NCBI GenBank assembly: GCA_037431425.1
Contig: GCA_037431425.1_4129.1
Length of the DNA: 64,000 nt
Strand: one strand, 5' to 3'
Origin: a phage
Shown: piece by piece, positions 1 to 64,000 of the stretch
How positions within the stretch are numbered: the first letter of the stretch is position 1
How the letters are laid out: the number at the start of each line of letters is the position of its first letter
Notes under the pieces: model-generated
Told to the model about the DNA's origin: nothing
Seen by the model: the letters and a program-made list of their open reading frames with translations, nothing else
Databases searched by the model: none
Position numbers and translations under genes: made by a program

Positions 1-13
1 ATAAGGAATTCAA

Positions 14-1978
14 ATGGCTAAGAAAGAAAGTGCTGTCCTACAGGAACATGATGTTCAACGACTAAACGATTATCAACATGCTCGTTTACGTACTGAGATG
101 TATCTCGGTTCTCGTTCAGTACATGAAAGTCAAGTACTGATTTTTGGTGAATCAGGATATGAAGTTAAGAATGTAGAATGGGTTCCTGCAATTCTTACTG
201 CTACGCGTGAAATTATTGATAATAGCTTGGATGAATTTAAAAAAGCTGGAACTAAAGAACCTGTTTTGAAAGTTGATTTCAATGAAGAAGAACTATCATT
301 TGAGATTAGTGATAATGGTCGTGGTATTCCAATTGATTATGTTCCAGAGTATCAAAAAAACCTATGTACAATGGTAATGACTGAAACAAAAACTGGTCGT
401 AACTTTGACGATTCCAAACGTGATGAAACTATTGGTCAGAATGGTTTGGGTGGTTCAGTTGCGATGATTGTTAGTTCTAAGGCAGAATTGGAAATTCATC
501 GTCAAGGTCGTCCATATAAAACACAAAGCAGTAATGATGGTTATGATGGGTTTTATAAGTTCAATCAGAAGTTCGAAGAAGGAACTATTATGTTCCCTGA
601 ACTTCATGTACATGAACCTACAATTAGAAAGGTACAAACCGATAAAACTGGTACAACAATTCGTTTTACATTGAGTAAAGAAGTTTTTCCAAATAGAAAA
701 TTACCTACTGAATTACTTTACAGTATTCTTAAAGAAATGGCAGCCGCTAATCCGACTTATAAAATATTTTTGAATGGTAAACGTATTGTCATTAAAGGTA
801 ATACAGAGAAAGCATTGTTCAATGCATCGAAATTAATGCAGTTGCATGTTAAAGATGATTCATTCAATTTTAACAGTACTTTTTATATTGTTCCTAATGC
901 AGTATCTAACATGAACACTAACTTTCATATGCATGGGTTGGTTAACAATGCACCTGCGTTTGATGGTGGTACACATCTTGACACATTTAAAAAATTCTTT
1001 TCTTTGGGTGTAGGAGCAGCTCTAGAGAAAGAATCCAAGAAACGTAGAATGAAACCAAACCGTTCTGACATTGAAGAAGGATTGTTGATTTATAACGTCA
1101 CGACGATGAAAGCACCTTCGTTCAATTCACAGATTAAATCTAAACTAACAAATGAAAATGTAATTCGTCCTATTCAACAAGCAATGAGTTCTGAGTGGTT
1201 TGATGAATTGGTTAAGAAGAATAAAGAGTGGGTTGATGAAATTTTTGAACGCTGTGCAGCCCGTACTAATAAGAAAGATGCTGAAGAAGATCGCCGATTA
1301 GCTAAAAAGCTTCTAAAAGGAAAGGTTGCAAAATTACTTGATAGTACTGGTACTGATCGTTCACAGTGTATTTTATTGATTGCAGAAGGTGACTCTGCTA
1401 TTTCCAACATGGCAAGTGCTCGTATACCAAGTATTCATGGGATTCTACCATTGCGTGGAAAGATTATGAACGTCAGTGGTTCTGAAAAGACTAAAGAATT
1501 AATGGATTCTATGGCATTGCATGACATAATGGCTAGTATCAATTTAGTTCCAGGAGTTAAAGCTGACCGAGCAGACCTGAACTACGGTAAGCTTTATATT
1601 TGTGCAGATGAAGATGAAGATGGTAAGAATATCGGAGCATTAGTATGTAACTTCCTGTTCAAATTCTGGCCTGAATTGTTCCAAGATCCAGAAAATCCAT
1701 TTGTGTACATATTCAAAACTCCATTTATCATTCTAGAGAAAGGTAAGGAAACAAAATACTACTATGGTCATGACGTACATGAATACAATCCTGACGATTG
1801 GAAAGGTTGGAAAGCAACTCGTGCAAAAGGGCTTGGTACGTTAGAAAAATCAAACTTCCGCGACGCATTCACACATAGTGTTGCAGTAGCAATCACTGAT
1901 GATGGACGTCTTGGTGAAACTCTTGATTTGATTTTCAACAAGAAACGTGCAGATGACCGCAAGAACTGGATGGAATAA
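14..1978 (+). CDS. DNA topoisomerase II large subunit (T4 gp39-like; contiguous gp39+gp60-equivalent)
   Basis: 654 aa; GHKL ATPase motifs EIIDNSLDE and DNGRGIP, Toprim-like IAEGDSA; collinear with recalled T4 gp39. Confidence 0.9.
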   Translation: MAKKESAVLQEHDVQRLNDYQHARLRTEMYLGSRSVHESQVLIFGESGYEVKNVEWVPAILTATREIIDNSLDEFKKAGTKEPVLKVDFNEEELSFEISDNGRGIPIDYVPEYQKNLCTMVMTETKTGRNFDDSKRDETIGQNGLGGSVAMIVSSKAELEIHRQGRPYKTQSSNDGYDGFYKFNQKFEEGTIMFPELHVHEPTIRKVQTDKTGTTIRFTLSKEVFPNRKLPTELLYSILKEMAAANPTYKIFLNGKRIVIKGNTEKALFNASKLMQLHVKDDSFNFNSTFYIVPNAVSNMNTNFHMHGLVNNAPAFDGGTHLDTFKKFFSLGVGAALEKESKKRRMKPNRSDIEEGLLIYNVTTMKAPSFNSQIKSKLTNENVIRPIQQAMSSEWFDELVKKNKEWVDEIFERCAARTNKKDAEEDRRLAKKLLKGKVAKLLDSTGTDRSQCILLIAEGDSAISNMASARIPSIHGILPLRGKIMNVSGSEKTKELMDSMALHDIMASINLVPGVKADRADLNYGKLYICADEDEDGKNIGALVCNFLFKFWPELFQDPENPFVYIFKTPFIILEKGKETKYYYGHDVHEYNPDDWKGWKATRAKGLGTLEKSNFRDAFTHSVAVAITDDGRLGETLDLIFNKKRADDRKNWME

Positions 1979-2028
1979 TATAGGCTAATGGGGGACATGG
2001 TGTTCCCCTTTTATAAAGAGACAATGGA

Positions 2029-3441
2029 ATGGCTAAAAGTAAAAAAACAGAAAATCATAATATCGATAACCAAACGCTAACTCTACTAGATTATAACAGT
2101 TCTGATTATGTGAATACCACATCATTAGAGTATTCAATGTACACACTAGATCGTGCAATTCCTGGCATTGACGGTCTAAAGAGTTCACAACGAAAAGCAA
2201 TTTTCACATTATCTAAAATCAGTGGTGAAATTAAAACAGTATCATGTGCTGGTAAAATGATCAGCGATGGCATCTATCTTCATGGTGACACATCTGCATC
2301 AGGAACACTTCAGAACTTAGCATCACCAGTAGCCAATAATTATCCACTAATAGGTAAACGTGGTGGATTTGGTACACAAGTAAACAGCACACCAGCATCT
2401 GCACGTTACACATATGTGAGGAAGAATAAGAGTACTGAGATGCTTGTTTTGCGTGATGTGGATATTATTCCAATGAAAGAGAACTATGACGGGACAACAT
2501 ACGAACCAGTTCATTTCTTGCCTATCATTCCATTATCATTGTTTGGTAATGATAGTATGTCAGTTGGTTATAAGAGCACAATTCTACCACATAAAATTGA
2601 AGATATTATTGATAATTGTATTCGTGCTATTGATAAAAAACCACTAAAAGAAATGACACCATACTATGTGTCATGTGGTGCAAGCGATGTAGTAACCAAG
2701 CTGGATGAAAACAAGTACGAGTTTTATGGTAAAGCACAAGTCATTGATGCAAGTACTGTTAAAGTTACAGGATTACCACCTAATTATGGTATTGAGAAGT
2801 TCATTGAAAAACTCATCAAGATGAGTGATGATGGGGAAATTCGTGATTATGACAATAACAGTACTGATGTAATTGATATTACAATTAAACTTCCACGTGG
2901 AACGTCAGCTAAATGGACAGAGATGGATGTTATTGAGTATTTTGGTATTAACAAAAAAATAACTCAGCATTTAACTGTTCTTGGGGAAAATGGTAAAGTA
3001 AAAGTTTACGATACTACTATGGACTTGATTAAAGACTTTGTGGATTTTCGTTTCAAATATTATATCAAGCGTTATGAAAAGAAACTTGATGATTGTGCCG
3101 CAGAGGTTCGTTATAAAATTCTAATTAAAGAATGTTTCGATAATGATATGATTGCTAAGGTAAAAGGATTTGCCAACCGTGCGGAGATGGTTGAATTCGT
3201 TAAATCATTAAATGTCGAAATTCAAGCAACTGAAGATAATATTCAAAGCATTGTAAACTTCCCTTCATATCGCTGGACACAAGATAATTATCAATCAGTT
3301 CTACAAGATATCCAGGACAATCTAGATTTGATGGATAAGTACAATGAATTACTATCTAACCATGATCTGATTTGGGATATTTATAAATACGAACTTAAAG
3401 AACTGAAAAAGATTGATTTCACACCTAAATCTGATAATTGA
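2029..3441 (+). CDS. DNA topoisomerase II medium subunit (T4 gp52-like, GyrA-type)
   Basis: 470 aa; motifs YSMYTLDRAIPGIDGLK, ASARYTYVR, FLPIIPLSLFGN match recalled gp52/GyrA N-terminal domain. Confidence 0.9.
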   Translation: MAKSKKTENHNIDNQTLTLLDYNSSDYVNTTSLEYSMYTLDRAIPGIDGLKSSQRKAIFTLSKISGEIKTVSCAGKMISDGIYLHGDTSASGTLQNLASPVANNYPLIGKRGGFGTQVNSTPASARYTYVRKNKSTEMLVLRDVDIIPMKENYDGTTYEPVHFLPIIPLSLFGNDSMSVGYKSTILPHKIEDIIDNCIRAIDKKPLKEMTPYYVSCGASDVVTKLDENKYEFYGKAQVIDASTVKVTGLPPNYGIEKFIEKLIKMSDDGEIRDYDNNSTDVIDITIKLPRGTSAKWTEMDVIEYFGINKKITQHLTVLGENGKVKVYDTTMDLIKDFVDFRFKYYIKRYEKKLDDCAAEVRYKILIKECFDNDMIAKVKGFANRAEMVEFVKSLNVEIQATEDNIQSIVNFPSYRWTQDNYQSVLQDIQDNLDLMDKYNELLSNHDLIWDIYKYELKELKKIDFTPKSDN

Positions 3442-3451
3442 TATATTAAAT

Positions 3452-3480
3452 GGAAGACCCATTGGGTCTTCCTTGTCCTT
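3452..3480 (+). terminator. hairpin terminator after topoisomerase genes
   Basis: GGAAGACCC-att-GGGTCTTCC stem-loop followed by T-rich tract. Confidence 0.55.
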
Positions 3481-3482
3481 TA

Positions 3483-3490
3483 TATAAATA
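3483..3490 (+). promoter_or_regulatory. T4-type late promoter-like TATAAATA
   Basis: exact TATAAATA about 40 nt upstream of ATG 3529. Confidence 0.4.
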
Positions 3491-3528
3491 ATCAATAGAT
3501 AATGGTAGCTTGGCTATGGAGAATTACA

Positions 3529-5922
3529 ATGAGAACTTTTACCCCACGTTGGGATATAAAAGCCGATGCTCGATATATACAAGAAGGACAAGACATTCTT
3601 TTGCGTTTGAGTATCAACAAAAATAGCACAACGGATGCTAGTTATGTATTAAATGAAGATGAATACTTAGAGATGATTCTTACAATACAATGCTTGGATA
3701 GTTCAGGTACAGTATTTGAACCAGAATCGCATTATACTTTTTTTGTGGGTAATGATGAAAACAGTTTTATACCCATTTCTGAAGGAACTACTGGAAATAA
3801 ATTTGTAAATGGAAAACATAAATGTAAAATTAGTAAAACACAATTTAACTTATCAGGCAGTTCTAATAGTGAAGATGTATATTTTATAAAAATTCATTGT
3901 AAAAATGACGGGACATACAACAATACCGAAATTATCAATTTTTATTTACAGGCAGTAAATGTGATGTATTTTGGTAATATTTCACCGAGTGGTGAGTTGG
4001 GAACAACTGACGCATCAATAACATATGATAGTCAGGAAGTTTGGGTTACACCTGGTGTAGAGATTGGTGATGATAAAAAACCATACTGTATTGGAGATGT
4101 TGATTATGGTTCTAACAGTACATTATTTGTACAAGGATTTGGTAGAAGACGACCTTTTATATTAGGTACTGACATTACGGATGATATTACACCCCGCGTA
4201 TTTTTCCCAGCTTATAGATTGGTTGATATGGATATATCGGAAGTTCCGCAGAATCACATCACAAATGATTATGCCGTTTTTAAACCAGCCCAAACCGTAT
4301 GGCCTATTTCGGGTATAAACAAAGAAGTTAAAGTTAACATTCAAAACAAAAACGGAAGCACAATTGATACTGGAATGATTTTCAACCCAAATGGTCAATT
4401 ACTTCAAACATTTTTGTACGAATCTGAAGCATGTGACACATATTTTAAGGTTGAGATTGTAGACATTTTAAGTACTTATGTAGATGATAGTGAGAGATTT
4501 GCAATAAATCAACGTTACAAAGCATATCAAATGTGGGTATGCCCAGAAGACATAGACACTATATATTCAATCTCTGATAAACCATTACCAAATCATTTGT
4601 ACCAATTAAAAGATAATGTAGTTTATCCATATGTAATTACTGGTGAGTATGACGATGGTACACTTAAGCCGGTATATGATAGTAGTGATTGGCTAGATTT
4701 AGGTTATTACGATCCAACTCTTGGTGAAAATATCATTGGAATGCAAAAAATATTCAGGGTATTAGTTAATGCAGAAGAAGGGAATAACATAAACTTCATA
4801 ACTGAGAGTGACTTAGGAACCATTCATGTAGGGGAATACTTTGGGAATAGCGTCTATCCTAAGATAGAAACTGATAGTAAAAGTCAGGTTTCTTATATAT
4901 TAGATGGTGGTGATGATATTAGAAAATATGGAATGGACTTAACACCAGATGGTTATCTAGTAGGAACTGCATTTGCTAAAAGTATGGATTTTAGTGCTAA
5001 TGATGATATTAAACTTTCATTTTACGTTAAAGCATTCAGTTCTGACGGTGGTGAGGCAAAAAAATTATTTAATCTTAAAATCGTAAGAGGTTTTGGACAA
5101 AATTATTTAAGTGCACATGTTCTACCATCTGTTTCTTTTGAAAGAGATTGGTTTAAATGTATTAGTACTTCATCATTTACTAACCAATTATTTTTTCGTC
5201 AATCCGATGATAGATATGGTCTTCAAAAAGTACCAAAAATGCTATTGAAAGAAAATTTTCTAAGTCAAACGTACCCATACACTAATCTTTCTGATATTAA
5301 GAAAGTATTACGAAAGAGTATTGTTGATACAAATGGAACCACTATTCCGAATGGTAAATTTAAAATGGTAATGGGTAATTATAAATTGTTATCAGCACTT
5401 GACAATCAAGGAAATTTGCAATATGATTTATTGTACCGTGAAGTTTTACCTGAAGGTTCGTTGGTGTCAGTGTCCAAAAATCCACGTCAGTACACACAAA
5501 TTGACAACGGTCTACTGGGTGAACTGTTCGGCTTACGACAAAACATATTCAAAGCAATTGGTGAAGATACAACCAACTTGATCAAAGATCCTACAGATTT
5601 ACAAAACCGTGGTATGTATGTTGATGCTATACCTAGTGTTAGTGAAGAGATGCTTGATACTGTTCCTAGGTTTATGAATCACCCCTATATTGAAAATAAC
5701 CTACAGAAAAAATTCATGCCTATAATTCCAGTTGCATATTGTCTGCCAGGCAAAGGTGAAGCATTTTTCAACACTTTACTACAGAATAATGAACATGGTA
5801 CAATGGTCGGTCTAGAATTTGAAATTACATCGGTGGAGTTTGGGTATTTTTCACATGAATCAGATAATTATGTACCTGATACATTTGTAATTACATTACC
5901 AAACAATAACATAGGAGTTTAA
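3529..5922 (+). CDS. large hypothetical protein, possibly virion-associated (late-promoter context)
   Basis: 798 aa ORF from ATG 3529 with GGAGA RBS; track ORF starts 3502; Gly/Asn/Tyr-rich, no catalytic motif recognised. Confidence 0.6.
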   Translation: MRTFTPRWDIKADARYIQEGQDILLRLSINKNSTTDASYVLNEDEYLEMILTIQCLDSSGTVFEPESHYTFFVGNDENSFIPISEGTTGNKFVNGKHKCKISKTQFNLSGSSNSEDVYFIKIHCKNDGTYNNTEIINFYLQAVNVMYFGNISPSGELGTTDASITYDSQEVWVTPGVEIGDDKKPYCIGDVDYGSNSTLFVQGFGRRRPFILGTDITDDITPRVFFPAYRLVDMDISEVPQNHITNDYAVFKPAQTVWPISGINKEVKVNIQNKNGSTIDTGMIFNPNGQLLQTFLYESEACDTYFKVEIVDILSTYVDDSERFAINQRYKAYQMWVCPEDIDTIYSISDKPLPNHLYQLKDNVVYPYVITGEYDDGTLKPVYDSSDWLDLGYYDPTLGENIIGMQKIFRVLVNAEEGNNINFITESDLGTIHVGEYFGNSVYPKIETDSKSQVSYILDGGDDIRKYGMDLTPDGYLVGTAFAKSMDFSANDDIKLSFYVKAFSSDGGEAKKLFNLKIVRGFGQNYLSAHVLPSVSFERDWFKCISTSSFTNQLFFRQSDDRYGLQKVPKMLLKENFLSQTYPYTNLSDIKKVLRKSIVDTNGTTIPNGKFKMVMGNYKLLSALDNQGNLQYDLLYREVLPEGSLVSVSKNPRQYTQIDNGLLGELFGLRQNIFKAIGEDTTNLIKDPTDLQNRGMYVDAIPSVSEEMLDTVPRFMNHPYIENNLQKKFMPIIPVAYCLPGKGEAFFNTLLQNNEHGTMVGLEFEITSVEFGYFSHESDNYVPDTFVITLPNNNIGV

Positions 5923-5923
5923 T

Positions 5924-6235
5924 ATGTTTAATCCATTTTTTGACCCGTCTGGGATGACGGATAAAGAATTACAGTTAAAAATCAACGAGCAATCATTACG
6001 TTTGACATCTGCACGTGCGGCTGGTATGAGTGATATGATTATTGGTAATATGCAAATGGTGTTAAATCAATGTTATGCTGAACTAGAACTTCGTCAGGGA
6101 CATAAAGAGAAAAATGTTTATGATGAAGAAGACCCGTGTATCTTCGACATGGACTCGTATCTAACTGACAACGAAGAGGCTCAGAAGAAGAAAAATGAAA
6201 GTACAAGGAAACAGATTTATAAGTCCCAATGGTGA
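5924..6235 (+). CDS. hypothetical protein
   Basis: 103 aa ORF, start immediately after upstream stop. Confidence 0.5.
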   Translation: MFNPFFDPSGMTDKELQLKINEQSLRLTSARAAGMSDMIIGNMQMVLNQCYAELELRQGHKEKNVYDEEDPCIFDMDSYLTDNEEAQKKKNESTRKQIYKSQW

Positions 6236-6713
6236 TGTGAAATGTAATCTTAATGCAGTTGTTTATGCAATCAACTGTGGTGCAGATATCCAGTACTTAC
6301 AATTACAGGAAATCGATGAACCTGAAAGGTTAAAATTCAATGATAACTGTAAAAAATTTGGTTTAGAGCAACGTATGCTGGATTATACCATTGAACATGA
6401 TAAAAATCATGAACTTTGGCGTTATGATCCAGTATATGATAATATAAATCTACGTGACTTTTTTTTACAAAAGTGTACCTCAGATGAAGCACGAACACGT
6501 GTTGAGTATGAGCTTGAATTATATGAATATTATAATATGACAAAACTATTAAGATGTATGATCTGGCTCGTTGATTACATGGAAGAACATGAAATCTTTT
6601 GGGGTCTAGGGCGTGGAAGCTCTGTTGCATCATATTGTTTATACTTGATTGGATTACATATGGTAGATTCATTGAAGTATGACCTTGATGTGAACGAATT
6701 TTTGAAATGGTAG
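6195..6713 (+). CDS. hypothetical protein
   Basis: 172 aa ORF; 5' end overlaps previous ORF, true start uncertain. Confidence 0.45.
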   Translation: MKVQGNRFISPNGDVKCNLNAVVYAINCGADIQYLQLQEIDEPERLKFNDNCKKFGLEQRMLDYTIEHDKNHELWRYDPVYDNINLRDFFLQKCTSDEARTRVEYELELYEYYNMTKLLRCMIWLVDYMEEHEIFWGLGRGSSVASYCLYLIGLHMVDSLKYDLDVNEFLKW

Positions 6714-6777
6714 ATAAACATGTGATATAATGTCTATTGTAGTTATTATATCACACATAAAATAAAAGGATTTTGAT

Positions 6778-7122
6778 ATGTCTAAACATACAACTTATCG
6801 TGGTACAACAATTGACATGGATATGCTCAAGTACCAAAATCAGCACCAAGTAGCATTGGGTAATGCAAATCTAAATGCACGTGGTGATAAAATTGGCTCA
6901 GGTGGAACAATTATCAAAACTCGTGAAGAGTTACTTCAAGAAAAAGAACGTGAAATGCAAATCCCTGATTATATTCCTGAACATCAACTTCATAGTACTG
7001 AACATAGTTCTGAAGAAGTATGGGATGATGAAAGCTTTGAAGTTATGCCCGAAGTAAAAGAAGTTGAGGTTTCTGAAGAAAAGAAAGCTCCACGTCGAGC
7101 AAGAACTAAAGAACAGGAGTGA
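6778..7122 (+). CDS. hypothetical protein (acidic C-terminus)
   Basis: 114 aa ORF preceded by AAGGA RBS. Confidence 0.55.
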   Translation: MSKHTTYRGTTIDMDMLKYQNQHQVALGNANLNARGDKIGSGGTIIKTREELLQEKEREMQIPDYIPEHQLHSTEHSSEEVWDDESFEVMPEVKEVEVSEEKKAPRRARTKEQE

Positions 7123-7457
7123 TGTGTCAAATGACTAATAAAGTAATGACTGCATGTAAAGGTAAAGTTCTAGTAACTGATCTGGAACATGGTGAACGTA
7201 AAACGGCAGGTGGAATCGTTTTAACGAACGATGACGGCAAAATCAGGGGTATTCGTTCTCGCTGGGCAAAAGTCTATTCGGTCGGTGAAGACATTACTGA
7301 TATTAAAGAAGGACAATGGATTTTAATCGACCACGGTCGATGGTCAAGAACTATTGAAGTTGATGGTATTGAATTGAACTTAGTTGATTACCCTGCTGCT
7401 GTTAGTTTAGTATCAGATGAAGATCCAAGAACAAAAATGCTAACCTTTGGACGTTAA
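7122..7457 (+). CDS. GroES-like co-chaperonin (functional analogue of T4 gp31 / CocO)
   Basis: KTAGGIVLT mobile-loop region closely resembles GroES KSAGGIVLT; about 111 aa; start 7122 or 7131. Confidence 0.8.
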   Translation: MCQMTNKVMTACKGKVLVTDLEHGERKTAGGIVLTNDDGKIRGIRSRWAKVYSVGEDITDIKEGQWILIDHGRWSRTIEVDGIELNLVDYPAAVSLVSDEDPRTKMLTFGR

Positions 7458-7473
7458 CAAAAAAATCAATTGA

Positions 7474-7502
7474 AGCTCGGATAGAAATCTGGGCTTTTTA
7501 TT
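7474..7502 (+). terminator. putative intrinsic terminator
   Basis: 7-bp stem with two GU pairs (AGCTCGG/CTGGGCT) followed by TTTTTTAT. Confidence 0.45.
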
Positions 7503-7515
7503 TGGACAAAAAATA

Positions 7516-7785
7516 ATGATAACTGATGATGGTAAATTTAGTTTCAAAGATGTAACATTAGTGTCAAAGAATGGAAGATTCATGTTTGAGGATAGAAAAA
7601 ATACCAAATATGTATATGAAGTTTCACATGATATGTTTAAAGTTTTATTAGTTGCTTCAGCACAAGCTGAAAGAACTGGAATTAAAAATAAGGCAAATTC
7701 TTTTAATTTTTTATTAAATCAACTTGAGATGACAGAAGAACTTTTCACGGCTTTATTATATGATTCAGCCGATTGGATTCTATAA
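7516..7785 (+). CDS. hypothetical protein
   Basis: 89 aa ORF. Confidence 0.45.
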   Translation: MITDDGKFSFKDVTLVSKNGRFMFEDRKNTKYVYEVSHDMFKVLLVASAQAERTGIKNKANSFNFLLNQLEMTEELFTALLYDSADWIL

Positions 7786-7808
7786 CACGTACACAGAAGG
7801 AAATACAC

Positions 7809-8762
7809 ATGACCACACTATGGACTGAAAAATATCGCCCACAAACAATGGAAGATTATGTATCAAAAAATGATGCTCTACGTCAGAAAATGGAAGAATG
7901 GATTAAAACTGGCGACATTCCACATATTGGTTTTTTTGGCCCAGCAGGAACTGGTAAAACATCTGCAATTAAAGTACTTATTAATGGTTTGGTTCAGAAC
8001 GGACACCTCGATCCAAGTGACGTAACCACACTTAATATGTCAGATGAAGGTATTGATGCTGTGCGTGATAAAATCGATGCCGCAGCAAAACTATCATGCT
8101 TTGGTCGATATCGTATTTTTGTTCTTGAAGAAATGGAACAAATGAACCATAAAGCACAAGGTAGCTTGAAGCGTGTTATGGAAGACTATCATGAAAATGC
8201 TCGCTTTATTTTAACAAGTAATGAACCACATAAAATTCAAAAACCTATTATCTCTCGCGTTCAAGTCATTACAATTGAAAAACATGACATGGAACAGTTC
8301 ATGACAAGAATTTATAATATCCTTCTCGCTGAAGGTGTTGATCTGAGTAGTGATGATAGTGTTGAACAAGTTCAAAAGTACATCAATGCTTCATATCCAG
8401 ATTTTCGTAAAACGCTAAACGTATTGCAAAGTTCAGTTGTTGATGGTAAACTAGTCAAACTTGAGGATAGTATTGAAAATTCTGCCGGATATCGCACTGC
8501 AATCATTGATGCGTTGAAGGCAGGAAATATCCGTCAAATGCGAGAGCAAATTGTTCAATCTATTCCTGATGATGAAATGGATGCATTTTTCTCGTACTTG
8601 TACCGAAATGCGGAAATGTTCAGTACTGACGAAATCACACTGATGAAGATTAAAGTTAAAATTCGTGATGCTGTTGTTAAGCAAGCAACTGTATCCGACC
8701 GTGAAATGAATCTTAGTGCATTGTTGTGTGAGATTGATCTAATTTGTTCGGGGAACATGTAA
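7809..8762 (+). CDS. AAA+ ATPase, clamp-loader large subunit-like (RFC / T4 gp44 family)
   Basis: EKYRP, Walker A GPAGTGKT, Walker B FVLEE, FPDFRKT motif as in recalled T4 gp44; ATG 7809 after GAAGGAAA RBS. Confidence 0.65.
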   Translation: MTTLWTEKYRPQTMEDYVSKNDALRQKMEEWIKTGDIPHIGFFGPAGTGKTSAIKVLINGLVQNGHLDPSDVTTLNMSDEGIDAVRDKIDAAAKLSCFGRYRIFVLEEMEQMNHKAQGSLKRVMEDYHENARFILTSNEPHKIQKPIISRVQVITIEKHDMEQFMTRIYNILLAEGVDLSSDDSVEQVQKYINASYPDFRKTLNVLQSSVVDGKLVKLEDSIENSAGYRTAIIDALKAGNIRQMREQIVQSIPDDEMDAFFSYLYRNAEMFSTDEITLMKIKVKIRDAVVKQATVSDREMNLSALLCEIDLICSGNM

Positions 8763-9388
8763 TGAAGCCACGTTGTATTGTTTTTGATTGTGACGAAGTT
8801 CTATTGGACCACATCGGTATGCTTTCAGAGTATGTTAAACAAACTTATAACATAACCCCATCAACACCATATCCAACAGAATATGACCTATCAGATTGGT
8901 TGGGTGTTCCTCAAACTGAAGTTAAAAAAATTCTTGAACGTTTCAATCAACAATCGTATTTGTTTGGATTGTTAAAACCTGTTGAACCAAATACTGTTGA
9001 TATTGTTCAAGAATTACGTGACCGTTTTTATAAAGAAAAGTTTGTGGTTCTGACAAAATGTGGTAAGAAAGGATATGGTGAAGTTTTGCGTAATGTGAAT
9101 CTCATGCGAGAATTTGGTGAAAATTGTTTTGATGAGATCATCATCATTGAAATGGATGAATCAAAGAAAAAGGCATTGGAGGATTTACAAGATAAGTACG
9201 ATGTGAAATTGATGATTGATGATTATATCAACAACATTGAAACAGCATTGGAGCTTGGTATTCCTTCAGTTATGATGGGATGCTCACATAATACTGCATA
9301 CAGGAACAGTAGTGATTTTGAATATATCGAGAACTGGACCGAGCTTAGACTGAAAATTTATTCAGTTCTGGGTAAATATTATAAATAA
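8762..9388 (+). CDS. HAD-superfamily phosphatase (possible 5'-nucleotidase)
   Basis: N-terminal DxDxV motif FDCDEVLLD; start overlaps upstream stop (TAATG). Confidence 0.55.
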   Translation: MKPRCIVFDCDEVLLDHIGMLSEYVKQTYNITPSTPYPTEYDLSDWLGVPQTEVKKILERFNQQSYLFGLLKPVEPNTVDIVQELRDRFYKEKFVVLTKCGKKGYGEVLRNVNLMREFGENCFDEIIIIEMDESKKKALEDLQDKYDVKLMIDDYINNIETALELGIPSVMMGCSHNTAYRNSSDFEYIENWTELRLKIYSVLGKYYK

Positions 9389-9401
9389 TACTTTTTAAAT
9401 T

Positions 9402-9429
9402 AAGGGGTTTGTTTCAAACCCCTTTTGTT
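9402..9429 (+). terminator. intrinsic terminator
   Basis: AAGGGGTTTG...CAAACCCCTT hairpin followed by TTTTGTTG. Confidence 0.7.
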
Positions 9430-9487
9430 GTATTTTAAAAGTAGTAAATAGTATTATATGTGCTAGTTTTTGAGGATAATATAAAAT

Positions 9488-10054
9488 ATGGAAGATTTAG
9501 ATTATACAGATAATGCTATTCAGCAGTTGTATGATAATAGTGGTATGTTAGATATACTTCTTGCTGTTGAGAAATACTTCGATGATAACGATTTATATGC
9601 TTATAAAGGTATTATCGAGGGTGAATTGGTTGAGGGACCAATTGTAAGTAAATATTGGTGTACAGTTACATTTAAATATTATCGTGAAAACTTTCCCGAT
9701 CCTACAGCGTTCTCAATATTGGAGAAACATGGCACTAAAGTATACGTCAAAGCTGATTATGAAATAACACCAATTGAAGAACCAAATCGACAAGCAGATA
9801 TGAAAAGTATTGCAACACAGACTGGTTCTGTGCGTATACCAAAAAATGAACGAATTCCGGTTCTATTGGTTAGAGTTCAAATCCCACGAAATTTAATTAA
9901 TCCAGAAAGTTTTGATGAATATAAACTTATGGCATCTGAATTTAATAGTAACCCAATGAATTCTCCTGAAAATATCGAAGAACCAGTTACTGGGGATGAT
10001 GTTGACTTAGATGTTGATGTAACTGACAATACACAAGAAGGTGGAATGCAATGA
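9488..10054 (+). CDS. hypothetical protein
   Basis: 188 aa ORF; GAGGA RBS. Confidence 0.55.
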   Translation: MEDLDYTDNAIQQLYDNSGMLDILLAVEKYFDDNDLYAYKGIIEGELVEGPIVSKYWCTVTFKYYRENFPDPTAFSILEKHGTKVYVKADYEITPIEEPNRQADMKSIATQTGSVRIPKNERIPVLLVRVQIPRNLINPESFDEYKLMASEFNSNPMNSPENIEEPVTGDDVDLDVDVTDNTQEGGMQ

Positions 10055-10731
10055 AAACGAAATTAAATGAGCAAGGATTACGTCCACAGGTTCTTAAAGA
10101 TTTGATTCATCCTATTATTAGTGTTGATGAATATACTCCTAAAATTGAAGATAGTAATATTGTAATTATGTTTCAGGTTCTGAATAATTTCGATGCTGCA
10201 TATGATTTATCTTCTTTCATCGAAAAATCACCGATTGATGCGATTGACACTGAGGCGGCAGAAACTCCTAATTTGGATGGTCGCTATCAAGTTTATGTGG
10301 AAATGGAACGAAATGCGGAGTTTCCTGAAAAACTTTTACGTTTAATTAAAACTATCGAAAATATTTGTCCTGATCCTGGTTGGAAAATCCAACTATATGG
10401 TGTCAATGATCCAATTGATGTTGATTTCGATGAAATACAACAAAGAATTGACTTAGGTATCCCAAGTTCAATTAGTGAGTTTCTTGACTATGCTGGGGTT
10501 TCTGTGATTAAAGAAGGTAATATGTTGACACTGAAAACTGCATATGGTAAATTGCATTATAGTTCAGGGAGTGGTTTTGTTTCTGAATCATATGTTAAGA
10601 AACTATTAAAAAATGATACACAGTTGGATACATCACGTCTTAGTTCTATATTGGGTGAAAGCTATACAGTACTACGCAGTGGTGATCAATACGTGATTGG
10701 AAGAAATGGGAAATATTTGGTGTTACGATGA
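10051..10731 (+). CDS. hypothetical protein
   Basis: 226 aa; start overlaps upstream stop (ATGA). Confidence 0.55.
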   Translation: MKTKLNEQGLRPQVLKDLIHPIISVDEYTPKIEDSNIVIMFQVLNNFDAAYDLSSFIEKSPIDAIDTEAAETPNLDGRYQVYVEMERNAEFPEKLLRLIKTIENICPDPGWKIQLYGVNDPIDVDFDEIQQRIDLGIPSSISEFLDYAGVSVIKEGNMLTLKTAYGKLHYSSGSGFVSESYVKKLLKNDTQLDTSRLSSILGESYTVLRSGDQYVIGRNGKYLVLR

Positions 10732-11546
10732 GAATTTTAAATATGCTTAAATCTCTTCACGAAACGACGAAATTGGTTCAGGATGAAAAATATCGTCGAA
10801 GTATTACAAAAGATTTAGCATGTCGAATGTATATGCGTAGATTCGAAATTTCTCGAATTGGTAAAAAATGGGATAATATAAATCGTGAAGACATTGACCC
10901 AGATGCTATTTTTAAAGCATACATGGCAAGAAAAGTTTTCATAAATGAAAAAACTTTTTATATAGATAGTGATAGGGTTCTAGAAGATAAATTCACTAAA
11001 GGTTTATGGAATATATGGTGTATTGAAATATTTGGAGAAGTTCTCCCTGAACCACCTGTACCTAAAACGTATAAAGAATTAAAAAATATTTTTGATAATG
11101 AACACATACATTCAAACTTCTCATTATATGACACTGTATCAGAAGCTGTATTTTATGGTGAGTTACATGGTCATAACAAATATTTTGATAGTATGGTTAG
11201 TTTTGATTTGTTTTGTCACTTACCAGGTGTGTCTAGCTGGACCAGTGATCAACACCGAGCTAGTAAGGTTGATAAACGTAAATTCTCTGCTCAAAGATTT
11301 ATGCAAGTTGCAATGAGTATGTATAAACTTGATTATCTTGGTTGTCCAGAACCATATACTCATTTCTGGAAAGAAAAAGCACAAAAATGCTTAAACTATT
11401 GTATAGTTCGTTTGATGGACACATACATTCTTAAGTTTAGGAATGCAACTGTATATGACATGCCAGAACCACCAGAGAATGAAAAGTATCCACCAGTAAA
11501 AACATTTGTATGGTACAGGGATAAAAGTAACAAAAGGATGCACTAA
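10728..11546 (+). CDS. hypothetical protein
   Basis: 272 aa; start overlaps upstream stop. Confidence 0.55.
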   Translation: MRILNMLKSLHETTKLVQDEKYRRSITKDLACRMYMRRFEISRIGKKWDNINREDIDPDAIFKAYMARKVFINEKTFYIDSDRVLEDKFTKGLWNIWCIEIFGEVLPEPPVPKTYKELKNIFDNEHIHSNFSLYDTVSEAVFYGELHGHNKYFDSMVSFDLFCHLPGVSSWTSDQHRASKVDKRKFSAQRFMQVAMSMYKLDYLGCPEPYTHFWKEKAQKCLNYCIVRLMDTYILKFRNATVYDMPEPPENEKYPPVKTFVWYRDKSNKRMH

Positions 11547-11562
11547 TGTGTATCCTTTTTTC
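11535..11562 (+). terminator. intrinsic terminator
   Basis: AGGATGCAC/GTGTATCCT stem followed by TTTTT; stop codon of upstream gene lies in the loop. Confidence 0.65.
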
Positions 11563-11572
11563 GTTTCATGTA

Positions 11573-11601
11573 TTGACATATGGTGTACCAGTATGTATAA
11601 T
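11573..11601 (+). promoter_or_regulatory. sigma70-type promoter (TTGACA-17-TATAAT)
   Basis: exact -35 and -10 hexamers, 17-nt spacer. Confidence 0.7.
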
Positions 11602-11642
11602 ACCCACGTTATTTAAATTTTAATTGATTACGAGGTTTTATA

Positions 11643-12770
11643 ATGAAAGGTAAATATTTTTTTGTTGAAAATGGGAAAGAAGTCGAAATTCAAGAATTCA
11701 ACTATAATTATGTACTGAACTCTTTATTAAAACAATATGACCGTTCATCAAACAAAAAATACATTTACAATGTGATTGTACGCCGTACTTATGATTCGTT
11801 GGGTAATCCATCATTTGATGTGAAATCATTGTCATTGGATGAAATCTATTTTGATAATAGACGCTTAAATGTATTTGATTTAATGAAAGATAAAATTCAT
11901 TTTAGTAATGTTAGAATTGACCCAAACATGCCAGTACCGCCATTGGAGCGTGAGTATCGTGAATGGAAAGAAGGTCGTGCAAAACCGCGTCTGGATTTGG
12001 TAAAAACATCACCCGACGTTCCTGCACCTATTGTTCTTAAGAAAAAACCAATCAACCCAGACGATACCCGAATTAAGGATATTGAATGTGTTGTTGAATT
12101 CCCAGACACTATTGAAAAGAACCCAGTCAAAGTGTTAGATTGGTTTATCAACTTACCAGTTTGTGCACAAGAAATTGGAACTAAGATTCAACAAGTTTCA
12201 GAACGACAACTGGAACTCAGTTCTGCATTACAACAGCATAGTGATTATATCAGAATGCTCATGGATAACTTAACAGTAGCTTTGGAAACCTTGTTCCCAC
12301 TGAAACCGACATTCACCCAGAAATTATTTGGTAAAACAGATATCAAAGTACAACCATCTGATTTACCAAAAGTGATGAAAAAACTCAATGAAGCAGTAAA
12401 GTATGATACCAACAAGTTTAGTGGTTTAAATTCTATGTTTTCTGAAATCAGAAAAGAAGTTAATGAAATCAAAAATGAACTTGAATATGGTAAGTTAGGC
12501 TGTGAATACGCACTATGCAGTGTGGATGATGCATTTGAATATGAATTAACATTAGAACGTATTATGAAAATGAGCATTACCACGTCTATGACAGAAACAA
12601 GTATTATTGCTACAAACAAACAATATCAAGTTGATATGAATCGTATGATTGACATTCAAACTATCACTATTCCTTTGATTATCAATCGTTTACAGTCACA
12701 GGCAGGTAAGGCGGTAGATACAAGTACTGTTGAGATTATTCGCAACCTTGCATATGGCAACAAAGAATAA
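11643..12770 (+). CDS. hypothetical protein
   Basis: 375 aa ORF with RBS. Confidence 0.6.
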   Translation: MKGKYFFVENGKEVEIQEFNYNYVLNSLLKQYDRSSNKKYIYNVIVRRTYDSLGNPSFDVKSLSLDEIYFDNRRLNVFDLMKDKIHFSNVRIDPNMPVPPLEREYREWKEGRAKPRLDLVKTSPDVPAPIVLKKKPINPDDTRIKDIECVVEFPDTIEKNPVKVLDWFINLPVCAQEIGTKIQQVSERQLELSSALQQHSDYIRMLMDNLTVALETLFPLKPTFTQKLFGKTDIKVQPSDLPKVMKKLNEAVKYDTNKFSGLNSMFSEIRKEVNEIKNELEYGKLGCEYALCSVDDAFEYELTLERIMKMSITTSMTETSIIATNKQYQVDMNRMIDIQTITIPLIINRLQSQAGKAVDTSTVEIIRNLAYGNKE

Positions 12771-12777
12771 AAAACAC

Positions 12778-12806
12778 TTGACTTGGATATGTGTTGAACG
12801 TATAAT
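12778..12806 (+). promoter_or_regulatory. sigma70-type promoter (TTGACT-17-TATAAT)
   Basis: near-consensus hexamers, 17-nt spacer. Confidence 0.7.
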
Positions 12807-12854
12807 GTTTATAACTGAGCAGCACATCATATTAACTTAAACGAGGAAATCTCA

Positions 12855-13991
12855 ATGGCAGAGAAAGAAATCAATCCAAAAAAATCGTCAACAGTTACTA
12901 AAAACACAAAACGTTCTTCCAAAACTGCGGCGAAGGGTCACACAATTGATGCAAGTGATATTTTCAACCAAACAACAAAGTCACTCCCAGTACTAAAAGA
13001 TGTAAAGGGTAATACCATGTCACTAACAGTTCAAAACATCAACACTGTTGGTACAACTGCTGGTGCGGCGGTTGGTCGTTTGGCTGATGAAATTATGTCT
13101 AAGGTTAACGTAACCGATGACAATACCGAGTTTGGTAAATCAATCACTACAATTCTCACATTGACCCGTGCGGTTGATATTGATAGTCTTCAGGAAGATA
13201 AATCAATTGTTGGTCGCATTAAGAAATTCTTTGTTAATGCCCAACAGAAAGTCGGCGATCAATACAAAAATAGTAAAGAACAAATTGATGAAATTATGAA
13301 AACTCTACAAACTGGCATCAATCGTCAACATGGAGAGTGTGAGTGGCTTGATAAAGCATATAATGAAAACAAAGAATATTTGTTCGAATTACGTGATACA
13401 TTAGTTGGTTTAGAAGAAGTAACTAAAGCACAAGATGCAGTACTGGCAGAAATGCAAGCAAACAAAGACGTGGACTCTTTTGCTATTCAAGAGCAAAAGA
13501 TGATTTGTGAAGCACTTTCTAAGCAAGAAGACAAGATTCGCCGACTTATCATGATGTGTGAACTGAGTGGTCCACGATTGATGAGTATGAAAAAAGTAAA
13601 CTTAAACACTGTTTCTAAGTTTGAAGATTTGAAATCAGTAGTAATTCCTGCATGGAAATCGCAATTGGCTGAACAGCTAATCTCTGAGCGTCAACGTAAG
13701 GATAATGAATTGGGAAATCTAATTGACAATGAAACAAATCGTTTATTAGAGACTAACTCTAAGATGGTTGCAGCTAATATGCTGGATGCTGCAAAGGCAA
13801 ACAATCGTGGTATTGTGGATATTAAAACCTTGCGTAATGTACATAAAACAATGATTGACAGCATCGAAGCTGTTATTGAAGAAGAGAAAAAAGGTAAAAT
13901 GGAACGTGAACGTGCGAAACAAGAAATTGCACAACTTTCACACGAACTCGAAGACACACTTCGTGAAATTGCAGAAAAAGCTAACAAGTAA
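12855..13991 (+). CDS. hypothetical coiled-coil protein
   Basis: 378 aa, long charged helical segments; GAGGAAA RBS; function not recognised. Confidence 0.6.
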   Translation: MAEKEINPKKSSTVTKNTKRSSKTAAKGHTIDASDIFNQTTKSLPVLKDVKGNTMSLTVQNINTVGTTAGAAVGRLADEIMSKVNVTDDNTEFGKSITTILTLTRAVDIDSLQEDKSIVGRIKKFFVNAQQKVGDQYKNSKEQIDEIMKTLQTGINRQHGECEWLDKAYNENKEYLFELRDTLVGLEEVTKAQDAVLAEMQANKDVDSFAIQEQKMICEALSKQEDKIRRLIMMCELSGPRLMSMKKVNLNTVSKFEDLKSVVIPAWKSQLAEQLISERQRKDNELGNLIDNETNRLLETNSKMVAANMLDAAKANNRGIVDIKTLRNVHKTMIDSIEAVIEEEKKGKMERERAKQEIAQLSHELEDTLREIAEKANK

Positions 13992-13994
13992 TAG

Positions 13995-14023
13995 TTGACA
14001 CATGGGTGCGTTTTCGATATAAT
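13995..14023 (+). promoter_or_regulatory. sigma70-type promoter (TTGACA-17-TATAAT) nested in terminator hairpin
   Basis: consensus hexamers; -10 lies in loop of hairpin 14006-14049. Confidence 0.55.
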
Positions 14024-14049
14024 ATTATTATTGAAAACGCACTCTTTTT
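14006..14049 (+). terminator. hairpin terminator with large loop
   Basis: GTGCGTTTTC...GAAAACGCAC stem followed by TCTTTTT. Confidence 0.5.
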
Positions 14050-14073
14050 AATATACAGATAAGGAACCAATAC

Positions 14074-14763
14074 ATGAAGCGTAGACATATTAGTGTTGAT
14101 ATTGAGTCTCTTGGCACTCCTGAAAATTCAGGATATGATATTATTATTCCAAATTACGCAGCAGTTGTTGTTCCAAATAAACCTGAAAATGATATCAGGA
14201 ATTTTATATATGTTAAGTTGCCATACCAAGCACAAGTTAACGCTGGCCTGAAATCAGATTCAGGTGCAATGGATTTCTGGATGAATACTTGTCAGAAAGA
14301 ATATCCTAATGCATATGCAGAAGTTGCCAGTACTATGACTCTTCGTGCACCAGAATTGTACGGACCTAATGGTAAATCCAAACAAATCTTTACATCTAAT
14401 AGTATTGTCGATTTCTGGAAAGATATCCGTTATGATATCTATGGTAAAGAAGTTGAACATTCAATTTGGGGAAATGGTTGCAATTTCGACTGTAGTATTT
14501 TACAAGCTAATCACTTAAAACTATTGAATGTTGGTGATTTGTGGAAATATGATGCACCAGAAAATGCACGAACATTAAAACGTTTATTGAATGAAGATGC
14601 TCGTGCTGAAATGGATGAGATTGTGTCAGTGCAGTTAGCTAAATTCGTGAAGTATGCAGAACAATGTGGTATTAATGGTTTGGAATTACATCACCCTCTG
14701 TATGATGCAGCACGTGAAGCTATCCAAATCTCCTACTGTCTCAATAAACTTAAACTGGACTAA
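14074..14763 (+). CDS. dexA: DEDDh 3'-5' exonuclease (T4 DexA-like)
   Basis: 229 aa; Exo I motif VDIESLG, Exo II-like WGNGCNFDCSIL, Exo III H-x4-D (HHPLYDA); same order as recalled T4 DexA (227 aa). Confidence 0.75.
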   Translation: MKRRHISVDIESLGTPENSGYDIIIPNYAAVVVPNKPENDIRNFIYVKLPYQAQVNAGLKSDSGAMDFWMNTCQKEYPNAYAEVASTMTLRAPELYGPNGKSKQIFTSNSIVDFWKDIRYDIYGKEVEHSIWGNGCNFDCSILQANHLKLLNVGDLWKYDAPENARTLKRLLNEDARAEMDEIVSVQLAKFVKYAEQCGINGLELHHPLYDAAREAIQISYCLNKLKLD

Positions 14764-14766
14764 TAC

Positions 14767-15861
14767 ATGAATTTTATTATTCTGTTGATTCCTTCACTTA
14801 TCGTTGTATTTGTTATGAAATACATGTATGATAAGCATATCAGTACTAAAGAACTGTTGATTCATATTGGTTGTTGTATAGTTGGGGCTGCTCTTGTGCT
14901 TGGTATCTCATATGCAATCAACTACAGCCAATTGTACGATGTAGAGATTCTAAATGGGCAGGTAACATCCAAATATAATCACAAGGAGTTTTGTACACAA
15001 TCAAGCTCATGTAAGCATTACACGTGGCACGAGAAATGCAGAACTCGTTATGATAGTAAGGGGAAATCCCATCGTGAATGTGAGTCCTATAAGGTATTTG
15101 ATTATTCATACGAAGTTGACTGGTATGTAAAAAGTACTGTAGGGAAGTTTGAGATTGAGCGAGTAAACCGTCAGGGTACAATGACCCCTCCACGCTGGCA
15201 ACAGGTTAACATTGGGGATTATGTTGCCGCAGAAAGTTCTTATATTAACTATCTGTTCGCTGATAAAAACTCATTGTTTAGTCCTGATGAATTACATGAA
15301 ATGTATGATGAGAAATATCTTAGTTCTTTACCAGAATATCCAAGTATTAATGATTATTACATAACACATCATGTTATTAACAAAACAAATTATAATGTAT
15401 ATGGATATGAAGAATATTTACGTAACGTTTTGAAAACTATGGGTTCACGTAAAGAAGTCAATATCTTAGTTATTGTATACAATTATAAAGATAGTGATTT
15501 TGTTGATGCTACCTTAGCAAAGTGGCGTGGTGGTAAGAAGAATGATGTTATTATGTTCTTTGGTATTGATGGTGATGGTAATATTATTAAATTTAACAGT
15601 ACATCATTTGCCCAGGGAATGAAAAATGAAGGATTACATGCAAAGATGCGTATGGACGCATTAAATGAAAAATTAACGATTGACTTACTAGCAATAGAAG
15701 TGCATAATATTGATACACAGTTCGTGAGACTCTCTAATAAAGAGTTTGAGTACTTGTCTATTAAAATGGAACCACGAAAAGATGTTCTCATCGGTGCTTC
15801 TATTTTATTACTAATTATTTCTATTTTTATTGGCCTTTATATGAGGGATAACGAATTATGA
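14767..15861 (+). CDS. membrane protein (N- and C-terminal TM helices, Cys-rich central domain)
   Basis: 364 aa; hydrophobic segments at both ends; translationally coupled to downstream LemA-like gene. Confidence 0.6.
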   Translation: MNFIILLIPSLIVVFVMKYMYDKHISTKELLIHIGCCIVGAALVLGISYAINYSQLYDVEILNGQVTSKYNHKEFCTQSSSCKHYTWHEKCRTRYDSKGKSHRECESYKVFDYSYEVDWYVKSTVGKFEIERVNRQGTMTPPRWQQVNIGDYVAAESSYINYLFADKNSLFSPDELHEMYDEKYLSSLPEYPSINDYYITHHVINKTNYNVYGYEEYLRNVLKTMGSRKEVNILVIVYNYKDSDFVDATLAKWRGGKKNDVIMFFGIDGDGNIIKFNSTSFAQGMKNEGLHAKMRMDALNEKLTIDLLAIEVHNIDTQFVRLSNKEFEYLSIKMEPRKDVLIGASILLLIISIFIGLYMRDNEL

Positions 15862-16412
15862 ATGGTAAAGTTTTTGCATTAATTGGTGTTATTGTTGTAT
15901 TTGGTCTTATGGTAATTGGTTCCATTAGCATGTATGTAGGAACATATGATCGTGCGGTGGAATTTGAAGGTAATATTCAAAAGTATTATGATGCTTCAGA
16001 AAGTCAATTAAGTACTTATACCCTTACAATCCAAGAAAAGGTTCAAGTATCAGATAAGTATAAAGATGCATTGAAAGAAACAATTGAATCGTATTTCAAA
16101 GGACGTGAAGGTGTTGACCAGAAATTTGTAATGTCACAGATTCAACAGCAGGTTCCAAATCTTGATCCTAAAATTTACCAGGAGCTTATGGTAACAATTG
16201 AATCAGGACGTACAAAGTTCAACAATCTTCAAAAAATGAAAATCGACCAATGTACCGAATATTCCAAATTCCGCAAAGGATTCTGGAATTCCAAAATTCT
16301 TGATGTTAACACGTTTCCAAGTGAAAATATTGCACATCTTTGCACGGTAGTATCAGATACCCGCACAAAGAAAGCAATGGATACTGGTATTCAAGAAGTA
16401 ATTAAACTATAA
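15858..16412 (+). CDS. LemA-like membrane protein (tentative)
   Basis: 184 aa; single N-terminal TM then architecture resembling recalled LemA family (Y-x-x-x-V after TM; C-terminal ...Y..F.....FP.EN). Confidence 0.45.
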   Translation: MNGKVFALIGVIVVFGLMVIGSISMYVGTYDRAVEFEGNIQKYYDASESQLSTYTLTIQEKVQVSDKYKDALKETIESYFKGREGVDQKFVMSQIQQQVPNLDPKIYQELMVTIESGRTKFNNLQKMKIDQCTEYSKFRKGFWNSKILDVNTFPSENIAHLCTVVSDTRTKKAMDTGIQEVIKL

Positions 16413-16421
16413 TCTAAATCT

Positions 16422-16447
16422 GGGAGTACAAAATGTACTCCCATTTT
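16422..16447 (+). terminator. intrinsic terminator
   Basis: GGGAGTACA-aaa-TGTACTCCC followed by ATTTT. Confidence 0.7.
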
Positions 16448-16461
16448 CTATAGGGTTTATT

Positions 16462-17034
16462 ATGTTTTTAAAAAATACTTATGAATTAATTAAAATGCTT
16501 CAAAATATGAATTCTGGTGGTCTATTTCCTTATCATTCCGAGGATAAAACACATCGTTTAGTTTTGAAATTGGATGAAACTGGACGTATTGCATCACTAA
16601 GAACGGTTATTCCCAATATGGAGCAAGTAATCACACAATCAACTCCGAAGTCAGGCACTGCTGTTAATACACCACAAACATATAATCCACAGATATATAC
16701 TATTAGTTCTCCACCTATTACACGAGTTGCCTGTATTGTGAATATAAAAGTATCTAAGGACTATCGTGACTTAATATCAGTTGAATGGTCAGAAATAACA
16801 TCATCATTGGGAGCAAATGGGTTTGTAGTAACAAATACAGGTCTAGTACAAAATGTGAAAGAAGGACAGCAGATCATGAGTGCATTGTATATTAGTAATG
16901 GTTGTGTTATCATCAATGGCAAGTTGTATAGAGATACTGAACCTGATGCATTCACTGAAGATTTGGTTGGTGAAAAAGAATACAGCATTCTGGAAATTAT
17001 GAATTTGAAAAAGGTATATGAAAACGGTGTTTAG
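16462..17034 (+). CDS. hypothetical protein
   Basis: 190 aa ORF. Confidence 0.5.
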   Translation: MFLKNTYELIKMLQNMNSGGLFPYHSEDKTHRLVLKLDETGRIASLRTVIPNMEQVITQSTPKSGTAVNTPQTYNPQIYTISSPPITRVACIVNIKVSKDYRDLISVEWSEITSSLGANGFVVTNTGLVQNVKEGQQIMSALYISNGCVIINGKLYRDTEPDAFTEDLVGEKEYSILEIMNLKKVYENGV

Positions 17035-17599
17035 ATTTCATCAAGATGATTTACCATTTATCCAAGAGCTTGAGGAACTGGTAATAAGTACTATGGATGA
17101 AATTAGTACTTGGGATATAACCGTTTTTCGAAATGTATATGATAAAGTGGTGAATTTTAAAAATGTTAATATTGAAGTAAAGCATAATAATTTTTACTTA
17201 ACAAAACAATTCATTCTAACTCGTCCAGGACACAAACCTGTTAAGCGTAATTTGTCATTCGGACACATCATTGGTACTGAAAAGGTATATGATGAATGGG
17301 TTGATTCAATCTATTCGTATACAAAAGAACTTATTCCAGATATTGAGAAAAGATATTATCTAAGTATCACATTAGATGAAAACGGAAATCTTAATGCGTA
17401 TTCAATAAATTCTTCATCAAATGTTCCATTACATTCGGTGACGATTGGTGATAAAAAATTGCTAATAAATTCTGAAACATGGTATAATAGAGAAAATTTC
17501 GCAGCAGAAACATTTCAGTACTCTGTATCAGAACCAAAGACACCTTTTGACTTGGTTTTTGTTAACAATATTATTATACGTTATGGTGTAGGAGTGTAA
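17018..17599 (+). CDS. hypothetical protein
   Basis: 193 aa ORF. Confidence 0.5.
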   Translation: MKTVFRFHQDDLPFIQELEELVISTMDEISTWDITVFRNVYDKVVNFKNVNIEVKHNNFYLTKQFILTRPGHKPVKRNLSFGHIIGTEKVYDEWVDSIYSYTKELIPDIEKRYYLSITLDENGNLNAYSINSSSNVPLHSVTIGDKKLLINSETWYNRENFAAETFQYSVSEPKTPFDLVFVNNIIIRYGVGV

Positions 17600-17601
17600 T
17601 T

Positions 17602-17952
17602 ATGCTAATATATTTAAGTGTACTTGTTGTTTCGTTACTGTTATCACTGGTTATTTTAAAAATTATTGCTATTGTTCGAAGTAAGATTGATTGTTCTGAA
17701 ACTGGTTCAGTTATTGACTTGGTTCTTGATTATCCAAAGCGTTGTGGTGTTATTGTATTAATTGTTCTCCTTATGAATACATACATCGTCAGAGAACATT
17801 TATATAATATGTATGATTGTAGTGTTCGTTCATTTTCACAAGGTGTGGACACTGACTATAGTTGGTATTATAAGAAATGTCGATTTAAAAACCAACACGG
17901 TATTTGGGTTGATTTTGATAAATTACGTGGAACCCCTACTGGAGAAGAATAA
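17602..17952 (+). CDS. small membrane protein
   Basis: 116 aa; two hydrophobic helices. Confidence 0.5.
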   Translation: MLIYLSVLVVSLLLSLVILKIIAIVRSKIDCSETGSVIDLVLDYPKRCGVIVLIVLLMNTYIVREHLYNMYDCSVRSFSQGVDTDYSWYYKKCRFKNQHGIWVDFDKLRGTPTGEE

Positions 17953-17954
17953 TT

Positions 17955-18446
17955 ATGTTTGTCTTCCCTGAAGAGCCATTTAATTTCATTGATCCTACGG
18001 ATGATGGGTATAGACATATTAACATTTATAGTAAAGCCAGAACTAAGCTAGGTAGAGATCTATCTAATTTTTCGTCATATAGCTTCACACTGGAACCATA
18101 TGGGTGGTTTCCATCAGTTGAAACGTTTTACTTTTGGTTTTTAACTGGTCAAAAACACGACGACCTTAGAAAAGTATCTGGTGCAACAGCAAAGGCTGCT
18201 GCTAACAAATATATGCATGATAGAATTATAATGACTGATGATTGTATCTCTATTATTCAAGATGCAATATGTGCTAAGATAATTCAAAACCCAGAGTTAT
18301 CTGAAAGATTAAGAAAAAGCAAATTACCATTCTACCATTACTATGTTTATGGTGGGAAGGTTGTTGATGTATCTGATGAGCATGACTGGTTTGTTAAAAC
18401 ATTCGAAGATATAAGAATTGTTTTAAAGGAGAATCACAATGACTAA
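17955..18446 (+). CDS. hypothetical protein; weak NADAR/YbiA-like resemblance (tentative)
   Basis: 163 aa; LSNFSSYSF...ETFYFWFLTGQK and ...IIQNPELSERL resemble recalled NADAR pattern; unverified. Confidence 0.5.
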   Translation: MFVFPEEPFNFIDPTDDGYRHINIYSKARTKLGRDLSNFSSYSFTLEPYGWFPSVETFYFWFLTGQKHDDLRKVSGATAKAAANKYMHDRIIMTDDCISIIQDAICAKIIQNPELSERLRKSKLPFYHYYVYGGKVVDVSDEHDWFVKTFEDIRIVLKENHND

Positions 18447-18717
18447 ATGTTGGGTATGTTGTAAGCATTTCGATGAAGAATATGATATTTCTTTGGATGT
18501 ATTCCATCAGCAATACATGATATCTTCGGGAAAATATAAACTAGATACCTTCCCAACTCCTAAGTATATGGGGATTTGTCCATTGTGTAATGGGAATGGT
18601 GTATTAGATATTGTTATTGAATTCACAAACACACAAACTACTGATTGTGTTGCTGCGTATATAAGAGATAATCTTGATTTTTTCACTAGGAGATTATATG
18701 AACGAGAAAATATTTAA
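18439..18717 (+). CDS. Cys-rich small protein (putative zinc-binding)
   Basis: 92 aa; CWVCC ... CPLC. Confidence 0.5.
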   Translation: MTKCWVCCKHFDEEYDISLDVFHQQYMISSGKYKLDTFPTPKYMGICPLCNGNGVLDIVIEFTNTQTTDCVAAYIRDNLDFFTRRLYERENI

Positions 18718-18934
18718 TTCATATAATATGGAAGATTTACTAATACCATCCGAGAACAGTACTGTTAAGATGCAAATGTATTGGTTAGTAAAAGATGGTA
18801 AAGTATTTCAACACAAAGTTACAAAAGTATGGCAATGTAACAAAAACAAGTCAATAGTTGATGCACTAGCAACTGCATTTCCTGGTGTGGAGGTTGTATT
18901 TTTACCAGTTGCTTATATTAAGGAAATAAAATGA
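18698..18934 (+). CDS. hypothetical protein
   Basis: ATG 18698 after AGGAG RBS; track ORF 18674. Confidence 0.45.
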   Translation: MNEKIFNSYNMEDLLIPSENSTVKMQMYWLVKDGKVFQHKVTKVWQCNKNKSIVDALATAFPGVEVVFLPVAYIKEIK

Positions 18935-19098
18935 GAAAAGCATGGACAATATTCGTAATACCTATTATAATGTTGTTATTGGTAATCACGGTTCCACAAG
19001 TATACGTTGTTGCTTTGAATGTGGTGGAAATTATTCTTCTTGCAATTCACTGCCTTGTGTGTTATTACTACGTAAAATGGGATGATAAAAAAATATGA
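18931..19098 (+). CDS. small membrane protein (55 aa)
   Basis: not in ORF track (<60 aa); RBS AAGGAAA; overlapping stop/start with both neighbours. Confidence 0.45.
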   Translation: MRKAWTIFVIPIIMLLLVITVPQVYVVALNVVEIILLAIHCLVCYYYVKWDDKKI

Positions 19099-19517
19099 AG
19101 TACTATCGAATTCGAGTTGGAGTAAGCTCTGGTTTTAGTAATTGGGTATATTATGATTTACCTGATAGCTATACCGTAGAAGATGTAATTAACTTATATT
19201 ATGAAGAAGAGACATGGGTACTCAGTACTGAAACACATAGTGTAGTGTGTGAAGAACTATGTGCAGAAGATTACAAGCACTCTGTCCAAGCAATGAAGTA
19301 TTACAGTAACGATGTGAAGATGTTATCTGAAAACATTTTTCCGGTAAAAGAATGGGCAATTTTACTTGCAAATCCTAACAAACCTGTTAGAATTGGTTAT
19401 CCAAACAATCATATGGTTTATCGAATGAATAATAAACGTGAGCTAAGTTATCAGTATGAATACAGTGCTTCTAAGTTTGGAGTTCTACCACAATTTAAAA
19501 AGGCTTATCCAGTATGA
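19095..19517 (+). CDS. hypothetical protein
   Basis: 140 aa ORF. Confidence 0.55.
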   Translation: MKYYRIRVGVSSGFSNWVYYDLPDSYTVEDVINLYYEEETWVLSTETHSVVCEELCAEDYKHSVQAMKYYSNDVKMLSENIFPVKEWAILLANPNKPVRIGYPNNHMVYRMNNKRELSYQYEYSASKFGVLPQFKKAYPV

Positions 19518-19849
19518 ACAATGACAACAAAGAATTTATAGTACGTTGTAGTTGTGGCGATAATACTGAACATTGTGTTCACATTGCACAATTTGACTTG
19601 ACTCAAGAAGATGGAGATGGTAAACTTGGTCAATGTTTGGTGAGTATGCGTTTGAATCCTTTCTTAAAATGGCACAAACGTGTATTGGTTGGATTGAAGT
19701 ATATTTTTGGTGTAAACGATTTTCAATATAAAGAAGCAATGATTGATGTTGACATTCTGAAAGAAGTTGTGTTACAATTAGAAGACACCCGACCCGATGA
19801 GGTAAAGAAAGAAGAAAGAGATAAACGTAGTGATGTGAAGGTTTTATGA
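19514..19849 (+). CDS. hypothetical protein
   Basis: 111 aa; overlapping start/stop. Confidence 0.5.
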   Translation: MNNDNKEFIVRCSCGDNTEHCVHIAQFDLTQEDGDGKLGQCLVSMRLNPFLKWHKRVLVGLKYIFGVNDFQYKEAMIDVDILKEVVLQLEDTRPDEVKKEERDKRSDVKVL

Positions 19850-20040
19850 GTACTGAACTTTATGAAAAAAAGTACTGTACAAATTGCTCAACTGAGTATA
19901 CAATACAAGGTATGTTAATTTGCACAGTATGTAAGTCAAAAGAATCAGCTACATTCATAGTTGATGATAGATTTAGTGATTTAAAACAGTTAAAAGCAAA
20001 CCGCAATCTTCGTATTTTTAGCAATCTAAATAAGGAATAA
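19846..20040 (+). CDS. small zinc-ribbon protein
   Basis: 64 aa; CTNC...CTVC. Confidence 0.5.
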   Translation: MSTELYEKKYCTNCSTEYTIQGMLICTVCKSKESATFIVDDRFSDLKQLKANRNLRIFSNLNKE

Positions 20041-20046
20041 CATTTT

Positions 20047-20475
20047 ATGAATATCGAACAAATCATCAGTAATCATTCTTTCTTCGCTCCAGAAACTGGT
20101 CGTGTAATTGAGAATGTCAAAATCGAAGAACTTATGGTGAATGTTAAATATAAAGAGCCAAATGATGAGATTAGCAGCACTTTTTGTGCACTTCGTGCAC
20201 CATTCCGCAATGAAAAAGCAAAAAAACCAGCATATGTTCTTGCAATTGCTTTAGGGTGTGTTGTTAAACTTGCAGTTGATGAAAATATTATTAATATCAA
20301 AGTCGCCCCTACCAATGACGAAGAAAACATTGATTTGAACTTTGATGGTAATCTCGACGAAGATGTATTTTTTCAACAGTCACTTGTTTATGACTTCCGT
20401 ACCGTGACATATTCACATATTAACTTCGTCAATGAAATGGTTGATATTGTAGCCAAATATGAAGAATCTCTATAA
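20047..20475 (+). CDS. CtFQ-family small protein (C-terminal EExFFQxST-type motif)
   Basis: 142 aa; motif DEDVFFQQSLVYDF. Confidence 0.65.
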   Translation: MNIEQIISNHSFFAPETGRVIENVKIEELMVNVKYKEPNDEISSTFCALRAPFRNEKAKKPAYVLAIALGCVVKLAVDENIINIKVAPTNDEENIDLNFDGNLDEDVFFQQSLVYDFRTVTYSHINFVNEMVDIVAKYEESL

Positions 20476-20486
20476 TTAAATCATAA

Positions 20487-20510
20487 AAGCCTCCATGTTG
20501 GAGGCTTTTC
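20487..20510 (+). terminator. intrinsic terminator
   Basis: AAGCCTCCA-tgt-TGGAGGCTT followed by TTCTC. Confidence 0.65.
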
Positions 20511-20532
20511 TCACATAAGGAAATGAAGAAAT

Positions 20533-21084
20533 ATGATTGAACAAATTAATATTCTCACACAACAAATTACCGACTTTCTTTCAGATAAAGAAGGTTTCAA
20601 AACTGAAGTGAAAATGCACGGAGTTAGTCTTGATGTAATTTCACCAGATGGAAATGTTACAAATTATGATATGTACGAATTGTTTCTTTACACTTTAGCA
20701 GTACGTAAACTAGGAAGTGACATTGAACTAAACATTAACACTGATAGTGATGGAAATAAAATTTTTGCAATCAATACAAGTGCTAAGTATGATGTTAGTG
20801 CAGAAATTAAAAAAATTAACGATAGCTTTGTTGGTTTCACCCATGATTCAATTCAAGGTGTTTTTGTAGGTAAACAAACTTCATCAAGTCAATGCCCATT
20901 TTGTATTATGACTTTATATAAAAATGGTGATTGGATGCGACAAGACTTGGTATATGCTGAAATGTTGTATGCATTTACACATGGTCTAGAAATTGAATTA
21001 GATGATAGTGCTTTTTGCTTTAAGAAAATCCGAAAACTCACAAATGATATTCAAAAGCAACTTAAAGAATTAAATGATAAATAA
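20533..21084 (+). CDS. hypothetical protein
   Basis: 183 aa; RBS AAGGAAA. Confidence 0.55.
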   Translation: MIEQINILTQQITDFLSDKEGFKTEVKMHGVSLDVISPDGNVTNYDMYELFLYTLAVRKLGSDIELNINTDSDGNKIFAINTSAKYDVSAEIKKINDSFVGFTHDSIQGVFVGKQTSSSQCPFCIMTLYKNGDWMRQDLVYAEMLYAFTHGLEIELDDSAFCFKKIRKLTNDIQKQLKELNDK

Positions 21085-21196
21085 ATGTACCAGAAGTGGT
21101 TAACATATCATGTTATTTTCCTCCCTTACATAATAATGATGCGTTATTAGATTTTCATTTTATTATTTCTTTTTTGTACAAAATCATATTAGTACT

Positions 21197-21219
21197 GCCC
21201 CGTATATCGGGGCATTTTA
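21197..21219 (+). terminator. intrinsic terminator
   Basis: GCCCCG-tatat-CGGGGC followed by ATTTTATT. Confidence 0.6.
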
Positions 21220-21241
21220 TTATCTAAAATATGGTGATTTT

Positions 21242-21634
21242 ATGAAAAACATTGGCTCTTCTATACAAAAAGACCTTTCATTTTACCTTAATAAATTCAG
21301 AAGTATAAATGGTAATAAATTTAATAGTATCTATCAGTTCACACATAAAGAATATATTACTATTGATCCCTTTTCAAAAAAACTGATGTATGTTAATGAT
21401 AATAATTATAGTGTTAAATTATCATTCGATATTGTGTTAGATAAATTAACATTTACGGAATACACTACCAATAAAACTTCATTTTTACACAAGTATAATA
21501 GAAAGGTATATAATCATATTTCTAGTTATTTAAATGAAGATTATCACTTTCAACAATCTACAATAGAAAAAGTATTATTCAGTACTGAAGAATTAAAAGA
21601 ATTATATTATTGGTATGAGAAATTTACATCTTGA
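21242..21634 (+). CDS. CtFQ-family small protein
   Basis: 130 aa; motif EDYHFQQSTIEKV. Confidence 0.6.
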   Translation: MKNIGSSIQKDLSFYLNKFRSINGNKFNSIYQFTHKEYITIDPFSKKLMYVNDNNYSVKLSFDIVLDKLTFTEYTTNKTSFLHKYNRKVYNHISSYLNEDYHFQQSTIEKVLFSTEELKELYYWYEKFTS

Positions 21635-21689
21635 CATTATGGTGGTTTCATCTTACAATACAAGATAATGATGCGTTGAGGACAAATTC

Positions 21690-22100
21690 ATGAGTATAGA
21701 TTTACACAATGAACTACAATATTTTTTTGATTTGGATATATCACGTTTGAACAGACATGTCAATCATATATCCAGAACTATATGGTGGTCTGATGAGGCT
21801 GATGAACCAAGGATTCAGATTTGTGATAATTTGTCAGTTTTAAGATTGTATGTTCTTGATACCGAAATGAATATTATGATAACATACGTACCACCCACAA
21901 ACAAACTTCTAATCAACACACTAAACCCAGATACAGTACTGAAAATTTTTGATTTGGATACGATACAGTCAAGCGAAACACTATTCCAACGTTCATTGGT
22001 TGATGATCTAGGGGGTATTTCTTTTGACGATATATTAAAATTGAAGAAGATGTATAATGAATTATTAGAGATTAAAAATACCGTTCTAATGGGGATTTAA
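21690..22100 (+). CDS. CtFQ-family small protein
   Basis: 136 aa; motif SETLFQRSLVDDL. Confidence 0.6.
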   Translation: MSIDLHNELQYFFDLDISRLNRHVNHISRTIWWSDEADEPRIQICDNLSVLRLYVLDTEMNIMITYVPPTNKLLINTLNPDTVLKIFDLDTIQSSETLFQRSLVDDLGGISFDDILKLKKMYNELLEIKNTVLMGI

Positions 22101-22101
22101 T

Positions 22102-22506
22102 ATGGTAAGTTTATTAGATATTGATAATACTAGTCTGGTTCTGGTGAAAAAAGGATTAATTCCAAATTCTAACAAGATTGATTATGCTGTTATTGAAACA
22201 AATATTGGGAATATCTGGTACGACTCTGAAAGAGACATTGTGTTTAGCTGTGTAGATAGTGATCGTTCTGAGTGCTGTAGGGTTGGGCATGACGGACAAT
22301 TTATTTTCGAATTTCGTTTCTGGAAAGATTCCAGATTTCACCAGGAGCATGTTTCAATTACAAATGTAAATTGTAATGAAGAATCATTCTTCATGGAAAG
22401 TACTATTAATGATTTTGGCTCAGTTACTTTTGAGTACTATAAAAAAGTATATAACTTGTACAGAGAAGTAATTCGAATCATAAGAACCTCTGAGGGTCAA
22501 GATTAA
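22102..22506 (+). CDS. CtFQ-family small protein
   Basis: 134 aa; motif EESFFMESTINDF. Confidence 0.6.
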   Translation: MVSLLDIDNTSLVLVKKGLIPNSNKIDYAVIETNIGNIWYDSERDIVFSCVDSDRSECCRVGHDGQFIFEFRFWKDSRFHQEHVSITNVNCNEESFFMESTINDFGSVTFEYYKKVYNLYREVIRIIRTSEGQD

Positions 22507-22507
22507 T

Positions 22508-22885
22508 ATGACTACTACCATATATAATATTTTAGGTAACTTGAATAAAAACATAGATAATGATTTTGTTATAGTTGAAAACACTAAAAATATAATTCAT
22601 CTACCATTGGGTACACCAGATAGGTTAATTTTTAACATATACGCTAACACACTGACATACATACACGATGGTATGGTTATCGTTGTGCTTGATATTAAAG
22701 AAAATACAATACGATATGCATATGACTTTAACGTTTATTGGTCAAGAACTCATTGTATTGATATTGAGGAAGATGAACTTTTTCAATTATCGTTAATTGA
22801 GAAAAATGTAATAGGAGTTACCGAGATTGGTATTGTTAAAAAAGCTTTGGAATATGCAAATAAAAAAATAAATGGCGAACTATGA
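22508..22885 (+). CDS. CtFQ-family small protein
   Basis: 125 aa; motif EDELFQLSLIEKN. Confidence 0.6.
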   Translation: MTTTIYNILGNLNKNIDNDFVIVENTKNIIHLPLGTPDRLIFNIYANTLTYIHDGMVIVVLDIKENTIRYAYDFNVYWSRTHCIDIEEDELFQLSLIEKNVIGVTEIGIVKKALEYANKKINGEL

Positions 22886-23346
22886 TGAACATTGAGGAAA
22901 TAAAAAATCATTTTGAAATTGCATTGTCTTGTGATTTTGATAGTTGTTATGTTACTGAACCAGAAGATATAATTAGAATTTCCACATCGTTTTCAGAAGA
23001 ATACAATATACTCATTGAGAAATCATATGACAGAACCGAACTCTCATTTTACAATAAGGATTTACGAACAACATCATTTATATTATTATATAACACAACA
23101 TCGGATATAATAGAGATTATAACAAGTAAAACAGGTAAAACAAGTAAAGATGTACATTATGAGACTATACCAAATGTAAGTTATTGTTCAACAGAAGAAG
23201 GATACTTCCAGGAATCACTTATTAAAAATTTATCAGTTAGCTATTCTGATTTAAGCATTATAGTCAATTATGTGGAAAAGTTAAATGATTTCGTTCTATC
23301 GATGTTTGATATCACTGAGCAAAAACCAAAGGAAATCAAATGTTAA
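22882..23346 (+). CDS. CtFQ-family small protein
   Basis: 154 aa; motif EEGYFQESLIKNL. Confidence 0.6.
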   Translation: MMNIEEIKNHFEIALSCDFDSCYVTEPEDIIRISTSFSEEYNILIEKSYDRTELSFYNKDLRTTSFILLYNTTSDIIEIITSKTGKTSKDVHYETIPNVSYCSTEEGYFQESLIKNLSVSYSDLSIIVNYVEKLNDFVLSMFDITEQKPKEIKC

Positions 23347-23795
23347 ATCCTGGACATTTTTTTCATTTACTGGACATTACACCTATACCCGATTTAATCA
23401 GCGAGACTAATCATTATCGTGATATTGGAATTGTATCAATGGAATATGATTCACCTGACTTTAAATGTTACGTAACATACGATCAGGTGGCTTATGAGTC
23501 AGAGCCTGCGATTAAAAAACCATCATATATTTTTGTGTTCATATATAATGATTATAGTGGTGATGTACTGAATGATGTTCATATTGACACATTTGAAATA
23601 TGTGGTAATATTATATCAGATGATTCAGCATCCACATTTGATTTGGAATTAAACAGTACTGAAGAGTCACTTTTTCAGTTGAGTACTATATGTGATACTA
23701 TATTAACTCTAGATGACATTGAGAAATTTAAAGAACAGCTTGACGCAGTTCGTGAGATGTTCTATAATCATTATCCAGAAGTAGAGTTCAATTAA
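23340..23795 (+). CDS. CtFQ-family small protein
   Basis: 151 aa; motif EESLFQLSTICDT; KKPSYIFVF segment shared with 20047 member (KKPAYVLAI). Confidence 0.6.
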   Translation: MLNPGHFFHLLDITPIPDLISETNHYRDIGIVSMEYDSPDFKCYVTYDQVAYESEPAIKKPSYIFVFIYNDYSGDVLNDVHIDTFEICGNIISDDSASTFDLELNSTEESLFQLSTICDTILTLDDIEKFKEQLDAVREMFYNHYPEVEFN

Positions 23796-23809
23796 CTAAA
23801 GGTAATAAG

Positions 23810-24070
23810 ATGACTAAAGTAGTTCGTAAACGCCACATGATGAATATGGATGAATTTCGTACATTTGACAAATATCGTACTATGTTTCGTATGCTGTCAC
23901 AGGGTCGCCCAATCGTCATTGTAACAGAGAATTACATGTCACCTGAGATTATGTTTGGTAATTACGAAAAGGTCTTCATGTTGTACGTGAAGCGTGGATT
24001 GCTTACAATCAAGACATTAGCTGAAGCAACTGATGATGATATGGATGGAGATAATACCTTTACCATGTGA
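23810..24070 (+). CDS. hypothetical protein
   Basis: 86 aa ORF. Confidence 0.5.
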   Translation: MTKVVRKRHMMNMDEFRTFDKYRTMFRMLSQGRPIVIVTENYMSPEIMFGNYEKVFMLYVKRGLLTIKTLAEATDDDMDGDNTFTM

Positions 24071-24148
24071 GGAAATATATGTCTGAAAAACCAAAAGAAC
24101 CTTTAGATCGTGATGATGATTTTTATGACGAACGATATGGAGATGATA

Positions 24149-24400
24149 ATGAGTGAACATAGTGCGGTGCTTAAAAAGATTTTAAAGGAAATTGATGGTG
24201 AGTTTAATGTCACAGAAGAAGAATATCAGCATTGGAAGAAAGATTTCGAACAACTAACCGAGTATGATAAAGTGTTCAATATGATTGGCGTAATTAGCCA
24301 GTACTTACTTGGTGGAGGACGTGCAAGTGCTTCAATTCTGGCATCTGCAATCATCTGTACATCACGATGGTGTGATGAAAAAAGTTTGGAAGATTTCTAA
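24149..24400 (+). CDS. hypothetical protein
   Basis: ATG 24149 after GGAG RBS; track ORF from 24110 is Met-rich and probably over-extended. Confidence 0.45.
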   Translation: MSEHSAVLKKILKEIDGEFNVTEEEYQHWKKDFEQLTEYDKVFNMIGVISQYLLGGGRASASILASAIICTSRWCDEKSLEDF

Positions 24401-24452
24401 ATAAGATGCTATAATATATCAGAGTTCCTTAACAATATAAAAAGGATTTTAT

Positions 24453-26333
24453 ATGAAACCTATCCGAGTACTATCTCTTTTTAATGGGATGAGTGTAGGA
24501 TACATGGCATTAAAAGATGCTGGTATCCCTGTTGAAAAATATTATTCATCCGAAATTGACAAATTTGCTATAGCTGAATCCCAAGCTAACTTCCCCGATA
24601 TCATCCAATTGGGTGATGTAACTAGATGGAGAGAATGGGATATTGAATGGGATAAGATAGATCTACTGATGGGTGGTTTTCCATGCTTCCCAGCAGGAAC
24701 TATGATAATGACAAATAAAGGTCATAAAGATATAAAAGATATAAAAATTGGTGATATGGTTCTTACACACACTGGACAGTACCAAAAAGTATTGAGTACT
24801 GGTGTTAAAAAGGCTCCCACTCGTATTATTACAGGTCAAGGTCACCTTCCAATTGAATGTACCGATAATCATCCATTTTGGAGTAGGGAACGTCTAGCCA
24901 ATAAATGGAATAATCAACACCGAAGATATGATTCTGTGTTTTCTGAACCGCAATGGGTAAATGCTATAGATCTTACTAAACAAAGTTATATTTGTAATGT
25001 TAAAAATATTACACATAATACAGTAAGTGATAAAGATGAAAAATATTGGTATTTTGTTGGTCGTTTTATGGGTGATGGATGTGCTAGTGTATCTAATAAC
25101 AAATACAGTATTACTATTGTAGATTCATTAGATAAAGTTGATGAATTGAAAAAATGTTTTGATGATTTTGGATACAAATACACATTAGCTATTAAAGATA
25201 ATCATGTAAGATGTGATATATATAGCAAAAAGCTTTATGATGAATTAATATGTATTGGGCATAAATCACAAAACAAATGTTTACCACCTGAAATATTCAA
25301 TGAAACTATCAATAACAAAGAAGCATTTATTAAAGGATACATGGATGCAGATGGTTGTGAGGATAAACACAATAAAAAATACAAATTTACCACCACAAGT
25401 TATAAAATAGTTCTTGGTATGCAACAGTTAATCTTAGATACTTATCAACGTCATTGTACTATTAGTCAAACTGTTCCAAAAACAAAAAAATATATAAAAA
25501 ATAAGTTGGTTAATCAGCTTCCGTATTGGAATGTTCATTTTAGCTATAATAAAATTAAAAGAGATGATGTAATATATGATGAAATTTATATATGGAATCG
25601 TGGTGTAAAAAGTAATGTACCAACCGGAGAATGGAAAACCGTTTACAATATTGAAGTTGCAGTAGATAACACATATACAGCGAACAATATTGTAGTTCAT
25701 AACTGCCAAGCGTGGTCAGTTGCAGGTAAACAGGGTGGAATAAATGATCCTCGTGGTATGTTATTCCATACAATGGTTGATATTTACCAGCACATAAAAA
25801 GTCTCAATCCAGACTTGAAAGTACTGTTCGAGAATGTTAAAATGAAAGAAGATTTCAAGCAATACATTAATAGTGTTCTTGAGATGACACCAGTACTGAT
25901 AAATTCCCAGCATTATACGCCTCACTTCAGGCAGAGATATTACTGGTACAGTACTGATAAACTTTTTATACCACCTGCATTATCAAATGCACCTAAACTT
26001 CAAGATATTATTGAAGATGGTTGGTACACTGACAGAACCGCTTCGTACTGTATAGATGCTAACTATTTTAAGGGTGGGGATTGTAACCAGTACTTTAATA
26101 AATCAAGAAGACAAATTGTTTTCAAAGAACCTGATATCGATAGGGATTTCCTTCTTGAACATGGTAAGCGAAATGTGGACTATCGTCATTTAACAGTGCA
26201 AGAGTGTTGCATGTTGCAAGGAATTGATGTAAACTACTTCAAAGTTAGTAGTTCAACACAAGCATACAAAATGCTTGGGAATGGATGGACTATGCCAGTT
26301 ATATCACACTTACTACGAGATATATTCTTTTGA
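24453..26333 (+). CDS. DNA (cytosine-5)-methyltransferase precursor containing an intein
   Basis: 626 aa; motif I SLFNGMSVG; motif IV GGFP|CQAWSVAG split by 340-aa insertion; ENV motif (LFENV) in C-extein; extein about 286 aa. Confidence 0.8.
   Translation: MKPIRVLSLFNGMSVGYMALKDAGIPVEKYYSSEIDKFAIAESQANFPDIIQLGDVTRWREWDIEWDKIDLLMGGFPCFPAGTMIMTNKGHKDIKDIKIGDMVLTHTGQYQKVLSTGVKKAPTRIITGQGHLPIECTDNHPFWSRERLANKWNNQHRRYDSVFSEPQWVNAIDLTKQSYICNVKNITHNTVSDKDEKYWYFVGRFMGDGCASVSNNKYSITIVDSLDKVDELKKCFDDFGYKYTLAIKDNHVRCDIYSKKLYDELICIGHKSQNKCLPPEIFNETINNKEAFIKGYMDADGCEDKHNKKYKFTTTSYKIVLGMQQLILDTYQRHCTISQTVPKTKKYIKNKLVNQLPYWNVHFSYNKIKRDDVIYDEIYIWNRGVKSNVPTGEWKTVYNIEVAVDNTYTANNIVVHNCQAWSVAGKQGGINDPRGMLFHTMVDIYQHIKSLNPDLKVLFENVKMKEDFKQYINSVLEMTPVLINSQHYTPHFRQRYYWYSTDKLFIPPALSNAPKLQDIIEDGWYTDRTASYCIDANYFKGGDCNQYFNKSRRQIVFKEPDIDRDFLLEHGKRNVDYRHLTVQECCMLQGIDVNYFKVSSSTQAYKMLGNGWTMPVISHLLRDIFF
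24684..25703 (+). mobile_element. intein with LAGLIDADG homing-endonuclease domain
   Basis: starts CFPAGTMIMT (block A), TDNHPFW (block B TxxH), two LAGLIDADG-like motifs (FVGRFMGDGCAS, FIKGYMDADGCE), ends VVHN followed by Cys +1. Confidence 0.8.
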
Positions 26334-26815
26334 ACATAAACAAACACCAAACTTATATAAAACGTGCAGAAAGTTTCAAACGGCTGGCTGTAAAATCTGA
26401 ATTAGAATTTAATTTGTATTATCCTAATATTGGTGATGAGGTATTTTATTGCTCACATTCAAAGAATGGAACTTTACTTAAATCGGGTAAAGGAACTATT
26501 GTTGATATGACCGCAAATTTCAGAGGTAAACTTAATGTAATGTACAAAGTGCAAGATTCAAGTACTGAGTGTATTCATGAAGTGATGCATAACATACCTG
26601 CATATCCAAAAGATTTTGTTCAGCTAATATCTCGAAGGGAGAAACCTATGTTCTATTGTGGTTACGACAAATTAACCAAACAAATTATTCCTAATACTAT
26701 GGGAAAATTTAAAAGTGATGTAAAATCTGAATTAGAAAAGAAATTTGGTACATCATGGGAAACTGAAAACGAGTTTATCGAAATTCGTTTAATTGAAGTT
26801 ACTATTATTGATTAA
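26285..26815 (+). CDS. hypothetical protein
   Basis: 176 aa ORF; 5' end overlaps methyltransferase gene, true start unclear. Confidence 0.45.
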   Translation: MDYASYITLTTRYILLNINKHQTYIKRAESFKRLAVKSELEFNLYYPNIGDEVFYCSHSKNGTLLKSGKGTIVDMTANFRGKLNVMYKVQDSSTECIHEVMHNIPAYPKDFVQLISRREKPMFYCGYDKLTKQIIPNTMGKFKSDVKSELEKKFGTSWETENEFIEIRLIEVTIID

Positions 26816-26821
26816 TTATAA

Positions 26822-26846
26822 ATCCACGCAATGCGTGGATTTTTTC
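26822..26846 (+). terminator. intrinsic terminator
   Basis: ATCCACG-caatg-CGTGGAT followed by TTTTTC. Confidence 0.7.
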
Positions 26847-26858
26847 ATAGGTGTATAT

Positions 26859-27374
26859 ATGTCAATTCATTATGTTAAAATTATTAACAATATTCTTGAT
26901 TCTTGGGAAGATGTCATTATTGGCAAAAAGAAGCCTTTTCCAGTTCATGCACTAACTGGAAGACTACAATTCAGAATGTCAAACAAAACTGAAACGTTTA
27001 ATAATCATGATATTTGTATTACATTAAAAACACCTGTTAGTATTGTAATTAAAAAAAATAAAGATGATGAATTGTCATTATCTATTGGTCGTGATAAAAT
27101 TATTTTAAGTAATTTGTCTGAAGAAGAATTCTTTCAAAGAAGTACTATCATCGACATGAAAGATTTCACATATGAATCATTAGTAGAACTCAATACACGC
27201 TTTGATGATATTCAGGAACGATTGCGACCAATCCTTCGTAGAGAAGAAGAAGCCTGGATTGAAAGTATGAATAAGATGCAAGAAATGTTAAAAGAAAATA
27301 TTAACAATCTGGGTAAAGCCACAATGGAAATTGGTAAAACTTTAAAACTCAACTTTTCAAAGGATCGTAAATGA
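26859..27374 (+). CDS. CtFQ-family small protein
   Basis: motif EEEFFQRSTIIDM; ATG 26859 chosen because track start 26793 overlaps the terminator. Confidence 0.6.
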   Translation: MSIHYVKIINNILDSWEDVIIGKKKPFPVHALTGRLQFRMSNKTETFNNHDICITLKTPVSIVIKKNKDDELSLSIGRDKIILSNLSEEEFFQRSTIIDMKDFTYESLVELNTRFDDIQERLRPILRREEEAWIESMNKMQEMLKENINNLGKATMEIGKTLKLNFSKDRK

Positions 27375-27823
27375 AAATCGATGAACTGATTTATATTTTA
27401 GGTAACTTGCACAAAATATTGTTACATCGTAACGAGATGAATAAACTAGGATATAATATAACTAATATAAATGAAACATCATTTAAATATAATTCAATCA
27501 CTGGTGTAAATTATAATATTGTGTATTGTCATGAAACTGACCCAGACTGCTATCAACTTACGTTATACTTTTATCCAACAAACCCTGCCATTGTTCAAGA
27601 CATATCATCAATATCACTTGACCCAGATGGTGAAATGAGTATAGAATATAGCTATGATTCTAAAAAAGAATGTTACGTTGAAGATATGAAAAATATGTTT
27701 AACGATGCATATGTGTTCCAGCTAAGTACTGTACATGATGTTGGAAGTACTAATGGGCAATTTTGGAATACATGCTATTATCATATGATTGGAATTTGTA
27801 AATTACTAAAAGGCGATGATTAA
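27371..27823 (+). CDS. CtFQ-family small protein
   Basis: 150 aa; motif NDAYVFQLSTVHDV. Confidence 0.55.
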   Translation: MKIDELIYILGNLHKILLHRNEMNKLGYNITNINETSFKYNSITGVNYNIVYCHETDPDCYQLTLYFYPTNPAIVQDISSISLDPDGEMSIEYSYDSKKECYVEDMKNMFNDAYVFQLSTVHDVGSTNGQFWNTCYYHMIGICKLLKGDD

Positions 27824-28206
27824 TGAAATACAGCATTGAAGTACATTACACTACTGGTGATACTGAAAATCAATATAACATAGTTAAGACCGTTGATATT
27901 CAATGGGATACTAAAGAGGAAGCAGTTGCTGCTTTACAGTGCTTAAAAGAGCATTGGGTGTTTTATATGAAGCAAGATAATTGCTATACAAAAGAACACG
28001 AAACTATCGTTAAAAATGCTAAACAAAAAGAGTGGTTTGACCCAATTTCACCAGAATATTCATTTTTGGTTAAAGTTGGAGGCGTGACAGTTCCCTTACG
28101 AACACCGTGGAACGGCTACTTTGAAACTCTTCATAATGCACGAGTTGTCGCAGTTGACAATCCTGAACAAATCGATTTTGATTCATTGGACTGGAAAAAA
28201 TTATGA
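27823..28206 (+). CDS. hypothetical protein
   Basis: 127 aa ORF. Confidence 0.55.
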   Translation: MKYSIEVHYTTGDTENQYNIVKTVDIQWDTKEEAVAALQCLKEHWVFYMKQDNCYTKEHETIVKNAKQKEWFDPISPEYSFLVKVGGVTVPLRTPWNGYFETLHNARVVAVDNPEQIDFDSLDWKKL

Positions 28207-28646
28207 CAGTACTGCACAGATTGAAGAAGGTTAAGCATCCAGTTGTATATGAGGACTGGAAACGACAAAAGTTACTGGGTGATTTTTATTACCCAAAATC
28301 TAAAGTTCTTGCGAATTCAAGATGTACATATATCAAACATAACGATAAAGATACAGTATTTGTTGAAATGGGGTTCAATCCATCAAATACAATGTTCAGT
28401 ACTAACCAAACATTTTACAAATTTCATATCAAAAAAGATGTATTTTCTATTAAAATTATAAAACATTTAGTTGAAGATCTGGTATACAGTGAAGAAAGAG
28501 TTCCTTTATCATTAGTGGATATTCCTTATAATAATTTAGAGGAAATGTACTTCCAACAGTTGACAGTACAAGAAAACTTTGGTATGATAGGACTTCAAGA
28601 GTTAGAGATGATTAAGCAAATTCGTGATATCTACTTTAAGGAGTAA
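28203..28646 (+). CDS. CtFQ-family small protein
   Basis: 147 aa; motif LEEMYFQQLTVQEN. Confidence 0.55.
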   Translation: MTVLHRLKKVKHPVVYEDWKRQKLLGDFYYPKSKVLANSRCTYIKHNDKDTVFVEMGFNPSNTMFSTNQTFYKFHIKKDVFSIKIIKHLVEDLVYSEERVPLSLVDIPYNNLEEMYFQQLTVQENFGMIGLQELEMIKQIRDIYFKE

Positions 28647-28648
28647 CT

Positions 28649-28792
28649 ATGCCAGTACGTAACAGTACTTCACGCTTTACGCTTCAACAGAAAGCAGATC
28701 TTTTGAATATGGCAAATAAAGATTCTAATTATTACTATCTAGTACTCGGTGGTTCAGTTGAAAAGATTGACCTACGTGAGTGTGTGAAATAA
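28649..28792 (+). CDS. small hypothetical protein (47 aa)
   Basis: not in track; ATG 3 nt after upstream stop. Confidence 0.35.
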   Translation: MPVRNSTSRFTLQQKADLLNMANKDSNYYYLVLGGSVEKIDLRECVK

Positions 28793-28805
28793 CAAAGGGG
28801 ATAAA

Positions 28806-28976
28806 ATGAGCCTACGTGAATCATGGGAACAATTTAAAGAAGAGATTGGTTATCGTGGTGTTAAGATTGAACAAATCAATCGAACCGAAAGTATCAAAGC
28901 AAGTTCTAATGGTACTACATATGATCGTTATGATGAAAAGTATGGTTTACATTCTAAATCAAAGGATACTGAGTAA
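28806..28976 (+). CDS. small hypothetical protein (56 aa)
   Basis: not in track; RBS AAGGGGA. Confidence 0.4.
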   Translation: MSLRESWEQFKEEIGYRGVKIEQINRTESIKASSNGTTYDRYDEKYGLHSKSKDTE

Positions 28977-29119
28977 TGGTGTATATTAATATTTTTACTG
29001 GTATTATGCGTAAGTTTGTTAATGGTATTGGATATGTATCCAATGATAATGGTAGTACATGGGTAAAAAATAATACGCCCGAATCTTTAGTGAAAAATCT
29101 TCCGTATTATAAAGCTTGA
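28976..29119 (+). CDS. small hypothetical protein (47 aa)
   Basis: not in track; start overlaps upstream stop (TAATG). Confidence 0.35.
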   Translation: MVYINIFTGIMRKFVNGIGYVSNDNGSTWVKNNTPESLVKNLPYYKA

Positions 29120-29144
29120 CCCCTGAAAATGGAGTATGTATAAT
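29116..29144 (+). promoter_or_regulatory. sigma70-type promoter (TTGACC-17-TATAAT)
   Basis: near-consensus hexamers upstream of 29177 gene. Confidence 0.65.
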
Positions 29145-29176
29145 ACTCCTATATTAATTAAATGAGGATATACGAA

Positions 29177-29749
29177 ATGGCTGGTGTTGATAAAATTTGT
29201 GAATTCAGTGGTGATTATGAAGGTTACGAAATGTACAAGTCCAAGCGTAATCACATTCAAGTACTATCAAAATATCGAAAACATTTTCGTGGACATAAAG
29301 CAACATTGTATGTTTTTGAGAATGGATATTCTGAAGTTTTCACAAGTGGTGGGTACAGTACAGCTAACATGGCACATATCAACCCAAACCCAACTGAAGA
29401 TGATTGGAATAGTGGTAATGCTTTTCGTATTTCAATTTTGAATAAAATGAATCGATACGACCGTTATTGTACATTCTTTGAAAATATTTCAGAATACAAG
29501 CAAGCATTAAAGAAATATAATCAACGCTTACTAATGAATTATGATTACATTCTTCATGTACCTACTGTTCCAGGTCAGGTTAATGGTCTGTACACGAACA
29601 GTACACACGATTTAACTGCGGTGAAGCGTCGTCTTAAACGTATGTTGGGTCATGGAAAACTAACTATCAAGATTATGCGTAATGAATCTATGTATAACTT
29701 TTTAAATGTTCTTCATTACACATTAAAGGATAAAAATGGAAGCGATTAA
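29177..29749 (+). CDS. hypothetical protein
   Basis: ATG 29177 after GAGGA RBS; track start 29162. Confidence 0.55.
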   Translation: MAGVDKICEFSGDYEGYEMYKSKRNHIQVLSKYRKHFRGHKATLYVFENGYSEVFTSGGYSTANMAHINPNPTEDDWNSGNAFRISILNKMNRYDRYCTFFENISEYKQALKKYNQRLLMNYDYILHVPTVPGQVNGLYTNSTHDLTAVKRRLKRMLGHGKLTIKIMRNESMYNFLNVLHYTLKDKNGSD

Positions 29750-29933
29750 GTTTATTTTTGAGGTACTTATTGCATTCATCGTATGTACGATATCTATTGC
29801 TATTTCTTTAATCCCAGTCATCATTTACCAAGTCTATGGTGGCACAGACCAAACAATTGATATGCTTCTTCGTTGTTTTGGTTTCTGTATATGGTTGATT
29901 ATGTTTATGTATTATATGCATATTGAGGACTGA
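29736..29933 (+). CDS. small membrane protein
   Basis: 65 aa, two hydrophobic segments. Confidence 0.5.
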   Translation: MEAIKFIFEVLIAFIVCTISIAISLIPVIIYQVYGGTDQTIDMLLRCFGFCIWLIMFMYYMHIED

Positions 29934-29935
29934 TT

Positions 29936-30766
29936 ATGTCATTGGAAAAATTAATCATTTCCGAATTCCGAAAGTACATCATGGATTGTGATAGAGATAT
30001 CCAGCGTAAATTCAATGAGTATCTTGACAAATATCCATATTTGATGTTTAATCCATTTGAAACTCAAACCGATGTCAAACTTGGATTTTACATTGGGTTT
30101 ACTCAACGAATTCTACAACAATATGAGATGAAACAAGCAGAGGTTTGGGTAGAAACTGATTCGAATGAGACGAATGTTTTTTACCTGTACTCTTATTATG
30201 CGGAAATTGTTAGTTCAATGACACTAGAAGGGTATCTATTCGTCAAAACATCTGATATTGAAAAAATATACATAGAACCTGTATCTTTGGATATGGTTGC
30301 CCAGCTTCCAACTATCCAGCAAATGGATGCGAATGAATTAACATATTCAGTATTTGAGTACCTTAATAGAGATGATTTAACTCAAGAAATTGAGAATATG
30401 GTTGCATCATATACTTCAACTCTTATATCTAATGGTTCACTTAGAATAGAACTGATTTACGACGATACTAGTACTAATGCAGTACGAGGTACTCGAATTG
30501 GAAAAGTTACTATACGTGTTGTCCACAATGATGTAGTACTTGGTTATATTTCGAAACGTGGTCATGACTTGTGTATGATTAACGCATATGTTATTGACCG
30601 AAAAGAATGGAACGATTTAATGCAAAAAATCGTAGACGGAAGTGGAATTCGTGATATAATGAGTAATGAAACAGTGATAATTAATCCTGATATTGACTGT
30701 GATGTATATTTTCCAGTTCCTGGATTTACACTACGTAATTTTGGTAAATTAAAGGATACAAAATGA
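29936..30766 (+). CDS. hypothetical protein
   Basis: 276 aa ORF. Confidence 0.6.
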   Translation: MSLEKLIISEFRKYIMDCDRDIQRKFNEYLDKYPYLMFNPFETQTDVKLGFYIGFTQRILQQYEMKQAEVWVETDSNETNVFYLYSYYAEIVSSMTLEGYLFVKTSDIEKIYIEPVSLDMVAQLPTIQQMDANELTYSVFEYLNRDDLTQEIENMVASYTSTLISNGSLRIELIYDDTSTNAVRGTRIGKVTIRVVHNDVVLGYISKRGHDLCMINAYVIDRKEWNDLMQKIVDGSGIRDIMSNETVIINPDIDCDVYFPVPGFTLRNFGKLKDTK

Positions 30767-31053
30767 AAATTTTAGAAGTTTTACTTGAAAAAGATGCATC
30801 TGGTACTCTTTATGTTGGTAATGATTTCAGTCCTGATCCAATTGATATGATGCAGCGTATTCAATCACTGACCCAATCAATTTCAGTTAAACAACCTTTC
30901 CTAAAAGAATTGGAAATTCATTGCGATAAAGACATGGAGCAGCATGATAATGTTATTTCTGATATCAAAAATCTGTTGACAAAGAACGGATATGTGGAGT
31001 ATAATCCTCCTATCGTAATCGTTATCCCTGGCTTCATGAGAGGAACATTGTAA
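30763..31053 (+). CDS. hypothetical protein
   Basis: 96 aa; overlapping start/stop. Confidence 0.5.
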   Translation: MKILEVLLEKDASGTLYVGNDFSPDPIDMMQRIQSLTQSISVKQPFLKELEIHCDKDMEQHDNVISDIKNLLTKNGYVEYNPPIVIVIPGFMRGTL

Positions 31054-31322
31054 TGACGAAAGAAGAAATGAAATCTCGCTTAAGCGAACTGAAGAAAGAA
31101 CGCAAACTAGTCCGTTTGGACTGGGACATTCTTAACAAAAAAGATGAGCAATCATATGCTAATTGGAGTTCTGATAAAGTTCGCAATGAACGTAGTAAAG
31201 AAGACAACAAACAGTTTATGGCACTGTCCAAGCGTTTATCTGCATTAAATAGTGAAATTACAGGTCTACAGAAAGAAATTATTTCGATTTTACGAGATGA
31301 GATTAAATCACTATATGAATAA
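31053..31322 (+). CDS. hypothetical coiled-coil protein
   Basis: 89 aa, charged helical. Confidence 0.5.
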   Translation: MTKEEMKSRLSELKKERKLVRLDWDILNKKDEQSYANWSSDKVRNERSKEDNKQFMALSKRLSALNSEITGLQKEIISILRDEIKSLYE

Positions 31323-31611
31323 ACATGAAGTATTAGTATTAGATAATAAATTCTATGTACCAAATAATGATAGTACTGAAACATATTATCTAATTAATAA
31401 AATTATGACTGAAACTAATACTTGTTGTCGTCAAATCCCAGGAAAATATGAGTTCAGTCAGTCTATTGGCTATTATCGTTATAATCCATTGGAATCATTT
31501 ACAATTGACGTGTTGAAAGTTATTGACATTCTTGTACAGAATGGGTATAATGAAAAACATGTAAATAACTCAGAATTACCAGTTTCAAAAATCGTTATTT
31601 CTAATAATTAG
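31315..31611 (+). CDS. hypothetical protein
   Basis: ATG 31315 overlapping upstream stop; track start 31252. Confidence 0.45.
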   Translation: MNKHEVLVLDNKFYVPNNDSTETYYLINKIMTETNTCCRQIPGKYEFSQSIGYYRYNPLESFTIDVLKVIDILVQNGYNEKHVNNSELPVSKIVISNN

Positions 31612-31613
31612 AG

Positions 31614-31642
31614 TTGGATAATAACAGATGATGTGATATAAT
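31614..31642 (+). promoter_or_regulatory. sigma70-type promoter (TTGGAT-17-TATAAT)
   Basis: -35-like and exact -10, 17-nt spacer. Confidence 0.5.
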
Positions 31643-31724
31643 GTTTTTATCGGCAGATGTTAAAATGCAAACCATTCCTCAATGATGAGGGTTTTTCATT
31701 AAAAAGAAATAAAAGGGTATTAAA

Positions 31725-31934
31725 ATGGCTAAAGAAATTCACGCACAAGTACTAGATATCACCGACTTCGACCGCACTGTGAACTACATTCAATTCCAGA
31801 TTCATCAAGCTGAAGAAGCTCTTGCTGCATTCCATGGTACTGGTGCAAGGCCAATCCGTTTTGCTCACCTAGTTGCATGGAAGAAAAGTCTACAAGAAGA
31901 ACTGTCTGAAATGCGTAAAGCAAATCGTAAGTAA
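31725..31934 (+). CDS. hypothetical protein
   Basis: 69 aa; RBS AAAGGG. Confidence 0.5.
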   Translation: MAKEIHAQVLDITDFDRTVNYIQFQIHQAEEALAAFHGTGARPIRFAHLVAWKKSLQEELSEMRKANRK

Positions 31935-31943
31935 TCTGTTTTC

Positions 31944-31970
31944 GCCCCATCAATTCTGGTGGGGCATTTT
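31944..31970 (+). terminator. intrinsic terminator
   Basis: GCCCCA...TGGGGC hairpin followed by ATTTT. Confidence 0.6.
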
Positions 31971-31997
31971 AATCACATAAATCAAGAGGATTAACAC

Positions 31998-32504
31998 ATG
32001 AGTATCGAGTATTGGTTTTTGTTTGTGTGTATTGGAACACTTGCATTAATTACAATTGGATTAATTTTTAATACAATGATTACTGGAAGTAAGTACTTTA
32101 AAACATTCCAGCTTTTAATGTCAGCTATGCCATATAGTGCAGAAGCCGAAAAAACAATTTCTCTAATTTTAGATAAGTTCGATGCAAATCTGTTAGTTGC
32201 GAAAATTTCGGATTGTGATACAAATATGGTATTTTATTCTACCGTCGATGAATCAGGTTCAAAATATGACAAATGTACATCTCCTATAGTTGCTGAAATT
32301 TTTATTGGTTCAAAATATTATGCTTACGGGTATGTAAGAAAATATTATTCCGAAGCAAAAGCTGAGTTGACGAAGAAACGCCCATCGGTAAAAACATTAA
32401 AACGTATCATTGCGTTGGAAAATAAACTTCGTGGAGAAATTAATACAAATGAACCACCATCAGTAATTAAATCAAAAAATAATATTGTCGTGGAGTTAGA
32501 ATGA
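31998..32504 (+). CDS. membrane-anchored hypothetical protein
   Basis: 168 aa; N-terminal TM; RBS AAGAGGA. Confidence 0.55.
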   Translation: MSIEYWFLFVCIGTLALITIGLIFNTMITGSKYFKTFQLLMSAMPYSAEAEKTISLILDKFDANLLVAKISDCDTNMVFYSTVDESGSKYDKCTSPIVAEIFIGSKYYAYGYVRKYYSEAKAELTKKRPSVKTLKRIIALENKLRGEINTNEPPSVIKSKNNIVVELE

Positions 32505-32505
32505 G

Positions 32506-32793
32506 ATGCAGCCTGAAAAATCAAAACAGATCCTTATTGATGTACAAGCTAAATTATTAGATGTTATGAAAATCATCGATGAGTTACCACAGGGTTATAA
32601 GTTCAAAGTTCGTGAGATGTTATCGTGTGCCGAAACTGTTGTTTCTATGTATGATGATGTGCAGAACGGAGTTATTCCTGATATTTTAAACGATGATGTA
32701 AATAATACCGAAGTGGAAGAGACGATCTCAGAAACAGAAAATGTATCTAATAAAAAAGTACTTGATATTAGTGGTATAAAAATTAATATCTAA
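32506..32793 (+). CDS. hypothetical protein
   Basis: 95 aa. Confidence 0.5.
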   Translation: MQPEKSKQILIDVQAKLLDVMKIIDELPQGYKFKVREMLSCAETVVSMYDDVQNGVIPDILNDDVNNTEVEETISETENVSNKKVLDISGIKINI

Positions 32794-32881
32794 AATATTC
32801 AATAAGAGAATTAATGAGTTATTAAATAGTTAGAGATCAAAACACATACATTCGCAGTTACGTCAAAAATCACTTTATATT

Positions 32882-32908
32882 ACCCAGTACTAGTACTGGG
32901 TATTTTTA
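32882..32908 (+). terminator. intrinsic terminator built on palindrome CCCAGTACTAGTACTGGG
   Basis: perfect inverted repeat followed by TATTTTTAT. Confidence 0.65.
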
Positions 32909-32920
32909 TAAGGATATAAA

Positions 32921-33313
32921 ATGACTAAATCTGAACTATATGAAATGATAGATTTCATTTATGAAATGGTACAGGATGAAAAACACATCAATACTATTGG
33001 ATCAGGTCCAAGACAAATTGGTAACCAAATGACATATTCTTTGTCCTTATGGTTACACCAACAATTCAATGTTGATTGTTTGTATTTCCGTCCTGATATT
33101 GGTGCATATTATTTTGTCAATTATGATGCACTAATGAAACAAAGCAAGCGACCAGTTGATGAATCATTTGTTACATACCCATTTTACCTTGCTGAATCAG
33201 AGGAAGATGAATTTCAAAAAGAAACCGTTTTAAGCAAAGGCGAAATTTGTATCCCTTACGCACTTAAAGATAAAATGATTTACATCACAGAAGTTATGAA
33301 AACATGCTGGTAA
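32921..33313 (+). CDS. hypothetical protein, possible divergent CtFQ-family member
   Basis: 130 aa; weak motif EEDEFQKETVLSKG. Confidence 0.5.
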   Translation: MTKSELYEMIDFIYEMVQDEKHINTIGSGPRQIGNQMTYSLSLWLHQQFNVDCLYFRPDIGAYYFVNYDALMKQSKRPVDESFVTYPFYLAESEEDEFQKETVLSKGEICIPYALKDKMIYITEVMKTCW

Positions 33314-33360
33314 GTGCAATGAAACTCAGATATAATACTATGACTTACTAAGGAGAACAT

Positions 33361-33930
33361 ATGAACTTTATTAAATTCAACACATCTGAGTCAGAAGCAT
33401 ACTTTAATACAAATAATAAATTTAATATTATTCTTAAAGACGGAACGGTTGTTATCGGAGTATCATTGCTTTCATTTGATGGCGAAAAACTCGAAACTGT
33501 TTATAAATTCACCAATCTTGATGGTGATTATTGGGATACATCAGATGTATCTAAAATTTGCACACATTATGTATTTGAATCTATTGAAGTTGGTGATGGC
33601 TGGGCATTGACCTGCAATGGTAATAAAGTATTTTCTGGTAACATATTTGGGGTAATTTCCAGTAAAGAAATAGTAGACCATCATCTTCATGTTCTCAATA
33701 ATAACGCCAACACTTATACACCTGATAATATCAAAATTCACGATATTGTAACATATATTGATTATAATGGTTTCAGACATAAAGCAATTGTAACTGAAAT
33801 TAAAAAACCAAAAAATTATTTCGATCACGGTTTGATTGAAGTATATATGGTAGGTGGCGAAAAACAATACTTTGAACATTTCACTTATACTGGTTGGGAT
33901 AGATTCCTAACCGTTATTGAGGAATACTAA
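33361..33930 (+). CDS. hypothetical protein
   Basis: 189 aa; RBS AAGGAGAA. Confidence 0.6.
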   Translation: MNFIKFNTSESEAYFNTNNKFNIILKDGTVVIGVSLLSFDGEKLETVYKFTNLDGDYWDTSDVSKICTHYVFESIEVGDGWALTCNGNKVFSGNIFGVISSKEIVDHHLHVLNNNANTYTPDNIKIHDIVTYIDYNGFRHKAIVTEIKKPKNYFDHGLIEVYMVGGEKQYFEHFTYTGWDRFLTVIEEY

Positions 33931-33931
33931 C

Positions 33932-34420
33932 ATGCCGATTCGTGGTGTACCAGACCCAATACGTGAAATTCTTAAGCACATTCGCATTGAAACACTAGAA
34001 GTTAACATGCGTCGTTATAATATATATTACTTTAAAACTTCCGAAATGAGTTCTGTACAGATTGTCATTGGTACATCTATTAAGATTACTCGTGTACTTG
34101 ATGGCAGTACTGACTTTGTTGAATACAACGTACTTACTAATAAAGTAACACATACATATAAATGGAGTGGATATAAAACTATTAAATATGAGTTTGACTT
34201 AGCTAGAACCGAAGAAGAACGATTCATGTTGAGTACTATAAATCCAGAAAACTATCCTGACATTGATACATTTTTGCTAATTTTAAAATTGTATAATAAA
34301 GCAAATGAGAAAGCTAAAGAGTACAATAGAATCATGTATGAACGCAAAAAAGAACGTGTACAAAAAAGTTATGATCTGTATGATAACCCATACGTGAAAT
34401 ATAGTAAGGGAAAGAAATGA
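33932..34420 (+). CDS. CtFQ-family small protein
   Basis: motif EEERFMLSTINPEN; ATG 33932 just after upstream stop. Confidence 0.55.
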   Translation: MPIRGVPDPIREILKHIRIETLEVNMRRYNIYYFKTSEMSSVQIVIGTSIKITRVLDGSTDFVEYNVLTNKVTHTYKWSGYKTIKYEFDLARTEEERFMLSTINPENYPDIDTFLLILKLYNKANEKAKEYNRIMYERKKERVQKSYDLYDNPYVKYSKGKK

Positions 34421-34821
34421 ATAATGAAGTTCAAATTATCATTACTCCACCTATACAAAGTCTGGATGTAACCATTAGTGATTTTTTGGAAAAATACTAT
34501 GAATGGTTTAATGAAGATTCAGTCATTTATAACCATTCATTACCTGATGGTTTCGTTGAGCTTATTGAATTAAATGCCAAATCACTATACTTCTGTGTTG
34601 AATACAATGATTATATGACAGATGAAGCATATCGTTTTCGTTGTACATTGTATCCTAACCATTTTTCCATTGGTTATAAAGACTATCAGTACTGCACCAC
34701 AAACTATAGTGTAGAGGAAGAATTTCAGTACAATTTACTTTATCCTGATTTAGATTATACGATTGCAGTACTGTTGACTAAAATCATGGATTTTTATAAA
34801 GATAAATATAATGCAGCCTAA
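34417..34821 (+). CDS. CtFQ-family small protein
   Basis: 134 aa; motif EEEFQYNLLYPDL. Confidence 0.5.
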   Translation: MNNEVQIIITPPIQSLDVTISDFLEKYYEWFNEDSVIYNHSLPDGFVELIELNAKSLYFCVEYNDYMTDEAYRFRCTLYPNHFSIGYKDYQYCTTNYSVEEEFQYNLLYPDLDYTIAVLLTKIMDFYKDKYNAA

Positions 34822-34996
34822 GACATTCGATGAGTGGTATCAAATACATTACAATATAAATGCAGCAGATATATACTATTTTAAGCTTGAATTGTATATA
34901 TCATTGCGTGACCCAGTTGAGTACTATAACAACATTATCAATTGTGATGATTTTGGTACATATTTTAGTATTGCAGTTATGGATAAAATAAGATGA
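34811..34996 (+). CDS. hypothetical protein
   Basis: 61 aa. Confidence 0.45.
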   Translation: MQPKTFDEWYQIHYNINAADIYYFKLELYISLRDPVEYYNNIINCDDFGTYFSIAVMDKIR

Positions 34997-35163
34997 CACA
35001 CAAAGAATGGTTAGATGAACTAAAGTTCAAACATGATCATTTTGGCCTTGGTATACGCCAGAGTCATTATGATGTGTTAAAAGATAAACAACTTTTCAAA
35101 TCATTAGTACTTGATGAGGATAGTAATCACTGGTACATCTATGAGCTTGCGGTTAGAGATTAG
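34993..35163 (+). CDS. MTHEEW-family small protein (56 aa)
   Basis: not in track; MTHKEWLDELKFKH... N-terminus homologous to tandem small ORFs at 36249-36735. Confidence 0.45.
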   Translation: MTHKEWLDELKFKHDHFGLGIRQSHYDVLKDKQLFKSLVLDEDSNHWYIYELAVRD

Positions 35164-35173
35164 AAGATATAGT

Positions 35174-35466
<293 letters not shown>

Positions 35467-35473
35467 TTTTTCA

Positions 35474-35501
35474 TTGACAACCTCAGTATATTTGCTATAA
35501 T
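35474..35501 (+). promoter_or_regulatory. sigma70-type promoter (TTGACA-16-TATAAT)
   Basis: consensus hexamers upstream of 35536 gene. Confidence 0.65.
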
Positions 35502-35535
35502 CACTTCAGATGAATAAATCCACGAGGTATCCAAA

Positions 35536-35736
35536 ATGACAAAAGCAGAACTTGTTGCATTATTGGAATCATACCCTGATGATGCATGTATTGAAATTGT
35601 ACATACTACACGACATTTTGACATTGAAGATGTAGTACGTTATAATGATAAAGGTGTACTAATCATGGAACTGTGTATTGGTGAAGTGAAAACTGTACCT
35701 GAATCAGAAAAACGTAAAAAAATTAATCAGGAGTAA
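35536..35736 (+). CDS. hypothetical protein
   Basis: 66 aa. Confidence 0.5.
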   Translation: MTKAELVALLESYPDDACIEIVHTTRHFDIEDVVRYNDKGVLIMELCIGEVKTVPESEKRKKINQE

Positions 35737-35740
35737 TATT

Positions 35741-36013
35741 ATGCATTTTGAAAAATTCAACACAAGTCGTGACACACGCATTGATGCTCTTTATGAAACC
35801 CAAGACTCAATTAGTATTCGTACACGTAGTGGTGATGTATATCATGACTGTACTATTGGTTGGGAACAGGGAAGAACACGTAGTGCAGAATTCGATAACT
35901 ATCGCTTCTACCAAGGGGACATCACAATCTGGCCTGAAGACGTAGAAGATATTGCAATTGAAGATGAACATAAAGATGAATTTATCAAATTTAATCCCGA
36001 AACCGAATCATAA
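35741..36013 (+). CDS. hypothetical protein
   Basis: 90 aa; RBS AGGAG. Confidence 0.55.
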   Translation: MHFEKFNTSRDTRIDALYETQDSISIRTRSGDVYHDCTIGWEQGRTRSAEFDNYRFYQGDITIWPEDVEDIAIEDEHKDEFIKFNPETES

Positions 36014-36027
36014 ATAACGGGACAACA

Positions 36028-36143
<116 letters not shown>

Positions 36144-36150
36144 CAAAAGA

Positions 36151-36224
36151 CGGGGTATAGCACAATTGGATAGTGCAAGAGAATTCTAATCTCTAGGTTG
36201 GGGGTTCAAGTCCCTCTACCTCGG
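36151..36224 (+). tRNA. tRNA-Arg (anticodon UCU)
   Basis: manual fold: acceptor CGGGGTA/TACCTCG, anticodon stem AGAGA/TCTCT, loop ATTCTAA, T-loop TTCAAGT. Confidence 0.75.
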
Positions 36225-36248
36225 CCTACTTCAATTAAAGGTTAAACC

Positions 36249-36413
36249 ATGACGCATGAAGAATGGATGAATGACATTAATTTTAGATATGCAGGTATCG
36301 GTAACTGGAGAAAGTATCATTGGGAAATCATATCAGACCCAGCAGAATACGATAAACTTATGAATCATGAAGTGTATCCGTGGTTCTTTATTGAAATAAT
36401 GGTACGATTATGA
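36249..36413 (+). CDS. MTHEEW-family small protein (54 aa), tandem copy 1
   Basis: not in track; MTHEEWMNDINFRYAGIG... Confidence 0.45.
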   Translation: MTHEEWMNDINFRYAGIGNWRKYHWEIISDPAEYDKLMNHEVYPWFFIEIMVRL

Positions 36414-36570
36414 CACATGAAGAATGGATGAATGACATTAATTTTAGATATTCGGGTATCGGTAAATGGCTAAAGTATCATTGGGAATTCATTTCAGAGC
36501 CACATCTGTATGATAAACTTATCAACGATTCTGCATATAAAATGTACTTAATTGAACTACTGGTACGAAC

Positions 36571-36574
<4 letters not shown>
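36410..36574 (+). CDS. MTHEEW-family small protein (54 aa), tandem copy 2
   Basis: MTHEEWMNDINFRYSGIG...; start overlaps upstream stop. Confidence 0.45.
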
Positions 36575-36743
<169 letters not shown>

Positions 36744-36747
36744 AATC

Positions 36748-37188
<441 letters not shown>

Positions 37189-37216
37189 GTATCTTAACAA
37201 CAGAAGGTATATTGAA

Positions 37217-37456
37217 ATGGGTAAGTATTTTGTGAGTTATAGTTATAATGTATCACGAAAGATTCCACGCGGTGACGGAATGGGATGGTCTTATGATGCA
37301 TATACTTTAAATGAGTCATGTATCATCGAATTACAAGAAAAAGACCTTGACATTTTAAAAATCAAACAATATATTCTTGATGTTGAATTGGCACATCGTA
37401 CTGATACCTATCCAGATGTAAACAACATCAGCATCTTAGTACTAACCAAAGTATAA
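37217..37456 (+). CDS. hypothetical protein
   Basis: ATG 37217 after AGAAGG RBS; track start 37187. Confidence 0.5.
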   Translation: MGKYFVSYSYNVSRKIPRGDGMGWSYDAYTLNESCIIELQEKDLDILKIKQYILDVELAHRTDTYPDVNNISILVLTKV

Positions 37457-37526
37457 GATAAAAAGAACTTTACTAAATAATTCCACTGGAGATTAATATG
37501 TTTAAAGATGAACGTCCAGATTTGTA

Positions 37527-37565
<39 letters not shown>

Positions 37566-37571
37566 GAATTC

Positions 37572-37925
37572 CACAATCAGACGTATATGGTGTAAGTTAC
37601 GTCGATGCTATCCAGAACAAGATCTCTGGTACTCTAGGAAGTGGTGAATGTTAACCTAGACGGGTTTGATAATTGGACGATAGGCAATTATTACTTGACT
37701 AGCAGGTTGAAACTAGAGGTGACAGTCCTTCACCAAACTGGAAAGCCGGATGGACTTTTATTTAAAAGGGTAAGGCGTGGAAATATGTTTACTGTAGTTG
37801 CTTTTAGTAGCCTGTACGCCCCACGTCAAGGTAGTCGAAAGGCAAGTTAAAACGGGTGGTTATAAAGCTGAATTAACAGCGGCGTTTAAAAGCGTCACCA
37901 TCCATTTTTTTAATTAAAGTTGGCT
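37572..37925 (+). ncRNA. candidate structured noncoding RNA (unclassified)
   Basis: noticeably more GC-rich than flanks; only a poor 69-codon ORF; directly downstream of consensus promoter; inside tRNA cluster. Confidence 0.3.
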
Positions 37926-37927
37926 AT

Positions 37928-38295
<368 letters not shown>

Positions 38296-38305
<10 letters not shown>

Positions 38306-38324
38306 TATTCAGTACTGATATAAT
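38296..38324 (+). promoter_or_regulatory. sigma70-type promoter (TGGACA-17-TATAAT) for tRNA-Ser
   Basis: -10 ends 6 nt before tRNA 5' end; spacer contains TTCAGTACTG. Confidence 0.55.
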
Positions 38325-38330
38325 TAATTT

Positions 38331-38417
<87 letters not shown>

Positions 38418-38429
38418 TAAATTGTTCCA

Positions 38430-38516
<87 letters not shown>

Positions 38517-38566
38517 CTGATATTGTTATTATATGAGTTCTAACGATAATGAAACACTAGGAACAT

Positions 38567-38737
<171 letters not shown>

Positions 38738-38761
38738 ACGAAATTACAATAGGAAATTAAA

Positions 38762-38947
38762 ATGCAACTTTTAATTCTTTCAATATTGTATATTATTATA
38801 ATGGTTCCGATATCAATACGTTTAATTACAGTTGAACGATTTTTATCGAAACATGGAAATAGATCTATGATATTTGTACCAATCGGGTTGATATTGTTTG
38901 GTATATTTTCATTTATAATGGGAATTAACGCTACATTCATTTCATAG
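38762..38947 (+). CDS. small membrane protein
   Basis: 61 aa, two hydrophobic helices; RBS AGGAAA. Confidence 0.5.
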   Translation: MQLLILSILYIIIMVPISIRLITVERFLSKHGNRSMIFVPIGLILFGIFSFIMGINATFIS

Positions 38948-38956
38948 GAAACAAAT

Positions 38957-39214
<258 letters not shown>

Positions 39215-39316
39215 ATAAAAAGAACGAAAAGTAGACGGTCGTATTCAGTACTGAATCACCAGGGGAGGTTGTGATTCCCGATTCAGTAGCTTAAAAGCAG
39301 ACCCGTATGTGCCTAA

Positions 39317-39369
<53 letters not shown>

Positions 39370-39370
39370 T

Positions 39371-39416
<46 letters not shown>

Positions 39417-39417
39417 T

Positions 39418-39551
<134 letters not shown>

Positions 39552-39553
39552 TA

Positions 39554-39737
<184 letters not shown>

Positions 39738-39817
39738 TAAATAATACAGTAAGATGGCCTCCCCTCCATATCATGAGAGTATAGAGACTTGTTGGTTATC
39801 TTACTTTTAAACAAACT

Positions 39818-39891
39818 GCCTCAATAGCAAAATTGGTAATGCACACGTTTTGTAAGCGTGAGATTTTTCCGTTCGAGTCGGAATTGGGGCA
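39818..39891 (+). tRNA. tRNA-Thr (anticodon UGU)
   Basis: manual fold: acceptor GCCTCAA/TTGGGGC (one GU), anticodon stem CACGT/GCGTG, loop TTTGTAA, T-arm TTCCG-TTCGAGT-CGGAA; variable loop 6 nt (slightly atypical). Confidence 0.65.
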
Positions 39892-39908
39892 CAAAATAAA
39901 GGCACACT

Positions 39909-40325
39909 ATGACATACAATATTGTTAAAATGGTGAACTATGTATTAAAAAACAACTCATGGTCACTGCATGATGTACAATTAGAAGATATTGGTGAAGT
40001 TAGAGTATTTTGCTATGATGACGATTTGAACGAAACCACTGATTTGAGTAAATGTTTTAATATTTTTCTTGGTTATGAAATCAATAATCATTTTTATTCA
40101 TTTGATGTGTATTTTGAACGAGTTAAAATCAGAATTGCTAATGTAAATAGTGATTATTATGACACTAGAATTGAATTGAATTTTGATGATATAGATACTG
40201 AAGAAAAATTCTTTCAGTACTGTCTCGTAAACGATCTAAATGGATTGACATTTGAGGACATTAAAGCTATACTTAAAGTTCAAAGATTGATACCAGAAGA
40301 GGTTCTAAATCCCTTTAATGACTAG
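39909..40325 (+). CDS. CtFQ-family small protein
   Basis: 138 aa; motif EEKFFQYCLVNDL. Confidence 0.6.
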   Translation: MTYNIVKMVNYVLKNNSWSLHDVQLEDIGEVRVFCYDDDLNETTDLSKCFNIFLGYEINNHFYSFDVYFERVKIRIANVNSDYYDTRIELNFDDIDTEEKFFQYCLVNDLNGLTFEDIKAILKVQRLIPEEVLNPFND

Positions 40326-40683
40326 TTTAATAACTCGTATAATGCAAGATGTTCGTAAGAATCTTTATACTGGTAATTTTGATGATCCTAACATAAAAAT
40401 ATTATGTTATGATGGATTCACACTGGTACATCCATCAGAATCTAATAATATATACATAGCATATACTTCTCCTAATCTTTTGTATCAATTTGATTTATAT
40501 AGTACATTAGCGAAAGTAATCTTAGATGTTTCAAAGGAGCCAATTTTTATAGCAGTACGTGATATTGAGTACACAGAAGAATCATTATTCCAGTACTCAA
40601 CGATAAATGACATTGGTGGGTTGACATTGGATGAGGTTAATGCTATAATAGCAGTCTCACGTTTGATTGATACTCACAATTAG
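40318..40683 (+). CDS. CtFQ-family small protein
   Basis: 121 aa; motif EESLFQYSTINDI. Confidence 0.6.
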   Translation: MTSLITRIMQDVRKNLYTGNFDDPNIKILCYDGFTLVHPSESNNIYIAYTSPNLLYQFDLYSTLAKVILDVSKEPIFIAVRDIEYTEESLFQYSTINDIGGLTLDEVNAIIAVSRLIDTHN

Positions 40684-40692
40684 GAGATTCAT

Positions 40693-40884
40693 ATGTTCTG
40701 GAATTTATTATGCTTGTTTGGTCGTACATTAGTTCTTGCAATTATTCATACACCTGGCATTCGTAATTATGTTTCTTATGAATTTAAGAAAAATTATCAC
40801 AACAATACTGAAGATCGTGCAACTAAGATGTGCAAAGACTTCAATGTAGATGTTCCACCATTCAAGAAGTACGAGGATGAATAA
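40693..40884 (+). CDS. hypothetical protein
   Basis: 63 aa; RBS AGGAG. Confidence 0.5.
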   Translation: MFWNLLCLFGRTLVLAIIHTPGIRNYVSYEFKKNYHNNTEDRATKMCKDFNVDVPPFKKYEDE

Positions 40885-41168
40885 TGGAATTTATTGTTGC
40901 ACCTGATGAACTAAAAACATTCACGTTCCGAGACAATAACAATTATCCTTATACAAATCATTCATTGAATTCATTACATGTTATTTCAATCATTGCATCT
41001 GAATACAGAGACAATCCATGTATTGATTTTAAAACCACTGATGGTGAATATACATGGGTGATCCCAAAAGATAAATATAGTTATCAAGGGGCAGTAGAAA
41101 TTCGCGACTCGATTCTACAGCAAATTGAAGATGGACATACTCATCCTAAACTAAACATTCAGTACTGA
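40884..41168 (+). CDS. hypothetical protein
   Basis: 94 aa; RBS GAGGA; overlapping stop/start. Confidence 0.55.
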   Translation: MEFIVAPDELKTFTFRDNNNYPYTNHSLNSLHVISIIASEYRDNPCIDFKTTDGEYTWVIPKDKYSYQGAVEIRDSILQQIEDGHTHPKLNIQY

Positions 41169-41285
41169 AATCGCTTATCAGAATAACTTCTAATAATAAT
41201 TATTTTTCTCTACTATCTAACAGTATTTTACAAGAATTCTGTATTTTTGAAGTTGATTTTTGAACTTCTTATATGTTATACTTAC

Positions 41286-41315
41286 GGCTGATTCAATTAT
41301 GAATCAGCCTTTTTT
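41286..41315 (+). terminator. intrinsic terminator
   Basis: GGCTGATTCA-atta-TGAATCAGCC followed by TTTTTT. Confidence 0.75.
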
Positions 41316-41333
41316 CTTATGAGGATTAATATA

Positions 41334-41750
41334 ATGAACAGAGAAGTTATTAGTTTAATGGATGAGTATATAAACCAAACGCATCGTTTGATATTTTTAA
41401 ATGAATTCGAGTCCAGAACAACGTATCATTCTGGAGAATATGAGATAACGACTGGATCATTTCTGAACGGATATATGGAGTTTTTTGAACAAAGCGATAA
41501 TGTTTTTATTTCCATATCTGAAAAACATGGTGATGGTTGTGTTATTGATGTATGGCCCAATAAAGTAGAGATTGATACTTCACACAAAATTGTAATTGAT
41601 GTAGACGAATCATTATATGATTTAACTGAAGATATGTATATGCAGCTAAATTTTGTATATGACCTAACTAATATAAGTTATTGTAATTTAAGTAAATTAT
41701 TTTATATTTGTGGTGTATTACATAATAATACACAACAAAATAAAGGATAA
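41334..41750 (+). CDS. CtFQ-family small protein (divergent)
   Basis: motif EDMYMQLNFVYDL; ATG 41334 after GAGGA RBS. Confidence 0.5.
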   Translation: MNREVISLMDEYINQTHRLIFLNEFESRTTYHSGEYEITTGSFLNGYMEFFEQSDNVFISISEKHGDGCVIDVWPNKVEIDTSHKIVIDVDESLYDLTEDMYMQLNFVYDLTNISYCNLSKLFYICGVLHNNTQQNKG

Positions 41751-41758
41751 ACATTTAA

Positions 41759-42163
41759 ATGTTGAAAATTCCACAACAGGCATTATCTATACTAATTGAA
41801 AATGGTGTAATATTTTCTGAAGGATGTAGTTCATTCTATACATGTGATGTGGACCAGTACACATTTGAATACCGTTCATTTAAAAATACATTGAGTGTTT
41901 CGTGTGAAGCTTCTGACAACATTGTACTTGTTGTTTCTTTCTATGGTGTACCAAAATTCTTCATTGATATATATTATGATTCTTTTAAGATACAAACATA
42001 CGACCATTTTCTTGGTGAAGTGCTCTTGCAAATGCCAATTGAACATGTTACTATAAATGAAGATATGTTCTTTCAGCTATCTACGGTATATGATATGTGT
42101 GGTTTGACATTTGACAACATTAATGGTATTTTTGAAATTGCCAGAACCCTACGAGGAAGATGA
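41759..42163 (+). CDS. CtFQ-family small protein
   Basis: 134 aa; motif NEDMFFQLSTVYDM. Confidence 0.6.
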   Translation: MLKIPQQALSILIENGVIFSEGCSSFYTCDVDQYTFEYRSFKNTLSVSCEASDNIVLVVSFYGVPKFFIDIYYDSFKIQTYDHFLGEVLLQMPIEHVTINEDMFFQLSTVYDMCGLTFDNINGIFEIARTLRGR

Positions 42164-42164
42164 T

Positions 42165-42572
42165 ATGGTCAAAATTTTAAGTGACAATACAGTTGATATT
42201 GTTATTGATGTACTTGAAAACAGTAATACATTTGAGAAGAAACACAGTACTGTATACTTCGGTAAAGATTGTTGGCTGAACTATACATCTGATAGTTCAT
42301 TTATAATTCATGTTGAAAAGGGTGATATTGGATTAACGATACATGCTTCCTATAATAAAACAATCACTGTTATTGCCAACAAGCCAAGTTCTTCTGATTT
42401 CTGGGATATTATTGATGATTGTGATCATTTCATGTCAACATTCTATAAAACAGAAGAAGAACATTTCATGGATAGTACTGTTCGAGAATTACAAATTCCA
42501 TTTAAATTAATGAAAGCGGCAAGGGATTTTATTTCAAAATACAAAAAAACAGGAGTATGTGATGCAATTTAA
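42165..42572 (+). CDS. CtFQ-family small protein
   Basis: motif EEEHFMDSTVREL; ATG 42165 directly after upstream stop. Confidence 0.55.
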   Translation: MVKILSDNTVDIVIDVLENSNTFEKKHSTVYFGKDCWLNYTSDSSFIIHVEKGDIGLTIHASYNKTITVIANKPSSSDFWDIIDDCDHFMSTFYKTEEEHFMDSTVRELQIPFKLMKAARDFISKYKKTGVCDAI

Positions 42573-43023
42573 TGGTAATGTTTCTAAAGTTGCTTTAGTA
42601 TTTGAAAATTGTGAGTGTGTGTATATTGATGTAAAGGATGTTTTATGGATGCATATTGGTGATGAGAAGACACTTTGTAGTCGTTTTTCGAATGGACTGA
42701 CAATTAGTACTGGTATTGGTGAGTTTGGAATTGCGTTACGTAGTAATACTCCAGCGGATTTTATGGACAATACCACACTGTTGGAACGTTTAAAAATGCG
42801 TGACGTTACACATGTTTATCTATATGATAATCAAGACGTAGAACGTCATTATGTTGTTGAATGGGCTGATTATAACATGAATGGGCAATATTCCGTAAAC
42901 CAGCGTGTACAAATTACACCAGGTGGTAATATTGTATTTGTTAGTACAACAGGTAAATTAATCAACGTAGATGATAAAAATATCGATCTATTTACGTCAT
43001 ACGATAGTTATAATTTGAGGTGA
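42562..43023 (+). CDS. hypothetical protein
   Basis: 153 aa from ATG 42562; RBS AGGAG. Confidence 0.55.
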   Translation: MQFNGNVSKVALVFENCECVYIDVKDVLWMHIGDEKTLCSRFSNGLTISTGIGEFGIALRSNTPADFMDNTTLLERLKMRDVTHVYLYDNQDVERHYVVEWADYNMNGQYSVNQRVQITPGGNIVFVSTTGKLINVDDKNIDLFTSYDSYNLR

Positions 43024-43027
43024 TATT

Positions 43028-43390
43028 ATGAACTTGTGGATATTTACACTTATTTGTTGTATTACTATTGTACTTTGTCGTCTAATTCATGTATACTCAT
43101 ATCATAAAGCGTTACGTATTGAGCAAGAGACTTACTTAAAAAAACAGCCACCGAAGAAGTTACCATCACCGTATGGGTTGAAACGTGAAATGCACTCCAA
43201 AAGCAAAGAGTGGGGATATGCAATCACAAAAAATGGGTATATTTACACAGCGAGTAATGGTTATTTTCAAATTCACCACAAATTAGAGGTAGCAGTTAAG
43301 ATTTTGTGGGAAATGGAGGATATTGGTGGTTATGAGCGTACTAAGTTTGAATACATATCAGATGATCCAGGAACTTCGCGAGAAACATGA
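43028..43390 (+). CDS. membrane-anchored hypothetical protein
   Basis: 120 aa; N-terminal TM. Confidence 0.55.
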   Translation: MNLWIFTLICCITIVLCRLIHVYSYHKALRIEQETYLKKQPPKKLPSPYGLKREMHSKSKEWGYAITKNGYIYTASNGYFQIHHKLEVAVKILWEMEDIGGYERTKFEYISDDPGTSRET

Positions 43391-43424
43391 TATAATTATC
43401 GATGTTGAGAAGAAGGAAGTTGTT

Positions 43425-43535
43425 ATGAAAAAGCAAGAATATCGCATATTAGATAACTTCCGTCTAAAATCATTTATAATGAAGTTCTGTACAGATGAAC
43501 ATCTTACTGGACGAGCAATACGTAAGGAGTTGTAA
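43425..43535 (+). CDS. small hypothetical protein
   Basis: ATG 43425 after GAAGGAAG RBS; alternative start 43362. Confidence 0.35.
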   Translation: MKKQEYRILDNFRLKSFIMKFCTDEHLTGRAIRKEL

Positions 43536-43536
43536 A

Positions 43537-43878
43537 ATGAACTTAAGTTCAACAATTCAGTTTTTGAGCAATAACTTTGATAGGATCATATCTCGCGGTG
43601 GGATGATTGTACATCCAGATACAGACGAAATGTATATCATTGGATTTGATAAAAATTCTTATGATCAAGTGCTTGTAATTTCAAAGTTAGAAAGTTATAA
43701 TGAAGTCGTTCAGTTTTGTTGTACCGAATTTGGTATATACATTAAAGATGCTGAAACAAATACGATTTCACATTATTTTTATCACACACTGATGGGTACT
43801 AAAGACTTCGGATTAAAGTTTGATGATTTAGTACAATGTCATTATATGTTTAAAACCTTCCCTGTTAGTGGACACTAA
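43537..43878 (+). CDS. hypothetical protein
   Basis: ATG 43537 after AAGGAG RBS; track start 43495. Confidence 0.55.
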   Translation: MNLSSTIQFLSNNFDRIISRGGMIVHPDTDEMYIIGFDKNSYDQVLVISKLESYNEVVQFCCTEFGIYIKDAETNTISHYFYHTLMGTKDFGLKFDDLVQCHYMFKTFPVSGH

Positions 43879-43892
43879 GGAGTGTATCAAAT

Positions 43893-44678
43893 ATGAACAA
43901 CATTTTCTTCAAAACTATTTCTTTCAAAAAAGAATCTTACTCATATTCCTATGTTGATGGTAATGTGCTTAATATTGTTCTGAATGGGGTAGATGTTCCT
44001 GTGAAATTCGACTCACATGAAGAAGCAGTCGATGGGGCAAAAGAATTGAATTCAATTCTCAATGGTGAAGATAGTCAAAAACAAAAGGTAAAATCCGATT
44101 TAGATGCACTTTTGGAAAAAATCAAAAGTGGTGAAGTTCTTGAAATTTTAGAAAACTGTAATGAAAAACTACGTAAAGTAGTCAATGATGTTCATGACCA
44201 GATTCAAGAAAAAGCACTAGACCAAGCCTTTAAACATGTATCTAAAAAAGCTGAATCACGTATTGATAATATGGTCAAAAACATTGATGATGTACTTTCA
44301 CATCTCTTTACCAAAGAATACGAATGTAACACAGACGAGCCAGTTACTGAATCTAAAAAAGAAAAACGCAACTTTGGTTCAAGTGATGATGTATTTGGTT
44401 TTTCTAATGTACGAACAAGTGCAGATGAACCAAAGGAAATCAGTGAGATGCTCATTGGTGACATGACAACAAAACAACTTCGTAATGAAATTGACAAGTT
44501 TGTTACTACATCTATCAAATCTGAACGTGCACAAAATATGTTCAAAAGTATCAGTGCTAATTTTGGTACTGAAGCCACCGAACAAGCACTAAATGCATTT
44601 AAAGAATTGATTTATAATGTTGCCATTCGCAATCCAGAAAAAACACTCGAAGAAGTCCTACGAGAAAATTTCAAATAA
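43893..44678 (+). CDS. hypothetical coiled-coil protein
   Basis: 261 aa; RBS AAGGAG. Confidence 0.6.
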   Translation: MNNIFFKTISFKKESYSYSYVDGNVLNIVLNGVDVPVKFDSHEEAVDGAKELNSILNGEDSQKQKVKSDLDALLEKIKSGEVLEILENCNEKLRKVVNDVHDQIQEKALDQAFKHVSKKAESRIDNMVKNIDDVLSHLFTKEYECNTDEPVTESKKEKRNFGSSDDVFGFSNVRTSADEPKEISEMLIGDMTTKQLRNEIDKFVTTSIKSERAQNMFKSISANFGTEATEQALNAFKELIYNVAIRNPEKTLEEVLRENFK

Positions 44679-44690
44679 TTAGATAAAAGT

Positions 44691-44720
44691 AAAGCCACTA
44701 CTTTCGTAGTGGCTTTTTTA
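44691..44720. terminator. bidirectional intrinsic terminator between convergent genes
   Basis: AAAGCCACTAC-tttc-GTAGTGGCTTT with T-runs on both sides. Confidence 0.7.
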
Positions 44721-45875
44721 TTATGCGTTATAACCAACAATAACGACAGTACAATCAATTGGATTTACTACTTTAACAGTTACGTTATCATCTTCATCAA
44801 ACTGTATTTCGCTATGAACTACCTGTTTGGTTGAAGAATACAATTGAACTTGTGGTAATACTTTACCATGTTCAGTAACTGGAATAGATAGTGAATACAT
44901 AGAGTCTTCATCTTCTACCCAATCACTCTCCACATATTCCTTATGGAATGGGGTGGTGTGTAGTGTTTTGCCCATAATACGCAAAGACACAGGCGAATTA
45001 TCGCTTTGGTTCACTGTAATATCACCTTTATCATCAACAGACATATCAACACCTATTTGGTGTAAATCATCGCTATATGCTTGGAGAACTAATTTATTAC
45101 CACGTTTATGAACATCATATGGTACGACCGCAGAAAAAACTCCATCACCTGATGGTTGGAATTGCGTCAATTGAACCGGAGTAACATAATCAACATCCTC
45201 GCCGTGTTCTTGAACATCAAATTCAACAACTTTAGTGTTATAATATGGGGAAGTTAATGTGGCAGTACCTTTGCCTTTTTGTTGAATAGCATCTACTTGA
45301 ATCGTAAACTCATCATCAACAATTTGTTTAGTGACGTATTCTTTCCCTTCTGGTAATACAAATTTAATTTCCATGCCATTGGTATCAATTTCAGAACCAG
45401 CATTGAATAGTTTACCACTAATTGATTTATCACCAACAAATACTGGTGAAATAATAATATTATCAATATCCCTATCAATAATACTACATTCTGGGGTATA
45501 CATATTATAAAGAGATTTTGAATTTCCTAAAATAGTTTTGTGTAGTAGGAATTTATAAACAAATCCAGTATCTGCCTCTTGCTGCTCATTAGTGTGTCCA
45601 CGAACAAAGAAACTGTTTCTATTAATTTCACTTAATAGTTCATCATTAGATTTACTATAATTTAGCAGATAACCTTTATTATCTTTAGTTGTTAGTTGGA
45701 CTTTACGGTAAATTATATTAGTTCTTGGGTCAACCAAATCATATAATTTGTGACTTCTCTGACGATAGATTCTAATATTTTTAAGTTTAGTTCCGTCATT
45801 AAGTATCGCTCCATCAACGACATAACCACATTCGCCAAACTTGTATCTACCTGCTGACGCTATAGACCTTGACAT
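44721..45875 (-). CDS. hypothetical protein (only confident minus-strand gene)
   Basis: 384 aa ORF; protein-like composition; flanked by terminator and AT-rich divergent promoter region. Confidence 0.65.
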   Translation of the reverse strand: MSRSIASAGRYKFGECGYVVDGAILNDGTKLKNIRIYRQRSHKLYDLVDPRTNIIYRKVQLTTKDNKGYLLNYSKSNDELLSEINRNSFFVRGHTNEQQEADTGFVYKFLLHKTILGNSKSLYNMYTPECSIIDRDIDNIIISPVFVGDKSISGKLFNAGSEIDTNGMEIKFVLPEGKEYVTKQIVDDEFTIQVDAIQQKGKGTATLTSPYYNTKVVEFDVQEHGEDVDYVTPVQLTQFQPSGDGVFSAVVPYDVHKRGNKLVLQAYSDDLHQIGVDMSVDDKGDITVNQSDNSPVSLRIMGKTLHTTPFHKEYVESDWVEDEDSMYSLSIPVTEHGKVLPQVQLYSSTKQVVHSEIQFDEDDNVTVKVVNPIDCTVVIVGYNA

Positions 45876-45933
45876 TTATCCTTCCTTTGTTATAATTATT
45901 ATAACATATTTATTGTATAGATTAAAAAAATGA

Positions 45934-45962
45934 TTGACACGTGTAAGAAAAACTGATACTAT
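45934..45962 (+). promoter_or_regulatory. putative sigma70-type promoter (TTGACA-17-TACTAT)
   Basis: exact -35, weak -10. Confidence 0.35.
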
Positions 45963-45992
45963 AACATTTAATTATTAAGTGAGGATTTTTGT

Positions 45993-46577
45993 ATGAATGT
46001 TATTGAAGATAGATTAGTACTGAAAAATGGAAAAATGACTGTTAAGTTATATAAAGACGAAGCTGATTCATTCATGGCAAAAGCTATTGAAAAATCAGAA
46101 CGATATAAATTATTAGCACCTGCTAGTAAATCACCGTATGGTTTTAATCATGCCCATAGTCATTTTGTAGGAATGGTTTGTGAACATGCATCTTTAGTTC
46201 TTTTTAATGAAATTGAAAATAATACTGGTATTAAACTTAATATTGATCCTGCATTTCAAAATGATGCACGCGATGGGGAGTGTGATATTAAGGTAAACAA
46301 CCTTCGTATAGAAGTAAAAGGTATTAAGTATAAATCATGGACCGACTTTGGACCGTGTGTCAGCACTCGACAGTTGAAAAATATCCAAAAAAAAGCTGAC
46401 GTAATACTATGGGTATTGTATAATGAGAAAAAACAAGAGTTCACGTTTGAGGGTTTCAACTATGTGAAAGATATTAGTTCTATCCCAGTTGTGCTCACGG
46501 GTGTCCCAGGGCGACCAATGATTGAAAATCATCCAGTACTGAGTATTATCAAACCACTTCAGGAGTTACCGTTATGA
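45993..46577 (+). CDS. hypothetical protein, possible PD-(D/E)xK nuclease fold
   Basis: 194 aa; D...ECDIKV...EVKG arrangement; RBS GTGAGGA; tentative. Confidence 0.55.
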   Translation: MNVIEDRLVLKNGKMTVKLYKDEADSFMAKAIEKSERYKLLAPASKSPYGFNHAHSHFVGMVCEHASLVLFNEIENNTGIKLNIDPAFQNDARDGECDIKVNNLRIEVKGIKYKSWTDFGPCVSTRQLKNIQKKADVILWVLYNEKKQEFTFEGFNYVKDISSIPVVLTGVPGRPMIENHPVLSIIKPLQELPL

Positions 46578-46801
46578 TTACAGCCACTGTATACCAAGAT
46601 ATCAATGAAGAGTTTAATTCCAAAATTGCATTTTTACAATTCCCAGTTATCCCACCAGTTGGGGCAACATTAAATCTAACCATTTGTGGGTTTGAAAAAT
46701 ATTACGAAATTCTAGATATTGAGTACTGTGCTGATGTGTATTCATGTAATAGTGAATTTGCCATTCCGGTATCAATCGATATTATCGTTAAAGAGGTTTA
46801 A
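46574..46801 (+). CDS. hypothetical protein
   Basis: 75 aa; overlapping start/stop. Confidence 0.5.
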   Translation: MITATVYQDINEEFNSKIAFLQFPVIPPVGATLNLTICGFEKYYEILDIEYCADVYSCNSEFAIPVSIDIIVKEV

Positions 46802-46804
46802 AAT

Positions 46805-47260
46805 ATGTTTAAAAATTTTATTGTTATTGTAGCAGTACTGTTTGGTGCATCATGTTTTATTACACCAGTACATGCAGAAGAACAACGTCAAACTATTAAA
46901 ACTATTGGTACTGGTAAAACACCACCTAAACGTACTGCGGAAGAATACATGCCGGAAATCCGTGAGCGTTATCGCCAGACATACAGGGAAAAACATGCAA
47001 ATGACAAACCAATCAAAAAGCACAAATGGGAAGTAGTTAAATCCCCTTCATTTTGTGCTGGTTATGCGAAGGTAAAGGTTGAACAACACAACAACCAGTA
47101 CTATAAGGATATGTATTACTTCTATGACTCCAGAATTTCTGACACTGATTTGATGGCAGGGAAGGTTGATAAAGAAGAATTTCTTCAAGGTTATGATATG
47201 ATGGACGATGCTAAGATCATGGAGTGTGTAGATGTGTATGAAAAATATAGAGGGTTCTAA
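46805..47260 (+). CDS. secreted protein (signal peptide)
   Basis: 151 aa; hydrophobic N-terminus with VHA-EE cleavage-like site. Confidence 0.55.
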   Translation: MFKNFIVIVAVLFGASCFITPVHAEEQRQTIKTIGTGKTPPKRTAEEYMPEIRERYRQTYREKHANDKPIKKHKWEVVKSPSFCAGYAKVKVEQHNNQYYKDMYYFYDSRISDTDLMAGKVDKEEFLQGYDMMDDAKIMECVDVYEKYRGF

Positions 47261-47721
47261 TGATACTACTAGTATTATTATCAAGCCCGTTTGCTTATTT
47301 TATTCTGTATAATATTTTTAGTAATGCTCATCATTTTAAATACGCACAAACAATTGCAAAACATGAAGGATGGTGGCATTTTTTTCCAGCACTACTGTGT
47401 TCATATATGTTCAATGAACGCTATTTTATTTTTCCAGAATATACAAAGTACTATTATGATACTAAAATAAATGGCATAATTGAGTACTGTCTACGTAATT
47501 ATCTGAACAATACAGATAATGTTAAAGTGAATTTATTAAATGGAAATTCACCAAGAATAGTCTTTACATCTTACATAGAAGACCCCATTTACTTATATCT
47601 ATATGATTATAGTATTTCGGTTCGTTGTTCTATGCGTAGTAGTTGTGAGTACTTTATCTTACTACCTACACAAATAAGATTAATAGAAAAATACTTGAAA
47701 TTGATTGACAAAAAAGATTAG
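47260..47721 (+). CDS. membrane-anchored hypothetical protein
   Basis: 153 aa; N-terminal hydrophobic segment. Confidence 0.5.
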   Translation: MILLVLLSSPFAYFILYNIFSNAHHFKYAQTIAKHEGWWHFFPALLCSYMFNERYFIFPEYTKYYYDTKINGIIEYCLRNYLNNTDNVKVNLLNGNSPRIVFTSYIEDPIYLYLYDYSISVRCSMRSSCEYFILLPTQIRLIEKYLKLIDKKD

Positions 47722-47765
47722 TAGGGTTATAATCATAAGACTAACCGACAAAAGAGGAACTGAAA

Positions 47766-48224
47766 ATGGACGTATTGGCTACCAATTTCAAACGTAACAC
47801 AGAAGAGCGTGAAGGATACCTTAGTATTAGCGATGTAGTTGATGATAACTTCAAACAATACATTTTTAATAGTGCGATTAAGTTAAAATGCACAAAGGAT
47901 GCACCAGACCGTAGTTTTACTAAATGGATTGCATATTGGGAAGATTCACCAATTGCAATTGAAATGACAGTTATTACAACAGTTCTGGAAACGGGATATA
48001 TCAAAGCTATTGTAGTTGATAAGAAAGTCAGATCTCTTGATGAAATTAACCCATATCCAGCCCGAAATTCTAAAGTTTTTGGGTTTTTGGTTGAAGGTAA
48101 GTTTATGATTGAAAAAGATGCAAAAGAATATGTAATTAATATGCTACAAACACCAACCGAGAAAAAAAAGGTCGTTGACCAGAATGCTATTGATTCCATC
48201 AAGAAAGCATGGGGACTTAAGTAA
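47766..48224 (+). CDS. hypothetical protein
   Basis: 152 aa; RBS AAGAGGAA; preferred over low-complexity antisense ORF 47741-48202. Confidence 0.6.
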   Translation: MDVLATNFKRNTEEREGYLSISDVVDDNFKQYIFNSAIKLKCTKDAPDRSFTKWIAYWEDSPIAIEMTVITTVLETGYIKAIVVDKKVRSLDEINPYPARNSKVFGFLVEGKFMIEKDAKEYVINMLQTPTEKKKVVDQNAIDSIKKAWGLK

Positions 48225-48225
48225 C

Positions 48226-48648
48226 ATGTTCACACTAAGTAATACAAAATATCTTTTTCTTATTAGTATTATTGGTTGGGTTATGGCTCCAGTGCTTAAT
48301 GCACTGGGGATTCCAGAGGAACACAAACTTGTCAATATTTCAGGTTTAATCCAAGCTATTTCGTGGTATTCATTAATCATATTTTTTGTGTGTATTAACA
48401 CATTTGCACGCGAGTATCGACGCTTACTTTATTTTAAAGTTTTCGGAACCACATACTATAGTTTTCTTTATACATTTATTTTAGTTCCATGTGTAGTATA
48501 TGCCTTTGTTTTTGATTACTATACATATATGTGGGTGTGTAGTACAATGTTTGTTATGTTAGAATATACAAGAACTATTCAAAACTCATATGCAGAAGAG
48601 TTTCATGATCAAGAAGTCAAACGCAAATTAACGGAGCTAAACAAATGA
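48226..48648 (+). CDS. integral membrane protein
   Basis: multiple TM helices; ATG 48226 right after upstream stop (track start 48175). Confidence 0.55.
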   Translation: MFTLSNTKYLFLISIIGWVMAPVLNALGIPEEHKLVNISGLIQAISWYSLIIFFVCINTFAREYRRLLYFKVFGTTYYSFLYTFILVPCVVYAFVFDYYTYMWVCSTMFVMLEYTRTIQNSYAEEFHDQEVKRKLTELNK

Positions 48649-49070
48649 GAGTATATAATAAAATTTGTATTTTTGTATTTTTAGTTTGTGCGTTCAATTC
48701 CTTTGGCTACTACTGCAACGAAAACAATATTTCATATGGATTAAATCCTTTGTGGTTTTCAATTTCAAATGTAGCTCAAACTGGTATTGCTATTATGTCT
48801 GCCCTTATGTTCTTTCCAATAGTTACGATGGATACTGATTATGAAAGGCTTGGATTTATCCGTGATACTGGTGACGAACCTTACAGTAGATTGATTGTGT
48901 TGTATCCATTTATTGTTATATTAGGTACTAATATCCAACTTGGGTCTTTATCTAATAGTCTTACTTCAGCAGTCATTACCATCTTTGCATTCATATTTTT
49001 TATGGTACACAAATCAGTACTTAAATGGCACATCACTCAATTGGCAGAGAAGGGTACAGAAATCAGTTGA
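48645..49070 (+). CDS. integral membrane protein
   Basis: 141 aa, about 4 TM helices. Confidence 0.55.
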   Translation: MRVYNKICIFVFLVCAFNSFGYYCNENNISYGLNPLWFSISNVAQTGIAIMSALMFFPIVTMDTDYERLGFIRDTGDEPYSRLIVLYPFIVILGTNIQLGSLSNSLTSAVITIFAFIFFMVHKSVLKWHITQLAEKGTEIS

Positions 49071-49129
49071 CGTGATGTATCGAGTCATATATAATTATTA
49101 CATCAAAACGATCAAATGGTAAGGAACTT

Positions 49130-49381
49130 ATGAACATTGATAAGGTCAAAGAACTTAGTGCAGCACTAATTAAGAACGAAGAAGTATGTGAAGAACTTCG
49201 CAGTACTATCAAAGTGGAGTATGCACGTCTTCAAGCTATGCTTCAGGAGTCAGAATGGGTTGTAACGAAATCTATCGAATCCATCTATAAGGATATCGAA
49301 TCTCTTTTTAACAAGAAAAGTAAAATCGAATCTGATTCATATAACAAACGCAAAGAATTAAATTCAGTACTTGGAATCTAA
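49130..49381 (+). CDS. hypothetical protein
   Basis: 83 aa; RBS AAGGAA. Confidence 0.5.
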   Translation: MNIDKVKELSAALIKNEEVCEELRSTIKVEYARLQAMLQESEWVVTKSIESIYKDIESLFNKKSKIESDSYNKRKELNSVLGI

Positions 49382-49458
49382 AAAAAAGTATTTGACATAA
49401 AACAAAATATGGAGTACAGTGTGCTCCATATTTAATTATAAGATAAAAGGAAACCGTT

Positions 49459-49728
49459 ATGAAATCTATTCTCGTTGCAGTTAACCAGATTGCTTCTCCA
49501 TCTTTCAACTTCAAACAAGCTGTTGCTGATAAATTGAAGAAAATCTGCCCCAACGCTGAATTAACGTTCTGTGTGTTTGATTCTGAAAAAGTATCAACGG
49601 TTGATCTAAACTATATCATCAACGACATTAAAAGCATTTCAGGCGAAAGTAATTTAAACTTACTAAATGAGATTGCTGATGATTATGATCATACACTAGT
49701 AATTTCGGAGAAATATTCAATCAAATGA
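49459..49728 (+). CDS. hypothetical protein
   Basis: 89 aa; RBS AAGGAAA. Confidence 0.55.
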   Translation: MKSILVAVNQIASPSFNFKQAVADKLKKICPNAELTFCVFDSEKVSTVDLNYIINDIKSISGESNLNLLNEIADDYDHTLVISEKYSIK

Positions 49729-50144
49729 TTAGATTACTTCAGTACTTAATCATTAAATTTTTTGGCTGTCATACAATTGAAGGAAAAGCTACACTTGCAC
49801 ATAAAATTTTTGTAGCATTGTGTACAGGTGATTATGACGTATTGAATAAGTACTGTAAATCTCAAGCATGTATTGATATAATGGCACTTCGTATCTATGA
49901 GTGTCAATTCAATAGATATAATTTTTACCAGTACAGATATGATAAACAAGAATTTGATAGTTTTGGAATGTTAAAAAATTTATGCAACAATAAAAAGAAT
50001 ATGCATATATCTGAATTTATTGCTTTGTATTTTTATTTAAAAAGTTCATTGTTCATGAACACGAGTCAACTTTTTGATACTAGATTTAATGCATTCAAAG
50101 GTGAAGAATTTTACATATATAATAAATTCTTAGATAAGGTTTAA
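49725..50144 (+). CDS. hypothetical protein
   Basis: 139 aa. Confidence 0.5.
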   Translation: MIRLLQYLIIKFFGCHTIEGKATLAHKIFVALCTGDYDVLNKYCKSQACIDIMALRIYECQFNRYNFYQYRYDKQEFDSFGMLKNLCNNKKNMHISEFIALYFYLKSSLFMNTSQLFDTRFNAFKGEEFYIYNKFLDKV

Positions 50145-50145
50145 T

Positions 50146-50643
50146 ATGACAACAGTTTACATTGATAAACGATTAAATTTATTGATTACTGATTCTAGAG
50201 TTACATTAACCATACCACGAAACTTATTTGGTATTTTCCCACTAAAACCAAAATATCAATATGAAGTTGTTAATCAAAAAACTTTATATGTACATGACCG
50301 TTTATTCAGTGCTAGTGGGACAATAAGTGAAATTGATAAAGTACTGAATTGGTTAATTAACAAAGAACCTGTTATACCGCACAAAAAACTAGGTTGTCAT
50401 TGTGTTCTACTATCCAAAGATTATATCATTCACATGAATATATCTAATGGTAAGTTCACTAAGAAACTTCAATATCTTCATGAAGACTATACATTCTTTA
50501 TGGGAAGTGGTGGAGAGTATATGGTAGATGCAGCAATACATGAAGACACTACGACTTTATGTAATAAAGTTTTTAGTACATTCATGGACGTTCATAACCA
50601 TGATTCTTTTACAGATAGTAATATTAATGTGTATAAATTTTAA
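50146..50643 (+). CDS. hypothetical protein
   Basis: 165 aa. Confidence 0.55.
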   Translation: MTTVYIDKRLNLLITDSRVTLTIPRNLFGIFPLKPKYQYEVVNQKTLYVHDRLFSASGTISEIDKVLNWLINKEPVIPHKKLGCHCVLLSKDYIIHMNISNGKFTKKLQYLHEDYTFFMGSGGEYMVDAAIHEDTTTLCNKVFSTFMDVHNHDSFTDSNINVYKF

Positions 50644-50664
50644 TTTCGTCAATAGGAGAAGTAG

Positions 50665-51630
50665 GTGAAAAAACTTGATTTGAATACAATTGCAGATGAA
50701 GTTCTGGATGAATGCTTTGGTAATGAAGAAGTGAATACGCTGGATGCGTTAGAACCAGTTCAAGAAAAAGATAACATTGACGAGAAAAATAATGGTAATT
50801 TCAAGTTTAATATTAGTCTTAAGCGACCAGCAAATGTAACAAATGAAGATATTATTCGTGATATTCAAGCAGGTATTAACGTAAAGAAAAATACTGAACT
50901 ATTAGTTCGTTATAATTACGGTTTGATTATTGATGTTGCAAGTAAATGCACGTGTTATATTCCATTTGAAGATAAGATTTCATATGGCATTGAGGGATTC
51001 ATGCGAGCATTAAAAACATTTGACCTTAGTAAGAATGTAAAGTTCGCTACGTATGCATCGTCAAGTATCTATATGACTGTATACAATGAAAGCTCAGATG
51101 CTAATCATCTGGTCCACTTCCCTCGTTACATGAGTGTTAATAAGATACAAGTGAAACGCTTCTGTCATAATTATGAGCGTCAGCATGGTTGTCGTCCTAC
51201 ACCTGAAATTATTTCTGAAGAGACTGGTATTGAAATCCAGCACGTTAAGAATTGTTTATTATTCCAAAGTGAATATACTTCACTGGATGCACCATTGGAT
51301 GGTGTTTCTGATGGGACGATGAGTGATATTCTGCATTCATCTGAAGGTGATTATAATCTTAATGTTGACAGTATTCGTGCACCGTTGCGTTATACCATCA
51401 ACGAACTAACTAATGAGTTGAGTGCTAAGGAATGTGAGATTATTCAACGTGTTCATGGATTAGGTGAATTTAATCCTGAAACACTACGTGAAATTGCTGA
51501 TAGTGGTTTTATTGATGACAATGGTAAGTGTGTAAAATCCAGATCTTCGGTTCATCGTAAATACAGTGATGCTCTTAAGAAACTCAAGAAATTAGTGCTC
51601 GCTAAAGGGTACGAATACGAAGATTTCTAA
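50665..51630 (+). CDS. RNA polymerase sigma factor, sigma-70 family (regions 2 and 4)
   Basis: 321 aa; GTG start after AGGAGAAG RBS; region 2-like FMRALKTFD...KFATYASSSI and region 4 HTH-like LREIADSGF...SRSSVHRKYSDALKKLKKL. Confidence 0.6.
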   Translation: MKKLDLNTIADEVLDECFGNEEVNTLDALEPVQEKDNIDEKNNGNFKFNISLKRPANVTNEDIIRDIQAGINVKKNTELLVRYNYGLIIDVASKCTCYIPFEDKISYGIEGFMRALKTFDLSKNVKFATYASSSIYMTVYNESSDANHLVHFPRYMSVNKIQVKRFCHNYERQHGCRPTPEIISEETGIEIQHVKNCLLFQSEYTSLDAPLDGVSDGTMSDILHSSEGDYNLNVDSIRAPLRYTINELTNELSAKECEIIQRVHGLGEFNPETLREIADSGFIDDNGKCVKSRSSVHRKYSDALKKLKKLVLAKGYEYEDF

Positions 51631-51636
51631 ATTGTA

Positions 51637-51663
51637 AAGGTTGGCATATGCCAACCTTTTTTA
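51637..51663 (+). terminator. intrinsic terminator
   Basis: AAGGTTGGCAT/ATGCCAACCTT palindrome followed by TTTTTT. Confidence 0.8.
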
Positions 51664-51947
51664 TTGGGACACAGAATAAATATATGATATAATAATTATG
51701 TACAATCCTGTTGAATGCAGAAATGCATATAAATTAGAACCTGATCCTATCGAAAACGTAGATGGCAGATGAGCAGTTCAGCAGTGCGATGAGCAGAAGA
51801 AACCCGTCAGAAGTGGGCATAGTTTGAACCCCTCACGGCAATGCGGCTCAATAAAGAACTCCGATAAGCATACAGAGAGTTCCTAGATAGACATATAAGG
51901 AATCACACCTTACCAGATTTGCTAAGGGAGTCTTGAAATAAGACAGC

Positions 51948-52253
51948 TTGAGCTTTGATTGTATAGAGTTTCAAGTGAGTGCTGGGATGAAAAGACCAGT
52001 GACCGTTGCATATGACCGTGATAGGGAGAAACAGAGCAACCCGCTTCCGTTTGTGATTGATCATTTTAACAATATAGATCCGTCCAAAATTCACGATACA
52101 ATAATATCCGATGCCATCAGCGTCAAGAAGAGACTTAATTGTCTCTTTTTTATTACTTTCATTCCCCTGTGGGGGGATGAAATAGTCCTCAACAAATCCC
52201 GTCAAGTATTAAAAGTCCTAGACAGTTATGAAACATTCGCGTATAATACGTAG
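51948..52253 (+). CDS. questionable ORF in compositionally atypical region
   Basis: 101 aa ORF almost fully overlapped by a 100-aa antisense ORF; region more GC-rich than surroundings. Confidence 0.3.
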   Translation: MSFDCIEFQVSAGMKRPVTVAYDRDREKQSNPLPFVIDHFNNIDPSKIHDTIISDAISVKKRLNCLFFITFIPLWGDEIVLNKSRQVLKVLDSYETFAYNT

Positions 52254-52311
52254 TATTAGAAGCGAACAGACATCTCGAAGAGATGGATGATTAACTATTA
52301 AGGAATATCCA

Positions 52312-52521
52312 ATGAATTCAATCATATTTTTAGTAGTAGCTTTCTCTGTTAATTCCGGTGTACAAATAACCCCAATGAATTCCATGAATCAATGTATAGC
52401 AGTTCGTGATAGTACATACGAACAAGTAAACAAAAATATTAGAATGACAGTTAGTAAAGAACAAATGTGGTGTTACAATAGTAATACTAACGCAAAGCTT
52501 ATTGTAGGACAAACTCAATGA
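52312..52521 (+). CDS. small secreted/membrane protein
   Basis: 69 aa; hydrophobic N-terminus; RBS AAGGAA. Confidence 0.5.
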   Translation: MNSIIFLVVAFSVNSGVQITPMNSMNQCIAVRDSTYEQVNKNIRMTVSKEQMWCYNSNTNAKLIVGQTQ

Positions 52522-52748
52522 GTTATGGTGTTCGTTTTGAGATTCGCTCTATTGTTATTAATGATGATAAGAAAGCATCGTTAGATAGTGATATACGTGA
52601 AATTTATCTATCATGTATCCGTGCAAAATCTGAAGCAGATGCATTAGCACAAATGTATAGTTTTAACTTTTCAAACGGATTTAATTTGGAACGAGTTATT
52701 GAAGTGAAAAAAGTACTTATAGGTTGTAGCATAGAAGGAATCATGTAA
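52518..52748 (+). CDS. hypothetical protein
   Basis: 76 aa. Confidence 0.5.
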   Translation: MSYGVRFEIRSIVINDDKKASLDSDIREIYLSCIRAKSEADALAQMYSFNFSNGFNLERVIEVKKVLIGCSIEGIM

Positions 52749-52749
52749 A

Positions 52750-53538
52750 ATGTGCACTATAGATGAACTGATTCGACGGAATTCAAAATATTACAAACCA
52801 TCAGAAATTGTAGATAACATTACTAAATCAGAGTTCGGACCAAATACACGAAAACTAATTCATGTAATGTTACGTGATGGCTTTAAATGTGATTGTTGTG
52901 GTGAATCCAATGTGGTATTCACTTTACATAAGCACAGTACTAAAGAACGTTATAAATTCAGACCTTATGTACTTAAAGGGAAACGCCTTGTACGCATGAC
53001 GTTAGACCATAATGTACTGGACTGTCTTCAGGGCGGTAATGATAAAGAAAACATGACTGCACTGTGTGAGGATTGCAATGCATTACGCCAGCATAAATTT
53101 GCTGAGTACAGCGAGTTTAAGTTCTGGTATCATAATGCAGATCGTTCTATTGAACCTGACGTTAACTACTGCTTTATCGAGTACATTAAGAATGCAAAAG
53201 ATACATACATTCTTAAATCTATGGAACCAATTACCGTGTTTCCAATGAACCTATACACTACATTAAAGAATAGTTTTATGGTAGGTGATATTGATGCATT
53301 CAAGTATTTTGACAAAGGTGCAAAACATTTTGAAGTTCAATGTCTTAGTACTGCACTATGTGAACTTATTAAAATTTACATAAAAGATTATTTGGGTATT
53401 GACAATGTACGCGTACCAGAGTATACTTTTTCTATTGATTTCGATTGTGAATCAATCAAAGAGTTTGGGATTCTTTTCAATAAACAAATAGAACTTGCAA
53501 TTCAAAACGAAATCAAGTACTATAATACTAACATTTAA
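52750..53538 (+). CDS. HNH endonuclease (putative free-standing homing endonuclease)
   Basis: 262 aa; Cys pairs CDCCG / CEDCN flanking LDHNVLDCLQGGN (H-N-H core). Confidence 0.7.
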   Translation: MCTIDELIRRNSKYYKPSEIVDNITKSEFGPNTRKLIHVMLRDGFKCDCCGESNVVFTLHKHSTKERYKFRPYVLKGKRLVRMTLDHNVLDCLQGGNDKENMTALCEDCNALRQHKFAEYSEFKFWYHNADRSIEPDVNYCFIEYIKNAKDTYILKSMEPITVFPMNLYTTLKNSFMVGDIDAFKYFDKGAKHFEVQCLSTALCELIKIYIKDYLGIDNVRVPEYTFSIDFDCESIKEFGILFNKQIELAIQNEIKYYNTNI

Positions 53539-53553
53539 TCAGAGGAAATTATT

Positions 53554-53736
53554 ATGCAAATCATCATTCTTATCGTAGGTATCATTCTTGGTGTATATGG
53601 TCACTCCTGGATGAACGAGAAGTTCCCTAATACCCGTCCTGAGTATTGCAGTACGAATGTATACCAGAATGGTGAGAAACCAAAGGAAAGTATTGGTAAA
53701 AAGCTGGACAAAGTACTTGACGTTATCAACGAATAA
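53554..53736 (+). CDS. small membrane protein
   Basis: 60 aa; N-terminal TM; RBS GAGGAAA. Confidence 0.5.
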   Translation: MQIIILIVGIILGVYGHSWMNEKFPNTRPEYCSTNVYQNGEKPKESIGKKLDKVLDVINE

Positions 53737-53745
53737 GGGTAAAGT

Positions 53746-53946
53746 ATGTTTAAATCAAATACAAATGTTGGTAAGAAGGTTAAATTACTTGAGGATGTAT
53801 CCACCTTGAGTGGAATTTTCCCAAGAGGTCACATCATGACTATTATTGCAGAAACATCCCGTGGGTGGGATTTGGAAGATGCTGATGGTAATCGCATCCT
53901 TGAGGCTGGATTCTATGGTCATCGTGAATATAAAATCATTGATTAA
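53746..53946 (+). CDS. hypothetical protein
   Basis: 66 aa. Confidence 0.5.
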   Translation: MFKSNTNVGKKVKLLEDVSTLSGIFPRGHIMTIIAETSRGWDLEDADGNRILEAGFYGHREYKIID

Positions 53947-53955
53947 GGATGTAAC

Positions 53956-54039
53956 ATGACTTTAGAGATTGTCTTTGGTATTGTTAGCTTAGTCGTCTGT
54001 GTGGGTTGGTTTGGGTATCTGATGATTTTTGGTGATTAA
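53956..54039 (+). CDS. small hydrophobic peptide (27 aa)
   Basis: not in track; RBS AAGGA; single TM. Confidence 0.35.
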   Translation: MTLEIVFGIVSLVVCVGWFGYLMIFGD

Positions 54040-54042
54040 TAC

Positions 54043-54070
54043 TTGACATAAGATATCAGTACTGTATAAT
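54043..54070 (+). promoter_or_regulatory. sigma70-type promoter (TTGACA-16-TATAAT)
   Basis: TTGACATAAGATATCAGTACTGTATAAT; spacer contains CAGTACTG. Confidence 0.7.
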
Positions 54071-54163
54071 GTTTATATCAAAGGGAATGCAGTGAAAGGA
54101 AAGACAGCATAATCGTACTCGTCACTGTGTTCCTTTACTTTTAAATTAAATGAGGAATTAACT

Positions 54164-54472
54164 ATGTTTCAAACTAACACTCAAGGTTTTGTAATCATTG
54201 ATTTGAATCAAAACAGCGGTAATTGGATGAAACCTACTGACGCATGTATGCAGTTTGATTTCTTAGGTTACAGAATTAGTGTAAGCACTGGTGCTTCTGT
54301 ACTGAGGGGTGGTTGTATTGTTGAACATCTGGTAACTGATCCAGAAGGTCGTGAGTATGAAATCGCAGGTTCAGTACAAGATGCCATTATGTTTGTATGT
54401 CAGCGTGAAATGAATGGTTCGAATTCAAATGCACTGACTCATGCTCTTTCTCAAGAAGTGGAGATTCGTTAA
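54164..54472 (+). CDS. hypothetical protein
   Basis: 102 aa; RBS GAGGAA. Confidence 0.55.
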   Translation: MFQTNTQGFVIIDLNQNSGNWMKPTDACMQFDFLGYRISVSTGASVLRGGCIVEHLVTDPEGREYEIAGSVQDAIMFVCQREMNGSNSNALTHALSQEVEIR

Positions 54473-54723
54473 TGAAATACATTGTAGCAGTACTCGTCGC
54501 ATTTTTACTCACTGCATGTGATGCTTCAACCAAAGAACGCACAAGTGATTTTATTCTCCCGACTGAATTAAAAGAAGCCGGATGTAAGATTTATCGTATG
54601 CAAAAGGACGGTGCTGATGTAACCTTGTATACAGTTTATTGCCCTAATGCAAATACCAGTACTGGATACACTAGCGGTAAAACACGAGTCAATACTTCAG
54701 TGATTAATGGAGTACAACAATGA
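54472..54723 (+). CDS. small lipoprotein
   Basis: 83 aa; signal peptide with lipobox LLTAC. Confidence 0.55.
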   Translation: MKYIVAVLVAFLLTACDASTKERTSDFILPTELKEAGCKIYRMQKDGADVTLYTVYCPNANTSTGYTSGKTRVNTSVINGVQQ

Positions 54724-55088
54724 GCCTTGATACAACCCGTGCAACAGATTTATTAACTCGTCTGAATGATGAAGAATATCTTGCTGAAATAAAGTACAAG
54801 CTTGACAAACTGGTTCGAAGTGCTGAAGTAATTGAAGTTGAAGGTCACTTACCAATGGATCAATTCCATACGTTCAACGAAGAGATGGTTTATTATCCTA
54901 ATGAAATTTGGATTGAGTGGCAACATTGGACTGGTAAAACACTACGTATTGAAGGGTATTGTGTGAAGTATGAACGTGATCCTGGTTATGTGACAAAAAC
55001 TTTGTCAATTTGGTGTACAAAAACACATGAACTCGTTGAGGTGAATTTGAATTATATGAATGGCTTCCGTTGGGGTGATGTTAAATGA
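54720..55088 (+). CDS. hypothetical protein
   Basis: 122 aa. Confidence 0.55.
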   Translation: MSLDTTRATDLLTRLNDEEYLAEIKYKLDKLVRSAEVIEVEGHLPMDQFHTFNEEMVYYPNEIWIEWQHWTGKTLRIEGYCVKYERDPGYVTKTLSIWCTKTHELVEVNLNYMNGFRWGDVK

Positions 55089-55360
55089 TTAAAAAACTCT
55101 TGACGGTGTTCTTTGTATTCAGTACAATGTTTCTTACAGCATGTAACGATGACGGCAGGTTAAGTGCAAAAGACTTAGCTCGATTAGATTGTGCATACAC
55201 AGGTAAGTCTTTTATTAACGAGTATGAGGTATGCACACAATCAGGTCGTATCTGTGGTGGTTGGGAGAAACGTCAGGAGCGATTGTATGTATATGAATGT
55301 CCTGGACAACTCAACAAAGTACTAAGCACACAAAAACTTGTTTATGATAAGGTTGAATAA
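55085..55360 (+). CDS. small lipoprotein
   Basis: 91 aa; signal peptide with lipobox FLTAC. Confidence 0.55.
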   Translation: MIKKLLTVFFVFSTMFLTACNDDGRLSAKDLARLDCAYTGKSFINEYEVCTQSGRICGGWEKRQERLYVYECPGQLNKVLSTQKLVYDKVE

Positions 55361-55575
55361 TGACTACTAATGAAATGATGCAGGTTATTTGGGATAAAGG
55401 TTGTGATATTAAAATCACTAGTACTGATGTTCGTGTATTCAAAACTGAATACCTGGAGTACTTGGACCTTGATACTTATAATAATATTGTATCAATTGAA
55501 CATAAAGGTGCAGTACTTGAAACTATTGATGTGGTTCTGAAGAAAGCAACAGACCTATTAGGTGCGTCAGTGTGA
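55360..55575 (+). CDS. hypothetical protein
   Basis: 71 aa. Confidence 0.5.
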   Translation: MTTNEMMQVIWDKGCDIKITSTDVRVFKTEYLEYLDLDTYNNIVSIEHKGAVLETIDVVLKKATDLLGASV

Positions 55576-55718
55576 ATAATAAAGAGTGGGAAGAATACCG
55601 AAAAAAATGCCGAGAGTTTGATAAAGAACTAACTGGTACTATTAATGCAGTAATGGGTGTATCTGTTTTTATTGCAGTTGTGTCATTATTTGCTGTTATT
55701 ATTAATAAATTTTTATAG
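55572..55718 (+). CDS. small membrane protein (48 aa, GTG start)
   Basis: not in track; C-terminal TM; alternative start codon, weak. Confidence 0.3.
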   Translation: MNNKEWEEYRKKCREFDKELTGTINAVMGVSVFIAVVSLFAVIINKFL

Positions 55719-55726
55719 GAACTCCC

Positions 55727-55924
55727 ATGTTTACTTTATATCTCGCAGTGGTTCTTACTAATGGTGAAATCACTCGTACTATTGGTGAAGGTGTATATAA
55801 AACGCCTGAGCAATGTTACTCTGCTACACATTGGCCTCGTGATAGTGATGATACTCGTACCGAATTTAAATGCATGAAAGTAAAAGGTGATTTTGTTAAC
55901 CTTAAAGTTATTGAGGATAAATGA
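55727..55924 (+). CDS. hypothetical protein
   Basis: 65 aa. Confidence 0.5.
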   Translation: MFTLYLAVVLTNGEITRTIGEGVYKTPEQCYSATHWPRDSDDTRTEFKCMKVKGDFVNLKVIEDK

Positions 55925-56439
55925 TGAATATTAATGAGTTGTTAATATTATTGTTTAATCGTGGAAATGATGTAAGACGTACTATCTATCAAGACAAAAT
56001 ACACATTGAAACTGATAAATGTTATGGTAAAACAACTCATGAGATTTTAAAACCGAACGGTAAACGATATGCCGACGTATGTTTTCATGAAAGAAGTGAT
56101 GGTAGTGACATAATCAGTACTGATATTGTGTTTTATGCTAGATCATCGGCAGAATCGTATGAAATCGAACTTGTATATTGCCCTAGTTCAAAAGCACACA
56201 ATAAGCGTCAGATATTGTATGATGTTTATTCACCACCAGGTGTAGCTGAACATTTTGTTATCGATTACAGTACTGAAGAAAGTGTGTTTCAACAGAGTTT
56301 GATTCATAACTTCCAGTTGAACGATCCAAATGTACCAAAGATGTTCAAACTACTCGATGTAATTGATGTTGATTTTGAATTTGTTATGTGCATCAGAACT
56401 TCTTTAATCGATGAATTTATGGAATTACTTAATATATGA
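55921..56439 (+). CDS. CtFQ-family small protein
   Basis: 172 aa; motif EESVFQQSLIHNF. Confidence 0.6.
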   Translation: MMNINELLILLFNRGNDVRRTIYQDKIHIETDKCYGKTTHEILKPNGKRYADVCFHERSDGSDIISTDIVFYARSSAESYEIELVYCPSSKAHNKRQILYDVYSPPGVAEHFVIDYSTEESVFQQSLIHNFQLNDPNVPKMFKLLDVIDVDFEFVMCIRTSLIDEFMELLNI

Positions 56440-56657
56440 ATCGTTACTACATTGTTTATGAGCATGTATCTGAGTTTAATAATATACGTGGATATAAGAA
56501 AGAAGTTCAGAAGATTGATGTATTTGTACATGCTTTTAATCCTACTCATGCACTAATGAAACTGTTTGATGAAGTAACTAAGTACAACACACCAAAAACA
56601 CAACGCTATGTTGGAACTGTACATAGTGTAATGCTTACTGAATATGATGGAGAATGA
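56436..56657 (+). CDS. hypothetical protein
   Basis: 73 aa. Confidence 0.5.
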   Translation: MNRYYIVYEHVSEFNNIRGYKKEVQKIDVFVHAFNPTHALMKLFDEVTKYNTPKTQRYVGTVHSVMLTEYDGE

Positions 56658-56660
56658 CAA

Positions 56661-56879
56661 ATGAATTTATATCTTGTTGAAGGGTCAGTGCAAGTGTGCA
56701 CCGTAGATGGTGAAGGTTATCGCTTTTCACATGTAGAAGATTTTAAGTACGTTGTACATGCGGAAGGTCAGTATGACGCAGAAATTCAGGTTAAAGAATC
56801 ATTCCGTAATAAGAATGCCATTGGAAAATTCAAATACCAGAACTTACAATTCATTGTATGGCCCAGCATTAATGACTAA
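56661..56879 (+). CDS. hypothetical protein
   Basis: 72 aa. Confidence 0.5.
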   Translation: MNLYLVEGSVQVCTVDGEGYRFSHVEDFKYVVHAEGQYDAEIQVKESFRNKNAIGKFKYQNLQFIVWPSIND

Positions 56880-57087
56880 GATGTGGTGGTGTCATGGTGT
56901 CTACAATGTCTATGAATATGGTAGATTCAAAATGAGCAGTACATATGCCAGACGTGTAAATGCGAAAAACCAAGTTGATGCTGCTTGTGAGATTGTAGAG
57001 TGGTATGCAGAGTTCAATGCAATTGAATATATGTACGAAATAGTCACAATAAATGTTGTACAAATTGACACTTCTTTGATACAATAA
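56872..57087 (+). CDS. hypothetical protein
   Basis: 71 aa from ATG 56872 overlapping upstream stop; track ORF 56752 over-extended. Confidence 0.45.
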   Translation: MTKMWWCHGVYNVYEYGRFKMSSTYARRVNAKNQVDAACEIVEWYAEFNAIEYMYEIVTINVVQIDTSLIQ

Positions 57088-57118
57088 CTTTATCAAAACA
57101 ACTTCATCTGAGGATTTT

Positions 57119-57781
57119 ATGTTAGTAAATCTCAACTTTATCACTTCTCCTGATTGGGCATTGCGTGGTGTTTCTTTGAACTTTAAAGAAACTCATTTTG
57201 AACACATTGGTGATTGTACTTTAGTTAATGCTACATTTGATCCACATCATCCTTTTTGGGCTAAAATTCACGATCCAAATGTAAACAATAGTACATCAGT
57301 CATGACTATTGTTCAAACGAAACATCCTGGTATTCTTGCAGGCTACCGTCCTGAACATGCAATTGAACACTTCACTGATTACGATGTGGTTGATGAATAT
57401 CCAATGATCCATAAAGATGGAAGTTTATACACATCTGAAGACGTTCGTGCTATCTTTAATAGTACTGATGATATTCTACCAAGTGGACGAGCACGTCCTA
57501 AGTCTTATCTTATGCATTCATCTTATGGTGTAGCAGACACACTTGAGCAGATTATGAAGAAGTTCAAGAACCTAATTGAAGGTCCAGAAGAAATTGTTTT
57601 ATGCTATCATCCAGTACTGAAATCTGACCAACCAGAGAGTGGTGGGTGGCGTTGGCATAAGAATGGTGAGTACATCGGAACTAAGCGTAGTAAAGAACGC
57701 TTTGAGTACTTGTATGATGAGCCAGATGTTGATGTTGTTTTGTGTTATAATTTTCTTAAGGTGAAAAAGAAATGTATCTAG
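57119..57781 (+). CDS. hypothetical protein
   Basis: 220 aa; RBS GAGGA. Confidence 0.6.
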   Translation: MLVNLNFITSPDWALRGVSLNFKETHFEHIGDCTLVNATFDPHHPFWAKIHDPNVNNSTSVMTIVQTKHPGILAGYRPEHAIEHFTDYDVVDEYPMIHKDGSLYTSEDVRAIFNSTDDILPSGRARPKSYLMHSSYGVADTLEQIMKKFKNLIEGPEEIVLCYHPVLKSDQPESGGWRWHKNGEYIGTKRSKERFEYLYDEPDVDVVLCYNFLKVKKKCI

Positions 57782-58014
57782 TATTGAATTTTGTAGTTGT
57801 GTTTTTGTTTATGTTATATCCTACACTTGTAGCATTAGCCACTAAACGAACATGGACACACATTATTACTGTTTTCTTTCTTAACGTTGTTCTTGTATTT
57901 GTGTCTATTATTATTCCAATAAGCTTTACATATACTGACATTGTATTTGTATTACTCTTTGTGTTCAGTTATCTTATGCTCATTGATGAAAATAATATTG
58001 ACAAACGTTCTTAG
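57772..58014 (+). CDS. small integral membrane protein
   Basis: 80 aa, 2-3 TM. Confidence 0.5.
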   Translation: MYLVLNFVVVFLFMLYPTLVALATKRTWTHIITVFFLNVVLVFVSIIIPISFTYTDIVFVLLFVFSYLMLIDENNIDKRS

Positions 58015-58068
58015 AACTGTATAATAGTTACTGTAGTTTAAAAACACTTTATTTTGAGGATATGAAAT

Positions 58069-58389
58069 ATGTTATCAGTATTGTTTTCGATTCCATCCCT
58101 AGTTCTGATTTGGCTTATTGTTTACGAATTCTTTATCACTGATGTTAATGATAAAAAAGAGTTTGTACAGTTGTTTCTGCTAGATTCACCGATTGTCCGA
58201 ATTTATTATACTATCGTTTGTGTTTCAGTACTTGTATGGATTGTGAGTTTTATTTTTCCATTGGGATCATTAGTATATACATTGAATTTTATGGAAAATG
58301 TAGTGGCTATTCTATGGCTAATTGCAGCATGGTATGCAGGTAATGTTAGTATTTGGATTGATATTTTAAAATCTAAATTCACAAAATAA
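58069..58389 (+). CDS. integral membrane protein
   Basis: 106 aa, about 3 TM; RBS GAGGA. Confidence 0.55.
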   Translation: MLSVLFSIPSLVLIWLIVYEFFITDVNDKKEFVQLFLLDSPIVRIYYTIVCVSVLVWIVSFIFPLGSLVYTLNFMENVVAILWLIAAWYAGNVSIWIDILKSKFTK

Positions 58390-58472
58390 TATTTAATAGT
58401 AAAAAAATACCCCTATGATATTAAATACTTGTATACTATATGTACAAATGTATTTTTCTATAGGGGTTTGTT

Positions 58473-58832
58473 ATGGGTAGATATATAAAATTAATAGCAT
58501 TTGCTTGCTTATTATTTTCATGTTTTAGTTATGGTTCGTCATCTGTAACACAATGTCGTAGTTCGAATGGAACTATATATTCATTGACAAACGATCCGAA
58601 TAATGGTAAAAACATTGTTATCAATGGTGTAACTTATCGTGTTAAAGCTCAGAGTACCATCGGTAATAAAAAGATAACGACTTATGTAAATGATTCTGGA
58701 ACAATTGCGAATGTTATATTAATCGTTAACCCAATAACAGGTAATGGTGATATCTATATTGTGATTTATTTGGATACAGCATTACAACGAGAACTAAATT
58801 TGGATGAATTAAATCTGCACTGCAAAATATAG
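58473..58832 (+). CDS. secreted protein (signal peptide)
   Basis: 119 aa; hydrophobic N-terminus. Confidence 0.55.
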   Translation: MGRYIKLIAFACLLFSCFSYGSSSVTQCRSSNGTIYSLTNDPNNGKNIVINGVTYRVKAQSTIGNKKITTYVNDSGTIANVILIVNPITGNGDIYIVIYLDTALQRELNLDELNLHCKI

Positions 58833-58842
58833 GATATAATAT

Positions 58843-59220
58843 ATGCTCAATTCTATTGTGATTTGGTTTTTAAGTATTCCAATTATTTTATCTTTTGTAA
58901 TTTCTATTTGTATGATTTTATATTTTATTTTTGCTGGGGTGTATTTTATTTTTACAAACAAAGATATTTTTATTTCTAAACTTGATTCTATATTTGCTTG
59001 TGAGTCGTTAGCTTATAATTTGTGGATAATTTGTTCTTGTATCATGGGTATGGCATTCCTACTACACGAATTTAATGTCATTGATGATAATGTTGTATAT
59101 ATTAGTACTGGGTTAGCATTATATCCAGCTACATGGTACTTGATTTATGTTGTCGATATATGGTATAGTACTTACAAAGAATACCAGTGTAAAAAGTCAT
59201 CAAAAGTTGAGAGGAAATGA
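58843..59220 (+). CDS. integral membrane protein
   Basis: 125 aa, about 4 TM. Confidence 0.55.
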   Translation: MLNSIVIWFLSIPIILSFVISICMILYFIFAGVYFIFTNKDIFISKLDSIFACESLAYNLWIICSCIMGMAFLLHEFNVIDDNVVYISTGLALYPATWYLIYVVDIWYSTYKEYQCKKSSKVERK

Positions 59221-59573
59221 TTATGAAAATTATCTTGTTTTTTGTATCTATGTTAGTTTGTGGTTTAGTGTCAGCAGAACCGTTGGAAGGTGTTGTTTGT
59301 ACAGATGGAAATACCAAACACACATATCAAGGTGATAGCTATGACCGCGATATCGTTTATATTGATGGTCAACAATACAGCTTTGTTAAAGAACATACCA
59401 TTGGTGACATTAGTTTTACTGAGTTCGCGAAAGATGAGAATCCGAAGGAATTGGCATTTATTGAAGTTGATTTGTATGAAGACAGTAATGGCTCTCAATA
59501 TGCTAAACTTGTATTGATGCGTCGTGGTGCAAAAGAAACAAGTTTTGGTGGTTTATGTAAATACAAGGACTAA
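59217..59573 (+). CDS. secreted protein (signal peptide)
   Basis: 118 aa; signal peptide ...GLVSA-EP. Confidence 0.55.
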   Translation: MIMKIILFFVSMLVCGLVSAEPLEGVVCTDGNTKHTYQGDSYDRDIVYIDGQQYSFVKEHTIGDISFTEFAKDENPKELAFIEVDLYEDSNGSQYAKLVLMRRGAKETSFGGLCKYKD

Positions 59574-59578
59574 ATTTT

Positions 59579-59770
59579 ATGTTGATTTATCAATGTGACG
59601 GTATTCGTGTTCTACAACATCCTTATCTTCAAATCTTTCATGTTCAGATGTTTATGGAAGGTGATAATCCGAGAACTTATGAACGCACATATGATTATTT
59701 CACGGTCAAAGAGTGCGACAACATCGATGAAGTACGACGATTAGTACATGAACTCCAAAACAAAGGTTGA
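59579..59770 (+). CDS. hypothetical protein
   Basis: 63 aa; stop codon inside terminator stem. Confidence 0.5.
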   Translation: MLIYQCDGIRVLQHPYLQIFHVQMFMEGDNPRTYERTYDYFTVKECDNIDEVRRLVHELQNKG

Positions 59771-59790
59771 CTTCGGTCAGCCTTTTTTGT
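59762..59790 (+). terminator. intrinsic terminator with UUCG tetraloop (copy 1 of 3)
   Basis: AAAGGTTGAC-TTCG-GTCAGCCTTTTTTGTT. Confidence 0.85.
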
Positions 59791-59824
59791 TATAATTATT
59801 TTATATTCTAATGGAGTTTAAATT

Positions 59825-60265
59825 ATGTTAGTATATCGTTTTGAACTTAAATTTAGTTACATTGAACCTGATTTGAAACCAGCAACAAATGTTGGTCCAT
59901 TTGCACGGTATTCTTCAAAATATAGTACTAAAAATGGTTTTGACCGTTTGTATATGTCTACGCCTACGCAGTTCCAACCTGAACCAACTGATGATGGGAT
60001 CTATTCAATCAAATATGGATGGGCATTTGGCTGTCAAAGTTTGAATGATTTGTTTCGGTTCTTTACTATGGACTTGGGTAAATTACATCGTGCTGGGTTT
60101 GCTATTTCCGTATATGACGTACCTGATAATCACGTTGATATTGGACGAAACCAGGTTCAGTTCCATTATAGGAGTGCAACTTTGGTTCGTATTATGTCTA
60201 TTAAGGAAGCAAAGGATGAGTACCGCCATAGTAAAAGAATAATACATGAGGCTGTATATGGATAA
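59825..60265 (+). CDS. hypothetical protein
   Basis: 146 aa; RBS AATGGAG. Confidence 0.55.
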   Translation: MLVYRFELKFSYIEPDLKPATNVGPFARYSSKYSTKNGFDRLYMSTPTQFQPEPTDDGIYSIKYGWAFGCQSLNDLFRFFTMDLGKLHRAGFAISVYDVPDNHVDIGRNQVQFHYRSATLVRIMSIKEAKDEYRHSKRIIHEAVYG

Positions 60266-60602
60266 GACTCAAATAGAATTAAAAAAATTTGTATCGTTCT
60301 ATCTACCAAATGATCCACGTAATTCACAAAAAGATTTTGAATATTATAATATCCTAAGTAAACAGTTAATGAGAAAGTTTCAACAGTGTTTAAGTATATT
60401 CAATACTGATGGTAGACGTAGATACCGAATCATTTCAATGAATGATGAAAACGCAAACTACTTTGATTATGATGTTGTTTTTAGAGCATATAATGATGAC
60501 CGAATTAAATTAAATTATGATCAAATAATATTTGATCTAAGTGCTATATCTGTTATAATTACTCACATCGCCGAGATTAATGGTTTTAAAGAGTGGTATT
60601 GA
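60258..60602 (+). CDS. hypothetical protein
   Basis: ATG 60258 after GAGG RBS; track start 60246. Confidence 0.5.
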   Translation: MDKTQIELKKFVSFYLPNDPRNSQKDFEYYNILSKQLMRKFQQCLSIFNTDGRRRYRIISMNDENANYFDYDVVFRAYNDDRIKLNYDQIIFDLSAISVIITHIAEINGFKEWY

Positions 60603-60616
60603 ATAGAGGACAATAT

Positions 60617-60883
60617 ATGAAGCTTAAATTGCAATATAATGGATTTACTTTACGTAATGATACTGAGTTTGTCAATCGTTCACCTGGTGCTGAACTTTTT
60701 TTGCGAGAGATGAACATTCCTTTCATCATCACTACTGTAGGAGATCGTGAAGTTTTACAATACGCAGAGCATCCTATTATTGATGTTCCTTGGTACTCTG
60801 AACATATGTACATGGATATGGCACGTCGCTACAACTGTAAGTTCATAGTAGAAGGTGATAAAATTACAGTACAATTTAAATGA
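60617..60883 (+). CDS. hypothetical protein
   Basis: ATG 60617 after AGAGGA RBS; track start 60593. Confidence 0.5.
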   Translation: MKLKLQYNGFTLRNDTEFVNRSPGAELFLREMNIPFIITTVGDREVLQYAEHPIIDVPWYSEHMYMDMARRYNCKFIVEGDKITVQFK

Positions 60884-60952
60884 TGTGAATTGAAATGATC
60901 ATTTAAGCATCATTGTAAATGTAGAAATGGTGTACATGAAGTATAATATAAA

Positions 60953-60983
60953 AAGGGAAATCATATATGGTTTCCCCTTTTTC
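60953..60983 (+). terminator. putative intrinsic terminator
   Basis: GGGAAA...TTTCCC hairpin followed by CTTTTTC. Confidence 0.5.
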
Positions 60984-61024
60984 TTATTACGTACAATTAA
61001 GGACATATATTAATTGAGGAAATT

Positions 61025-61597
61025 ATGAATCGTAAAGGTCGTTTTAAGGTATCAAAGAAGAACAAAAGTTCTAGATTTAAGCCTATAGTTTTAACCGTTA
61101 AAGCCAAAGCGGAATTAACTGCACTTAGTAAAAAGATCATTTCATCTAAGATTAAAGTATCATACGTAAATTCGGTAAAATATCGAAAGGTTAAACCACA
61201 AGACCTACTCATTTCACTTATATTTGAACGTAATGATTTTGAGATATCAGTGGATGATTATAGAGCCTATAATGCTGGTTTCATTAATGTTACTTGTACT
61301 ACAGAACTAACTGAATTAGAACATTTGTCATGTATAGTAAATCTCGATAAAGGTGTAGTGAAATACCACTTTGTACATTTTACTAATATTAATGATGGAA
61401 AGGGTGTACAATCCAGAACTATAGTACCTACATGTGATGTGACTAAATTATCAAAGCTCAATGACGAAGAATATTTTCAAGAAAGTACTGTAACTGAATA
61501 TATAGATGAAATTATAGCAACTTACAAAGAATGTATATGGGTTTTAAATGCAATGAAGCCTAAATTATGTTTGATGAATATTGTACGTGATTTATGA
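61025..61597 (+). CDS. CtFQ-family small protein
   Basis: 190 aa; motif DEEYFQESTVTEY; RBS GAGGAAA. Confidence 0.6.
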   Translation: MNRKGRFKVSKKNKSSRFKPIVLTVKAKAELTALSKKIISSKIKVSYVNSVKYRKVKPQDLLISLIFERNDFEISVDDYRAYNAGFINVTCTTELTELEHLSCIVNLDKGVVKYHFVHFTNINDGKGVQSRTIVPTCDVTKLSKLNDEEYFQESTVTEYIDEIIATYKECIWVLNAMKPKLCLMNIVRDL

Positions 61598-61610
61598 ATA
61601 AGGAATTGAA

Positions 61611-62054
61611 ATGTGTTGGGTAAATGTAAACAGTATTGAGCTTAATGAAAAAGATATTTTTGCATTTGTAAATTTAACAAATAATACAGTTCTAAAAGGT
61701 CGATTGTTCAGTTCCAGCACTGGTGAAAAATGGATTTCATTGATGAATGATTGTGGTGAGATTTATAATGTGATGTCGTTACCACAATGGGTCTATAGTA
61801 ACACTGCGGATGATGTTCTTGCAGCAGTTATGCGTGAGTTTGAAAAACTTCCCGGTGGTGATATCAAAAACAAAGTTTTTAATGCCGAGCGTAAAAATTA
61901 TACAGCACAGCAATTAGAATCACTCGCTATTGCTGCATATCAAGCTGCTATTAAGAAGCCAGAATGTGTTATTCTTAAGTATATTCCAGACTTAAAACTC
62001 ACATTGGAAGATATGGATGCATTCATTTTTACATCTGAACTTGAACAGTACTGA
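61611..62054 (+). CDS. hypothetical protein
   Basis: 147 aa; RBS AAGGAA. Confidence 0.55.
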   Translation: MCWVNVNSIELNEKDIFAFVNLTNNTVLKGRLFSSSTGEKWISLMNDCGEIYNVMSLPQWVYSNTADDVLAAVMREFEKLPGGDIKNKVFNAERKNYTAQQLESLAIAAYQAAIKKPECVILKYIPDLKLTLEDMDAFIFTSELEQY

Positions 62055-62124
62055 TTTAACTTTGGGACAAACCTTCCTATAATGATATAATTTTTTTGTC
62101 AGTTTATTTAAATGACATATGAAA

Positions 62125-62132
62125 TATAAATA
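62125..62132 (+). promoter_or_regulatory. T4-type late promoter-like TATAAATA
   Basis: exact TATAAATA 36 nt upstream of ATG 62168. Confidence 0.4.
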
Positions 62133-62167
62133 TTATTGTAAAGTTTATCTCTTATAGGAGTTATAAA

Positions 62168-62551
62168 ATGGTTGATAAATGGAATAAGAAAGAACCATCT
62201 CATGATGTGGATATTTCTGACCTAGATAATGAACATAAACACAAGTACCTAGATTCACTAGGACTACTAAAGCCGGACCAAAGTATTGCACATGATCGTC
62301 CTTCACGTGAAAAAGCATTCAGTCTGGAATCTCTAGGTCATGAGCTAAATCGTGTGTTTGAAGAACACCCAATCTATGTACGTGATATTATTGAGAAACT
62401 TAAAGTAACTCCTAAAGAGCACTTTAAAGCAACTGTACACTCTGCATTCAATGCATTACATGAAGCACTTAAGAAAACTCACAACCTTCGTAAGATTCAT
62501 GATGATATTGTAAATGCAATTGAAAGTGAAAAGCATAAGTTCAAAAAGTAA
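62168..62551 (+). CDS. hypothetical basic protein, paralogue of N-terminal region of 62616 protein
   Basis: 127 aa; shared YLDSLGLLKPDQ / YVNSLGLLNATQ and IEKLKVTPKEHFKATVHSAFNAL / VKELQSVPKEELKVKAQAVLDAM segments; RBS TAGGAG. Confidence 0.6.
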   Translation: MVDKWNKKEPSHDVDISDLDNEHKHKYLDSLGLLKPDQSIAHDRPSREKAFSLESLGHELNRVFEEHPIYVRDIIEKLKVTPKEHFKATVHSAFNALHEALKKTHNLRKIHDDIVNAIESEKHKFKK

Positions 62552-62552
62552 T

Positions 62553-62582
62553 AGAAAGGGTTGACTTCGGTCAGCCTTTTTT
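62553..62582 (+). terminator. intrinsic terminator with UUCG tetraloop (copy 2 of 3)
   Basis: GGTTGAC-TTCG-GTCAGCC followed by TTTTTTT. Confidence 0.85.
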
Positions 62583-62589
62583 TATATAC

Positions 62590-62597
62590 TATAAATA
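62590..62597 (+). promoter_or_regulatory. T4-type late promoter-like TATAAATA
   Basis: exact TATAAATA 19 nt upstream of ATG 62616. Confidence 0.4.
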
Positions 62598-62615
62598 TAA
62601 TCATAGAGAAAAAAC

Positions 62616-63887
62616 ATGAAATCTATGGAGAGAAATCAAATGCCAAGTAATTTTACTGATAAAAATGGTGGTAACATGGCAGGTCACTCGGATAAATGGA
62701 GTGAACGCAACCGCCGCCCAAATAGTTACCAAGCAGGCCAAGGTTCCCGTGGCTCCAGAAACCAAGGAACGGGACTTGCTGGCAAGGCAAACGCAGAAGC
62801 AGGTGAAGTTAAGAGTACTGAGAACATGACTGAGCTAGAAAAGCTACGTTATGTTAATTCATTAGGACTTCTTAATGCTACACAAAAACAACGTCTAGCT
62901 GATATGGAACGCGAAGAAAAAGAAAAAACAACTACTAAAGAAGAATCAAAACAGGAAGCACCGAAGCCGTCTAACCCTGTCAAAGAACTGTCTGATAAGT
63001 TAGGTAAGATCTTTGCAAATAAACCCCAACTTATTCAAGGTATTGTCAAAGAATTACAATCTGTACCTAAAGAAGAATTAAAAGTCAAAGCACAAGCTGT
63101 TCTGGATGCAATGAAAGGAAATACCAGTACTGAACCAACTGAAGTGTTCAGTACTATTATGCGTGCACTGGAAGGTAAACAACAAGGTGAAGAACGTGGT
63201 GATGAAGTAAGTCTTGAACGTATTCTTAAAACATTTGATAGTATTGGGAAAGAAGATCGTGTTAATGCACAACAGGTTAAAAATGTTCTAGCAAAATTGG
63301 AAAACCGTCTAGAAGGTAAAGATGATAAGATTAAATTGGTATCTGATGTAGTTGACAATGCACTTAAATCTTATGTACAAGGTGAAAAGAGTCGTTTTGT
63401 GACCGCGATGGATGCAGCATTCAATACTATGAAAAAGTACGAAGCTGACCATGGTGAGAAGGTTACACCTGATGGTTATCTGATGCGTGATGATGAAGAA
63501 GGTGCAGTAGAACAGAATGATGTTCATTCTGACGAAGATATTGATGACATGGAAGCTGAACTGTCACAAGATCGCCAAATGACTGAAAAATCACACAACG
63601 AACTAAAGAAATTAATGCAGTGGGTCGCTGATGTTGGAGAAAAAGCGGGTGCTGATAAGAAAAGTATAAACCGAAATCTTAGTTGGATTAAAGATAAAGT
63701 AGGTAACAACGCTCGCAAACTACAAAAAGCATGGACTGATGTAGTGAATGGTGCAGTAGATATTGACGTTGAATCTGGTGAAGCATATGATTATGCATTG
63801 ACTACACTTGATGATTCTTTTCGTGACTACGAAAAAGGAAACGTGACTCCTTGGGAAAAGGACATAATGAGCAAATACGGCAAATGA
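62616..63887 (+). CDS. hypothetical highly charged protein (possible late/virion internal protein)
   Basis: 423 aa, K/E/D-rich; N-terminal region paralogous to 62168 product. Confidence 0.6.
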   Translation: MKSMERNQMPSNFTDKNGGNMAGHSDKWSERNRRPNSYQAGQGSRGSRNQGTGLAGKANAEAGEVKSTENMTELEKLRYVNSLGLLNATQKQRLADMEREEKEKTTTKEESKQEAPKPSNPVKELSDKLGKIFANKPQLIQGIVKELQSVPKEELKVKAQAVLDAMKGNTSTEPTEVFSTIMRALEGKQQGEERGDEVSLERILKTFDSIGKEDRVNAQQVKNVLAKLENRLEGKDDKIKLVSDVVDNALKSYVQGEKSRFVTAMDAAFNTMKKYEADHGEKVTPDGYLMRDDEEGAVEQNDVHSDEDIDDMEAELSQDRQMTEKSHNELKKLMQWVADVGEKAGADKKSINRNLSWIKDKVGNNARKLQKAWTDVVNGAVDIDVESGEAYDYALTTLDDSFRDYEKGNVTPWEKDIMSKYGK

Positions 63888-63892
63888 TAACA

Positions 63893-63922
63893 AAAAGGTT
63901 GACTTCGGTCAGCCTTTTTTGT
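63893..63922 (+). terminator. intrinsic terminator with UUCG tetraloop (copy 3 of 3)
   Basis: AAAAAGGTTGAC-TTCG-GTCAGCCTTTTTTGTT. Confidence 0.85.
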
Positions 63923-64000
63923 TATGATAGTGCTATCCACTATTGAGGCCAGAGAGATGACAAAGCAAGAAATATTCAAAACTTTAATTGACATATTACG

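What the first reader, a model, noticed from the sequence alone, without database searches (positions are those of the whole stretch)
54472..59573. Dense cluster of small lipoproteins, secreted and multi-TM proteins
Two small lipoproteins with near-identical lipoboxes (LLTAC at 54472, FLTAC at 55085), signal-peptide proteins (58473, 59217) and several multi-TM proteins (57772, 58069, 58843) occur within 5 kb. Candidates for superinfection exclusion, spanin-like or membrane-targeting functions; none has a recognisable enzymatic motif.
Basis: seen in the sequence. Interest (0 to 1): 0.35.

Follow-up and report, generated by a model that had tools for sequence, protein, structure and literature searches.

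The report
Early envelope-protein genes of a jumbo coliphage
A giant E. coli phage carries a run of small genes, probably switched on early in infection, that send lipoproteins, membrane proteins and two related secreted barrel proteins to the cell envelope; they most likely protect the infected cell from further phage attack, but their function is untested and the pattern is common in large phages.

Summary
The window comes from an Asteriusvirus (121Q/PBECO4-like) jumbo coliphage.

The 5-kb "cluster" is really two units, each behind a perfect sigma-70 consensus promoter, so probably early genes. The upstream unit holds two unrelated, solitary lipoproteins. One belongs to a broad phage family (phrog_902, 572 phage records). 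The downstream unit (58069-59770, terminator at 59762) alternates a 3-TM protein with a secreted eight-stranded beta-barrel, twice. The two barrels are ancient paralogs, each apparently closed by a disulfide. This gene neighbourhood is largely kept, at 25-46% identity, in Klebsiella RaK2-like phages and in metagenomic relatives.

The spanin reading is rejected, because the 121Q spanin pair lies about 150 kb away. Cor and T5-Llp labels rest only on signal-peptide similarity. No enzymatic, defence or structural homolog was found.

The best guess is superinfection exclusion or envelope protection, analogous but not homologous to T4 Imm/Sp (about 40%). Density alone is not statistically compelling; operon structure and synteny are. 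Interest is modest.

The parts
54043..54070 (+). Perfect sigma-70 consensus promoter (TTGACA-16-TATAAT) heading unit A
   Evidence: It is one of 12 perfect matches in the window, all on the + strand, against 0.19 expected by chance. It lies in the 218-nt gap before the 54164 gene.
54164..54472 (+). First gene of unit A: 102-aa soluble protein, very highly conserved (97-99% even to the most divergent relative, A4), function unknown (phrog_26720)
54472..54723 (+). Lipoprotein 1 (83 aa). Lipobox LLTAC, mature protein starts CDAS. Asp at +2 implies inner-membrane retention (inferred). Two further conserved Cys. Member of the broad phage family phrog_902.
   Evidence: Relatives occur in 572 phage records (Felixounavirus, Vequintavirinae, Vibrio phages including N4-like Schitoviridae), always as a solitary gene in arrays of small genes.
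55085..55360 (+). Lipoprotein 2 (91 aa). Lipobox (F/I)LTAC, mature protein starts CNDD, with four further conserved Cys. phrog_31263, restricted to Asteriusvirus and a few other jumbo phages (Munch, PHA46, EJP2).
55572..55718 (+). 48-aa tail-anchored protein (charged N-terminal half, C-terminal TM), GTG start; phrog_38271
57119..57781 (+). 220-aa soluble protein of unknown function. Its end overlaps the start of the 57772 gene by 10 nt. It travels with the module in all distant relatives.
   Evidence: 46% identity to KP13-7, 45% to L016, 35% to L015
57772..58014 (+). 80-aa membrane protein with 3 TM segments (N-out/C-in by the positive-inside rule), last gene of unit A
57998..58025 (+). Perfect sigma-70 consensus promoter heading unit B. 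Its -35 box overlaps the last codons of the 57772 gene.
   Evidence: Both hexamers are invariant in ph0011, UE-S1, CRJP21 and EC.P1, and A4 has an equivalent promoter just upstream of its ortholog.
58069..58389 (+). 106-aa membrane protein, 3 TM segments, basic C-tail (KSKFTK); phrog_31401
   Evidence: Present in KP13-7 and L016, absent from L015.
58473..58832 (+). Secreted beta-barrel A (119 aa). Sec signal peptide. Conserved Cys near the mature N-terminus and 2 residues from the C-terminus.
   Evidence: The lipobox-like LLFSC is not conserved.
58843..59220 (+). 125-aa membrane protein, 3-4 TM segments, strongly basic C-tail. The fastest-diverging gene of the region; phrog_31707.
59217..59573 (+). 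Secreted beta-barrel B (118 aa; the likely start is 59223, MKIILFF...VSA|EP). Its start overlaps the stop of the previous gene (ATGA). Paralog of barrel A.
   Evidence: Paralogy: (hhalign probability 95.7%, E=1e-8). AF2 model: pLDDT 79, pTM 0.71, eight strands. Fold searches.
59579..59770 (+). 63-aa soluble protein, last gene of unit B (phrog_6957)
59762..59785 (+). Intrinsic terminator (10-bp stem, T-run) closing unit B, immediately followed by the next promoter-like site (59767-59796)
   Evidence: A terminator is annotated at the same place in phage UE-S1.

Best explanation
The interval holds two probably early-expressed transcription units of an Asteriusvirus jumbo phage. Their products are sent to the host cell envelope soon after infection.

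Unit A (promoter at 54043; genes 54164-58014) contains two unrelated, solitary small lipoproteins, a 48-aa tail-anchored protein, several soluble proteins, and a 3-TM protein at its end. Lipoprotein 1 is probably retained on the periplasmic face of the inner membrane through Asp at +2. Lipoprotein 2 probably goes to the outer membrane by default.

Unit B (promoter at 57998, terminator at 59762) encodes, in order: a 3-TM inner-membrane protein, a Sec-secreted eight-stranded beta-barrel, a second unrelated 3-4-TM protein, a paralogous beta-barrel, and a 63-aa soluble protein. Each barrel appears to be closed by a disulfide between its first and last strands.

My preferred mechanism is inferred, not shown. 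These proteins remodel or guard the envelope of the already infected cell. They would give superinfection exclusion or immunity against incoming phages by blocking a receptor, a tail-tip enzyme or DNA passage across the periplasm and inner membrane. T4 does this with Imm (small membrane protein) plus Sp (periplasmic protein), and T5 does it with Llp, but these proteins are not homologous to any of those.

The anatomy is well supported (about 0.9): real genes, envelope targeting, two units, paralogous barrels, conserved neighbourhood. Early timing is inferred from promoters (about 0.75). The exclusion function is a guess at about 0.4.
For: Identity of the source: 97% identity to phage ph0011, 84% to 121Q/PBECO4.

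Envelope targeting: lipoboxes, signal peptides and TM segments are present, conserved in six relatives and kept in all distant barrel homologs.

Coding reality: dN/dS is 0.05-0.4 for every gene, apart from one saturated deep comparison of the 58843 gene with A4 at 0.64.

Early expression (inferred):
- There are 12 perfect TTGACA-N16-18-TATAAT sites, all on the + strand, against 0.19 expected. Two of them sit in the gaps heading the two units.
- The unit B promoter is conserved.
- The region follows the phage sigma-factor gene.
- The same arrangement was interpreted as the early, host-takeover region in the related phage CBB (PMC5259590).

Not virion components: none of phAPEC6 gp043c-gp060c is in the mass-spectrometry virion proteome (PMC7247149).

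Unit B as a module:
- The 59217 start overlaps the 58843 stop.
- The barrels are paralogs (hhalign 95.7%).
- The order 220-aa protein / small TM protein / (Zn finger) / 3-TM protein / barrel / TM protein / barrel is kept at 25-46% identity in Klebsiella Alcyoneusvirus KP13-7 and in metagenomic contig L016. It is mostly kept in the most distant contig, L015.

Consistent with a conflict-type function: unit B is the most divergent stretch of the region (44-71% identity to EC.P1, against 79-99% for most neighbours). The barrel family is tiny and lineage-restricted, with 11 small representatives among 1.84 billion proteins.

Barrel model: pLDDT 79, eight-strand meander, invariant Cys8 and Cys94 of the mature protein.
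Against: - There is no homology to any characterised exclusion protein. The PHROG Cor hit (E=1.5e-3) covers only the signal peptide and lipobox and disappears with mature domains. There is no Llp, Imm or Sp family hit and no PDB sequence hit.
- Foldseek gives only generic small up-and-down barrels: Tp0751, avidins and lipocalins, with E>=0.04 and TM about 0.55.
- The high divergence of unit B comes with high dS and omega of 0.1-0.4. That indicates old or mosaic alleles under purifying selection, not demonstrated positive selection.
- By predicted topology the 3-TM proteins expose very little to the periplasm, so a direct barrel-membrane protein complex is not obvious.
- The two TM families are not detectably related, so a duplicated 'pair' is not shown. 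The 58069-type gene is missing in the most distant relative.
- Early timing is inferred from promoter sequence only. No transcriptome exists for this genus.
- Density of envelope genes is not significant after scan correction, and the window has other such runs.
Confidence: 0.4

Rival explanations
1. No joint function. The interval is an ordinary stretch of a jumbo phage's accessory-gene array, in which about one gene in five encodes a membrane or secreted protein. The lipoproteins, the tail-anchored protein and unit B each do unrelated things. Examples would be masking receptors so progeny are not lost on debris, countering an envelope-associated host defence, or tuning envelope stress or transport. 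Their proximity has no meaning.
For: - After scan correction the density is not significant (P=0.19).
- 29 of 129 called genes in the window have a hydrophobic segment, and other runs exist at 46.8-49.1 kb and 14.8-18 kb.
- Lipoprotein 1 moves as a solitary gene, with no conserved partner, in four unrelated phage groups.
- The two lipoproteins are unrelated.
- Units A and B have separate promoters and very different divergence.
Against: Within unit B the co-occurrence is not accidental. The barrels are paralogs, and the same neighbourhood is kept across genera at 25-46% identity. The run of five consecutive envelope genes is marginally non-random (P=0.042). This rival also overlaps the best explanation, because receptor masking is itself a form of exclusion.
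Confidence: 0.3
2. Lysis-timing machinery. The three small 3-TM proteins with charged C-tails are holin- or antiholin-like, and the periplasmic barrels sense or modulate them, as T4 RI does for the T holin in lysis inhibition.
For: - The predicted N-out/C-in 3-TM topology with a basic cytoplasmic tail is the class I holin architecture (sequences; topology inferred by the positive-inside rule).
- No holin of this genus has been verified experimentally, as far as the papers read here show.
- T4 lysis genes are also scattered (own knowledge).
Against: - Perfect host-type promoters in an early-looking region, whereas holins are late genes.
- The endolysin is hundreds of genes away (UE-S1 ORF 534 against UES1_155-171), and the spanins are about 150 kb away.
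- The fEgEco12 authors annotate a holin, while the orthologs of these genes in that record are left as hypothetical.
- No PHROG holin or antiholin hit.
Confidence: 0.1
3. The lipoproteins are spanin components (o-spanins or unimolecular spanins) acting in outer-membrane disruption at lysis.
For: They are small lipoproteins of 83-91 aa, the usual o-spanin size.
Against: - No adjacent, overlapping or embedded gene encodes an N-terminally anchored i-spanin. The neighbours (54164, 54720, 55360) have no TM segment.
- Neither lipoprotein has a C-terminal TM, so neither is a u-spanin.
- Asp at +2 in lipoprotein 1 predicts inner-membrane retention, whereas an o-spanin must reach the outer membrane (own knowledge).
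- A curated census already assigns 121Q and PBECO4 a separated i-/o-spanin pair (PBI_121Q_511/512, 245,337-246,017) far from this region (PMC6139136 supplement).
- The promoter context looks early.
Confidence: 0.02
4. The secreted proteins are virion structural proteins, as annotated for the 59217 ortholog (gp_527) in phage CRJP21.
For: The 'structural protein' label on CRJP21 gp_527 and gp_529.
Against: - No product of phAPEC6 gp043c-gp060c was detected among 62 virion proteins by mass spectrometry.
- A cleavable Sec signal peptide and a conserved disulfide pair point to the periplasm, not to cytoplasmic virion assembly.
- All other records call the ortholog hypothetical.
Confidence: 0.03

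Closest known systems
T4 Imm (small inner-membrane protein) plus Sp/Spackle (periplasmic protein): superinfection immunity of T-even phages
   Same: Early genes of a large virulent myovirus. A small polytopic inner-membrane protein combined with a roughly 100-aa signal-peptide protein acting in the periplasm. No enzymatic motifs.
   Different: No sequence relationship: no Imm or Sp PHROG hit. Spackle is helical (own knowledge), while the proteins here are predicted eight-stranded beta-barrels. Here the genes are adjacent, in one operon, and the secreted component is duplicated. Function is untested.
T5 Llp ('lytic conversion lipoprotein') and Cor of T1/phi80/N15: outer-membrane lipoproteins that block FhuA
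   Same: Small phage lipoproteins of about 75-90 aa with conserved Cys. Orthologs of both lipoproteins carry the Llp name in the fEgEco12 record, and lipoprotein 1 gives a weak Cor PHROG hit.
   Different: Similarity is confined to the signal peptide and lipobox. With mature domains only, hhalign probability against T1 Cor is 0.3%. No match to any PDB chain, Llp included, at E<=10. Lipoprotein 1 has Asp at +2 (predicting the inner membrane), whereas T1 Cor has Ser. The genes are not next to receptor-binding or tail-fibre genes, as cor is in T1.
Small periplasmic or lipoprotein eight-stranded beta-barrels (calycin-like: Tp0751, avidins, lipocalins, staphostatin; by architecture also MliC/PliC lysozyme inhibitors)
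   Same: Size (about 95 aa mature), all-beta eight-strand up-and-down meander, periplasmic location, stabilising disulfide.
   Different: Only weak structural scores (best E=0.04, TM 0.45-0.56). No Pfam MliC hit, and MliC/PliC are not among the top 50 Foldseek hits. No ligand or target is known.
Rz/Rz1 two-component spanins
   Same: Involve a small lipoprotein.
   Different: No i-spanin partner, the wrong predicted sorting for lipoprotein 1, an early rather than late context, and the genus has its own spanin pair elsewhere.

Membership tests
Two-component spanin (Rz/Rz1 type) | o-spanin lipoprotein gene embedded in, overlapping or adjacent to an i-spanin gene (N-terminal TM plus periplasmic coiled-coil domain) | tested here: not met
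   The neighbours of both lipoprotein genes (54164, 54720, 55360) have no hydrophobic segment.
Two-component spanin (Rz/Rz1 type) | The spanin role is not already filled elsewhere in the genome, and the gene is part of late/lysis expression | tested here: not met
   121Q/PBECO4 spanins are genes 511/512 at 245.3-246.0 kb. This region is at 92.6-98.9 kb in 121Q, behind sigma-70 consensus promoters.
Unimolecular spanin (T1 gp11 type) | N-terminal lipobox plus C-terminal TM segment in one protein | tested here: not met
   Neither lipoprotein has a second hydrophobic segment.
Cor superinfection-exclusion lipoprotein (phrog_1119) | Homology of the mature domain to Cor | tested here: not met
   The PHROG hit (E=1.5e-3) covers residues 1-50. 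hhalign of the family against T1 Cor aligns only residues 1-22 with full-length sequences, and gives probability 0.3% with mature domains.
Cor superinfection-exclusion lipoprotein (phrog_1119) | Outer-membrane sorting and a location beside tail-fibre or receptor-binding genes | tested here: not met
   Lipoprotein 1 has Asp at +2, while T1 Cor has Ser. Neighbours here are small hypothetical genes, whereas cor in T1 lies between tail genes. Actual sorting is not testable here.
T5 Llp (lytic conversion lipoprotein) | Sequence homology to Llp | tested here: not met
   No Llp-type PHROG at E<=0.01 for either lipoprotein. Profile (lipoprotein 1) and single-sequence (lipoprotein 2) searches of all PDB chains at E<=10 return only two or one unrelated chains. 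The fEgEco12 label is not discussed in its paper.
T5 Llp (lytic conversion lipoprotein) | Llp fold | tested here: inconclusive
   The lipoprotein 1 model is poor (pLDDT 58, pTM 0.40). Foldseek against the PDB gives nothing below E=1.5. Lipoprotein 2 was not modelled.
T4 Imm / Sp superinfection immunity | Sequence homology to Imm or Sp | tested here: not met
   PHROG and Pfam scans of all membrane and secreted proteins return only families of unknown function.
T4 Imm / Sp superinfection immunity | Exclusion phenotype on expression (block of DNA entry or of tail lysozyme) | not testable with these tools
   Needs plating, adsorption and DNA-entry assays.
Class I holin | Small protein with 3 TM segments, N-out/C-in, and a charged cytoplasmic C-tail | tested here: inconclusive
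   Hydropathy and the positive-inside rule fit for 57772, 58069 and 58843, but no dedicated topology predictor or experiment was available.
Class I holin | Late expression, linkage to endolysin or spanin genes, membrane-permeabilising activity | tested here: not met
   Early-type promoters. The endolysin and spanins are far away. Activity is not testable here.
MliC/PliC lysozyme inhibitors (PF09864) | Match to the family profile or to a solved member | tested here: not met
   No Pfam hit at E<=0.1. No PDB sequence hit. Not among the top 50 Foldseek matches.
Calycin-like eight-stranded beta-barrel fold | Structural superposition with significant score | tested here: inconclusive
   The model has pLDDT 79. 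The best matches are Tp0751, avidins and lipocalins at E 0.04-1 and TM 0.45-0.56.
phrog_902 (uncharacterised phage lipoprotein family) | Profile match plus the shared motif Cys-[D/N/E]...YxLPxE...C[KE][IV][YF]...[VI][YR]CP...GK | tested here: met
   E=3.2e-14. tblastn finds 572 phage records. An alignment with A7_1, CR9, NS7 and BUCT194 shows the motif.

The most novel reading that the evidence does not exclude
Unit B is a previously unrecognised two-layer superinfection-immunity system specific to RaK2/121Q-type jumbo phages. Each disulfide-closed periplasmic barrel would bind and neutralise a component of an incoming competitor's tail tip, such as a lysozyme or a membrane-piercing or channel protein. 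The cognate small membrane protein would block DNA passage at the inner membrane. The ancient duplication into two divergent barrels (and possibly two membrane partners) would provide two specificities, which would explain why this is the most divergent stretch of the region.
Probability: 0.2. Interest if true: 0.55.

Novelty: new variant of a known kind. Interest (0 to 1): 0.3.

Why it matters
Jumbo phages of the 121Q/RaK2 group are being developed for therapy, and more than 80% of their genes have no known function. If these early envelope proteins exclude other phages, they would affect how such phages behave in cocktails and in mixed infections. They would also add a non-homologous alternative to the T4 Imm/Sp and T5 Llp paradigms. 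The broadly distributed lipoprotein family (phrog_902), found in FelixO1-like, rV5-like and Vibrio phages, is an easy target for a single cloning and plating experiment. As it stands, this is a tidy description of hypothetical genes of a common type, not a surprise.

Tried and rejected
1. Spanin reading: rejected.
2. Cor membership of lipoprotein 1: rejected; the hit is only to the signal peptide.
3. The T5 Llp label from the fEgEco12 record: no support by PHROG or by PDB sequence search. The fold test was uninformative because the model was poor.
4. The precomputed Pfam PF16225 tag on lipoprotein 1 homologs could not be reproduced even at E<=10. The TrbK entry-exclusion hit (E=0.017) is below cut-off and signal-driven.
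5. The lipobox in the 58473 protein is not conserved, so it is not a lipoprotein.
6. Paralogy of the two lipoproteins, and of the three multi-TM proteins with each other: not detected, even after adding Klebsiella orthologs. One weak BLAST cross-hit (E=0.004) was not confirmed.
7. Positive selection on unit B: not shown, because dS is as elevated as dN.
8. 'Structural protein' annotation: contradicted by the phAPEC6 proteome.
9. Defence-system models (PADLOC): no hits.
10. Exhaustive profile search for distant barrel relatives: only 11 small proteins, plus spurious PKD/Ig adhesin and flagellin matches.
11. Literature searches for characterised jumbo-phage exclusion lipoproteins or transcriptomes of this genus: nothing relevant.

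Full report
SOURCE AND CONTEXT. The flagged 6 kb is 97% identical to Escherichia phage ph0011 and about 84% identical to 121Q, PBECO4, phAPEC6 and some 30 other records. All are Asteriusvirus jumbo myoviruses of about 350 kb. The whole window is a same-strand array of mostly small hypothetical genes. It runs from gyrase/topoisomerase and clamp-loader genes, through a tRNA island, to a phage sigma-factor gene at 50665-51630 and an HNH endonuclease gene at 52750-53538. No lysis genes are annotated nearby. Every gene in the flagged interval is 'hypothetical' in nearly all records.

THE OBSERVATION.
- Lipoprotein 1 (54472-54723, 83 aa) reads MKYIVAVLVAFLLTAC|DAS.
- Lipoprotein 2 (55085-55360, 91 aa) reads ...MFLTAC|NDD. 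Both match the PROSITE-type lipobox.
- The 58473 (119 aa) and 59217 (118 aa) products have signal peptides.
- 57772 (80 aa), 58069 (106 aa) and 58843 (125 aa) each have three, possibly four, hydrophobic segments.
- I add a 48-aa tail-anchored protein (55572-55718).

All of these genes have a plausible Shine-Dalgarno sequence. Alignment with six relatives shows both lipoboxes invariant, the cleavage regions conserved, and the TM segments retained. Pairwise dN/dS is 0.05-0.4 for every gene, apart from one saturated deep comparison of the 58843 gene with A4 at 0.64, so these are real coding sequences.

One correction: the 58473 protein also matches a lipobox (LLFSC), but that cysteine is missing in UE-S1, EC.P1 and A4. 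It is therefore an ordinary secreted protein.

IS THE DENSITY MORE THAN CHANCE? Using a crude gene call, 8 of 15 genes in the interval carry a hydrophobic 19-mer, against 21 of 114 elsewhere (Fisher p=0.0055). It gives P=0.19 for at least 8 such genes in any 15-gene window, and P=0.042 for a run of at least 5. The window also has other membrane-protein runs at 46.8-49.1 kb and 14.8-18 kb. Density alone is therefore weak evidence. What makes part of the interval a real unit is its operon structure and its conservation.

TRANSCRIPTION UNITS. The window contains 12 perfect TTGACA-N16-18-TATAAT sites, all on the + strand, against 0.19 expected. One (54043-54070) lies in the gap before the 54164 gene. 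Another (57998-58025) lies just before the 58069 gene. A strong hairpin-plus-T-run terminator sits at 59762-59785, right after the 59579 gene, and UE-S1 annotates a terminator at the same place. The 57998 promoter is conserved in four relatives, and A4 has an equivalent one. In the related phage CBB, RpoD-like promoters likewise concentrate in the array of short ORFs next to the sigma-factor gene, and the authors read that region as early, host-takeover genes (PMC5259590).

From this I infer two early units: unit A (54164-58014) and unit B (58069-59770). The inference is from promoter sequence, not from transcript data.

UNIT A, THE LIPOPROTEINS.

Lipoprotein 1 matches phrog_902 (E=3e-14) and, weakly, the Cor exclusion family (E=1.5e-3). 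tblastn finds relatives in 572 phage records: Felixounavirus, Vequintavirinae, Vibrio phages including N4-like Schitoviridae, and others. In four sampled groups the gene is a solitary member of arrays of small hypothetical genes. None of its window neighbours is conserved with it.

The family shares the motif Cys-[D/N/E]...YxLPxE...C[KE][IV][YF]...[VI][YR]CP...GK. The Cor link does not hold. hhalign against genuine T1 Cor aligns only residues 1-22 when the signal peptide is included, and gives probability 0.3% with mature domains.

Orthologs of both lipoproteins are labelled 'lytic conversion lipoprotein' (the T5 Llp name) in the fEgEco12 record. The paper never mentions this. No Llp-type PHROG hit exists, and searches of all PDB chains at E<=10 return nothing relevant.

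An AF2 model of mature lipoprotein 1 was poor (pLDDT 58), and its fold search was empty.

Asp at +2 is the classic Lol-avoidance signal in E. coli (established knowledge, from memory). I therefore infer that lipoprotein 1 stays on the periplasmic face of the inner membrane. Lipoprotein 2 (Asn at +2) probably goes to the outer membrane.

Lipoprotein 2 (phrog_31263) is restricted to Asteriusvirus and a few other jumbo phages. It is unrelated to lipoprotein 1.

UNIT B, A CONSERVED MODULE. The two secreted proteins are paralogs: BLASTP E=7e-4 and hhalign probability 95.7%, E=1e-8. Across both subfamilies, a Cys a few residues into the mature protein and a Cys 1-5 residues from the C-terminus are invariant.

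AF2 on a 19-sequence alignment gives pLDDT 79 and pTM 0.71, with eight strands in an up-and-down order. The two Cys lie in the first and last strands, which suggests a disulfide that closes a barrel (inference). Foldseek against the PDB finds nothing significant. The best matches are consistently small eight-stranded barrels: Tp0751, avidins, lipocalins and staphostatin, at E 0.04-1 and TM 0.45-0.56. The viral library returns only orthologs, paralogs and weak uncharacterised phage proteins.

The family is tiny. There are 17 clusters in the word-indexed search. In an exhaustive profile search of 1.84 billion representatives there are 11 small proteins, plus three spurious matches to giant PKD/Ig adhesins and a flagellin.

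The three multi-TM proteins are not detectably related to each other. By the positive-inside rule, each looks N-out/C-in with three TM segments.

The gene order is conserved well beyond the genus. Klebsiella Alcyoneusvirus KP13-7 has, at 25-46% identity: a 222-aa protein, a 3-TM protein, a DksA/TraR zinc-finger protein, a 3-TM protein, a barrel, a 3-4-TM protein and a barrel. Metagenomic contig L016 has the same order with one inserted gene. The most distant contig, L015, keeps the 219-aa protein, the small TM protein, the zinc finger, barrel A, an uncalled 58843-like ORF and barrel B. It lacks the 58069-type gene.

Unit B is also the most divergent part of the region: 44-71% identity to EC.P1, where most neighbours are 79-99%. 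dS is raised along with dN (omega 0.1-0.4). This looks like old or mosaic alleles under purifying selection, not demonstrated positive selection.

WHAT IT IS NOT.
- Not spanins. There is no i-spanin partner and no C-terminal TM. The promoters are early-type. A curated census places the 121Q/PBECO4 i-/o-spanin pair at 245.3-246.0 kb, about 150 kb away (PMC6139136 supplement).
- Not near the endolysin, which is UE-S1 ORF 534 against UES1_155-171 for this region.
- Not virion proteins. The 'structural protein' label in CRJP21 is contradicted by the phAPEC6 virion proteome, which has no entry between gp037c and gp077.
- Not matched by any defence-system model or any Pfam or NCBIfam family above threshold.

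MOST LIKELY FUNCTION. The evidence shows small, early-promoter-driven, non-virion, non-enzymatic proteins sent to the inner membrane, the periplasm and probably the outer membrane of the infected cell. One sub-module is conserved but fast-diverging.

The best-known job for such proteins in virulent phages is protecting the infected cell from secondary infection or from lysis from without (T4 Imm and Sp, T5 Llp). A related job is masking receptors so that progeny are not wasted on debris. I put that class of function at about 0.4.

The main rival (0.3) is that the genes have unrelated envelope roles and that only unit B is a unit. A holin/antiholin or lysis-inhibition role for the 3-TM proteins and barrels is possible on architecture but fits the promoter context and genome position poorly (0.1). 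Spanin and virion readings are effectively excluded.

NOVELTY AND INTEREST. None of the known families tested admits these proteins, so they would be non-homologous analogues rather than members. The barrel family and the membrane-protein/barrel arrangement are undescribed, as far as the searched literature shows. Arrays of small envelope proteins are routine in large phages, and nothing here is mechanistically surprising yet. I rate it a new variant of a known kind, with interest 0.3. The most novel reading still open is a two-layer, two-specificity immunity system particular to RaK2/121Q-type jumbo phages. I give that reading about 0.2 probability, and it would merit about 0.55 if true.

Noticed in passing
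window 11573, 13995, 30976, 31523, 35474, 35618, 39495, 40621, 45869, 47705, 54043, 57998 (all + strand): Twelve perfect sigma-70 consensus promoters (TTGACA-N16-18-TATAAT), against 0.19 expected by chance. They look like the heads of early operons across the whole window.
   Followed up: partly
window 44721-45875 (- strand) and 43893-44678 (+ strand): A lone minus-strand 384-aa gene sits in an otherwise all-plus array, and GC skew dips there. It matches 'virion structural protein' phrog_10468 at E=3e-162. The adjacent 261-aa gene matches phrog_14991, also a virion structural protein family. Their sizes fit phAPEC6 gp077 and gp078c, which were found in virions by mass spectrometry. The minus-strand gene seems absent from the equivalent place in ph0011. 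Two virion genes are thus embedded in an early-looking region.
   Followed up: partly
window 56872-57087 and 55085-55360: Local mosaicism. The 56872 gene is 99% identical to EC.P1 but only 83% to ph0011, which is otherwise the closest relative. Lipoprotein 2 is about 87% identical to every relative, ph0011 included, while its neighbours are 97-99% identical.
   Followed up: no
between window 58014 and 58069; L006 4916-5176, L014 2134-2394, L015 3731-3991, L016 1273-1533: A DksA/TraR-type C4 zinc-finger gene sits between the 57772-type and 58069-type genes in A4, Klebsiella phage KP13-7 and both metagenomic relatives. It is missing from this window and from ph0011, UE-S1, CRJP21 and EC.P1. This looks like a lineage-specific loss from an ancestral module.
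   Followed up: partly
between window 53946 and 54164: CRJP21, UE-S1, phAPEC6 and A4 carry an extra gene of about 93 aa here (annotated as a sigma-70 family protein in A4). It is absent from this window, ph0011 and EC.P1.
   Followed up: no
window 46805-49070: A second run of four envelope-type genes: a 151-aa signal-peptide protein, a 153-aa protein with an N-terminal TM, a 157-aa 3-TM protein (phrog_15839, 'membrane protein, host takeover') and a 141-aa 4-TM protein. None is related to the flagged module.
   Followed up: partly
window 12855-17952: A TelA-like protein (Pfam TelA, E=1e-38) is followed by several membrane proteins, including one annotated as LemA in ph0011. This is another envelope-associated block.
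   Followed up: no
L015 4315-4663: In the most distant metagenomic relative, the gene caller left a 350-nt gap. It contains an ORF resembling the 58843-type membrane protein (it ends ...CCWYIIWVIDYNW), probably with a non-ATG start.
   Followed up: no

What the first reader, a model, noticed from the sequence alone, without database searches (positions are those of the whole stretch)
59579..63922. Late module: TATAAATA promoters, three identical UUCG-tetraloop terminators and paralogous charged proteins
The exact terminator GGTTGAC-TTCG-GTCAGCC-T(6-7) occurs at 59762, 62553 and 63893, each closing a transcription unit; the last two units start with exact TATAAATA (T4 late promoter consensus) and encode proteins sharing an N-terminal region (YLDSLGLL / YVNSLGLL). 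The arrangement resembles internal-head-protein-type genes that share a targeting sequence, but that assignment is speculative.
Basis: partly seen in the sequence, partly recalled or inferred. Interest (0 to 1): 0.45.

Follow-up and report, generated by a model that had tools for sequence, protein, structure and literature searches.

The report
Terminator-promoter cassettes flanking virion-protein genes
The three identical "terminators" are copies of a known kind of phage regulatory cassette that joins a terminator hairpin to an early promoter, and they bracket two related virion-protein genes of a jumbo coliphage that also carry T4-style late promoters; this is tidy but largely ordinary.

Summary
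The window comes from an Asteriusvirus (RaK2-like) jumbo coliphage. The 18-mer GGTTGACTTCGGTCAGCC occurs exactly three times (59765, 62559, 63897). TATAAATA precedes both charged-protein genes, and the two proteins are paralogues.

The hairpin is half of a composite cassette. Its 5' arm is a -35 box (TTGACT), and a -10 box lies 17-18 nt further on. This holds for 73% of 93 copies from many phages, against 2.5% of control positions. The same cassette occurs in KVP40-like T4-type Vibrio phages, where such elements were described as PeSLs.

As with PeSLs, indels between close relatives break exactly inside the cassette. 121Q and phAPEC6 carry gp200 and gp202-204 between pairs of cassettes; this window has one merged copy at each site. 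The middle copy carries TATAAATA overlapping its -10 box.

Orthologues of both proteins were found in virions by mass spectrometry (phAPEC6 gp037c and gp035c; CBB_38), so "late virion proteins" is supported. The internal-head-protein idea is untested: there is no N-terminal T4-type targeting peptide, no fold match and no known location in the virion. The first unit is early-type, not late.

Verdict: a new member of a known kind, of modest interest.

The parts
59579..59770 (+). 63-aa ORFan (PHROG 6957). Its TGA stop codon lies inside the -35/hairpin arm of cassette copy 1. It is an early-type gene, not part of a late unit.
   Evidence: homologues in T4-like, rV5-like and T7-like phages
59762..59796 (+). 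Cassette copy 1. Hairpin 59765-59782 (stem GGTTGAC/GTCAGCC, loop TTCG), T-run 59783-59788, and an overlapping sigma-70 promoter: TTGACT 59767-59772, 18-nt spacer, TG-T-TATAAT 59788-59796.
   Evidence: 11/12 match with TG; -14.4 kcal/mol
59825..60883 (+). Three small ORFs (59825-60265, 60258-60602, 60617-60883) of unknown function, placed to be driven by the promoter of cassette copy 1.
60955..60985 (+). A different, non-cassette terminator hairpin (GGGAAATCA/TGGTTTCCC) with T-run. 121Q and phAPEC6 carry two extra genes (gp195-196) at this place.
61025..62054 (+). Two ORFs of unknown function (61025-61597, 190 aa; 61611-62054, 147 aa). No terminator separates them from the small virion-protein gene.
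62062..62091 (+). Conserved sigma-70-like promoter (TTGGGA, 18 nt, TATAAT, with TG) upstream of the late promoter of the small virion-protein gene.
62125..62132 (+). TATAAATA, a T4-type late promoter motif 35 nt before the start codon; invariant in five Asteriusvirus genomes.
62168..62551 (+). Small paralogue, 127 aa, 14.9 kDa, pI 7.2, 36% charged residues. Orthologue of phAPEC6 gp037c and 121Q gp199 (virion protein by MS). PHROG 16530.
   Evidence: PMC7247149 Table 1
62553..62597 (+). Cassette copy 2. Hairpin 62559-62576, T-run 62577-62583, TTGACT 62561-62566, 18-nt spacer, TATACT 62585-62590, overlapped by the late promoter TATAAATA 62590-62597. It is a merged copy where 121Q and phAPEC6 have two cassettes flanking gp200.
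62640..63887 (+). Large paralogue, 415 aa, 46.5 kDa, pI 5.3 (the ORF opens at 62616; the conserved start MP... is at 62640 with SD GGAGAG). Orthologue of phAPEC6 gp035c and 121Q gp201 (virion protein by MS). PHROG 20398. Conserved N-terminal ~180 aa, variable all-alpha C-terminal modules.
   Evidence: PMC7247149 Table 1
63893..63928 (+). Cassette copy 3. Hairpin 63897-63914, T-run 63915-63920, TTGACT 63899-63904, 18-nt spacer, TG-T-TATGAT 63920-63928. It is a merged copy where 121Q and phAPEC6 have two cassettes flanking gp202-204.
63957..64000 (+). Start of the T7 gp0.7-like protein kinase gene (runs off the window), placed to be driven by the promoter of cassette copy 3.

Best explanation
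The window is part of an Asteriusvirus (RaK2-like) jumbo coliphage. The thrice-repeated element is a compact bifunctional regulatory cassette of the PeSL kind (promoter-early stem-loop). Read as RNA from upstream, A-tract, GGUUGAC-UUCG-GUCAGCC and U-run form an intrinsic terminator with a C(UUCG)G tetraloop, which stops incoming transcription. Read as DNA, the 5' arm of the same hairpin supplies the -35 hexamer TTGACT, and the sequence after the T-run supplies an (often extended) -10 box 17-18 nt downstream. Host sigma-70 RNA polymerase therefore starts a new transcript just past the hairpin, and that transcript lacks the hairpin and is not terminated by it. Copies 1 and 3 insulate and restart early transcription, into three small ORFs and into the gp0.7-like kinase. 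In copy 2 a T4-type late promoter, TATAAATA, overlaps the -10 region, and a second TATAAATA precedes the upstream gene. The two bracketed genes, paralogous charged all-alpha proteins that are virion components, are therefore boosted late in infection, presumably by a gp55-like phage sigma factor. Because the copies are near-identical direct repeats, they also act as substrates for homologous recombination. This lineage has lost (or its relatives have gained) gp200 and gp202-204 by exchange within cassette pairs. Shown here: sequence anatomy, RNA folding, promoter geometry across 93 copies, indel breakpoints, paralogy. Shown by others: virion presence of the orthologues. Inferred: actual termination, promoter timing, direction of the indels, role of the proteins.
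For: Identity of the phage: 97.1% identity to Escherichia phage ph0011 and 82-91% to other Asteriusvirus genomes.

Terminator half: three exact copies against 0.01 expected. RNA folds of -14.4 to -17.6 kcal/mol on the + strand against -9.8 on the - strand. A compensatory stem variant, GATTGAC/GTCAGTC, occurs in 121Q.

Promoter half: TTGACT, 18 nt, then TATAAT (with TG), TATACT or TATGAT (with TG) at the three copies. Among 93 distinct copies from the fetched loci, 73% have a -10 hexamer matching at least 5 of 6 at spacer 16-18, against 2.5% of 20,000 control positions. 68 of the 93 have TG at -15/-14, and the consensus is AAAAAAAG-GGTTGACTTCGGTCAGCC-cTTTTt.taaTat. Different annotators have labelled the same element 'terminator' (UE-S1, G17, GAP32, Muenster) or '-35/-10 signal' (fHe-Yen9-03).

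Kinship with PeSLs: the same 18-mer cassette occurs in KVP40-like Vibrio phage VH7D, the group whose PeSLs have stems A3-4G3-loop-C3T3-4 and promoters TTGYVH-N17-TAWWAT (PMC4122927).

Recombination: window 62546-62587 aligns to both sides of the gp200 insert, and window 63874-63920 aligns to both sides of the gp202-204 insert, in 121Q and phAPEC6.

Late promoters: the octamer is depleted in the window. The three conserved intergenic + strand sites (3483, 62125, 62590) all precede orthologues of MS-detected virion proteins (gp158c, gp037c, gp035c). A gp55-like sigma factor and an ATAAATA motif before 35 structural genes are reported for CBB and GAP32 (PMC5259590).

Virion proteins: PMC7247149 Table 1 and PMC5259590 Table 4.
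Against: There are no transcript data for any Asteriusvirus, so termination efficiency, sigma-70 promoter activity and timing are all inferred. The -10 of copy 2 (TATACT, no TG) is weaker, so its early activity is doubtful. The stem is nearly the only way to embed TTGAC in a GC-closed hairpin, so identity across distant phages could be convergence rather than common descent or transfer. The cassette loci were retrieved by exact match to the TTCG version, so loop statistics are biased. I did not confirm a gp55 homologue in this phage itself; a tblastn with T4 gp55 gave no listed Asteriusvirus hit among the rows shown. One TATAAATA (9380) is not conserved in phAPEC6, which shows that the octamer alone is not proof of a promoter.
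Confidence: 0.75

Rival explanations
1. One reading: a dedicated late module of three transcription units closed by identical terminators. The two paralogues would be internal-head (T4 IP-like or phiKZ inner-body-like) proteins that share a capsid-targeting sequence and are packaged into the head and perhaps injected.
For: Both proteins are virion components in relatives. phAPEC6 has an inner body whose proteins are unidentified (PMC7247149). The family has a conserved N-terminal ~180-aa module followed by highly variable C-terminal modules, a pattern expected for 'address plus cargo'. Like T4 ip genes, the genes sit among early genes, with their own late promoters and shuffling-prone flanks (PMC4122927 links PeSL-type shuffling to the T4 IP locus). 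The invariant motif recurs as tandem repeats in podovirus proteins encoded between tail genes and a giant LPD38 polyvalent protein.
Against: The first unit is not late. The shared motif is internal, not an N-terminal ~10-residue CTS. No (L/I)-x-E site is invariant: the best candidate, VKE at residue 116, is VKV in two homologues. The large protein is acidic overall (pI 5.3). There is no fold or sequence match to any known internal or ejection protein. MS shows only presence in virions, not location.
Confidence: 0.2
2. The three hairpins are simply convergent 'optimal' intrinsic terminators, or 3'-end mRNA-stabilising C(UUCG)G hairpins as in T4, with no promoter or recombination role. On this view the TTGAC inside them is coincidental.
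For: C(UUCG)G hairpins are exceptionally stable and were first noted in T4 intercistronic regions (established knowledge: Tuerk et al. 1988). All three lie right after stop codons and fold well.
Against: Coincidence does not explain a -10 box at fixed 17-18 nt spacing in 73-89% of 93 copies against 2.5-10% of controls, nor TG in 68 of 93, nor the upstream A-tract that resembles an UP element. Loops vary (TTCG, GNRA types, TAAG, TTAG) while the TTGAC-bearing stem stays fixed. Indel breakpoints fall inside the element. The other 15 terminators in the window all use different stems.
Confidence: 0.1
3. The repeats are copies of a small autonomous or non-autonomous mobile element (MITE-like or homing-associated) that happens to contain a hairpin.
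For: There are multiple near-identical copies per genome (4-10 by blastn), spread over many phage genera, and they are associated with presence or absence of neighbouring genes.
Against: The conserved unit is only ~35-45 nt and shows no terminal inverted repeats beyond the hairpin itself and no target-site duplications. No transposase or homing endonuclease lies nearby. All copies are co-oriented with transcription and sit between a stop codon and an SD/start codon, as regulatory elements do.
Confidence: 0.03

Closest known systems
PeSLs (promoter-early stem-loops) of T4-type phages RB49/phi1, PST/T4 and nt-1/KVP40 (Arbiol et al. 2010, PMC2839356; Comeau et al. 2014, PMC4122927)
   Same: An intergenic composite of AT-rich tract, sigma-70-like promoter and stable stem-loop terminator, followed by SD and start codon. 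It is repeated in regions of small non-essential genes, and indels between close relatives are bounded by copies. The very same 18-mer cassette is present in a KVP40-like phage (VH7D), and the stem fits the nt-1 consensus A3-4G3-loop-C3T3-4.
   Different: The host genome is a ~350-kb RaK2-like jumbo phage, not a member of the T4-like subfamily. Here the -35 hexamer is itself the 5' arm of the hairpin, whereas in RB49/phi1 the stem-loop usually lies between -35 and -10 or over -10, and in PST it lies upstream of the promoter. One copy carries a late promoter overlapping its -10 box and serves a virion-protein gene, whereas PeSLs were reported as rare in structural regions. Promoter and terminator activity and mini-circle formation are untested here.
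T4 late promoters (TATAAATA, read by gp55 with gp33 and the gp45 clamp) and the ATAAATA late motif predicted for CBB and GAP32 (PMC5259590)
   Same: An exact TATAAATA octamer with no -35 element, 35-42 nt before the start codons of virion-protein genes, conserved among relatives; the octamer is depleted elsewhere in the window.
   Different: RaK2-like phages reportedly have a gp55-like sigma factor but no detectable gp33 or gp45 homologues (PMC5259590), so the activation mechanism may differ. Nothing has been mapped experimentally.
T4 intercistronic C(UUCG)G hairpins / intrinsic terminators
   Same: A C(UUCG)G tetraloop on a short GC-closed stem followed by a U-run, immediately 3' of coding regions.
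   Different: Here the stem sequence is fixed by a second function (the -35 box). It keeps a conserved G.U wobble, which weakens the antisense hairpin and removes TTGAC from the opposite strand (inference).
T4 internal proteins (IPI-III, Alt) with the capsid-targeting sequence; phiKZ inner-body protein paralogues
   Same: Small to medium charged proteins present in virions, encoded away from the main head-gene cluster among early genes, paralogous, with variable gene content at the locus.
   Different: No N-terminal CTS-like decapeptide ending in (L/I)-x-E, no demonstrated processing, no sequence or fold similarity, and virion location unknown.

Membership tests
PeSL (promoter-early stem-loop cassette) | Sigma-70-like -35 and -10 boxes about 17 nt apart | tested here: met
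   TTGACT, 18 nt, then TATAAT, TATACT or TATGAT at the three copies. 73% of 93 copies have a -10 matching at least 5 of 6 at spacer 16-18, against 2.5% of controls.
PeSL (promoter-early stem-loop cassette) | AT-rich tract upstream of the -35 box | tested here: met
   Consensus AAAAAAAG directly 5' of the stem. The window copies have AACAAA, AGAAAG and ACAAAAA.
PeSL (promoter-early stem-loop cassette) | Stable stem-loop adjacent to or overlapping the promoter, able to terminate upstream transcription | tested here: inconclusive
   Structure and U-run are present, with dG of -14.4 to -17.6 kcal/mol. Actual termination was not measurable here.
PeSL (promoter-early stem-loop cassette) | Intergenic, followed by SD and the start codon of the next gene; all copies co-oriented with transcription | tested here: met
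   nearly all copies lie between a stop codon and an SD/ATG 30-60 nt downstream.
PeSL (promoter-early stem-loop cassette) | Many copies per genome, clustered in regions of small variable genes | tested here: met
   3 copies in 4.2 kb and none in the other ~60 kb of the window. 4-10 places per RaK2-like genome. 5 exact copies within 14 kb of 121Q (L029).
PeSL (promoter-early stem-loop cassette) | Indels or replacements between close relatives bounded by cassette copies | tested here: met
   gp200 and gp202-204 of 121Q and phAPEC6 each lie between two cassettes; the window has one merged copy at each site.
PeSL (promoter-early stem-loop cassette) | Demonstrated promoter and terminator activity and mini-circle formation | not testable with these tools
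   Needs reporter fusions and inverse PCR, as in PMC2839356.
T4-type late promoter | TATAAATA at about -10, with no -35 requirement, upstream of late (virion) genes | tested here: met
   Sites 62125 and 62590 (also 3483) are conserved and precede orthologues of MS-detected virion proteins.
T4-type late promoter | Phage gp55-type sigma factor encoded by the same genome | not tested
   Reported for the relative CBB (CBB_244; PMC5259590). Not located in this phage. The rows shown for tblastn with T4 gp55 included no Asteriusvirus record.
T4-type late promoter | Transcripts that start 6-8 nt downstream of the octamer late in infection | not testable with these tools
   I found no transcriptome for an Asteriusvirus.
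T4 internal proteins (CTS-targeted) | N-terminal ~10-residue capsid-targeting sequence ending in (L/I)-x-E, removed by the prohead protease | tested here: not met
   The N-termini are MPSNFTDKNGG... and MVDKWNKKE.... The shared motif starts 26 and 70 residues in, and no invariant (L/I/V)-x-E site follows it.
T4 internal proteins (CTS-targeted) | Presence in the mature virion | tested here: met
   By orthology to MS-detected phAPEC6 gp035c and gp037c and to CBB_38. Not measured for this phage.
T4 internal proteins (CTS-targeted) | Location inside the head and ejection with the DNA | not testable with these tools
   No localisation data exist. AF2 and Foldseek were uninformative.
phiKZ-type inner-body proteins | Sequence or fold relationship to phiKZ gp89-gp97 family proteins, with processing at S/A/G-x-E | tested here: not met
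   No such matches in PHROGs, Pfam, BFVD or PDB. The phAPEC6 authors also report that no phAPEC6 protein is similar to phiKZ inner-body proteins.

The most novel reading that the evidence does not exclude
The conserved N-terminal module of this protein family would be a packaging address: a basic disordered head with DKW, then the invariant K-x-x-Y-x-x-SLGLL helix, then a three-helix domain. It would load interchangeable C-terminal cargo domains into the jumbo-phage head (inner body or ejected proteins). The flanking terminator-promoter cassettes would be the recombination handles that let these cargo genes be duplicated, swapped and re-wired from early to late expression. This would be a RaK2-group counterpart of the polymorphic T4 internal-protein locus, and would identify components of the unassigned phAPEC6 inner body.
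Probability: 0.15. Interest if true: 0.6.

Novelty: new member of a known kind. Interest (0 to 1): 0.3.

Why it matters
The result extends the PeSL concept (composite terminator/early-promoter cassettes that double as recombination handles) from T4-type phages to the RaK2-like jumbo phages. There the two halves have been annotated separately as 'terminator' or as 'promoter'. It also shows a particularly compact form in which the hairpin arm is itself the -35 box, and one copy in which a late promoter overlaps the -10 box. For annotation, these ~45-nt elements mark operon boundaries, early transcription starts and likely indel hot-spots in ~350-kb genomes that are 80% unannotated. For phage engineering they are natural insulated insertion sites. 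The two bracketed proteins belong to a narrow family (28 clusters at 50% identity among 1.84 billion proteins) of confirmed virion components of unknown role. That makes them reasonable candidates when looking for the unidentified inner-body or ejected proteins of these phages.

Tried and rejected
- Pfam and PHROGs scans of all eight ORFs in the stretch gave only 'virion structural protein' or unknown-function families.
- The AlphaFold2 model of the large protein (pLDDT 71.6, pTM 0.31) is all-alpha and multi-domain. Foldseek against PDB found nothing with E <= 0.001, and against BFVD only members of the protein's own family.
- PDB sequence and profile searches found nothing.
- The phAPEC6 annotation 'chromosome segregation protein / SMC' for gp035c is rejected as a coiled-coil or compositional artefact; no family search here supports it.
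- I searched for a T4-type prohead-protease site. Several (L/I/V)-x-E triplets exist, but none is invariant in the family alignment.
- phAPEC6 supplementary peptide lists, which could have shown N-terminal processing, are not held.
- A tblastn with T4 gp55, intended to find the late sigma factor in Asteriusvirus genomes, returned 2008 records, but none of the rows shown was a RaK2-like phage, so it is inconclusive.
- A literature search for Asteriusvirus transcriptomes found nothing useful.
- The built-in terminator scan lists only copy 1 of the three. This is an artefact of greedy A-T stem extension eating into the T-run; my own scan finds all three.
- Rfam at gathering threshold finds only six tRNAs in the window.
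- TATAAATA at 9380 was considered as a fourth late promoter and dropped, because it overlaps a stop codon, precedes a hairpin and is not conserved in phAPEC6.
- A mobile-element (MITE or homing) reading was considered and rejected; see the rival explanations.

Full report
**What the window is.** Window 59000-64000 is 97.1% identical to Escherichia phage ph0011 and 82-91% identical to about 35 other ~350-kb coliphages of the genus Asteriusvirus (121Q, PBECO4, phAPEC6, UE-S1 and others). These belong to the RaK2-like jumbo myoviruses (annotations). All genes in the stretch lie on the + strand.

**Checking the observation.** The 18-mer GGTTGACTTCGGTCAGCC occurs exactly at 59765, 62559 and 63897 and nowhere else in the 64 kb, even with three mismatches allowed; 0.01 matches are expected by chance.
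- Each copy is preceded by an A-tract and followed by 6-7 T.
- As RNA, the copies fold into a 7-bp stem with a C(UUCG)G tetraloop, extended by A-U pairs, at -14.4, -15.8 and -17.6 kcal/mol. The opposite strand folds at only -9.8 kcal/mol, because the conserved G.U wobble becomes a C-A mismatch there.
- My own scan finds 18 terminator-like hairpins on the + strand of the window. The other 15 all have different stems, and none of them has a TTCG loop.
- TATAAATA lies at 62125 and 62590. The octamer is under-represented in the window (6 found against 12.8 expected).
- Both sites are invariant in ph0011, UE-S1, 121Q and phAPEC6.
- The two downstream proteins are paralogues.

The large protein starts at 62640 (MP...), as in every homologue, not at 62616. 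The first 'unit' has no late promoter.

**What the repeated element really is.** The promoter scan showed that the hairpin's 5' arm is itself a -35 hexamer, TTGACT, and that a -10 box follows 18 nt later. The -10 box is TG-T-TATAAT after copy 1 (11 of 12 matches), TG-T-TATGAT after copy 3, and TATACT after copy 2.

To see whether this is general, I collected the exact 18-mer from IMG/VR (39 loci) and from annotated relatives.
- In 93 distinct copies of GGTTGAC-N4-GTCA(A/G)CC the consensus is AAAAAAAG-GGTTGACTTCGGTCAGCC-cTTTTt.taaTat.
- 73% of copies have a -10 hexamer matching at least 5 of 6 at spacer 16-18, against 2.5% of 20,000 control positions.
- 89% of copies match at least 4 of 6, against 10% of controls.
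- 68 of the 93 copies have TG at -15/-14.
- Loops vary (TTCG, GNRA types, TAAG, TTAG, TCCG) while the stem stays fixed, and one compensatory stem variant (GATTGAC/GTCAGTC) exists. Loop frequencies are biased by the way the loci were retrieved.

The element is thus a composite. It terminates incoming transcripts and carries a sigma-70 promoter whose own transcripts start beyond the hairpin. Annotators of related genomes have labelled the same element 'terminator' (UE-S1, G17, GAP32, Muenster) or '-35/-10 signals' (fHe-Yen9-03).

**Comparison with what is known.** This is the architecture described as PeSLs, promoter-early stem-loops. They were described in the T4-type phages RB49/phi1 (PMC2839356) and later in PST/T4 and nt-1/KVP40 (PMC4122927).
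- In those phages promoter and terminator activity were shown with reporters.
- Recombination between copies was shown to excise mini-circles and to explain indels between close relatives.
- The nt-1/KVP40 consensus (stem A3-4G3-loop-C3T3-4, promoter TTGYVH-N17-TAWWAT) fits the present cassette.
- The identical 18-mer cassette is present in the KVP40-like Vibrio phage VH7D, next to rIIA/rIIB.
- A blastn of the 34-nt core finds 4-10 places per genome in RaK2-like phages of Escherichia, Klebsiella, Salmonella, Cronobacter, Pectobacterium, Erwinia, Serratia and Yersinia, and in 56 Vibrio phage records.
- In the searchable library I found no paper that applies the PeSL concept to RaK2-like phages. 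The CBB paper lists RpoD-like promoters with UP elements and, separately, 74 terminators.

**Recombination signature.** Pairwise alignment of the window with 121Q and phAPEC6 shows two indels whose edges are duplicated in the alignment.
- Window 62546-62587 (cassette copy 2) matches both sides of a 141-bp insert that holds gp200, a 38-aa hydrophobic peptide.
- Window 63874-63920 (cassette copy 3) matches both sides of a ~1-kb insert that holds gp202-204.
- Reading the sequences confirms that 121Q and phAPEC6 have two cassettes at each site. At the first site these are a TAAG-loop variant plus the exact copy carrying TATAAATA. At the second they are an exact or GTCAACC variant plus an exact copy in front of the kinase.
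- The window, ph0011 and UE-S1 have a single hybrid copy at each site, with the left flank of the first cassette and the right flank of the second.

This is the PeSL deletion/insertion pattern. The direction (deletion here rather than insertion there) is inferred from the majority state among relatives.

**The late promoters and the proteins.** Three TATAAATA sites in the window are intergenic, on the + strand and conserved in phAPEC6: 3483, 62125 and 62590.
- They lie 35-42 nt before the orthologues of phAPEC6 gp158c, gp037c and gp035c.
- All three proteins are in the phAPEC6 virion proteome: gp158c with 9 peptides, gp037c with 5 peptides and 48% coverage, and gp035c with 8 peptides and 28.8% coverage (PMC7247149 Table 1).
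- With about 7 virion-protein genes among about 119 + strand ORFs, three out of three by chance is about 1e-4 (my arithmetic).
- A fourth site (9380) is not conserved and was dropped.
- For the related phages CBB and GAP32, a gp55-like sigma factor and an ATAAATA motif before 35 structural genes have been reported, but no gp33 or gp45 homologues (PMC5259590).
- Both genes also have conserved sigma-70-like promoters: TTGGGA-18-TATAAT at 62062-62091 and the cassette promoter of copy 2. Expression may therefore be early plus late. In the more distant relative PA5oct, some structural genes lie in an early-transcribed region (PMC7318152).

**The protein family.** The family is narrow, with 28 clusters at 50% identity among 1.84 billion representatives.
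- In Mimasvirus, Eneladusvirus and related genera there is a single ~170-aa member. These include CBB gp038 (= CBB_38, detected in virions with 9 peptides and 56.6% coverage), GAP32_032, BF gp027 and fHe-Yen9-04 g015.
- In Asteriusvirus the gene is duplicated. One copy is short and lacks the Gly/Asn/Arg-rich N-terminal segment. The other is long and carries the conserved ~180-aa N-terminal module followed by C-terminal helical modules that differ even among close relatives.
- The AlphaFold2 model is all-alpha, with a disordered basic N-terminus and three helical domains joined by linkers (pLDDT 71.6, pTM 0.31).
- It has no informative structural or sequence neighbours.
- The invariant motif recurs as 6-8 tandem repeats in 641-aa and 801-aa proteins of ~44-kb podovirus-like contigs. 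There the gene lies after the adaptor and tail genes and before a 2849-aa LPD38 polyvalent protein. That position is compatible with internal or ejected proteins, but this is only a lead.

**The internal-protein idea.**
- In favour: virion presence, paralogy, location among early genes with their own late promoters, a shuffling-prone locus (the PeSL authors themselves point to the T4 IP locus), a conserved N-terminal module with variable C-terminal domains, and an unassigned inner body in phAPEC6.
- Against: no N-terminal CTS-like peptide, no invariant (L/I/V)-x-E site, an acidic overall charge for the large protein, no similarity to T4 IPs or phiKZ inner-body proteins, and no localisation data.

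I rate this reading at about 0.15-0.2.

**Verdict.** The sequence features are real and far beyond chance. The best explanation is a known type of regulatory and recombination cassette, here in a jumbo-phage lineage and in an especially compact form. It brackets two paralogous genes for known virion proteins that carry T4-type late promoters. This is a new member of a known kind. Interest is modest, resting on the late promoter that overlaps the -10 box of one cassette copy and on the unknown role of the virion proteins.

Noticed in passing
window 36057-39892 (+): A cluster of six tRNA genes (Ser-tga, Arg-tct, Ser-gct, Met-cat, Asn-gtt, Thr-tgt). ATAAATA-type motifs lie 40 nt before tRNA-Ser (36010) and 75 nt before tRNA-Thr (39737).
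   Followed up: partly
window 3452-3529 (+): A hairpin (GGAAGACCC-att-GGGTCTTCC) is followed by TATAAATA (3483), 38 nt before the 797-aa orthologue of phAPEC6 gp158c, a virion protein by MS. The gene lies directly after the topoisomerase II genes. It shows the same 'terminator then late promoter' layout as cassette copy 2, and it is conserved in phAPEC6.
   Followed up: partly
window 43893-45913: Convergent orthologues (assigned by size and gene order) of the virion proteins gp078c (43893-44678, +) and gp077 (45875-44721, -) share a bidirectional hairpin at 44694-44713. AATAAATA lies 38 nt upstream of the minus-strand gene.
   Followed up: partly
window 62098-62118 (+): An inverted repeat, TGTCA-N11-TGACA, lies between the conserved sigma-70-like promoter and TATAAATA of the small virion-protein gene. 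The arms are conserved in 121Q and phAPEC6 while the loop differs. It could be a regulator site or a small leader hairpin.
   Followed up: no
P0086, P0087; L049 8001-10406: The family's invariant motif (K/R)Y.NSLGLL(D/N)A...QR occurs as 6-8 tandem ~40-aa repeats in 641-aa and 801-aa proteins of ~44-kb podovirus-like metagenomic contigs. The gene sits after the major capsid, SU10-type adaptor and tail genes and before a 2849-aa LPD38 polyvalent protein.
   Followed up: partly
window 59579-59770 (+): This 63-aa ORFan has homologues in very different phage groups: Krischvirus T4-likes, rV5-likes, T7-likes (next to the DNA ligase gene), Campylobacter phages and a Klebsiella phage. Its TGA stop codon is part of the TTGAC -35 box and hairpin arm.
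   Followed up: partly
window 60884-61008: 121Q and phAPEC6 carry two extra genes here (gp195, gp196; 552 bp against 107 bp). The window keeps what looks like a remnant of the gp195 start (ATGATCA...GTAGAAATGGT) followed by a non-cassette terminator.
   Followed up: partly
L044 (CBB) 1900-2000; L045 (GAP32); L047 (BF): The single-copy orthologue in these genera is preceded by TTGACA-18-TATAAT. A CCCCTAA...TTAGGGG hairpin plus T-run encloses the -10 box. This is a different, RB49-style PeSL geometry, located in the terminal repeat / early region.
   Followed up: no
P0072 (256 aa, metagenomic homologue): A family member in which the helical domain typical of the small paralogue is tandemly duplicated after the conserved N-terminal module. 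This is further evidence that the family evolves by module shuffling.
   Followed up: no
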